Part shown: positions 1 to 33,564 of the stretch, one piece after another
Numbering within the stretch: position 1 is the stretch's first letter
Layout: each line of letters begins with the position of its first letter
DNA from: an uncultured Spirochaetia bacterium
GTDB taxonomy: Bacteria > Spirochaetota > UBA12135 > COTS27 > CAZFAK01
Assembly (NCBI GenBank): GCA_964517045.1
Contig: CAZFAK010000002.1
Span: 1-33,564, forward strand
Length of the DNA: 33,564 nucleotides
Direction: 5' to 3'
Made by a program: the position numbers and the translations under genes
Notes under the pieces: generated by a model
The model's input: the letters and a program-made list of their open reading frames with translations, nothing else
What the model was told of the DNA's origin: nothing
Database searches by the model: none

Positions 1-68
1 GTGTCCAAAATATAACATGTTAAGCAATTTTACAGGTATTAAAAATCACACCCTCGTACCCTGACTGC

Positions 69-97
69 TTGACATAGACAGGTGGTAATTTTAAAAT
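69..97 (+). promoter_or_regulatory. sigma70-type promoter candidate for the MMPL operon
   Basis: TTGACA (69-74), 17-nt spacer, TAAAAT (92-97), about 65 nt upstream of the ATG at 162. Pattern match only. Confidence 0.4.
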
Positions 98-161
98 AGA
101 CTGAACAGTTTTATGGATATGGACAAGGCTGTGAGTTAAAAGATATTCAGGAGTTTAGTAA

Positions 162-2954
162 ATGACTATAGATAATCAATCCTGGCGCAGATATATTTTT
201 CAGCAGGTGGCCCGGTTTTCCGCTGAAAATCCGGTTAAGATACTGGCAGCTACTGTAATTGTAACCCTGCTGGCGGTTGTTATTGCTTCCGGTCTTAAAG
301 TGCAGATGACCTGGCTGGATATGGTACCCCAGGACAACCCGGCTGTAGCTGAGTTTGAGCGTATCAGCAGGAATTTCGGAAGTGCGACTGATATTATTTT
401 AACAATTGAAAATGAGAGTAAAAGTAAAATGAAAAAAATCGCCCGGGAAGTGGCAGCTGAGCTGCGCCGGCTGCAGAGTCCGGGGCTGGCTGAACTTAAC
501 GGTAAAGGTGAAGGATACCTGTTTAAAGATGTAGATTGCCGGTTGGACCAGGATTTTATACTTGAACATGGACTTATGCTGCAGAAAACCGCTGATCTAA
601 AGGAAAGTAAAGATATTTTCCGTAACCTGGACCTGGTTCCCTTTATGCAGGCCGTTAATGACAATTTTGAAAAAACCTATATTGGGGGCAAAAGGGAGAT
701 AAGAGGAAATCAGCACAGTGTTATTCAGGGTATAAACTCCTATATGGATGTTTTAAGGGAACTGCACCAGCTAACAGGAAAGGAAGCAGCAGCAGCTCGG
801 GGACGTATATGCGCCGGTAATTATTTTGATGATATGCTCTATTCTTTTTCAATTGATAAAAAGATGCTGATGCTTATGCTGCAGCCGGCCTGCAGTGTGG
901 ATGATATAAAAAAAATAGGTATTATAGTACCGCTTCTGCGGCAGAAACTGCAAAAGTATAAAAAAAAATATCCTGATACAGTTTTCCGGCATACCGGCTT
1001 TCACGTCATAATGCAGGATGAAATGGAAGCTGCTACCCAGGATTCTATGGTGCTTACCAATATTGCTTTTTTTATAATCCTGATAGCCTTTGTGATTCTT
1101 TTCCGGATGTGGGGCTCCCCTTTGATCGCCATGCTGGTGCTGCTGGTGGGTATAGCCTGGGATATGGCTTTAGCTGAGATTTTTATCGGCCGTCTCAATA
1201 TAATGACAGCCATGACTGCTGTAATGCTTATCGGACTGGGAGTTGATTTTTTTGCGCATTTTCTTACAGCTTACAATGAGGGCCGGGATAAAGGTATGAT
1301 CAGTACCAGGGCTTCTGTCTATGCAGCAGGTAAGGCCGGGGAAGGTATTTTCACCGGTGCTCTTACTACTGCAGCTGTTATGTTCTGTTTGATGCTGGCT
1401 GACATGAAAGCACTTCAAGAGTTGGGCCTGGTTATTGGCTGCGGCATACTTACCACCATGCTGGCCAGTTTTATTATTATGCCGGCAGTTTTAAGTTTAA
1501 TGCAGCCGCGTGAAAAATATCATATACCGGTATGGGTAAAGTTTCTCTCCTGGCTGCTGGCTGTAGTTACCATATTGCCGCTGGTGTTGATGTTAATCAA
1601 TTATTTAAATAAAAAGTTTTTCAGTTATCAGACTTGCGCCGGGCAGAATATTTTCCGCCGGGCAGGCAGTTTTATAACGCAAAAGCCGCGCCGGGTTTTT
1701 CTAACCGGTATTGCGGTTATTGCCGGTTTGTCCTGGTTTATTCAGTATAACTGGTTTGACCAGAATATTATGAACATTGAGATGAAAGGTCTGGAATCCG
1801 TAGAACTGCAGCGTGAAATAGTAAGGCGCTACGGTTTGTCTGATACACCGGTGATGTACGCAACCACTAACCTGGAGCAGACCCAGAAGCTGCACCATCG
1901 TATTGATAAACATAATGCAGTAGGTATGGTAAACTCTATTGCGTCGTTCATACCTCTGTTCGCCAAACAGCAAAAAAGGCTGCCGTATCTTAAGCAAATA
2001 CAGCAGCAGGTCGGGGCCTATACGCCCGGCCAGGAGATAGACCGCCGGCATTTTATCCGGGAGGTTAACCGTTTTAAAACCAATCTGCTGGAATTACGGC
2101 AGCTGGCAGCTATAAGTGATCAGGAGCTGGTGGAAAAAAGACTGGATACTGTTTTAGTTTCCAATAAAGGTTTTTTTACCACCCTGGAGCAAAAGCTTAA
2201 GCAGGTGTCCGGTTCCCGGTTAAGCGCTTTTCAAAAAGCATTCGGCAGCACACTTAAAACTGTTCTTTTTAAGATGTCCGGCCCGCAGTTAATAAATTAT
2301 GCTGATGTGCCGCCAGCGCTTAAAGCGGATTATGTTAATACTGATCAAACTGAGTTTCTTACTACTGCTTTTTCCAAAAAAGATATCTGGAATGCACCCA
2401 CAGAATCAAGGTTTATTAAATTTATGCGGCAGACAGTGAAAAATGTAACCGGCACACCTGTTTTCATGGTGGATCTTATTAATATAGTAGCCAGGGAAGG
2501 GAAAACAGCTATGTACATATCTTTACTGGTTATCTTTCTGCTGGTTTTACTGGACTTCAAGCAATTCCGTCCGGCCCTGATCTCGCTTCTGCCTCTGGCT
2601 CTGGCTATGCTTACCATGTTTGCAGTTACCGGTCTGCTGCAATATCCTTTTAATGTGGTAAGTGTTATGGTTTTACCTTTAATAATCGGTATAGGTATTG
2701 ATGACGGGGTGCATATTCTGCACCGTTACCGTATAGAAAAAAAACATATTCCCACAGTGCTGCAGACTACCGGTAAGGCGCTGTTTTTTACCAGTTTTAC
2801 TACTATGGTCGGTTTCGGCTCTTTAATGTTTGCCAAGTATCAGGGTTTTGTCGGTATGGGATTAGTACTTTTCATCGGTATTGGCGCTTGTTTTTTAATT
2901 ACAATAATTATAGTACCGGCATTATTAAAACTGCTGGATAGTAAAAAGAGATAA
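162..2954 (+). CDS. MMPL-family / HpnN-like RND superfamily exporter (930 aa)
   Basis: AGGAG (149-153) lies 8 nt before the ATG. There is an N-terminal TM helix, then two blocks of about 5-6 TM helices (aa ~295-480 and ~780-925), each preceded by a large soluble loop. The second block carries the RND/MMPL-type motif LPLIIGIGIDDGVHILHRY. This architecture is typical of MMPL lipid exporters. Confidence 0.8.
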   Translation: MTIDNQSWRRYIFQQVARFSAENPVKILAATVIVTLLAVVIASGLKVQMTWLDMVPQDNPAVAEFERISRNFGSATDIILTIENESKSKMKKIAREVAAELRRLQSPGLAELNGKGEGYLFKDVDCRLDQDFILEHGLMLQKTADLKESKDIFRNLDLVPFMQAVNDNFEKTYIGGKREIRGNQHSVIQGINSYMDVLRELHQLTGKEAAAARGRICAGNYFDDMLYSFSIDKKMLMLMLQPACSVDDIKKIGIIVPLLRQKLQKYKKKYPDTVFRHTGFHVIMQDEMEAATQDSMVLTNIAFFIILIAFVILFRMWGSPLIAMLVLLVGIAWDMALAEIFIGRLNIMTAMTAVMLIGLGVDFFAHFLTAYNEGRDKGMISTRASVYAAGKAGEGIFTGALTTAAVMFCLMLADMKALQELGLVIGCGILTTMLASFIIMPAVLSLMQPREKYHIPVWVKFLSWLLAVVTILPLVLMLINYLNKKFFSYQTCAGQNIFRRAGSFITQKPRRVFLTGIAVIAGLSWFIQYNWFDQNIMNIEMKGLESVELQREIVRRYGLSDTPVMYATTNLEQTQKLHHRIDKHNAVGMVNSIASFIPLFAKQQKRLPYLKQIQQQVGAYTPGQEIDRRHFIREVNRFKTNLLELRQLAAISDQELVEKRLDTVLVSNKGFFTTLEQKLKQVSGSRLSAFQKAFGSTLKTVLFKMSGPQLINYADVPPALKADYVNTDQTEFLTTAFSKKDIWNAPTESRFIKFMRQTVKNVTGTPVFMVDLINIVAREGKTAMYISLLVIFLLVLLDFKQFRPALISLLPLALAMLTMFAVTGLLQYPFNVVSVMVLPLIIGIGIDDGVHILHRYRIEKKHIPTVLQTTGKALFFTSFTTMVGFGSLMFAKYQGFVGMGLVLFIGIGACFLITIIIVPALLKLLDSKKR

Positions 2955-2965
2955 AGGAGAAGCCC

Positions 2966-3715
2966 ATGAAAGTAAAATATGCACTAAAACTATTTTCAAT
3001 ACTTATTATATTTACGCCGGCTTTGTCTGCTTTAAGTAGTGCGGCAATAGTAGCCCGTATGGAAAAAGCAGCTGCTGTGCCAGGCTGCCGTATGCTTTAC
3101 CGGCAGGTAATCAAGCGTGCTTCCGGTTCCCGCAGCGTTTTTAAAATTGAAAGTTTTACCATGAATGGCAACGAAAAACAGCTTTTGCGCTATCTTCACC
3201 CGGCCAAGGTCAAGGGTACTGCTTTTTTAATACTGAACAGCGGTGATGATATATGGGCCTATTTTTCCGCAACCGGCCGTGTGCGCCGGATAGCAAGGCA
3301 TGCACGGCGGCAGAAAATGATGGGCAGTGATTTTACCTATGAGGATATGTCCATGACTGCGTTTAAAGAAAAATATAAAGCCGAGCTTTTGGGGGAGGAT
3401 AAGGTTTTTGCTAAAGCTTGTTATAAATTGAAGCTGATACCTAAAGAGAGGTCTTCCTATGCCAAACTGATTGTATGGACCGATAAAAAACTTTTTGTAC
3501 CGTTACTGGTTAATTATTATGCTGCCGGGGAGAAAACTGCCTATAAACAATTTATGCAGGGTAAAATAAAAGTAATCAACAGCTATCCGGTTGCCCGCAT
3601 GGTTATAATGAAAAACCTGGAGGATAACAGTCAGACCATTATGCAGGTTTTGCAAGTAGAGATGAAACCGAATATTAATGAGGATATGTTCGTGCCCAGC
3701 TATCTGAAACGTTAG
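2966..3715 (+). CDS. LolA-like periplasmic 'outer membrane lipoprotein-sorting' family protein (249 aa)
   Basis: AAGGAG lies 6 nt before the ATG, and the gene starts 11 nt after the MMPL stop. It has a cleavable signal peptide (MKVKYALKLFSILIIFTPALSALSSAA). The size and the central GSDFTYEDM motif match my memory of the LolA_like family that is commonly encoded next to RND/MMPL or FtsX-type exporters. Confidence 0.6.
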   Translation: MKVKYALKLFSILIIFTPALSALSSAAIVARMEKAAAVPGCRMLYRQVIKRASGSRSVFKIESFTMNGNEKQLLRYLHPAKVKGTAFLILNSGDDIWAYFSATGRVRRIARHARRQKMMGSDFTYEDMSMTAFKEKYKAELLGEDKVFAKACYKLKLIPKERSSYAKLIVWTDKKLFVPLLVNYYAAGEKTAYKQFMQGKIKVINSYPVARMVIMKNLEDNSQTIMQVLQVEMKPNINEDMFVPSYLKR

Positions 3716-3729
3716 GCTGGATAGGGTTT

Positions 3730-5043
3730 ATGCGTTTTAAATTTTTGTTATTATCTGTTTTAATATTTTTTTCAATACCGGCTGCAGCTGAGACAAACAG
3801 GGACGCTGTTAGCAGCAATGAACTGCCTGCCGGTGATCCTTTTGGCGAGGCTGAGGCTATCATAAGCAGCAGCAGCAATGCTGAAGATACAATCGGGGAA
3901 AAAGCAGATACTGTCAGCTCTGATATACTGAGCGGATATCTGGAAAGCAGGGCTCTGTTGCTACACTCTGCTCCTAAGCAGGAGTGGCTTTTTCAAAACG
4001 CTAATAAACTCAAGTTAAAACTGGATAAAAGTTTTAACAGAATAAATTTTCACAGTGAGATCAATTTTTCCTACTATGCCGGTCATACCCGGTTATGCTT
4101 ACTGGAATATCTGCCGCAGAAACAGGTAAAAGCATTAAGTAATTTGTTTGGTACTAATTTTTCTGCAGACGTATATAACTATAATTATAATAACCGGATA
4201 ACGGTTTTCCGCGCTTACGGAGTTATTACCCTGCCCCGGGTCAGTTTTTTTATCGGCCGGCAGCCGGTCACCTGCGGTACCGGTTATGTCTGGAACCCGG
4301 TAGATCCTGTAAATAAAAAAGATATGCTGGATCCGGATTATGAACTGCCGCCTCTGGATGCTTTAAGAGTAATGCTGCCCCTGCCGGCAGTTAAAGGTGA
4401 ACTGAACTGTGCATACGGTTTTCGTAATAATTTTAAGGATGGAGAGTTTCTGGCTTTTATCCGGGCCCATGCCTGGCTGGACTGGCATCTTGTTTATGCT
4501 TATTATAACTATCATAAAACTGATTTTTTAACCGGCCTTACTACTTCCGGTAAAAGATCGCTCATCGGCGCTGCTTTTGCCGGTCAGGCGGGAGAGGTGG
4601 GAATACATGGAGAGGCAGCTTATCATACCGGCATTAAAAAAAAAGCAACAGCTTATTTTTCCTGGCTGGCCGGCTTTGATTATACTTTTACTTTTCAAAA
4701 CCGGATTATGGCAGAGTTTTACCGCAATGATTCCGGCAGCAAAAACTCACAGCAGTATACGCTGCAAAGCTGGCTCTCCTATATAAACATGGAACAGGGC
4801 TGTCTTGGTAAAAACTATCTTTATTTATCTTCCACTCAGATCCTGTTTGATATTACAGAGCTTTCTCTTAGCGCTTTAATCAATCTCAGTGACAGTTCCT
4901 ACTGTCTGATGCCGCAATATAAAATAATGGCCCTGGACCAGCTTGATATACTGTTGCGCTGTATGATAATGGACGGCAGCAAGGGCAGTGAATTTGCAGC
5001 TGTAAACGAAAGCGGTGAATTGAGAATTAATTTTTATTTTTAG
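3730..5043 (+). CDS. Predicted outer-membrane beta-barrel protein (437 aa), family unknown
   Basis: Signal peptide MRFKFLLLSVLIFFSIPAAAE, followed by an acidic Ser-rich linker and then an aromatic-rich sequence with alternating hydrophobicity. The C-terminus ends ...ELRINFYF; a terminal aromatic residue is the usual OMP/BAM signature. The gene starts 14 nt after the LolA-like gene. Confidence 0.5.
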   Translation: MRFKFLLLSVLIFFSIPAAAETNRDAVSSNELPAGDPFGEAEAIISSSSNAEDTIGEKADTVSSDILSGYLESRALLLHSAPKQEWLFQNANKLKLKLDKSFNRINFHSEINFSYYAGHTRLCLLEYLPQKQVKALSNLFGTNFSADVYNYNYNNRITVFRAYGVITLPRVSFFIGRQPVTCGTGYVWNPVDPVNKKDMLDPDYELPPLDALRVMLPLPAVKGELNCAYGFRNNFKDGEFLAFIRAHAWLDWHLVYAYYNYHKTDFLTGLTTSGKRSLIGAAFAGQAGEVGIHGEAAYHTGIKKKATAYFSWLAGFDYTFTFQNRIMAEFYRNDSGSKNSQQYTLQSWLSYINMEQGCLGKNYLYLSSTQILFDITELSLSALINLSDSSYCLMPQYKIMALDQLDILLRCMIMDGSKGSEFAAVNESGELRINFYF

Positions 5044-5088
5044 TAAACTGCAGCTGTTTAGCTTGAGAGATAAAGGAGGTTGTTCCCA

Positions 5089-5619
5089 GTGCCCTGGTTA
5101 TATTATAATGCTTTTAAGAAAAGTTTTAAAAACTCACCGCTAAGGGGAATTAAGGGAAACAGTGTTATATTACTGTTATTTTCGCTGCTGGCTTTAACTA
5201 TTGGTTTTTATAATAATGTGTTTGTTTTATCCTTCATAAACTCTTTCCGTGCCTTAATACTGCCTGTTACCATGTTTGTTATGCCTTGTTTTATGGAGGA
5301 GTTTTTTTTCCGGGGTATTTTTATGGCCCTGTTTTGCTGGAAAGCCGGTTTGGTCCGGAAAATATTTTTTATTATTTTCAGTTCTGTTATTTTTACCGCC
5401 TGGCATCCATTGAATGCCGGCTGGTTTAATGAGAGTGCTGAAACTTATTTTTACAATCCTTCCTTTTTGATGATTGTTTTTGCTCTGGGACTGGTCTGCA
5501 GTATTATTTATCTAAGATCAAAGTCTTTCTGGGCACCGGTTATTGTGCACTGGCTGGTAGTAATGGTCTGGGTTTTTCTCCTTAACGGACACAATACAGT
5601 CAAAAATATATTGTTCTGA
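5089..5619 (+). CDS. CPBP-family (CAAX/Abi-type) intramembrane glutamic endopeptidase
   Basis: All three CPBP motifs are present: EEFFFRG (E-E-x-x-x-R), FTAWH (F-x-x-x-H) and a late IVHW histidine, in a 5-6 TM protein. The ORF track starts at TTG 5080, which abuts AGGAGG (5074-5079). GTG 5089 has a proper 9-nt spacing, so I prefer it as the start. Confidence 0.75.
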   Translation: MPWLYYNAFKKSFKNSPLRGIKGNSVILLLFSLLALTIGFYNNVFVLSFINSFRALILPVTMFVMPCFMEEFFFRGIFMALFCWKAGLVRKIFFIIFSSVIFTAWHPLNAGWFNESAETYFYNPSFLMIVFALGLVCSIIYLRSKSFWAPVIVHWLVVMVWVFLLNGHNTVKNILF

Positions 5620-5648
5620 AAACAGTCTCAGTTATACTCCTGCCGGTT

Positions 5649-5681
5649 AGGCTTGTTAAAATTTTACTTTTTAACAAGCCT
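5649..5681. terminator. 13-bp hairpin between convergent genes (possible bidirectional terminator)
   Basis: AGGCTTGTTAAAA (5649-5661) pairs perfectly with TTTTAACAAGCCT (5669-5681) around a 7-nt loop. It overlaps the last codons of the minus-strand treT-like gene. There is no clean U-tract on either side, so function is uncertain. Confidence 0.3.
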
Positions 5682-7136
5682 GTTCAGCAGTTGACAATAC
5701 TTATCCAGCTGTGTAAATATCAGGAACTCGTCTCTTACCCGGCGTCTTGCTTTTTGGGCCATGGCTTCCATTTGGTCAGGGTTGGAGAGAGTTTGATTAA
5801 TAGTTGCTGCTACATCTTCAGAGTCGCCCGGGCTCTGGATCATGGCTGCTTCCCGGCCGGCAGTTACCTGTTGCCGCAGTCCGCAGGCATTACTTACTAT
5901 CACCGGTGTGCCTTTCCACATAGGTTCAGTAGCGGTCAGTCCGAATCCTTCCTGAATAGAGTTTTGAACTACGGCTGTGGCGCATGTATGCAGAGCGCTT
6001 ACCATTAACGCATTTTCCTCCCGGGAAGTCATGGGCAGACTTAACAAGATAATATCTTTTTGTAAATCCGCATGTAGTTCACAATATTTTTTACTAAGTA
6101 TCTGCAAAACTTCCTGTGCTTCCGGGTCATCCTTAACTGCAGCTGTTTCCGGCCCGGCCATTACCAGCCGCAGCTGTTGTAATCGTTTTTTATGTTCTCC
6201 CGGTTTGTCTTCAGCATAAGCATTAATGTTTTGTTTTAATTTAATGAAGGCTTCCATAAGCTCCTGCCAGCCTTTAAGGTTGTCCCAGCGCGATACCTGT
6301 AAAATAAAAGGGTGGCTAAGTAAACCGATGTCTTGGGGTAGGGTTGCCGTTTTAAAAGTATTATCACTTTGCAGCCGTTCAGCCTGGTGTTGATACGTGT
6401 TAACTGCAAGCTGCTGCGGTTTGACAGCCAGACCAGAGGCGTATAAAATACTGGTAAGCCGTGGTATGCGCAGTTCCCTGTTTTTGGCTGTAAAAGGATC
6501 AAGTGCAGGGTGGATAATGACGCTGCGGTCTTTGAGATAGGAGGGTATATATTCCGGAGCTGTAAAAACTGCCTGGTCATAGTTTTGCAGATATGGTTTC
6601 ATAAAATTCCATATGGTGGTAGTCTGTTCCGTTTTTTTATCCAGTCCTATATGACAGCGGAATATGGTTTTAACACCGGTAATATCTTTAAGTCTGGAAC
6701 CCATACCTGCCGGTTGCGGGTCATGGATAACAACTATATCATCCGTTTGGACCAGTTTTTTCATGTCTTGCACAAGTTCAGTACTTACATTTTCGTAGAG
6801 ATCAAAATCAGCTTTACTTAATTCCGGCCGCCCGCTGCCGTGAAAAAGATTGTGCATGCGTTTGGTTAAATTGAAAAAAGCGGTTTGTTCTGTGCTTATT
6901 ACTGCCCACCTTGCTGTAATGCCGGCTTCCCGCAGCATAAAGATCATACGGGGCAGCATTTCTGCCACTCCTCCGCCTTCAGCAGTGGAATTGACCATCC
7001 AGACAGTATGTTTTTTAAGATTGGAAGCAGTTTTGTCTAATATTTTTTTTAATTTTTCCACGACACCGGTTAGATAAACCGAATCAGCGTATTCTTCCAG
7101 GCGGGTTCCGGGTGTAACAGTTACTTCTTTAATCAT
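5664..7136 (-). CDS. treT: TreT-type trehalose synthase (GT4 glycosyltransferase)
   Basis: A string of motifs matches archaeal/bacterial TreT as I remember it: VNSTAEGGGVAEML, FFNLTKRMHN, HDPQPAG, FRCHIGLD, VSRWDNLKG and SIQEGFGLTATEPMWKGTPVI. GGAG lies directly next to the TTG at 7142, so ATG 7136 (6-nt spacing) is the likelier start. Confidence 0.7.
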   Translation of the reverse strand: MIKEVTVTPGTRLEEYADSVYLTGVVEKLKKILDKTASNLKKHTVWMVNSTAEGGGVAEMLPRMIFMLREAGITARWAVISTEQTAFFNLTKRMHNLFHGSGRPELSKADFDLYENVSTELVQDMKKLVQTDDIVVIHDPQPAGMGSRLKDITGVKTIFRCHIGLDKKTEQTTTIWNFMKPYLQNYDQAVFTAPEYIPSYLKDRSVIIHPALDPFTAKNRELRIPRLTSILYASGLAVKPQQLAVNTYQHQAERLQSDNTFKTATLPQDIGLLSHPFILQVSRWDNLKGWQELMEAFIKLKQNINAYAEDKPGEHKKRLQQLRLVMAGPETAAVKDDPEAQEVLQILSKKYCELHADLQKDIILLSLPMTSREENALMVSALHTCATAVVQNSIQEGFGLTATEPMWKGTPVIVSNACGLRQQVTAGREAAMIQSPGDSEDVAATINQTLSNPDQMEAMAQKARRRVRDEFLIFTQLDKYCQLLNRLVKK

Positions 7137-7316
7137 AATCAACTCCTTTCCGGGTTAATTATAACATATATAGAGTTATTAGCTGAAGCCTTGCGGTTTT
7201 CTTTTAAAGCCCGAAAGCTCCGGCCGGACTTGGTTTCAAAGATATTGTGTAAACCGGCACGTAAAGCTGAAGTTGACATAGGGTAATATGCTAAAGTAAA
7301 TATACAACGGCTATTC

Positions 7317-8591
7317 TTAAAAAATAATATTATACAGAAAATAAAGCAGAAAAACCCAGACAAGCATAACCGTTTCCGGGGCCAGGAGCCGGTAGATACT
7401 CTCCAGCAGGTCGGTTTTAAAATATTTGTTGGTTACAACCAGGCAGATATGTACAGGGGAGAGTATCATTCCAATGTAACCCACGCCATAGGCCAGTATT
7501 ACGGTAGCGTACAACTGTCCTGCTGTAACATCTGAAGGTAATAAATTCATTACGACCGGAAAACTGGTGCCTACAAAACCAATAGCAATGCCGGAAGTAA
7601 AACCGCTGATAAAAGGCAGCAGCATAATGATAGCTAAAACAGGTATATGCCAGGTATTCAATTCCGCACTTATTTTGTCCATAAAAGCTATGCCGCCGGG
7701 AAGTTCGGCTTCGATAAAGGCGCCGTAAATCCTGATAAATAAAACTACAGTTGCCAGGTTATAAAGTTTTTTATTTGTTATTATCTTTTTCCAGTCAGAT
7801 AAGGATAAGGCCCGGGAGTATTGTAAGTATAGCTGGGCAGTACTCACCCCGATTATTACAGGAAGATATTTGCTGAAAGCAGTCAGGGCCGGGAATAAAA
7901 GTTTTATAATGGCGTAAACCGCTATTATAATAATAACCGGCATTAGCGGTTTGAGCAGAACATGAAAACTGATAGTTTCCTCAGACCGGTCTTCTGCTGC
8001 CGGTACACGGCGCAGAAAAAAAACCGCACCGACTATTACAGTCATTAAAGTCAGGGGAAAATTTATAAGCATAAGATGCGTAAGGGGGATTTCGCTTATT
8101 TCAGCGGCCAGCAGAATGCCGGGGTACAGGGGCCACCAGTATTCCCAGATGTGACGAAACCAGTAGTTAATTTTAGTTTTGAGCATGGGCGGAATTTTAT
8201 TATTTTTATCTGTTTTGTCTATAAGCGGAGCTGAAAAAACGGCTCCGCCGGGCATAGGCAACAGACCGACAGCAGCGGGCAGTACTGCCATGGTTGTGCG
8301 TCGGGAAAATTTTTTACTGAAATTTTCCACCAGTTGTTTCATTATACCGCTAAAAGACATTTGGGAACTTAAAATAATTATTTGTAAAACTATTATGAGC
8401 AGCATTATATTATTGATTGAGAAAGCCCGGTCCGCAGATATTTGCCAAATAGCAGCAGGCGTGTGGCCTGACCATATAGATAATACGATTGTGCCGATGA
8501 TAACCGCTATGGTTAGTTGTTTTAATATTCGGTTAAAAAAAAGAATGAGAAATAAAGAAATAAGCAGTCGTGCCAGAAAAGGAAATTCCAT
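7317..8591 (-). CDS. Polytopic inner-membrane protein, possible DUF401 / ion-transporter-superfamily permease (424 aa)
   Basis: About 10-12 hydrophobic helices and no soluble domain. AGGTGA lies 6 nt before the ATG, and the gene starts 7 nt after the obg stop, making it the last gene of that operon. The family assignment is from memory of general layout only. Confidence 0.5.
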   Translation of the reverse strand: MEFPFLARLLISLFLILFFNRILKQLTIAVIIGTIVLSIWSGHTPAAIWQISADRAFSINNIMLLIIVLQIIILSSQMSFSGIMKQLVENFSKKFSRRTTMAVLPAAVGLLPMPGGAVFSAPLIDKTDKNNKIPPMLKTKINYWFRHIWEYWWPLYPGILLAAEISEIPLTHLMLINFPLTLMTVIVGAVFFLRRVPAAEDRSEETISFHVLLKPLMPVIIIIAVYAIIKLLFPALTAFSKYLPVIIGVSTAQLYLQYSRALSLSDWKKIITNKKLYNLATVVLFIRIYGAFIEAELPGGIAFMDKISAELNTWHIPVLAIIMLLPFISGFTSGIAIGFVGTSFPVVMNLLPSDVTAGQLYATVILAYGVGYIGMILSPVHICLVVTNKYFKTDLLESIYRLLAPETVMLVWVFLLYFLYNIIF

Positions 8592-8598
8592 ATTAAGT

Positions 8599-9597
8599 TC
8601 ACCTGTTGGGTTTATTATTCAGGATGTTATAGCCTATTTTTTTTAGTTGTTTAAGTCCGGCACGGGTTACCCCGGAAAAAAAATATAATTCATCCCTGAG
8701 CTCGGCCGGAAATTTTTTTTGCAGGCTTTCAATACCTGCAGCGGCTATGTCTATTTTACTAATGCCTATGGCAAAAGGTTTGTTATAGAGTATATTACTA
8801 TAGTTTTTAATCTCTTTTCTTAATTTCTGAAAACTTTTATAGGGATTTTCCCCGGTTGCTTCTATAATAAAAAAAAGATAACAGGTTCGTTCTATATGTT
8901 TTAAAAAATCTATTCCCAGCCCTTTGCCGGTATGGGCTCCTTCGATAAGTCCCGGGATATCAGCAATTATGACCGAGTTTTCCCAATCCAGTTTATAAAC
9001 TCCGAGTTTTGGTGTCAGGGTAGTAAATGGGTAATCGGCTATTCTGGCTTTGGCATTCGTTAAAACCGAGATCAGAGTAGACTTGCCCGCATTGGGAAAG
9101 CCTACCAAACCAATATCAGCTATAAGTTTTATCTCCAGAGATATATTGGCTTCTTCTCCGGGCAATCCCTTTTGGGCATAAACAGGTGCCTGGTTGGTTG
9201 AAGTAGCAAAGTGATGGTTGCCTTTCCCCCCTTTGCCGCCGCGCAGGATTGTGAAACTTTGTTTATCTGTGGTTAAATCCCGGATGAGATCACCGGCCGT
9301 ATTTTTTACAACAGTCCCTACCGGAACATGTATTTTCAGGTCGGCACCGGATCTGCCGTTACTTAATTTTTTCCCTCCGGCCTGCCCGTCTTCAGCCCGC
9401 AGATGTTTTTTTGAATGAAGGCTTAGCAGAGATGATATCTTTTTATCAGCAATGAGTATTACATTGCCGCCTCTGCCGCCGTCACCTCCGTCAGGGCCGC
9501 CTTTTTCAATGTATTTTTCACGCCTGAAGGAAACACTGCCTGCCCCCCCGTGACCGGACTGCAGAGATATGGTAGTGCTGTCAATAAATTTATTCAA
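8599..9597 (-). CDS. obg: GTPase Obg/CgtA
   Basis: The N-terminal glycine-rich Obg fold is present (GHGGAGSVSFRREKYIEKGGPDGGDGGRGGNV...GGKGGKGN). G-domain motifs are G1 GFPNAGKST, G2 YPFTTL and G3 DIPG. The start is TTG, 3 nt after the STAS stop. Confidence 0.9.
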   Translation of the reverse strand: MNKFIDSTTISLQSGHGGAGSVSFRREKYIEKGGPDGGDGGRGGNVILIADKKISSLLSLHSKKHLRAEDGQAGGKKLSNGRSGADLKIHVPVGTVVKNTAGDLIRDLTTDKQSFTILRGGKGGKGNHHFATSTNQAPVYAQKGLPGEEANISLEIKLIADIGLVGFPNAGKSTLISVLTNAKARIADYPFTTLTPKLGVYKLDWENSVIIADIPGLIEGAHTGKGLGIDFLKHIERTCYLFFIIEATGENPYKSFQKLRKEIKNYSNILYNKPFAIGISKIDIAAAGIESLQKKFPAELRDELYFFSGVTRAGLKQLKKIGYNILNNKPNR

Positions 9598-9600
9598 AAA

Positions 9601-9930
9601 TTATTCGGCAAGTGCTTCCTGCTCACTGGCAAATATATCAAACATTCCTTCCAGATCAACTATTTTAAGAATTTTTTTAACTGAATTATTTACATTGCAC
9701 AGACGTATGGCGCCGTTTTTTTCTTTTAATTTACGCATAGTTGCGATAAAAACACGCAGTCCGCTGGAAGACATATATTCTACCTTATCGAGATTATAGA
9801 GAATATAGTTTTCTCCTTCTTCAATTTTTTCATTAATCATATTTTCCAGTTGCTGCGACAGAACAACATCCAGTCGGCCTTCAAGATAGACAACAAACCA
9901 TTTTTCTTTTTTGCTAGTTTTAATTTCCAT
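9601..9930 (-). CDS. STAS-domain anti-sigma-factor antagonist (SpoIIAA/RsbV-like)
   Basis: 109 aa, of the right size, with the beginning (VVYLEGRLDV) typical of the family and the conserved phospho-serine motif context (LDKVEYMSSSGLRVFI). Confidence 0.85.
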   Translation of the reverse strand: MEIKTSKKEKWFVVYLEGRLDVVLSQQLENMINEKIEEGENYILYNLDKVEYMSSSGLRVFIATMRKLKEKNGAIRLCNVNNSVKKILKIVDLEGMFDIFASEQEALAE

Positions 9931-9949
9931 TTTTTTTCCTGTTATAATT

Positions 9950-11056
9950 TTATTTACTTTTTTGTTTTATTACTGATTCACCGCCCTGAAAGTTAAACAG
10001 GAGTATGCTTATATAGCGGCAGAACGCTTCCCGCAGCTGTTTACTGCTGCTGAGTGAAGCAGGCAGGTCAGGTATAAAAAGATATATATCATCTTTTATA
10101 TCTTTCATTTTAAAACTGTAAATAGTTTTAACTGCCAGCCGCTTCCCGGCCAGAACATCTTTATAGTATTCCAGCTCTTTATCTTTAATGAAACCGGCGG
10201 CCGGCAATGTGCTTTTTATAGTAAAATCAGGACTCCGGGGCAGGTCCTTATAACCTACATAAACCAGGAAAGCCGCTTTTTTTTTTGTTTTTTTTACCAG
10301 CATACAGCCTTTGATTGATTGTTCTTTCAGAAAGGACAGAAGGGTTTGCTGGTCAGGACTCAGGCCCGTGATAAAGGTTGTGACAAGTCTGCTTAGTAAA
10401 CGGTTCTGTTTTTCTTTGTCTTTCTTCTGCTCCAGTATTTTTTTCTGGTTTTCAAGTATATTAAAATGTTCAGCGATAATACCAAGTATGATATTTAAAA
10501 AGGAAAAATCAGTCTGGTTTTGCAGATCGTTGCTGTTTTTACAACCGGCGATAATAAAACCGGTTGTTTTTTTATTTTTTTCTATGGGGAAAAATACCGG
10601 TTTATTTAATTTAGGCGCCAGCCTGGCAAAAGAATCTAAAATATTACTGTTATAATTTTTATTTTTAAAAGCTTCGTTTATTATTTTTTTATTTTTGGCA
10701 GTTATTTTTATAACGCCAGGTTTTATTTTAAGTTTTTTTTTATAAACAGCAGCAGCTTCCCGGGCTGCCGGGTTATAACGTGCGATTATAATGTAATTAA
10801 ATTTAAAAAAATTAAGTAAAGTGTTACTGATCAGTTCAAAATTTTTTTTTAAATCTCTATGTAATTCCAGGCTGTTGCATAAATTTTCCAGTTTTTGGGA
10901 TATATGGGTTATCTTTTCTTTCTGTTTTTGATAGTTTACAAAATCTTCAGAATTGAGAGCAAGCAGACTTTTAAAATCTTTAGCGGCTATTCCTTTATAA
11001 TTTCTTTTAATAAATTCCTTTAACAGATAATCCCTGGATTTATTATGCAGTCCCAT
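9950..11056 (-). CDS. Lys-rich 368-aa hypothetical protein, two-lobed, no recognisable catalytic motif
   Basis: This is a long ORF whose start codon is coupled to the upstream stop (TAAAATG at 11054-11060). It has two alpha/beta-looking halves separated by a KKDKEKQ-rich coiled linker. The halves might be GAF-like, but I cannot verify that. Confidence 0.6.
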   Translation of the reverse strand: MGLHNKSRDYLLKEFIKRNYKGIAAKDFKSLLALNSEDFVNYQKQKEKITHISQKLENLCNSLELHRDLKKNFELISNTLLNFFKFNYIIIARYNPAAREAAAVYKKKLKIKPGVIKITAKNKKIINEAFKNKNYNSNILDSFARLAPKLNKPVFFPIEKNKKTTGFIIAGCKNSNDLQNQTDFSFLNIILGIIAEHFNILENQKKILEQKKDKEKQNRLLSRLVTTFITGLSPDQQTLLSFLKEQSIKGCMLVKKTKKKAAFLVYVGYKDLPRSPDFTIKSTLPAAGFIKDKELEYYKDVLAGKRLAVKTIYSFKMKDIKDDIYLFIPDLPASLSSSKQLREAFCRYISILLFNFQGGESVIKQKSK

Positions 11057-11057
11057 T

Positions 11058-12614
11058 TTAGCGTCCCAGACGATTGATTACGGAGATATATTTATCATAG
11101 TATTTTGATTCTGCAAATTCTTTTATTTTATCTTCCGGCAGGTATTCCAGCAGAGAATCAAAATAAGCAAAGACTTCTGCTATCTCTGCATCGCCCACCG
11201 GTTTTTTCAGAGATTTACTTTTAGCTGGTTTGGCACCAGCTTTTTTTTTCGAAGCAGAGTCTGCAGCAGTCGGTTCAGGTTGCTTTGTTTGCCGGGTGCC
11301 GCTCGTATCGCTTTCTTTCTCCGCAGCCGGTTTCCCCTGCGGGGCGTCAGTATCAGTATCCTCATCTGACACTTTTTTCATATCTACCTTGGCAGAGCGG
11401 AGCAGTTCTGCTTCAAAATCTTCAGTGTCCTGAATAACAGAATCATCAGATTCAGCAGCAGTTTGCGGCTGTTCCGGTTTTTTTTCTATTTCTTTTTCTG
11501 CTTCCGGTGCATTTTCCTGATCAGGGCTTAAATCAACTTCCTGGGCAGATTCCAGGTCTTTGGTAATATTATCAAGTTCATCATTGGAGAGAGTTACTGA
11601 TTCAGATTCGTCATCAGCCAGGTTTAAATCAGCATCAGGAGTAGTGTCGGTTTGTTCCCTGTTTTCTTCAATATCGTCCCCCTGCAGATCCACGACCTGG
11701 GATTCATCCACATCAGATAGAATATTATCCATTTCTTTTTCGTTAAGGGCCACAATATCCTGATCATCATCCTGCGGTTTGTCAGCGGCTTGTTCCTTCT
11801 CAGGCGCGGGCACTGCTGGCGAATCTTCTCCGGACTTTGCAGCCGGCTGCTCTTCGGTTTCCCCGGCTGTTTCCGGCTCTTCCGTCCGGGCAGCAGTAGT
11901 TTCTTTCTTTTTGGTGTCCGGCTCCGGCTCGGTATGTTTTTCCTTGTCCTGAGAATCTGCAGTGCCGCCGCTTTCCTCTTCTTCACCGATAGAGGGCAGT
12001 CCTTCCAGTTCGTCAAGATTGTCAGCCATGTTGGAGATATCCCCTCCCTCCATATTGTCTACCTTGACATCATTGATATCAATCTCATTTTCCTCCAGGC
12101 TGCTGCTGTCCGTATCCCCGGCTGCTTCATTCAGGTCTATATCAGGAACATCCTCCAGATTATCATCCGTATCATCTTCTTTGTTTTCATTTGTTGCTGT
12201 TTCAGCTTCACTGAGATCAGGTACGTTTTCACTTAGATCAGCCATATCAGCGGCATCATTATTTTTATCCTGACTCTCCCGGGAATCTGTATCAAACTCC
12301 AGATCGGAATCACTCAGATCAGGCAAGTCAGAAGTATCGATATCACTGCTTTCGTTTTCATCAGTAACATTGTCATCCGGAGCTGTTTGAGCAGGTGCAG
12401 AGCCGCTGCTGTCACTGCCGGTACTATCTGTTTCCGGCTCGCTTGCTGTATCTGTTTCATCTGCAGCAGGTGCAGCAGGTTTTATCTCTTCCCCTTCCGC
12501 TGCTTCGGAAATGTCAGCATTATCCATAATGCTGCTTAATTCATCATCGGAAAGGCTTACCTCTTCCAGATCTTCTTCATTGTTAGTATTAGTGCTTTCT
12601 TCCTTTTCAGCCAT
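11058..12614 (-). CDS. Hyper-acidic, largely disordered 518-aa protein with a structured C-terminal domain
   Basis: The ORF is dominated by D/E/S/T. It contains three copies of a V-x-L-[SN]-x-[DK]-E-[LM]-[DS]-[NS]-I motif. A basic patch (SKKKAGAKPAKSKSLKK) precedes a non-low-complexity tail (EVFAYFDSLLEYLPEDKIKEFAESKYYDKYISVINRLGR). AGGAAC lies about 10 nt before the ATG. Confidence 0.7.
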   Translation of the reverse strand: MAEKEESTNTNNEEDLEEVSLSDDELSSIMDNADISEAAEGEEIKPAAPAADETDTASEPETDSTGSDSSGSAPAQTAPDDNVTDENESSDIDTSDLPDLSDSDLEFDTDSRESQDKNNDAADMADLSENVPDLSEAETATNENKEDDTDDNLEDVPDIDLNEAAGDTDSSSLEENEIDINDVKVDNMEGGDISNMADNLDELEGLPSIGEEEESGGTADSQDKEKHTEPEPDTKKKETTAARTEEPETAGETEEQPAAKSGEDSPAVPAPEKEQAADKPQDDDQDIVALNEKEMDNILSDVDESQVVDLQGDDIEENREQTDTTPDADLNLADDESESVTLSNDELDNITKDLESAQEVDLSPDQENAPEAEKEIEKKPEQPQTAAESDDSVIQDTEDFEAELLRSAKVDMKKVSDEDTDTDAPQGKPAAEKESDTSGTRQTKQPEPTAADSASKKKAGAKPAKSKSLKKPVGDAEIAEVFAYFDSLLEYLPEDKIKEFAESKYYDKYISVINRLGR

Positions 12615-12618
12615 TATT

Positions 12619-12966
12619 TTATTTGTTCCTGTACTTAAAAAATTTTTTATTTTCTTTTAAGCCTATTACCATGCCTTCTTTAATATCAGTTGCTGCATAT
12701 TGTTGGTTAAGTTTATAGCCATACAACAATCCGCCGCCTCTTTGGACAGCCTTCAGCAGACTGGCCTTTTTCCTGAGTCTGTATATACCCCAGTTTTTAA
12801 CCGGGTAGCGTAACTTTATGTTCACATAACGGGTATAGTGGTTAAAACTGGTCCATTCAGCAAAACCATTGATCCTGTAGGCAAGGTTAATAATTATTAT
12901 AAATACAGCTATACCTGTTACACATAACAAAAATTTTAATTTTTCTTTATATATAAATATCGACAT
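12619..12966 (-). CDS. Small N-terminally membrane-anchored protein (115 aa), unknown function
   Basis: One TM helix (FLLCVTGIAVFIIIINLAY) followed by a basic soluble domain of about 80 aa. It is the first gene of the tightly spaced operon leading to obg, with a 4-nt gap to the next gene. Confidence 0.55.
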   Translation of the reverse strand: MSIFIYKEKLKFLLCVTGIAVFIIIINLAYRINGFAEWTSFNHYTRYVNIKLRYPVKNWGIYRLRKKASLLKAVQRGGGLLYGYKLNQQYAATDIKEGMVIGLKENKKFFKYRNK

Positions 12967-13058
12967 TATAAGTATAAATTATTAATAAAATTATATCATA
13001 CAAAAAAATATTTTTATAATAAAAAAACTGTATTTACTGCGAATTTTGTATTTTTATA

Positions 13059-13991
13059 TTAAATTTCACTTTTTATGTTAATATTGTCAGATAACAATAA
13101 ATATAAGATAGCATTTTGCGCATGCATTCTGTTTTCTGCCTGGTCATAAATTACTGAATGTGAACTGTCAATAACCGCAGCGCTGACCTCTTCGCCTCTG
13201 TGAGCCGGAAGACAATGCATGAAGATATAGTCATCAGCTGCTTTTTCCACGAGCTGGTTATTGATCTGAAACCCGGTGAAATCATGGAGTTTTTGCCGGC
13301 GCTGCTGCTCCTGTCCCATTGATATCCAGACATCTGTATAAATAATATCCGCTTTTTCACAGGCAGCCCGGGGATCGTTGGAAAAGGTAACTGTGCTGTT
13401 TTGCACAGCTTTAATAATTTCCGGATTACATTCATAATTTAAAGGCGTGGCAATGTGCAGGTTCAGACCAATTTTGGCTGCTCCCACAGCAAGAGAATTG
13501 GCTATATTATTACCATCCCCGCAATAAGCCATTTTCAATGCATTGAATTTGCCTTTTTTTTCATATATGGTTAATAAATCAGCCATGACCTGGCAGGGAT
13601 GATTAAAATCGGTTAAACCGTTGATTACAGGAATAGTACTGTAGCGGGCCATCTCAACTACCTCTTTGTGCTTATAAGTACGAATCATCAGTGCATCGAG
13701 ATATCTCTCCAGAACCATTGCCGTATCTTTAAGCGGTTCGCCCCGCCCCAGCTGCAGATCGTTTTGACTTAAAAATATACCTTTACCGCCGAGTTTCTGC
13801 ATGCCTGCTTCAAAGGATACGCGGGTACGGGTGGATGATTTGGCAAAAATCATGCCCAGTGTTTTACCGGCCAGGGGCTTGAAAGCCGTATTGCTTTTTC
13901 TTTTTAAATCAAGCGCCGTATTTAAAATAGTTATTAATTCATTTTTTTGATAATGAGAAAGATCAATGAAATCTTTTTTACCGTTAATCAT
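13059..13991 (-). CDS. argF: Ornithine carbamoyltransferase
   Basis: Motifs present: STRTRVSFE (carbamoyl-phosphate site), HPCQ, DVWISMGQE and FMHCLPAHRGEEV. The start overlaps the argD stop by 8 nt. Confidence 0.9.
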   Translation of the reverse strand: MINGKKDFIDLSHYQKNELITILNTALDLKRKSNTAFKPLAGKTLGMIFAKSSTRTRVSFEAGMQKLGGKGIFLSQNDLQLGRGEPLKDTAMVLERYLDALMIRTYKHKEVVEMARYSTIPVINGLTDFNHPCQVMADLLTIYEKKGKFNALKMAYCGDGNNIANSLAVGAAKIGLNLHIATPLNYECNPEIIKAVQNSTVTFSNDPRAACEKADIIYTDVWISMGQEQQRRQKLHDFTGFQINNQLVEKAADDYIFMHCLPAHRGEEVSAAVIDSSHSVIYDQAENRMHAQNAILYLLLSDNINIKSEI

Positions 13992-15171
13992 TTCCTTGCC
14001 TTTTTATTATTTTATGTAAAATATTTAAACCCTTTTCCAGGTTGATTATACCTATAACAAGAGGCGGGAGCAGACGGATAGTCCTGGTACCAATAGCGTT
14101 TACGATAAGTCCTTTTTTTAAACAGGCAGCTGTTATTGCTTTGGCATTTGGTTTTTTCAGGTCCAGAGCAGCCATCATGCCCATAACTCTGATATCACTA
14201 ATATAGTCCAGCTCCTTTTGCCAGGCTGAAAATTTATCCTTAATAAAATTGCCTTTTATTTTAACCTGTTTCAGAAAAGAGGTTTTAGCTGTTTCCTTCA
14301 CTACAGCTGCGCCAACAGCTGTGACAAAGGGATTGCCGCCAAAGGTAGATGCGTGGTCGCCGGGTTTAAGAATATTTTTATATTTATCTCTTACGGTTAA
14401 ACAACCTGCCGGGAACCCACCGGCTATGCCTTTTGCAGCTGTAAAAGCATCAACTTTCAGCTGGTAGTTCAGAAAAGAAAACAATTCCCCGGTACGGCCG
14501 CAGCCGGCCTGTACATCATCTATGATCAGTAAAGCTTTATATTGGCTGCATAATTTTCTGATTGTTTTTAAAAATTTTTCCTGCACTATATTTATACCGC
14601 CTTCGCCCTGAACTGTCTCTATAAAAACCGCTGCTGTACGGGTATTGATCTTTTTCTTAAAATCTTTAAGGTTGTTGTATTTAAAATATTTTACGCGCCC
14701 GGGCAGGGGTTTGAAACTCTCTTGATATTTGGGCTGACCGGTCAGGGCAAGTGAGGCCAGAGTGCGGCCGTGAAAAGATTTTACTGCGCTTAATATTTGT
14801 ATTTTATCCCGCGCTATACTTCTGCCGTATTTGAGTGCCAGTTTATAGGCTGCTTCATTGGCTTCAGTACCGCTGTTGCAGAAAAATGTTCTTCCCCTGA
14901 AGGTATGCTTTTGTATGATAGCGGCCATTTCTGCCTGGGGCGATATTTTAAAAAGGTTACTTACATGCAGGGGCCGGGAAAGCGCTTTGCCGGCGGTTTG
15001 GGTTATTACAGGGTGGTTGTAGCCGAGGTTAGCCACACCGAGACCGGCTAAGAAATCAATATATTTTTTACCTGAAGCTGTATACAGCATTGCTCCTTTG
15101 CCTTTTACAAATTCCAGATCAGAACGGTTATAGGTCAGCATGACGTGTTCGTTGAATTTTTTTAAATTCAT
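13984..15171 (-). CDS. argD: Acetylornithine aminotransferase (class-III PLP aminotransferase)
   Basis: Motifs present: FFCNSGTEANEAA, LLIIDDVQAGCGRTGELFSF and a PLP-lysine context (TAAKGIAGGFP). AGGAG lies 7 nt before the ATG. The gene sits between argB and argF. Confidence 0.85.
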   Translation of the reverse strand: MNLKKFNEHVMLTYNRSDLEFVKGKGAMLYTASGKKYIDFLAGLGVANLGYNHPVITQTAGKALSRPLHVSNLFKISPQAEMAAIIQKHTFRGRTFFCNSGTEANEAAYKLALKYGRSIARDKIQILSAVKSFHGRTLASLALTGQPKYQESFKPLPGRVKYFKYNNLKDFKKKINTRTAAVFIETVQGEGGINIVQEKFLKTIRKLCSQYKALLIIDDVQAGCGRTGELFSFLNYQLKVDAFTAAKGIAGGFPAGCLTVRDKYKNILKPGDHASTFGGNPFVTAVGAAVVKETAKTSFLKQVKIKGNFIKDKFSAWQKELDYISDIRVMGMMAALDLKKPNAKAITAACLKKGLIVNAIGTRTIRLLPPLVIGIINLEKGLNILHKIIKRQGND

Positions 15172-15190
15172 TAGCTAGCTCCTGGAAAAT

Positions 15191-16045
15191 TTAAGGTATT
15201 ATTTGCGTACCGACACCGGCATCAGTAAAAAGCTCCAGCAGCAGAGCATGTATTGCTTTGCCGCTTATGATATGTATACTTTGTACACCGCGGTGGACAG
15301 CTTCGGCAGCAGCCTGCATTTTGGGGACCATACCTGTTTGAATGATGTTTTCCCTGATATAGCCGGGGATCTCTTTAGTGTGAATTTTGCTTATTCTGGT
15401 TTTACTGTCATTTACATCGCGGCGAACTCCGTTGATATCAGTAATATAGATCAGTTTTTCCGCATTAAGGGCTATGGCCAGCTCAGTGGCCGCATTATCA
15501 GCGTTAATATTAAGTGCAGAGCCTTCAGAATCAGCTGTAACCGGAGATATGACCGGAATAAAAACAGATATATCAATAGCATCCAGTATAGTTGTATCAA
15601 TTGAATTTATTTTTCCTACATAACCCAGGTCACTTTCTTGTTCCAGCTTGACTGCCTGCATAAGATTGCCGTCTTTACCGCTGAGTCCGACTGCTTTGCC
15701 GCCTTCCCCGGCGATAAAGGTTACCAGGTCTTTATTGACCTGTCCGGCCAGAACCATCTGGGTTATCTGCATAGTCTCTTTATCAGTTACGCGCAAACCG
15801 TTGATAAATTTGTTTTTTTTACCGAGGCGGTTCATTAAGGAGGTAATATGCTTGCCGCCGCCGTGTACAACTACCGGCATCATGCCTACATATTTAAGCA
15901 GTACTATATCGCGCATTAAACGGCGTAATTCGTCAGGTTTGTCCATGACCGAGCCGCCGACTTTGATAACCATAATCTTTTTATGGAAACGGCGTATATA
16001 GGGTAAGGCCTCACTGAGTATTTTAGCTTTATCCTGATTTTGCAT
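15191..16045 (-). CDS. argB: Acetylglutamate kinase
   Basis: The N-terminus LSEALPYIRRFHKKIMVIKVGGSVM, then VVVHGGG, and an amino-acid-kinase fold throughout. Confidence 0.9.
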   Translation of the reverse strand: MQNQDKAKILSEALPYIRRFHKKIMVIKVGGSVMDKPDELRRLMRDIVLLKYVGMMPVVVHGGGKHITSLMNRLGKKNKFINGLRVTDKETMQITQMVLAGQVNKDLVTFIAGEGGKAVGLSGKDGNLMQAVKLEQESDLGYVGKINSIDTTILDAIDISVFIPVISPVTADSEGSALNINADNAATELAIALNAEKLIYITDINGVRRDVNDSKTRISKIHTKEIPGYIRENIIQTGMVPKMQAAAEAVHRGVQSIHIISGKAIHALLLELFTDAGVGTQIIP

Positions 16046-16053
16046 AAGGTCGA

Positions 16054-16082
16054 ATTATATGATGATAAAAATAAATATGCAA
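16054..16082 (-). promoter_or_regulatory. sigma70-type promoter of argBDF, placed for a (near-)leaderless transcript
   Basis: On the minus strand: TTGCAT (16082-16077), 17-nt spacer, TATAAT (16059-16054). Only 8 nt separate the -10 from the argB ATG (16045), and there is no Shine-Dalgarno. Confidence 0.4.
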
Positions 16083-16197
16083 AACGTCGGCCGGACAGGG
16101 TATGAATTTTAATTGCTGTATAATTTTACAGTTATATAACTTTTATAATATTATATGCCTGGTTGCAGTTATGCTGCTGCTTTCTCATAAAACTTAG

Positions 16198-16593
16198 TTA
16201 ATCTCTGGTATAAATGAGAGATGTATTTTGATTGGAAATACGGATAGTATCATAGTCAAGTATGGTGATACTGAAATTTTGTTTTTTTATTTTTATAAGG
16301 CAATGGTTGTTAGTGGAATTTATAACTGTATAAGGAGCAGTAAGGACAGGCTCCTTGCCGTTAATGCTTTGTTTAACCATATTTTCTGTAAACTGCCAGC
16401 GTAAATCCCGGTGCCGGGCCAGAAATTTGTAATTGTTTAAAGCGGTTGTGTTGGTTTTTCTGGGGGCTGTAGTAATATGCTTTCTGGGATTTTTCAGGTT
16501 AATTTTCCAGGTGCCTATAAGCAGATCAGCTCCGTTATGCGGGGTGCAATTCAGCAGGAAAAGGATAAAAAAGCAGTAGTTTATTTTTTTCAT
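16198..16593 (-). CDS. Small lipoprotein (131 aa), unknown function
   Basis: Signal peptide MKKINYCFFILFLLNC with an L-L-N-C lipobox (spirochaete-style loose lipobox). The mature part begins with a GTWK-type motif. Confidence 0.6.
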   Translation of the reverse strand: MKKINYCFFILFLLNCTPHNGADLLIGTWKINLKNPRKHITTAPRKTNTTALNNYKFLARHRDLRWQFTENMVKQSINGKEPVLTAPYTVINSTNNHCLIKIKKQNFSITILDYDTIRISNQNTSLIYTRD

Positions 16594-16794
16594 TAGCTAA
16601 TTATAATATATAAACAGTTTTATTTTAAGTTTACTGTATTATCAGGTAAAGTTATAGTTTTCGTTCTTCTTTGTCTGCGGTTTTCTGTTAAAAGCGAAAA
16701 TGCAGAAACCAGTCTATAGTAGCTATCCCCTGTTTTTTCAGGCCGCCCTGAACCAAAGGTTTACGGAAAAAAATAATACAATATGACTAAAACA

Positions 16795-16824
16795 TTTAAA
16801 ATTTTTTGCTTATCAAGTTATAAT
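16795..16824 (+). promoter_or_regulatory. Promoter candidate giving a near-leaderless mRNA for the 266-aa gene
   Basis: TTTAAA (16795-16800), 18-nt spacer, TATAAT (16819-16824). The ATG at 16833 is 8 nt downstream and has no Shine-Dalgarno. Confidence 0.3.
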
Positions 16825-16832
16825 ATAAACCT

Positions 16833-17633
16833 ATGGTTGGAAAATTACCGGCACTTTTTTTTTGTCTGTTATTAGGTTTAACATATTCTTTATCAGCAAA
16901 AAAAAACAGTATTGGCCGGATCAAGTTATCTGTTTTTCAAAGTAACAGCAAACATAAAAAATTTATCAGCCCAAACCGTCTCAGCCTGCTGGTATACCTT
17001 GATCTTTTTATACCCCTAAAAGCTTATAAATATATGTCTGCTGACGAACGCCGGCTTATCACCAAAAATATTATTAACACTGCCCTTAATGGTAAAAATA
17101 TTGAATTTCATATCAATAATTATTATAAGCAGCAGCCGCTTATTATGTTTTCCAAATATTTGGAAAAGAAAAATGGATATTATATACTTTTTGCTGCAAA
17201 TTATGATATACAGTCCAATTTTTTTACCAGTAATTTTGTAAAAAATTCTTTTGCTAAAATATATATAATAAGCAATAAACTTCCTGTAGCCCGAAAATAT
17301 CTGGTTAGTCAAAACTACTGCCGCCTGTTGCGCAGGAGTGATCGTTACCGGGAACTGGCAGATATCTATCTTTTTGATGCAGATAAAGCAAACGACTCTG
17401 CAGTCAGCAGGCTTTTGTGCAGGGGCAGGTGGCGCAGTGATACAACCGCTGAGGAGATTGCCCTGCTGTGTACAGAGATCCAGTATTATGTTTTATATAA
17501 TGATCCTGACGAAGTTGAAGACCTTGGTGAAGAGCTTGAAGAGTATTTTTCAGAAGACCAGGGACTTAAAGATTTTTTAAGCGGCTGCCGGGAGGCTTCC
17601 CGTTTAATTAAAAGTTTTGTTTACGAAGATTAA
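16833..17633 (+). CDS. Secreted hypothetical protein (266 aa)
   Basis: Signal peptide MVGKLPALFFCLLLGLTYSLSA. The body is AT-rich and Asn/Lys/Tyr-rich, with an acidic C-terminus. It overlaps the next ORF by 17 nt. Confidence 0.55.
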   Translation: MVGKLPALFFCLLLGLTYSLSAKKNSIGRIKLSVFQSNSKHKKFISPNRLSLLVYLDLFIPLKAYKYMSADERRLITKNIINTALNGKNIEFHINNYYKQQPLIMFSKYLEKKNGYYILFAANYDIQSNFFTSNFVKNSFAKIYIISNKLPVARKYLVSQNYCRLLRRSDRYRELADIYLFDADKANDSAVSRLLCRGRWRSDTTAEEIALLCTEIQYYVLYNDPDEVEDLGEELEEYFSEDQGLKDFLSGCREASRLIKSFVYED

Positions 17634-18228
17634 TTTTTTATATTTTCTTTTTTTTATTTTTTATATTAAAGCGGAAACAAATATACCTGTTTTTATAGTG
17701 AAACAGAATTGGCATACCGGGTTTATTGTTGTTGATGCTTATATCAGAAAAAAGCAATGGCCGGAAAGATTGGCAACCGGTAAAGCGCCTTATTATGAGG
17801 TAGGCTGGGGTGATGAAGATTATTATATTTATGGAAGAAAGCCTTTGCAGGCTCTTTTTTTGCCTACAGAGAGTGTTTTATGCGTTGGCTTGCTTTATAT
17901 AGATCCGGCGAAAATTTATGCGGCAGAAAAAATAATCACCTTAAAGATGAGCCGTACTAACTTTAATAAACTCTTGACATACTTTTCCCGGGCGTATAAG
18001 CAGAATGCTGACGGCAAGCTGATCAAAGCAGATACTAATGCCGAAGCTTTTTATACTTTTTATAAAGCCAAAAAAAAATTTCATTTTTTCCGGACATGCA
18101 ATAAATGGACTGCTGAGGGGCTTGCAGCAGCAGAGGTGAATATAAAAAAATGCTGTATTATTTCACCCTTATTATTGTGGCGCCGTCTTAAAATATACAA
18201 AAAAACACCTGCCCGAAGCAAACCTTGA
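17617..18228 (+). CDS. DUF2459-like (TIGR02117-type) exported protein
   Basis: TTG start and a hydrophobic N-terminus. The motifs NWHTGFIV and YYEVGWGDEDYY match my recollection of the DUF2459 signature (GWHT... / ...GWGD..fY). Confidence 0.55.
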   Translation: MFTKINFLYFLFFIFYIKAETNIPVFIVKQNWHTGFIVVDAYIRKKQWPERLATGKAPYYEVGWGDEDYYIYGRKPLQALFLPTESVLCVGLLYIDPAKIYAAEKIITLKMSRTNFNKLLTYFSRAYKQNADGKLIKADTNAEAFYTFYKAKKKFHFFRTCNKWTAEGLAAAEVNIKKCCIISPLLLWRRLKIYKKTPARSKP

Positions 18229-18255
18229 AATATTTTTCAAGTCAGCATATACAAA

Positions 18256-18284
18256 TTGACTTTTAAATAAAAATGACATATAAT
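18256..18284 (+). promoter_or_regulatory. Near-consensus sigma70 promoter in an 'empty' intergenic region
   Basis: TTGACT (18256-18261), 17-nt spacer, TATAAT (18279-18284). It lies 16 nt upstream of the ATG at 18301. Confidence 0.35.
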
Positions 18285-18300
18285 TATGTTTACCTAAATT

Positions 18301-18426
18301 ATGAACTTAAAAGATTTGAACCCTTTTGCCCCGCCGCCACTTAAAGAGAAAAAGAACAACTGGTTTAAACTGGTTATTTATATAGCAGTTCTTTTTATTT
18401 TTATATTTATCCTGCTATTCCGGTAA
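18301..18426 (+). CDS. Unannotated 41-aa small membrane protein candidate
   Basis: ATG...TAA encoding MNLKDLNPFAPPPLKEKKNNWFKLVIYIAVLFIFIFILLFR, that is a polar N-terminus plus one C-terminal TM helix. It is below the ORF-track length cut-off, sits directly behind the 18256-18284 promoter, and has no clear SD. Confidence 0.3.
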   Translation: MNLKDLNPFAPPPLKEKKNNWFKLVIYIAVLFIFIFILLFR

Positions 18427-18464
18427 AGTTTAAAACTAATTTTGTTTTTTTTCTGGTATCAGTT

Positions 18465-19631
18465 TTATTTGTAACGGCCGTAAGTACGGGCGGTCTCTAC
18501 CAAAGCATGTAGATTGTCCAAAGGAGTATCCCGGCCGCATTGGTCCCCGGTAGATAAAATAAAACGGCCTCCGGCTGCTGCATCATCAATAGCTTTTTTA
18601 CTGGCTTGAACTACATCATCAACCGATCCTTTAAGCATTGTTTCTGTAGTATGCAGATTTCCTTTTAAAGTGAGTTTATCACCATAATCCTTTTTTAACC
18701 GGGCCAGGTTACAGTCACCCATAGGCGGTATCTCCAGGGGATCAATAACTGTAAGTCCGGTTTCTTCTGCCATTATTTTGACCAGTCTGCTTTCCGGTCC
18801 GCAGGAATGCATATGAGTCATCATGCCTGCCTCCTGTGCCAGTTCAATTATTCTTTTTACAGCCGGAAATGATATTTTACGGAACATTTCCATGGTTTGA
18901 TAAAGGAGCGTGCCGGAACCGCCTACACACAGAAAATCAGGTTTAATGTCCATAGCCATAACCTGATGAAATCTTTTTTCTGCTTTTTCCAGTTTGGCAG
19001 CAGCCCATTTGTTATGCATATCAGGCTGGTCATAATAGCGGTATATTTGTTCTTCATTTTCGAAAGTAATAGAGGTGGTGATAAAGGTTCCTACCAGACC
19101 CTGATCGCCCATCATATTTTTGATTTTTTTAAAACCTTCAGGTCCGCAGTCAACTTCCTGTTGTCCTTTAAGCAGTTCATAATGTTTGGGTTCCGGCGGC
19201 AGACCAATAGTTTCCGGTTTTACCCCTTCTGTGGGCGGATCAGCAACATAATAAACATCAACTGTATCATTCCAGTGCAGTTTATTTTTAATTTTCCATG
19301 CTTTGCGGGTTATAATCCGCTCTTCATTTTTAAAAATGATATATTCTTCTGCTTCCTGCAAAGGATAGCTGGTTGTGTTAAAAGGGCTGTAAAAATAGGG
19401 TTCATCATTAAAAACGAGAGGGAAATAACCGTCCATTAAAGCGTCTATATCAAAATAACGGGCAGCTTCGATATAGGCTTCCCAGATCGGTTTTTTTTTA
19501 TATAAATAGATATCCCAGAAAGGCATACCGGTAAGTTTGGCAGGGATCATATTAGAGATATCAGGCGCTGCCGGCACACAGTCCGGTATTTGTCCCTGCA
19601 GGGTTTTTAAAAGTCTTTCTCTTGAAGTCAT
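18465..19631 (-). CDS. Uroporphyrinogen-decarboxylase (URO-D) family protein, MtaA/CmuA-like
   Basis: AAGGAG lies before the ATG. The N-terminus MTSRERLLKTLQGQIPDCVP is typical of URO-D-fold methyltransferase/decarboxylase family members. At 388 aa it has the size of a TIM-barrel protein. Confidence 0.65.
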   Translation of the reverse strand: MTSRERLLKTLQGQIPDCVPAAPDISNMIPAKLTGMPFWDIYLYKKKPIWEAYIEAARYFDIDALMDGYFPLVFNDEPYFYSPFNTTSYPLQEAEEYIIFKNEERIITRKAWKIKNKLHWNDTVDVYYVADPPTEGVKPETIGLPPEPKHYELLKGQQEVDCGPEGFKKIKNMMGDQGLVGTFITTSITFENEEQIYRYYDQPDMHNKWAAAKLEKAEKRFHQVMAMDIKPDFLCVGGSGTLLYQTMEMFRKISFPAVKRIIELAQEAGMMTHMHSCGPESRLVKIMAEETGLTVIDPLEIPPMGDCNLARLKKDYGDKLTLKGNLHTTETMLKGSVDDVVQASKKAIDDAAAGGRFILSTGDQCGRDTPLDNLHALVETARTYGRYK

Positions 19632-19717
19632 ATTTTCTCCTTATATTTGCTATTATTACATATATATATGATAATTAATGTAATAAATCTGTTAATTATT
19701 AGAACATATGTGATTTT

Positions 19718-20557
19718 ATGCTGAAAAAAATAGACAGCCGCAGAGTATTCCGGGTTAATGATTATTATCATATAACTTTTCTCAGCAATACAGTTATTGA
19801 TAAACATTCGCATAAGGGATTCAGTGAATTAACCTGTTTAAAGAGAGGCAGGTTAAAACACTATATAAATAACCGCCTTTATAAAGTGCAGGCTCCTTCT
19901 ATAATTTATATAAGAGAGGGGGACAGTCATCATTTTAACGGATATGATTATGAATTGATAAATATTGCTTTTCCTTTAAAATATTTTTATAATTTTTTAA
20001 GTATTTACAGTAATCATTCTTTGGAGCAATTTCTTTTTGCCGCCGAACCGCCGGAGCTTTTACGTACCAGGACACAGGATTTTTTTTTTCCGGATAAAGA
20101 GATAGAACTTTTATTTAATAATAGTACCGATAATAATACTAAAATTGTATTGCACAGATTTTTACTTAATTTATTTTATGATTTCCTTTATCAGGAAAAG
20201 GAAATTGCACCGGATACCCCGCTTTGGTTTACAAAAGTTATAAATTTTATCCGGCAGAATTATAACCGTCAATTATCAGTAGCTATGCTGGCCGGTTTGT
20301 GCGGGTTAAGCCGGGAGCATTTATCGCGTACATTCCGTAAAGTAACCGGAATGGGTTTGAGTGCATTTATAAACAATTACCGTTTAAAAAAGTGCGCTCA
20401 GATGCTGCGTTTAAGTGATCAGCCGGTATCGGCGATTGCCTTTAGTTGCGGTTTTAATAATTTAAACTACTTTAATAAATTATTCCGGAAAGCATACTGC
20501 TGTACGCCGCGAAGCTACCGCAGACAAAGAGGCAGCAGTCTTATAAGAAAGTGGTAA
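19718..20557 (+). CDS. AraC-family transcriptional regulator (cupin sensor + HTH)
   Basis: The C-terminus has a double HTH (LSVAMLAGLCGLSREHLSRTFRKVTG...IAFSCGFNNLNYFNKLFRKAYCCTPRSYR). The N-terminus is cupin-like. Confidence 0.85.
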   Translation: MLKKIDSRRVFRVNDYYHITFLSNTVIDKHSHKGFSELTCLKRGRLKHYINNRLYKVQAPSIIYIREGDSHHFNGYDYELINIAFPLKYFYNFLSIYSNHSLEQFLFAAEPPELLRTRTQDFFFPDKEIELLFNNSTDNNTKIVLHRFLLNLFYDFLYQEKEIAPDTPLWFTKVINFIRQNYNRQLSVAMLAGLCGLSREHLSRTFRKVTGMGLSAFINNYRLKKCAQMLRLSDQPVSAIAFSCGFNNLNYFNKLFRKAYCCTPRSYRRQRGSSLIRKW

Positions 20558-20605
20558 GTTTAATTTATAGCGCGGAGTGAATATAAAAAGAGAGCTGTTC
20601 GTAAT

Positions 20606-21889
20606 CTATTTGGTTCTCTGCATAAGGTTATTGGACTGCTGCCTGGCCATATCGTTTACTCTTTTTTTTAAATAAGAAAAAGGGTCTTTAATAAATTCTT
20701 TGGATTTTTGTAAATCAGGTTGGCCATAACTGGTGCCGGAAGCCTGACCAGGTAGCTTACGGTAAGTCGGTTTGCGCAGCGGTTTTTTATAACGCGGTCT
20801 CTCTTTAAGATCATAGTCCTGTTTCATTTTTTGTTCTATTTTGTCTGCGCTGCTGTCGTATTTTTCAATATCAAACAGGGGTTCATTAAGGTCTTTTATA
20901 TTAATAATTTTCTGCGCTATTTCCTGAATGTTTCTGCTGGCCTTGCAGTTTTTATTATAGATGGCCAGCGGTTTTCTGGTTTTGATAGAATTATGCACTT
21001 CCTGCAGCCTGGGTATATATCCCAGCAGGTCAACATCAAGAATCAGTTTTTTATAGATTAAAGTTATAAGCTGGCGGATCATTTTAACATCACTAACGGT
21101 TTCTACCATATTAAAAACGAGCATTGGTTTAAAACTGTCTATAAGATCCTTGAATTTCAGGGCTGCTTTTTTATTTACTCTGGCCAGATCATTCAGGACA
21201 TCCCAGAAGGTAGGATACTGACCGGCAGCATCTTTGCGCTTGATTTTATTAACGAGCCGTCTTAATTTTGCTTCGGAAAAATTAAGCCGGAACATTCTGT
21301 AAACTACGGTTTTCAGAAAATTAAAAGCGTTTAACACAGCCCCATGAGTAGGGTGGGTCATCAGGATGCCTTTGCCGGTTAACAAAAAGAAGTCAACTAT
21401 AAACGGATTGGATCCGGATCCAAGATCAAGCAGGATATAATCATTGGGCAGATTATAAATAGCTTCCATTATCTTTTTTTTCTGGGAGCGTTTAACATTA
21501 GCCATATCCGGAACAAGCTGATCACCGGGTATCAGTTCCAGGCCCTTTATTTTAGTGGCGCATTTATAGCTGGCAAGCGGTTTGCGGGAATTGGTCAGAA
21601 ATCCGGCAATTCCTTCGTTATTGTTTTTTAATCCGAAATAGGTGTGCAGGTTGGACCCGCCCAGGTCAAGATCAATTATTACCGGATTTTTACCGAGCTG
21701 GGCCAGGTGAATGCCAAGGTTAACATTAAAGAGGGTTTTACCCACCCCTCCTTTGCCGCTGGCTACCGGAATAATAAATTTATTGGTTTTTTTCAGGAAA
21801 AAATCTGACATAAAATCCTTTTTATTTATAAAAACGCTTTTGTCAAACTCAATCATATTATTATCCTGCTCCTGACATATTATTTTCAT
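20606..21889 (-). CDS. MinD/ParA-family P-loop ATPase with ~130-aa basic C-terminal extension
   Basis: Deviant Walker A (VASGKGGVGKT) and Walker A'/B contexts (VIIDLDLGGSNL, ILLDLGSG). The Lys/Arg/Pro-rich tail is not seen in canonical MinD/FlhG. An internal ATG at 21856 (M12) is preceded by GGAGCAGGA and may be the true start. Confidence 0.8.
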   Translation of the reverse strand: MKIICQEQDNNMIEFDKSVFINKKDFMSDFFLKKTNKFIIPVASGKGGVGKTLFNVNLGIHLAQLGKNPVIIDLDLGGSNLHTYFGLKNNNEGIAGFLTNSRKPLASYKCATKIKGLELIPGDQLVPDMANVKRSQKKKIMEAIYNLPNDYILLDLGSGSNPFIVDFFLLTGKGILMTHPTHGAVLNAFNFLKTVVYRMFRLNFSEAKLRRLVNKIKRKDAAGQYPTFWDVLNDLARVNKKAALKFKDLIDSFKPMLVFNMVETVSDVKMIRQLITLIYKKLILDVDLLGYIPRLQEVHNSIKTRKPLAIYNKNCKASRNIQEIAQKIINIKDLNEPLFDIEKYDSSADKIEQKMKQDYDLKERPRYKKPLRKPTYRKLPGQASGTSYGQPDLQKSKEFIKDPFSYLKKRVNDMARQQSNNLMQRTK

Positions 21890-21998
21890 TATCGGCTTTG
21901 TTTTTATAAAATATAATTTCTTAATACCTGATACGGTATTATTTTAAAAGACAGTTTTTTACCGGGGTACATATACAGTAAACGATTTTAAAATAAAT

Positions 21999-22039
21999 TT
22001 GCTAAATTTTCATTATAAGTGTACAATATAATGTATAAT
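21999..22039 (+). promoter_or_regulatory. Promoter candidate(s) for the 955/664/313-aa operon
   Basis: TTGCTA (21999-22004), 17-nt spacer, TACAAT (22022-22027). This is followed by a tandem TATAATG TATAATG (22027-22040). It would give a leader of about 115 nt. Confidence 0.4.
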
Positions 22040-22151
22040 GTGATTGGGTAAAAGCGTTAAGCATATCACTGAGAAGATAATCTGTTTCTTTTAGGGAGGA
22101 GGATAGATAGATTTTTGCTGATTGATCCGGGAATTTTTTTAAGGTAAAAAT

Positions 22152-25019
22152 TTGTCTAAAACCAATTATTTTGAAATTATAAAAGAAAACAGCGACCGGG
22201 TTTTCCAGATTGACCGGGAGTGTTACCTTTTATATCTTGGTTCAACTTTTTTTGAAAAAGCTCCCTATCTTCTGATAGGCTCATCTCCTGAGATCCCCCC
22301 TGTCTTTAAAAAGCAGATAGGTTTTATAGTACTTACCGGTAGTGCTTTCGGTTCTGTCTATGAACTGGAACAGTGCCTTACTAAAGGCCATTTTCCCTGT
22401 TTGATCGGTACTGATGATCTTTTTGATACTTTTTTTTCCGTAATTAACACCGGAAAATTTCCCGAAGAGAAATTTAAAAAAATTTTTGTCAAATACAGCC
22501 GGAAAGCACAAAGCTTTACCACTGAACTGCAGTTTGAGCAGTATCTTAACAGTTTGCAGAAGACTGTTAAAAATACAGATGTAGCAGAGGATAAAAATAA
22601 AACCAAGTTTAAACATGCTCCCAGTGAAAAAGCCGTAGATATTTCCAGGAAGATTACAGTTACTTTTAACCGCAAAGGTAATCTGTTTATAATGATAGAC
22701 GGAGAAACTATTTTCGATCTTAAGTTAAGAGCGTCTGACGGATTAACCAATAATAATTTCTTTGATCATCTTATTAGCCGGTTTATTTATCGTAACCGCC
22801 ATTTTTTCCGGGGCAGCGGTTTTATCATGCTTGATACTGAACTGGCCTATTATGATTACAACCGTGTATTCTTAAGCGGATTACCTTCTGATTATTTCCG
22901 CGAGCTTATAAAGGGTAATGTTGATCCGGATAATATTACTTATTTGTTTTCTAATAAGGGAAAAAGCAATTTTGAAAATTTTATAAAACGTCAGATTGTA
23001 ACTGGTGGTACGGCAAAGATATTTACGGAAAAATTTTCCGCTTTGAAACCGGTTATTGATTTTTACAAACCGATAGATATAAAAACTGAAAATGTTACGC
23101 AGAATAAAATTGATTTTTCAACTACCAGTGTGCAGCTCAAAACTGAAAACAGGCAGGTGCAGATCTATAATATCGATGCAGAAACCTATATAGATTATTT
23201 TTACGGCAAGCATGGCAAAACAAAACTTGAATCCGATATAAATATTATTCCTGCTGCTATGTCCTCCAGAATAAAAACAGCTCAGGGTATGATTAACCTG
23301 GTTTACGAAAAAGGTTCCAATAGATTTAACAGTAAGTTTAAGGGTTCTCCTGATCTTTATAAAATGTTTCCCTATATTGATTATCGTATTAACAAACTTT
23401 ATAAGTTTGAACAGCGTGTTTACTATGCTCTTGATATATATGTGAAAGATATTTTATATGATTATCCCAGGAGTATCAGACGCTGTTTTGTTAATTTCAG
23501 CAGGCAGGTGTATGATCTGCTTGATTTTTATATTCAGCGTGATCCGGCCTTTAAAAAGACTTTAAAAAAAGTATTGACCTTTTCCCGCTATCTGCTGCCT
23601 CCGAACAACCGTTATGAATATTTCATACTGCATAATACAACTGAGTTTTTATGCTACCTCGATGACCTGCTTAAAGCAAGGGCAGTACTGCGTCTTAAGA
23701 TAGTGGATAAAATTATTAACGATCTTCAGCAGTTACGCAATCATGGAGCTAATGTTGAAGTTTCGGACATGAACTATAAGGGTGATATAACTGTTTTCCC
23801 CAATGAGCGCCTTTATCTTTTTTATACTACGGTGGACGCCCTTGATGATGAGGCGCTGCCGCGTCAGCATGAGAGGTTGTTACAAAAAAACATCGAGACC
23901 GGTCCGGCGGTTATACAAAACGATAATCAACGCTTAAACCGCCAGATAACAAAATTTTCCAATGTAAAAGGCAACCGGCATCTGGTTTCCCGTTGGCAGG
24001 AGGAGGGCCGGGAGGCGGCGGATTATTTATTGGCAGACCAGCAGTACTTTAGCGAAGAGTTATACCGGTTGCACAATATAAATAATTTTTGCAATTTTTT
24101 CCGAAATCTGCCTGCTGCAGAGCAGAAAAAATTCTGTTTTATGATTAAAACAGTGCAGGGAGGGCTGAATGAATTTGAGAAAGACGAGCAGCTGTTTGGA
24201 GACCTGCTTGAAGATTTTTCCTTTAAATCCGTTAAAAAGAAAAAATTTAAAACCGGTACTGGTCTGTTTAAAAACAGGTTTAAATTTGCAATTTCATCTG
24301 TTATCATGATATTCTTACTAATGTTGAGTTTTATCAACATCAGTTCTTTGACATTTAGTAAACCTGTAAAAAAATTCAGACAGCATATTATTACCAATAA
24401 TATCGGCAGGGTATTTTTTATCAAGCCTTATTTCAGGAAGTTAATCAGCCGCTATTCCTATCTTTATAAAGAGGAGTTGCCGGAGATTACACCTTTATAT
24501 TATCTTAAGGATATAAATACTAACGGCAACCGGATAACTACCAACCTGGTAGTTAATGATAAATTATTTAACCGTACCCTGTATATATCTTATGAGGATT
24601 TTAACAGGCACTTCAGGGATGTTTTAAAATTAAATACCTTTGCTGACGAGGATTTAATATATCCTGGTGATCTGGTGCAGATAAACGATGCTGCATACTA
24701 TAAGATAAAAGAGCTGGATACGCTTTGGGGTATTACTTTTCGGAAACTGTATGATAAACAAAAAGAAATTTTAGCTGAACTGGCCCGCATTGAACTTGTT
24801 ATTATTTATTATGAAAAAGTTATAAAAGAAAAAACGGCAAATACTAAGCTGATGCATTATAAACGTAAACTTGATATTATTAATAAAAAGATAAAAACGA
24901 TTTCTGACCTGACTGATATCAGACAGGTTAAGAATTATGCTGAAAAACTTCAGTGTAAAATAATACAGATAAATAAACTATTAGAAAATAAGGAGTTAAA
25001 TGATGGCTGTAAGAGGTAA
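22152..25019 (+). CDS. 955-aa orphan protein with a single TM helix near aa 712-733
   Basis: TTG is the only possible start, because an in-frame TAA lies at 22140-22142. The N-terminal part of about 710 aa has no motif I recognise and is preceded on the membrane side by a KKKKFK...KNRFK patch. The TM helix is FAISSVIMIFLLMLSFINISSL (24285-24350). The C-terminal part of about 220 aa ends in a coiled coil. The ORF overlaps the next gene by 20 nt. Confidence 0.75.
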   Translation: MSKTNYFEIIKENSDRVFQIDRECYLLYLGSTFFEKAPYLLIGSSPEIPPVFKKQIGFIVLTGSAFGSVYELEQCLTKGHFPCLIGTDDLFDTFFSVINTGKFPEEKFKKIFVKYSRKAQSFTTELQFEQYLNSLQKTVKNTDVAEDKNKTKFKHAPSEKAVDISRKITVTFNRKGNLFIMIDGETIFDLKLRASDGLTNNNFFDHLISRFIYRNRHFFRGSGFIMLDTELAYYDYNRVFLSGLPSDYFRELIKGNVDPDNITYLFSNKGKSNFENFIKRQIVTGGTAKIFTEKFSALKPVIDFYKPIDIKTENVTQNKIDFSTTSVQLKTENRQVQIYNIDAETYIDYFYGKHGKTKLESDINIIPAAMSSRIKTAQGMINLVYEKGSNRFNSKFKGSPDLYKMFPYIDYRINKLYKFEQRVYYALDIYVKDILYDYPRSIRRCFVNFSRQVYDLLDFYIQRDPAFKKTLKKVLTFSRYLLPPNNRYEYFILHNTTEFLCYLDDLLKARAVLRLKIVDKIINDLQQLRNHGANVEVSDMNYKGDITVFPNERLYLFYTTVDALDDEALPRQHERLLQKNIETGPAVIQNDNQRLNRQITKFSNVKGNRHLVSRWQEEGREAADYLLADQQYFSEELYRLHNINNFCNFFRNLPAAEQKKFCFMIKTVQGGLNEFEKDEQLFGDLLEDFSFKSVKKKKFKTGTGLFKNRFKFAISSVIMIFLLMLSFINISSLTFSKPVKKFRQHIITNNIGRVFFIKPYFRKLISRYSYLYKEELPEITPLYYLKDINTNGNRITTNLVVNDKLFNRTLYISYEDFNRHFRDVLKLNTFADEDLIYPGDLVQINDAAYYKIKELDTLWGITFRKLYDKQKEILAELARIELVIIYYEKVIKEKTANTKLMHYKRKLDIINKKIKTISDLTDIRQVKNYAEKLQCKIIQINKLLENKELNDGCKR

Positions 25020-26994
25020 AAAAAGTCCGAATATTTTTCATCCGGTCAAACACAGTGCTGTTGCTTCTAAAAATTCTTTAGCCCAGGAAGGTCGCGACCA
25101 GAATCTGGAGTTTAAAAGAACGATAGATGACAGTACAAAAAAGATCGTGGATGATGCTTTGCATAAATTGCCCAAAGAGGCGCTTGAAAAACTGGATGTT
25201 ATGTCCGGTGTCAAGGAAAAACTTTATAACTATGTCAACCAGGGATTCAGTAATATGCTGTCCCGTTATCTTACTACTGCTGAAGATGAGATGGGCAAAA
25301 AATTCCGTGACTTTGTTGATAAGGAAGAAAACAGGCTTGCCAATAAATATTCACCGCGTGAATTAAGTGAACTTATTGACCAGATAGCAGGTCCGGACCG
25401 TTTCAATAACGGTGAGGTTGAAAAATCAATCATAAATACTTACGGACATTTACATGGTCACATCAACCGTGAAATAACCGAGATGGAGCAGAACACCAAT
25501 TCTCTGTTACGACAGAAAACAGATGTTGGTGCTTTTGTACGCGGGCAGAATTTTTATTCTGTTGTTAAATGCGCTTTTAAAGACGACAAAAACAAACCCA
25601 AGACAGTTATGAATGTCAAACTGTCTATCAATATTCTGGAGAATGAACTTATTTCTCCTATCTATCATTATCAAACCACTGTGGAACAGATAGCCAAAGA
25701 TATAATAATGAAACAGATACAGGATAAACTGGAAAAAACTATTGAAGATATCAACAACAAACTGCTTGAGGAAGGTAAAGCTGAACTGCAGCACGGAGAA
25801 ATCATCCTGAAAAAGATGCATAATGTGGAAAACTATACTGCGGATGAACGTGATGATGAGCAGTCCAAGCGTTATTCCATGATAGCCAAGCATCTGCTGG
25901 AAAGGCTGGAAGGTCTTGGCGCTGAAATTAATCCCAAAGATTATGACGCGCTTAACATCAGGGAAAATATTAAAAAAATTATAGACGATGACAATATCAG
26001 AAACAGAGGTTTTAATACAGCCATTAACTGTCTGACCAGTATTCTGGATACCAGTAAACTGGGTTATCAGTTCTGTGAAAATTTTAAAAACACCCGTGAA
26101 TTTGAAATAAGAGAATATGAAGACACGGATGAGGATCAGCTGCCGGATGAACGCTATCAGATCAATATGAAATATTATAACCAGGCCCAGGTTATGTCTG
26201 AACGGCGCGCTTATGATCAGCAGGTCGCTGAATATAAAAAAGAATGCAAGCTGGTATCTGATATGGTAGAGTGTCTGGTGAAGAATAACAAAAAAGCCTT
26301 TCAGCTCAACGATTTTGAGGATCTGGTTAAAAAAACAGTGGGATGCCGTAAGAAAGAGATCCGGGAAGGTGAAACTCTTTACGAAGATTCACCCAAATTG
26401 TGGGGTATTACCCAGCGTTTCAATGAAGAAAAAAGGGATATCCGTCCGGAAGAGACAAATGTGGAAAAGGCCAACCGTACTTATTCGGTTGATAAAAAAG
26501 ACATCAAAAACCTTCTGGATATGAGTCAGAAAAAACTGGCTGATACATATTCGTTTCAGCATCCGCAGAAACGGATTTTACTTGATGACCGTATCCGTTT
26601 CCTGAAAAGAAAATTTGAGGAATTTGATTACCGTATCAATCCCTATCATGTTCAGCCCGGGCTGCTGCTTGATATAGATATCTCCACAACCAAACGTAAA
26701 AGGTTCATTATGGGTAACATGGCTAATGTACTTAATGAATTTTTATCAGCTATGTCCAAGGGCTTTGAAGATGCTGCTTTCGCAGAATTTTCACGCCGCC
26801 GCAGTACTACCAGGGATGATCTGGATCAGGTATATGTCAGTGATCTGCCTGCTGAGGAACAGAATGCACAGGATGCTGAAGCTGAATCCGGGCAAGGCGG
26901 AGCCGGTACGGAAACCAATCTTGAAGATGAGGTATCAAGTGATTCAGATTCTTCCGGATCAGGTGATAGTGACGGCGGTTTGGACGAACTGTAA
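25000..26994 (+). CDS. 664-aa highly charged, helix-rich orphan protein; candidate CfpA-like cytoplasmic filament protein
   Basis: AGGAG (24991-24995) precedes ATGATG, so the start is 25000 or 25003. There is no TM helix, signal peptide or NTPase motif. The sequence has long charged helical stretches and an acidic tail ([23 protein letters not shown]). The size (~76 kDa) and position close to ppdK match what I recall for Treponema cfpA. No sequence comparison was done. Confidence 0.7.
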   Translation: [664 protein letters not shown]

Positions 26995-27014
26995 AAACAA
27001 TAGCGGTTTTCGTA

Positions 27015-27956
27015 ATGAGTGTTACTGCTGAAAGTTATTTGGACTATAGTTCGTTCGGAACCCGTAATGCTTTTAATGAAGCAATAAGGTTTTTTAAGAC
27101 TGTTACTGCGATATCAGGCAGTCTTAAAAACCAAAACCTCTCAGACATCATTTGGGATCTGCTGCAGGAGGAAAAAATCGGACCGCAGCAGGTCCCCTCT
27201 GTTTACAGTACTTTGCTCATTGACAAACTGGGATACAGTGCTAAAAGCATCAATTTTTTAACAGAGGTTGCTCTGAAAAAAGATATATGCTCGGATATTA
27301 AGGACTGGACCAGTATTGATCTTAATTGTATATATTACTCAGCCACCGGTTATCCGATGGTATTTAACCCTAAAAATAAAAAGCATATTAATGAGATATC
27401 CAAATTTAACAAGGATTTTCATTTTGTTGTTTATGCCAGGGACCTGGCGGATAATAATACAGAAGTGAGTAAAGCTGCCTGTGAAGATTTCTTAAAAATT
27501 TTACTGGGCAAACCGGTGAAAAACGTTGCTGCTTATACAAAAAAGATTGCCCGCTCTGTACCTGCCGGAGGCGGAACAGCTTCCAAACAAAAGATCAAAA
27601 AGCAGGCGGCTGTTAAACCGAAGAATATGCTTCGAACTGATAAGCTGGGGGTTGTAGTTTCCAATGAGCTTTTTCATAACGGCAATGTTGAGGCCTGGAC
27701 CAGAATTATAAAGAGTTATAGTGCTAAATATCCTGATAACCAGGTAAAAGTGTTCTATGACGGTGAACTAATCAAAAAACTGGCAGCTTTGTTTGAATGG
27801 GGAAAGGTAAAAAGCGGTACTCGCATCTTTTTTCAGGTTGAAGGCCCTGTACTGAAAGATATAGTAAAACTTAAAAACTATCTTTATGAAGGAGCCTCGG
27901 AAAGATTTGAGAATTTCTTACGCGGACCTGCTCATAAAACACTAAAACTTTTTTAG
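27015..27956 (+). CDS. 313-aa orphan cytoplasmic protein
   Basis: It starts 20 nt after the preceding stop. It has two globular-looking halves joined by a basic linker (GGGTASKQKIKKQAAVKPK). I recognise no motifs. Confidence 0.65.
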   Translation: MSVTAESYLDYSSFGTRNAFNEAIRFFKTVTAISGSLKNQNLSDIIWDLLQEEKIGPQQVPSVYSTLLIDKLGYSAKSINFLTEVALKKDICSDIKDWTSIDLNCIYYSATGYPMVFNPKNKKHINEISKFNKDFHFVVYARDLADNNTEVSKAACEDFLKILLGKPVKNVAAYTKKIARSVPAGGGTASKQKIKKQAAVKPKNMLRTDKLGVVVSNELFHNGNVEAWTRIIKSYSAKYPDNQVKVFYDGELIKKLAALFEWGKVKSGTRIFFQVEGPVLKDIVKLKNYLYEGASERFENFLRGPAHKTLKLF

Positions 27957-27990
27957 TTATTTTTTTATATCAAGCTTTTAAGGAAGTAAA

Positions 27991-30645
27991 GTGAACGATA
28001 AATATGTTTTTTTAGATGAAAAAAATAAGAAAGAGTTGTCGGATAATGAATACGGCCGGCTTGGTAAAAATATTTCCCTTATGTTTAAATACGGCCTGCC
28101 GGTTTTACCGGCTGTAATAATTAAAATTGAGCATGCCTTAAAATTATATAAAAATAATTTTATGTCTGAACTCAATCCTTATTTGAAAAAATTAACTCCC
28201 CACCTAAAAAAAGAACTTGGCGACAACAAAACAGCTGTTATTAATCTGGTTACCAGTTCATCTATGGCAATGGTTGCCAATTTACATATACAGAATATAG
28301 GGTTGCATTTACATACAATTGATGTATTCCTGAAACATTTTGGTGAAGATAAGACATTTACCATGTTAAATCAGCTGGTTTCCGATATTTTTTATTTTAA
28401 AAATAAATTCAAAAAAGAACTTACGGTAAAAGAAACCACCCGTAAGTATCTCGTAGAAATACTTGATGAGCAGCAGGAAGGGGCACTGCCGGAAGATGAT
28501 TATGCTTTTCTAAAAAATTTTTATAAACTGCAGACAGTAGCTGCCATAAAAAAATACCTGAATGACCAGAAGGAAAAAGAAACAGTTAAAAATTATTTCA
28601 CTGATACTTTAAAACAGCTGGAGAGTATTTTACGGGATATCAGCGCTTATCTGGATACCAATGAAGAATTATCTTCTATAATATTACAGCCGGTAATTCA
28701 TGGACATTTTAATAAAGCATCATACCGCGGTTTTCTTTACACCAATGATCTTATTTCGGGTGAGTTGAAAATCAACGGCAGATATGTTCAGGAAATGGCT
28801 AAATATCATGAGGATAAAAGTAAGAGCTTGGAACATATTGAGCCGGAGTTATTTGAACGGCTTTCGCAGCTGGCGCAACAGGTGCGCTATGTTTTTAAAG
28901 ATATTATGAAGTTTTTATTTTTAATTGAAAATAAAAAAATCTGGCTGCTTGATATATATGATGTGGAGGAATGTTCCTTTCAGGCTGATCTGAACAATAA
29001 ACTTGATCTGTTCAATAACAATAAACTGGATGAAAAAGAGATTATCCGGGATATAAGCCTTGAGGGTGTAACCCAATTGCTGCATCCGGTGGTAAATCAG
29101 GATAAAGCGGAGGGAGTACAAAAGGTTAACGGCGGTTTGGTTGGAGCTCCGGGAGCTGCCAGCGGCAAGGTTTATTTTTCATCAGCGGCTCTGCTGGATG
29201 CTTATGAGATCGCAGCCAAGAATAATCAGCCTACTGACTTTATTCTGGCTATGCCGCATACCTTTGCTGAAGAGGTGAAAGCTATCAAAGTCGGTAAAGG
29301 TGTTATCAGCTCTTTTGGCGGTTTTGCCTCGCATGCACCTGTAGTCTGCCGCAGTCTGAATAAAGTTTCCGTGGTGGAAGAGAGTATAGAGTGGGGAGAC
29401 AAGCAGCTTACGATCTTCGGTAATGTTATCAAAGAGGGTGATGAAGTTACTATCAATGCAGAGGTCGGCCGTAAACCGGAGATCTATTTCGGCAAGGTAC
29501 CTTTGATCGAGCCTGATTTCAGGAAAAACAATCTTACAGCTCTGATGGATGTTGTTAACCGTTATAATAATAAAATTAAAGTTTTTAGTAATGTCGATGA
29601 ACCTGTAGAAGCAAAACAGGCGCTTATTTTTCAGGCTCAGGGTATAGGTCTCTGCCGTACAGAACATATGTTTTTTGCGGAAAACAGACTTATCCCCTTT
29701 CTGGAGATGATACTTACCCGCAAGAAAGCCAATCAGGAAAAAGCCCTGCGTATCATAGAGGGCTTTCAAACTGAAGATTTTTACAGTTTGTTTAAAGTCT
29801 TCGGCCGTAAACCGGTAACCATCAGACTTTTGGATGCACCTTTGCATGAATTTATACCTAAAGAATCAGAAAAACTGGAAAAACTTATAGAACATATGAC
29901 CCGTAATTTTCCCGATATTGACGAAACTCTGATAAAAAACCGTTGCGCATTATTAAAAGAGTTTAATCCCATGCTGGGCAACCGGGGCTGCCGTCTGGGC
30001 ATAATGAAACCGGATATTTACCGTATGCAGGCCCGCGCTATAATAAATGCTGCCTGCAAATTAAAAAAAGAAAACAATATAGATCCGTTGCCTAAAATAA
30101 TGATACCTTTGGTTAGTATGCAGATGGAAATGCGTTTTCTTAAAGACGGTAAGGTTATAGAAGGGGAGACCGTAACCGGAATCAGAGAGGTTGTGGAAGA
30201 AGTACTGGATACGAATAATCTTAAAGATCAGATCAACTATCAGATCGGTTGTATGATCGAACTTCCTTCAGCAACGTTAGCTTCTGACAGTCTGGCCCAC
30301 TGCGCTGATTTTTTTAGTTACGGTACTAATGATCTTACGCAAACAACCTATGGATTGTCACGTGATGACACAACCGAACTTATAAATGAATATACCAAAT
30401 ATGACATTATGGATGCAAATCCTTTTTCTGCTCTGCAGCGCCGTGTTAAGGAGCTGCTTATGCTGAGTACCCGCAGGGCCAAAGTAATACGCCCTGATAT
30501 TAACCTTAGTCTCTGCGGCGAACATGGCGCAGACCCGGCAAATATCAGTTTTTTAATAAAAAACAAGATAGACATTGTTTCCTGCTCTCCCTTTAGTATC
30601 CCTCTTGTTAAGCTGGCTGTTGCTAAAGAGGAGATCAACCAGTAG
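27991..30645 (+). CDS. ppdK: Pyruvate phosphate dikinase-family protein with divergent N-terminal nucleotide-binding domain
   Basis: GTG start with AAGGAAG upstream. The central phospho-His domain is present (GGFASHAPVVCRS, His448). The C-terminal PEP/pyruvate domain is well conserved (GIGLCRTEHMFF, LLDAPLHEF, FNPMLGNRGCRLG, GTNDLTQTTYGLSRDD, LCGEHGADP). The N-terminal ~340 aa are alignable but lack the canonical ATP-grasp signatures. Confidence 0.8.
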   Translation: MNDKYVFLDEKNKKELSDNEYGRLGKNISLMFKYGLPVLPAVIIKIEHALKLYKNNFMSELNPYLKKLTPHLKKELGDNKTAVINLVTSSSMAMVANLHIQNIGLHLHTIDVFLKHFGEDKTFTMLNQLVSDIFYFKNKFKKELTVKETTRKYLVEILDEQQEGALPEDDYAFLKNFYKLQTVAAIKKYLNDQKEKETVKNYFTDTLKQLESILRDISAYLDTNEELSSIILQPVIHGHFNKASYRGFLYTNDLISGELKINGRYVQEMAKYHEDKSKSLEHIEPELFERLSQLAQQVRYVFKDIMKFLFLIENKKIWLLDIYDVEECSFQADLNNKLDLFNNNKLDEKEIIRDISLEGVTQLLHPVVNQDKAEGVQKVNGGLVGAPGAASGKVYFSSAALLDAYEIAAKNNQPTDFILAMPHTFAEEVKAIKVGKGVISSFGGFASHAPVVCRSLNKVSVVEESIEWGDKQLTIFGNVIKEGDEVTINAEVGRKPEIYFGKVPLIEPDFRKNNLTALMDVVNRYNNKIKVFSNVDEPVEAKQALIFQAQGIGLCRTEHMFFAENRLIPFLEMILTRKKANQEKALRIIEGFQTEDFYSLFKVFGRKPVTIRLLDAPLHEFIPKESEKLEKLIEHMTRNFPDIDETLIKNRCALLKEFNPMLGNRGCRLGIMKPDIYRMQARAIINAACKLKKENNIDPLPKIMIPLVSMQMEMRFLKDGKVIEGETVTGIREVVEEVLDTNNLKDQINYQIGCMIELPSATLASDSLAHCADFFSYGTNDLTQTTYGLSRDDTTELINEYTKYDIMDANPFSALQRRVKELLMLSTRRAKVIRPDINLSLCGEHGADPANISFLIKNKIDIVSCSPFSIPLVKLAVAKEEINQ

Positions 30646-30669
30646 CCGGTATTTTTTATTATAATTAGT

Positions 30670-31497
30670 ATGAAAAGGGACCATATTTTAATTACCGGAG
30701 TCTCCAGCGGGCTGGGCCGTTATTTGACCGAGTTGCTGCTTATGCAGGGCTATAAGGTTGCCGGTTTTACACGCCACCCCTCCAGGTTAAAATTTTTAAA
30801 AAAAAAATACCCTGATACATTTCTGCTTATACATGTAAATATTAATAATTATCAACAGGTTAATAATGCGGTAAAAAAAGTTATTAAGGCTTTCAGGAAA
30901 ATCGGTGTTTTAATAAACAATGCCGGTTACGGACAGGTCGGGCCCGTAGCCGAGACATCTATACGGGATATAAAAAAGCAGTTTGATATAAATATTTTTG
31001 CCCTGATTAATCTTACGCAAAAGGTAATACCGGTAATGCGCCGTCAGCAGCAGGGGCTTATTATCAATATCGGCTCCAGCGCTGACCGTATAGTCTCCCC
31101 GTTTAACGGTGTATATGCAGCCAGCAAACATGCCCTGAGGGCGTTTAGTGAAGCGCTTTGTATGGAGCTTAGCCCTTGCGGTATCAATGTAACTTTAGCT
31201 GAACCAGGCGTATTGCGTACTGACTACAATAATAAAATTTTAAAAGTCGGCCAAAAATTATACCCTGATGTACACAGCTCCTATAAAAAACAGTTTAAGT
31301 ATTTTTTGGATTCTGTAAGCGGCAGCAGGGGAATGCGGTTACCGCTTACAGGAAAAAAGATTATTGGTATAATCAATAAAAAAAATCCCGGTTTATATTA
31401 CCGCTTTGATTTTTATACCAGGCTATTGTTTTTTATGCGCCGTTTTTTTCCTGCTCCGCTTTATGATTATCTTATCAGAAAGAAAAGCAAACTATAA
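30670..31497 (+). CDS. Short-chain dehydrogenase/reductase (classical SDR)
   Basis: TGVSSGLG (T-G-x-x-x-G-x-G), NNAG, and the catalytic S...YAASK (Y-x-x-x-K). Confidence 0.85.
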   Translation: MKRDHILITGVSSGLGRYLTELLLMQGYKVAGFTRHPSRLKFLKKKYPDTFLLIHVNINNYQQVNNAVKKVIKAFRKIGVLINNAGYGQVGPVAETSIRDIKKQFDINIFALINLTQKVIPVMRRQQQGLIINIGSSADRIVSPFNGVYAASKHALRAFSEALCMELSPCGINVTLAEPGVLRTDYNNKILKVGQKLYPDVHSSYKKQFKYFLDSVSGSRGMRLPLTGKKIIGIINKKNPGLYYRFDFYTRLLFFMRRFFPAPLYDYLIRKKSKL

Positions 31498-31590
31498 TTA
31501 TAAACTGTATTCTGACGGGAATAAGTTAAACTTTTTTTGTAAGATATTGCTTACTTACCCGGATAATATTGATTAATTACAAGATATTAG

Positions 31591-31619
31591 TTTACTTGAA
31601 AGCAGTAAAAAGGTATAAT
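31591..31619 (+). promoter_or_regulatory. sigma70-type promoter candidate for the GH99-like gene
   Basis: TTTACT (31591-31596), 17-nt spacer, TATAAT (31614-31619), 35 nt upstream of the ATG at 31655 (RBS AAGGGGA). Confidence 0.35.
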
Positions 31620-31654
31620 TTAACAAGCTTTTTTTAGCAGGTTAAAAGGGGATC

Positions 31655-33472
31655 ATGAAACCGTTTAAAAACAGTATTACTCTTATATTTACACTTTTTA
31701 TAATAGCTTTCAGCCTGACCGCTTGCAAGCAGGATGGAGACAGCCGCGTTGATCCGGGCAACAGTTCCGACCCCCTTTCATCTGCCGGCTTTTCCATAAC
31801 CTCCGGCTCGTCCGGTCCGTCCGGAAATCTCTATCCGCCGGGCACTCCTGTTATTGACGAGCCTTTTACCGGTTGGAATCCCTCTGCAGGCAGTCTGTGG
31901 GAAGCCTCCTCCCTGGGAAGTAATTCAAGCTGGAATGCTGCCGCGGGCCGGCTGCATATAAACGGCAATGACCAGACCATGCTTGGCAACATCGAGCTGG
32001 CTGCAGATAATACTGCGGGAACAGGTATTTACGAAATAAGTTCGGTCACGGGAACACACACTACCGGTGAGTGGAATATCCGTCTGAAATTTTATGTGGG
32101 AGCAGATCCTTCTACTTACGGTTTCATAGAAGTCAACCATCTCGCCGGCGGCGATACTGTGATACGCTCTACTTTCCCCGGTACGGGCTGGAGCAATTCG
32201 GAAAACAGGCTTACTCTAACCCCGGGAATGAATATCAAACTAAAGGTGGAGCGCTATGCTGACGGTAATATGTCTGTTTTCGGCTGGAATTCGGACATCG
32301 GCAGCTGGCATACTGTAGTGGACAGTGAAATGTTTGACAGCCGTAAGACCTATATGCAGTTGTATTTGACCCCGGGAACCTTTTCCGATACCAGAGAGGT
32401 GGCTATTGACCGGGTCACTACCTGGGGCACTACCGGTACTGCAGTTAGTTCCGCCCAGAGTATCGCCTCTTCGGGCAGCAGCCTTTCCGCCGGCATCTCT
32501 ACCAACCTCTCCTACAAAGTCCATCTTTTCTACTACCAGTGGTATGGTACCCTCACCCATGACAGCGCCTGGCGTCATTGGCAGCAGAATGTGGGTACAG
32601 GCGGTCTGCCGGATAGTATCGGCGCAGATCTGTACCCTGCCCTTGGCCTTTACAGTTGTAAGGATGATAATCTGCTGGATCAGCATATGCAGATGATTGC
32701 TTCGGCCCGCATTGGTGTAATTGTTGTCTCCTGGTGGGGTCAGGGCAGTTGGGAGGATCAGATTGTTCCCCAGATACTTGCTGCTGCTGCTCCTTACGGT
32801 ATCAAGGTAGCCTGGCATATGGAACCGTACGGCGGTCGTACAGCTGCCAGCACAGTAAATGATATTAACTATATTAATAATAATTACGGCGCGCATCCGG
32901 CTTTTTTCCGGGCCGCAGACCGCGGTAATCAGCCGGTATTTTATATCTGGAATAGCCTGGCAATCAGCGACTGGTCTGCCCTGACTGCAGTTAACCAGTC
33001 CAATATTATACTGGCCCAGCATACGGATCAAAGTAAGGCTGATTATTTCGGCGGAATGTTTAACTATTCGATTCCTTTTGCGAGTAAGAGCGATGCTGAG
33101 ATACAAAGCATCTGGAACAGCATGAATACTTTCTGTAATAATAACAACATGGTCTGGTCTCCTTCCATTATTCCTGGTTATAAAGATGCCCGCGCTACGG
33201 GCAATACAGGTTTTTGTGACCGGGACAACGGCAATACTTATGACAAGTACTGGAATATGGCTGTTAATTGCGGCGCGTCATGGATATCGATTACCTCTTT
33301 TAACGAATGGCATGAGGGAACAGTGATTGAACCTGCAGAACATAATCCGCCTGCCGGTTACGGTTATCTTGATTATGAGGGTGTTTACGGTAAGACCGGA
33401 GAGGAATCCGAAACTGCTTATCTGGAACGTACTGCAGAACTGATCCTGGGATGGGATCCTGCGCTGCAATAG
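31655..33472 (+). CDS. Lipoprotein with C-terminal GH99-family (endo-alpha-mannosidase/mannanase-like) domain
   Basis: Lipobox L-T-A-C (FSLTACKQ). From about aa 285 the sequence carries GH99 hallmarks: HLFYYQWYG, LYPALGLYSCKDDNLLDQHMQMIASARIGVIVVSWWG, KVAWHMEPY, AHPAFFR, PVFYIWNS and the catalytic-region motif SFNEWHEGTVIEP. The N-terminal ~260 aa form a separate beta-rich domain, joined through a Ser-rich linker. Confidence 0.8.
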   Translation: MKPFKNSITLIFTLFIIAFSLTACKQDGDSRVDPGNSSDPLSSAGFSITSGSSGPSGNLYPPGTPVIDEPFTGWNPSAGSLWEASSLGSNSSWNAAAGRLHINGNDQTMLGNIELAADNTAGTGIYEISSVTGTHTTGEWNIRLKFYVGADPSTYGFIEVNHLAGGDTVIRSTFPGTGWSNSENRLTLTPGMNIKLKVERYADGNMSVFGWNSDIGSWHTVVDSEMFDSRKTYMQLYLTPGTFSDTREVAIDRVTTWGTTGTAVSSAQSIASSGSSLSAGISTNLSYKVHLFYYQWYGTLTHDSAWRHWQQNVGTGGLPDSIGADLYPALGLYSCKDDNLLDQHMQMIASARIGVIVVSWWGQGSWEDQIVPQILAAAAPYGIKVAWHMEPYGGRTAASTVNDINYINNNYGAHPAFFRAADRGNQPVFYIWNSLAISDWSALTAVNQSNIILAQHTDQSKADYFGGMFNYSIPFASKSDAEIQSIWNSMNTFCNNNNMVWSPSIIPGYKDARATGNTGFCDRDNGNTYDKYWNMAVNCGASWISITSFNEWHEGTVIEPAEHNPPAGYGYLDYEGVYGKTGEESETAYLERTAELILGWDPALQ

Positions 33473-33509
33473 GTATACAATATTAAAATAATCATTAAAA
33501 AAAATGATT

Positions 33510-33564
33510 TTATTTCAGATGCTCGCTTAATATTTTGATTCCGATTAAAATTAAAATAACTCCG
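33510..33564 (-). CDS. 3' end of a minus-strand gene running off the window (hydrophobic C-terminus)
   Basis: The reverse strand reads ...GVILILIGIKILSEHLK-TAA (stop at 33510-33512). Only 18 codons are visible, so this is weakly supported. Confidence 0.25.
   Translation of the reverse strand, partial: GVILILIGIKILSEHLK

Follow-up and report, generated by a model that had tools for sequence, protein, structure and literature searches.

A cfpA locus from an uncultured spirochaete: the known filament gene beside a clade-specific candidate anchor module and an Enzyme I/HPr-resembling pair found across the phylum

The ribbon of cytoplasmic filaments is built from a known subunit, cytoplasmic filament protein A (CfpA); the filaments were characterised in Treponema, and filaments, bridges and anchors have been imaged in this genus. 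LysM-anchored hubs of the HubP/FimV/TsaP type recruit ParA/MinD-like ATPases. In T. denticola, TDE0842-0844 are co-repressed (PMC3914990), and TP0746 of T. pallidum is treated in the literature as a working glycolytic PPDK (PMC10013896, PMC8525777). VadK (Rv1127c) of M. tuberculosis is reported to be a PPDK-derived regulatory histidine kinase that autophosphorylates (PMC13400623).

The window (the whole stretch of DNA analysed, 33,564 nucleotides) comes from an uncultured, deep-branching spirochaete and contains its cfpA locus, in which three modules of differing evolutionary ranges are combined. Three co-directional ORFs encode proteins of 955, 664 and 313 aa (p955, CfpA and p313); the first two overlap by 20 nt, the second and third are separated by 20 nt, and a PPDK-family gene follows 34 nt further on (Table 1), a geometry that agrees with the preliminary description. 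Homologues under selection were found for each of the three, which are thus real genes. The Shine-Dalgarno sequence of cfpA lies inside the p955 ORF, and this arrangement, together with the overlap, fits translational coupling of p955 and cfpA. GC content per kb was uniform across the locus (33-43%), and the surrounding chromosomal genes were those for Obg, arginine biosynthesis and an SDR protein. A motif scan found no Walker A, HExxH or HxHxD motif in p955, CfpA or p313, in line with the earlier remark that no Walker A or metal-protease motif could be spotted. The same three proteins had no match in the PHROGs (phage) and PADLOC (defence) libraries and no secretion-family match in Pfam/NCBIfam. 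The preliminary description had named a lack of CfpA similarity, unconserved gene order and phage or secretion matches as grounds against its own reading; the analysis returned CfpA similarity, a partly conserved order and no phage or secretion matches.

Table 1. Positions of genes and predicted features of the cfpA locus in the window
Feature	Position	Strand	Remarks
p955 ORF	22152-25019	+	955 aa, TTG start
cfpA ORF	25000-26994	+	664 aa
p313 ORF	27015-27956	+	313 aa
PPDK-like ORF	27991-30645	+	884 aa
MinD/ParA-like ATPase gene	20606-21889	-	427 aa, divergently transcribed
cfpA ribosome-binding site AAGGAG	24990-24995	+	within 3' end of p955 ORF, just 5' of the cfpA ATG
p955 single TM helix, aa 708-727	24273-24332	+	AF2 helix; hydropathy peak also in family members
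p955 cytoplasmic N-terminal metallo-beta-lactamase (MBL)-fold domain, aa ~15-340	22194-23171	+	predicted, Foldseek
p955 periplasmic LysM-like module, aa ~799-870	24546-24761	+	predicted; best-conserved part of family
p313 C-terminal HPr-like domain, aa 205-313	27627-27953	+	predicted, Foldseek and AF2
p313 His221 codon	27675-27677		in NELFHNGNVE block
PPDK-like enzyme His448 codon	29332-29334		swivel-His domain

The 664-aa protein had been proposed as a CfpA-type subunit and is, on profile evidence, a true CfpA: it scored 840 bits (E 1e-252) with the NCBIfam equivalog NF040882 (cfpA_ASD), whose cutoff is 500, over model positions 4-603 of 605, and carries the precomputed Pfam assignment PF27473 (CfpA_C). 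As described earlier, it is a charged protein (34% charged residues) with an acidic, D/E/S/G-rich tail (aa 613-664). Its homologues formed 2705 clusters, with a best non-self identity of 75%; identity to the copy in any species-representative genome was at most 57%, and at least 585 CfpA-encoding stretches were present in the species-genome collection.

Gene order was surveyed in a cfpA-centred sample of 80 spirochaete species genomes/loci, with tblastn for the MinD-like gene, and in an independent p313-centred sample of metagenome loci, 59 of them testable for the PPDK-like gene and 53 for cfpA. In the first sample cfpA was followed by p313 in 72/80 loci and then by the PPDK-like gene in 68/80, and the earlier placing of cfpA close to ppdK in Treponema proved correct (TP0748/TP0746; TDE0842-0844). 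The order persisted at 50-57% CfpA identity, under labels from Treponema to Chrysiogenales- or Leptospirales-type MAGs, and the arrangement VWA-cfpA-TP_0747-PPDK-like was kept in distant lineages. Among the metagenome loci the PPDK-like gene lay downstream of p313 in 59/59 and cfpA lay upstream in 49/53; in 4/53 the p313/PPDK-like pair occurred without cfpA. Of these two linkages of p313, the one with the PPDK-like gene is the tighter. Because this adjacency is complete and outlasts cfpA, the gene earlier regarded as a flanking ppdK is a member of a conserved module and not a bystander. Lasting adjacency to cfpA could mean co-expression only. The proposed synteny held for cfpA-p313-PPDK-like and broke down for p955 and the ParA-like gene: a long same-strand, one-TM ORF (p955) stood directly 5' of cfpA in about 26-27/80 loci, the MinD-like gene was found in 19/80, with a p955 homologue in 19/19, and neither gene was found in the Treponema cfpA loci sampled. 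With these upstream genes confined to roughly one cfpA locus in three, the cluster does not behave as the single unit once envisaged. Nor is it an orphan operon, as it had been called: the filament gene is already known, p313 belongs to a Pfam family (PF27497, TP_0747_N, precomputed), and p955 has 134 representative clusters.

p313, with homologues in 342 clusters, is classed by its family assignment as the orthologue of T. pallidum TP_0747. Its AF2 model was confident (pLDDT 82.7) and showed an alpha/beta domain at the N-terminus (aa ~10-175), joined by a disordered Ala/Pro/Lys linker (aa 181-201) to a C-terminal domain that models as an HPr-like fold, with the predicted order b-a-b-b-a-b-a. 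Nearly all top Foldseek matches of this domain were HPr (probability 0.9-0.96; target-normalised TM 0.5-0.6), at weak E-values of 0.04-0.3, and hhalign against HPr gave P 6.5e-4 and a score of 24.8, the maximum of shuffled controls being 19.2. The block N217-E226 (NELFHNGNVE) was invariant in 69/69 sequences, and its His stands directly ahead of helix A; in HPr structures, His15 sits immediately before helix A. Of 52 family members, none matched the PTS-HPr HMM even with the cutoff relaxed to E<=10, and the domain has no equivalent of HPr Arg17.

The PPDK-like enzyme aligned full-length and collinearly with C. symbiosum PPDK and scored 537 bits with the PPDK equivalog TIGR01828, below its cutoff of 843. 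Pfam PPDK_N did not match the window's copy, and in seven relatives its matches were partial (20-29 bits). The catalytic His and the checked PEP-site motifs were invariant or nearly so in the family (58/58 members), the Cys of CGEHG is kept, and PTS EI models matched the same C-terminal region. In the ATP-grasp domain, where we take residue roles to be those assigned by mutagenesis of the C. symbiosum enzyme, E323 was replaced by Arg in 56/58 members, R92 by I/E/V, D321 by Q/S/R, K22 by R and Q335 by D/E; R337 was kept in 34/58, and the Gly-rich loop was lost. The window's N-domain was the most degenerate of the 58 (L24, T88, K307, L309, D321, Y323). The remodelled site may still accommodate nucleotide or PPi, some of its positions being basic or acidic. 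Judged from these alignments, the enzyme is not a canonical PPDK: it has an intact PEP/pyruvate domain and swivel His, and an ATP-grasp site remodelled throughout the family.

The p955 family is fast-evolving. The AF2 model of p955 (pLDDT 77.3, pTM 0.67) contained one TM helix, in agreement with the single-pass topology reported earlier; 7 of the 20 residues preceding it are K/R (KKKKFK...KNRFK, on the N-terminal side), and an N-terminal signal peptide is absent. p955 is predicted to be a bitopic inner-membrane protein with a cytoplasmic N-terminus and a periplasmic LysM-like module. Its cytoplasmic part of ~700 residues would comprise the MBL-fold domain plus helical domains. Foldseek against the PDB returned solely MBL-fold matches for the N-domain (probability ~1.0; 8gyg, E 5.5e-4), with further matches to RNase Z/ELAC, GIM-1/IMP-1, Apyc1 and T. 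denticola ODP. Neither a conserved His cluster nor an HxHxD motif was found in the family, and the domain, being devoid of the HxHxDH metal site, is thus probably a pseudo-enzyme. Conservation in the family peaked at aa 826-875 (consensus ...DPDWIYPGNxFxLPDxxxYxVxxGDTxWxIA), Pfam LysM matched 12/35 members (best E 3.9e-6), and the family profile matched LysM chains in the PDB; LysM is supported at family level, the match of the window's own copy failing the E 0.01 threshold. Long helices follow the module up to aa 952. The divergent 427-aa protein, earlier called ParA-like, is placed in the MinD/ParA superfamily of ATPases by its Pfam matches (ParA/CbiA/AAA_31) and deviant Walker A (GKGGVGKT); it has a basic C-terminal extension of ~90 aa, and NCBIfam minD models gave 62-78 bits against cutoffs >200. 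p955 is a clade-specific candidate membrane/peptidoglycan anchor, for which assembly or anchoring roles are plausible. As neither gene was found in sampled Treponema loci, the pair cannot be a universal anchor.

We favour, with moderate confidence, a reading in which the known filament gene has a clade-specific anchor module on one side and, on the other, an EI/HPr-resembling pair found throughout the phylum. In this arrangement cfpA supplies the ribbon subunit. The TP_0747-family protein and the TP0746-type PPDK-like enzyme, a near-obligate pair throughout the phylum, would work jointly. Given an HPr-like domain with an invariant His, and an enzyme that keeps its PEP site and swivel His with a remodelled nucleotide site, we infer that p313 docks on the His domain of the enzyme or swaps phosphate with it; its N-terminal domain and flexible linker may couple this activity to the CfpA ribbon. 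Upstream, p955 would tether the ribbon to membrane and peptidoglycan, and the MinD/ParA-like ATPase would position it. The conserved neighbours of cfpA are candidate factors in the attachment and regulation of the filament.

It is possible, though unlikely, that only cfpA is cytoskeletal and its neighbours are functionally unrelated to it: p313 and the PPDK-like enzyme would serve metabolism alone, as accessory subunit and enzyme of the last glycolytic step, and would sit behind cfpA on account of the high expression of both, and p955 and the MinD-like ATPase would form a separate envelope or division system. The loci with the pair and no cfpA, two loci where cfpA stands alone (L052 and L076), PGK or GAPDH genes just past the PPDK-like gene in distant loci, the glycolytic view of TP0746 and the many cfpA loci devoid of p955 and the MinD-like gene are all consistent with this view. 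However, the three-gene core order would be unusually stable across such divergence for genes that are not functionally coupled, p955 both overlaps cfpA and contains its ribosome-binding site, and the enzyme stays below the PPDK equivalog cutoff.

More doubtful is a PTS-like phosphorelay from PEP through His448 of the PPDK-like enzyme to His221 of p313, by which phosphorylation state would control ribbon assembly or function according to PEP/pyruvate balance. VadK offers a precedent for a PPDK homologue turned regulatory His kinase (PMC13400623). The HPr-like topology with its His15-like residue, an hhalign score above all shuffled controls and the unbroken p313/PPDK-like adjacency point in this direction, as do the homology of PPDK and Enzyme I as PEP-utilising enzymes, with EI models matching the same C-terminal region, and the family-wide remodelling, worst in the window, of the nucleotide site that is the normal phosphate acceptor. 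Against the relay stand the missing HMM match and Arg17 equivalent, the weak Foldseek E-values and the view that T. pallidum needs a TP0746-type enzyme for ATP-yielding conversion of PEP to pyruvate; we know of neither a downstream acceptor nor a CfpA phosphosite. A mobile, phage, secretion or defence element in place of a housekeeping cytoskeletal locus is highly improbable: no point spoke for it, the one marginal PADLOC match (E 7e-4) covering only the P-loop of the MinD-like ATPase, and the blank phage and defence searches of p955, CfpA and p313, even GC, chromosomal context and wide conservation of the locus argue against it.

Compared with described systems, the window has the same core order as TP0748-TP0747-TP0746 and TDE0842-0844, and here as in Treponema a PPDK-like enzyme of about 865-885 aa follows the TP_0747-family protein. 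The upstream sides differ, with divergent VWA, pallilysin-domain and DHH genes and the tiny TP0749 (8.6 kDa) in Treponema-type loci, and the MBL-fold/TM/LysM protein and MinD-like ATPase in the window. As in PTS Enzyme I/HPr and EI-Ntr/NPr, a swivel-His PEP enzyme stands beside a small domain of HPr topology with an invariant His. Unlike Enzyme I, the window's enzyme is built like PPDK, its ATP-grasp N-domain is degenerate and the HPr-binding helical domain is missing; unlike HPr, the p313 domain, for which phosphotransfer is putative, escapes the HPr HMM, lacks the Arg17 equivalent and is fused, by way of a long linker, with an N-terminal domain of ~165 aa that is unrelated. The enzyme shares collinearity, the catalytic His motif, the CGEHG Cys and the PEP/pyruvate motifs with canonical PPDK (C. 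symbiosum, plant; TIGR01828) and departs from it in its subthreshold score, absent or marginal PPDK_N, replaced K22, R92, D321, E323 and Q335, and lost Gly-rich loop. Like VadK, the enzyme could have left central metabolism for regulatory phosphoryl transfer; unlike VadK, it has a remodelled nucleotide site and keeps the PEP domain (PMC13400623). The p955/ATPase module is reminiscent of HubP/FimV-type hubs, though its topology is inverted. Sequence homology to HubP/FimV/TsaP was not detected, the N-terminus of p955 is predicted to be cytoplasmic with LysM C-terminal, and its cytoplasmic part appears to hold an MBL-fold pseudo-enzyme and helical domains in place of acidic repeats or TPR. Like those hubs, p955 would combine a single membrane pass, a periplasmic LysM-like module and a large cytoplasmic region with a paired ParA/MinD ATPase gene.

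The 664-aa product, which the preliminary description had proposed to be a CfpA-type subunit, scored 840 bits against a cutoff of 500 with the NCBIfam equivalog NF040882 (cfpA_ASD), and the assignment was upheld. The alignment was full-length, CfpA residues 8-612 corresponding to model positions 4-603 of 605, and the precomputed Pfam annotation of the protein (P0124) is PF27473 (CfpA_C). A borderline match of CfpA to DUF5405, at 21.6 bits exactly the cutoff, was judged spurious. Clustered at 90%, its relatives number more than 2,700; identity is 75% to the nearest non-self one and about 60% to the next. The scan of species-representative genomes returned at least 585 CfpA-encoding stretches, the best of which was only 57% identical, indicating that the window represents a lineage without a close sequenced representative. 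A sequence search of the PDB returned no solved CfpA structure. The window CfpA is predicted to polymerize into cytoplasmic filament ribbons beneath the inner membrane.

At the extreme C-terminus of CfpA, alignment A1 revealed a nearly invariant L-x-E-L following the variable acidic tail, with the final Leu kept in at least 90% of 19 diverse sequences. This L-x-E-L could act as a short docking motif. Misnaming is widespread: in NCBI MAG records, 'cytochrome C oxidase subunit II' is the name given to many CfpA proteins.

The arrangement of the three ORFs agreed with that first reported, the ORF coordinates giving an overlap of 20 nt followed by gaps of 20 nt and 34 nt, and the ribosome-binding site of cfpA (AAGGAG) sits within the final codons of the p955 gene. 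The motif and composition claims also stood: no Walker A, HExxH or HxHxD was present in p955, CfpA or p313, as expected from the reported lack of Walker A and metal-protease motifs; the 664-aa protein, described as charged with an acidic tail, is 34% charged with its last ~50 residues rich in D/E/S/G; and the 955-aa protein, described as single-pass, has one transmembrane (TM) helix at residues ~708-727.

Coordinates of the cfpA locus and of the divergent ATPase gene in the window
Feature	Coordinates	Strand	Description
MinD/ParA-like ATPase gene	20606-21889	-	427 aa
p955 gene	22152-25019	+	ORF, 955 aa, TTG start
cfpA	25000-26994	+	ORF, 664 aa
p313 gene	27015-27956	+	ORF, 313 aa
PEP-utilising (PPDK-like) enzyme gene	27991-30645	+	ORF, 884 aa

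Base composition was even over the locus, and the remainder of the window is ordinary chromosome (MMPL/LolA-like, Obg, arginine biosynthesis, AraC regulator, SDR and GH99 lipoprotein genes). The phage and defence libraries searched gave no matches for p955, CfpA or p313, and the promoter and terminator scan gave counts near shuffled expectation and was uninformative. The 605-aa predicted lipoprotein with a GH99 glycoside hydrolase domain is encoded at 31655-33472; GC content reaches 0.51 in the last ~1.5 kb of the window compared with ~0.33-0.43 over the locus, and the lipoprotein region may have been acquired horizontally. Four sizeable ORFs had no Pfam match at E<=1e-5 (1e-4 for the 266-aa ORF): 9950-11056 (-, 368 aa), 11058-12614 (-, 518 aa), 3730-5043 (+, 437 aa) and 16833-17633 (+, 266 aa).

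The suggestion that cfpA lies near ppdK in treponemes proved correct, and the linkage extends beyond them. In the window cfpA is followed by the p313 gene and then by the PPDK-like gene, and this order recurred in 68-72 of 80 genomes: a p313 homologue followed cfpA in 72 of the 80 cfpA-centred loci and was in turn followed by a PPDK-like gene in 68, the missing cases being mostly contig ends. The annotation of T. pallidum places TP0748 (cfpA) and TP0746 ('Ppdk') on the reverse strand in the same order as in the window, and T. denticola TDE0842-0844 share this order and were all three co-repressed in a microarray study (PMC3914990). The order VWA-cfpA-TP_0747-PPDK-like was also kept in MAGs labelled Chrysiogenales or Leptospirales. 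The T. pallidum interactome supplements do not list TP0746, TP0747 or TP0748.

The main rival to a functional link within the locus is that the neighbours of cfpA are functionally independent of CfpA. A second, independent sample of 80 p313-centred metagenome loci was drawn to separate the two linkages of p313. The PPDK-like gene was directly downstream in all 59 testable loci, compared with cfpA directly upstream in 49 of 53, which identifies p313 and the PPDK-like enzyme as the tightest unit. The four cfpA-less pairs (L121, L136, L145 and L146) came from two lineages and lay in unrelated surroundings (Mur ligase/HisF-like genes in some, Ig-like/TPR genes in others), cfpA being absent from the nearest 6 kb. 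Conversely, solitary cfpA copies of 683 aa each were found at the genome loci L052 and L076, without TP_0747 or PPDK-like genes. One MAG, JAFGWI01, supplied two cfpA loci (L025 and L040), and the second or solitary copies in some genomes suggest that cfpA paralogues exist.

The window p313 (P0004) carries the precomputed Pfam annotation PF27497 (TP_0747_N), as do all 120 relatives listed, and the TP_0747 family comprises at least 342 clusters across Spirochaetota. For the T. pallidum member, the listing remains that of a hypothetical protein of 37.8 kDa without domain matches (PMC4403809 supplements). Single-sequence Pfam and NCBIfam scans gave no match for p313 or p955, and PDB sequence searches with p955, the CfpA profile and the p313 profile returned nothing meaningful. 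In the family alignment, a variable linker rich in Ala, Pro and Lys joins the N-terminal domain to a C-terminal domain (C-domain) that is very conserved. Within the C-domain, N217-E226 (NELFHNGNVE), W262-V265 and G293-S295 were invariant in 69 of 69 sequences, the set comprising the window and the genome loci; all are present in the window p313. The AlphaFold2 model of p313 was confident (mean pLDDT 82.7), the linker and residues 1-9 being its only poorly predicted parts. The Ala/Pro/Lys linker accounts for spurious Ribosomal_60s matches and for the name 'ribosomal protein L12E/RPP1'. Several family members are misnamed 'ribosomal protein L12E/L44/L45/RPP1/RPP2', and one '3-methyladenine DNA glycosylase AlkD'.

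Structural comparison of the modelled C-domain (residues 205-313) with the PDB by Foldseek returned, as nearly all of the top matches, HPr, the histidine phosphocarrier of the PTS. These matches had probabilities of 0.9-0.96 and target-normalised TM scores of 0.5-0.6 over ~90 columns, corresponding to the whole of HPr, but weak E values (0.04-0.3). In the AlphaFold2 model the C-domain elements are ordered b1(211-214)-aA(223-238)-b2-b3-aB-b4-aC, with the order and spacing of HPr. His221, invariant among the 69 sequences, is modelled 7 residues after b1 and 2 before helix A; the putative counterpart in HPr, His15, is likewise 7 residues past b1 and is 1 residue ahead of helix A. The residues following His221 are N-G-N, and an equivalent of HPr Arg17 is missing. 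Profile-profile comparison (hhalign) of the p313 family with five HPr/Crh sequences gave a P value of 6.5e-4 and a score of 24.8, with b2 to aC in the correct register. None of 200 column-shuffled HPr profiles reached this score (mean 10.6, sd 2.0, max 19.2), and the reversed HPr profile scored 10.7. The Pfam profile PTS-HPr (PF00381) did not match any of 52 TP_0747-family members even at E<=10, and HMMER searching of the PDB with the p313 profile found no HPr chains. On this evidence the C-domain is called HPr-like in fold, and since the PTS-HPr profile was negative and the Arg after the His is missing, it is placed outside the HPr family. Phosphorylation of the invariant His by the PEP-utilising enzyme is putative.

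The PPDK-like enzyme aligned full-length with C. symbiosum PPDK. The window enzyme scored 537 bits with the equivalog TIGR01828 (EC 2.7.9.1), below the cutoff of 843.45, and had no match to Pfam PPDK_N; seven relatives, including those from Treponema loci, matched PPDK_N with only 20-29 bits over ~50 of 328 positions. The swivel motif of the window enzyme, GGFASH448APVVCR, is intact, and the corresponding motif GGY[SA][AS]HA[SP]VVAR was conserved in 58 cfpA-linked homologues. The PEP/pyruvate-site motifs RTEHMF, NPMLGHRGxR (NPMLGxRGxR), MIELP, GTNDLTQ and CGEHG were invariant or nearly so in all 58. The nucleotide site was examined at C. symbiosum K22, R92, D321, E323, Q335 and R337, which we take, from the mutagenesis literature, to be the ATP-grasp nucleotide/Mg-site residues. 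At the first five of these positions the family residues are R, I/E/V, Q/S/R, R (56/58) and D/E, in an alignment that has high posterior probability in the 299-340 region and is less well supported over the first ~200 residues. The equivalent of R337 was retained in 34 of 58 homologues, and the Gly-rich loop was lost. The most degenerate copy of all is that of the window, whose residues at these six sites are L, T, K, L, D and Y. Mean column conservation of the N-domain was 0.58 compared with 0.70-0.73 for the other domains, and this still moderate value gives the domain the appearance of having been repurposed rather than decayed. TP0746 is treated in the literature as a glycolytic, ATP-forming PPDK (PMC10013896, PMC8525777), an assumption which the sub-cutoff equivalog score and the remodelled nucleotide site of the cfpA-linked family call into question without overturning it.

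A word-index search for relatives of p955 found almost nothing; exhaustive searching with HMMER recovered 134 representative clusters, most of them of 750-1000 aa, that match through common conserved stretches. A long same-strand ORF with one TM helix was directly upstream of cfpA in ~27 of the 80 genome loci, and a p955-type ORF is present in the cultured Alkalispirochaeta alkalica DSM 8900 (L027). In the AlphaFold2 model of p955 (pLDDT 77.3, pTM 0.67), an alpha/beta domain (residues ~15-340) is followed by helical domains and the TM helix, and these in turn by a disordered stretch, a LysM-like module and, at the terminus, long helices. Of the top 50 Foldseek matches of the N-terminal domain, nearly all had the metallo-beta-lactamase (MBL) alpha-beta/beta-alpha fold; probability was ~1.0 for the best ~20, and E values went down to 5.5e-4. 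A degenerate VWA domain had been considered for this region, VWA genes holding the position elsewhere, and was rejected on the MBL result. The HxHxDH metal site and the downstream His/Asp ligands are absent, only two alignment columns being >=40% His and these unclustered, so that the domain is a pseudo-enzyme rather than an active member of the fold. Conservation in the p955 family was highest after the TM helix, where the consensus is LysM-like. Among 35 aligned family members, 12 matched Pfam LysM (PF01476), with a best E of 3.9e-6, and when the PDB was searched with the family profile, LysM chains were recovered with E values from 1e-3 to 7e-2; the window's own p955 was below threshold, with no LysM match at E<=0.01. 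Because a signal peptide is lacking, a basic stretch precedes the TM helix and a putative peptidoglycan-binding module follows it, p955 is likely oriented N-in, C-out.

The divergently transcribed 427-aa ATPase has the deviant Walker A motif GKGGVGKT and Pfam ParA/CbiA matches. Its scores with the MinD equivalogs (62-78 bits) were below their cutoffs (202-213), and it is therefore regarded as a superfamily member and not as a MinD orthologue. A MinD/ParA-like ATPase was found in 19 of the 80 cfpA loci, every one of which also encoded p955.

No p955-type ORF was present in the cfpA loci labelled Treponema, Sediminispirochaeta or Marispirochaeta. Upstream of cfpA these loci have divergent VWA, DHH/DHHA1 and pallilysin-domain genes, a neighbourhood of the TP0750/TP0751 type. 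TP0749 was ruled out as a p955 orthologue, its product being only 8.6 kDa. Examples of such genes within 0-6 kb upstream of cfpA are found at L013, L021 (8467-9864, -), L050 (7667-9160, -) and other loci, and T. pallidum TP0750 is the VWA gene of this neighbourhood type. The pallilysin-domain gene is kept beside cfpA in environmental and termite-gut spirochaetes, a conservation which seems odd for a proposed host-specific virulence factor. In L050, which is of a p955-less lineage, a SPOR-domain (septal peptidoglycan-binding) protein is encoded ~3 kb upstream of cfpA (6456-7568, +); L035 and L065 have ORFs of ~350-370 aa resembling it in size and position.

Knowledge of CfpA ribbons dates from the 1990s, and cells that lose them show division and nucleoid defects. 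To our knowledge, the components that bridge and anchor the ribbon have never been assigned to genes. Tomography described such 'bridging and anchoring components' (Izard et al. 2004, cited in PMC13398306). CfpA and its Treponema neighbourhood were already known, as was the TP_0747 family in Pfam. The searchable literature yielded no description of the HPr-like fold and invariant His of the TP_0747 family, of the near-obligate pairing of a TP_0747-type protein with a PPDK-like enzyme of remodelled site, or of a clade-specific MBL-fold/TM/LysM protein with a MinD-like partner.

In this locus, two accessory modules that differ in age accompany a filament gene that was already known. What the analysis establishes is the identities, architectures, conservation and gene order; all contacts among the products, and any phosphotransfer, are inferred. 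In the reading that we favour, the TP_0747-type protein would use its HPr-like domain to work directly with the PPDK-like enzyme, and the N-domain and flexible linker of p313 provide a plausible link to CfpA. In its own clade p955, together with the MinD-like ATPase, would be the membrane/peptidoglycan tether of the CfpA ribbon. The most far-reaching reading, which we consider conceivable but improbable, is that the 'PPDK' beside cfpA is not a canonical dikinase but the Enzyme-I-like half of an unrecognised PEP:protein phosphorelay with His221 of the TP_0747 HPr-like domain as its partner. This relay, coupled to the CfpA ribbon in its genetics and perhaps also physically, would connect PEP/pyruvate status with the division and nucleoid organisation that depend on the filament, and in some lineages a MinD-positioned, LysM-anchored TM protein with an MBL-fold pseudo-enzyme domain would also fasten the ribbon to the cell wall. 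A phosphorelay of this kind, if real, would replace the nucleotide half-reaction. The scope of the relay reading is the spirochaete genomes sampled, in which TP0746 and TDE0844 hold the equivalent locus position.

Were the relay true, it would constitute a new PTS-type signalling branch and a possible drug-target pair in pathogenic treponemes; were it not, the locus would be a well-conserved cfpA neighbourhood in a new lineage. The standing annotation of the treponemal PPDK, which is assumed to hold a central place in the energy metabolism of T. pallidum, is questioned: the nucleotide site is remodelled, and an HPr-like protein is always paired with the enzyme (59/59 testable loci). What anchors, bridges and regulates the CfpA ribbon is an old question that is made directly testable by these candidates: the TP_0747 family, hypothetical according to the searchable literature, as a phylum-wide partner, and p955 with the MinD-like ATPase as a clade-specific, LysM-anchored pair, which the cultured A. 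alkalica DSM 8900 (L027) also has. A published precedent for the conversion of a PPDK homologue into a regulatory histidine kinase is VadK of M. tuberculosis (PMC13400623). For p955 the analogy is with hubs of the HubP/FimV type, from which it differs in its inverted topology and in having no homology to them.
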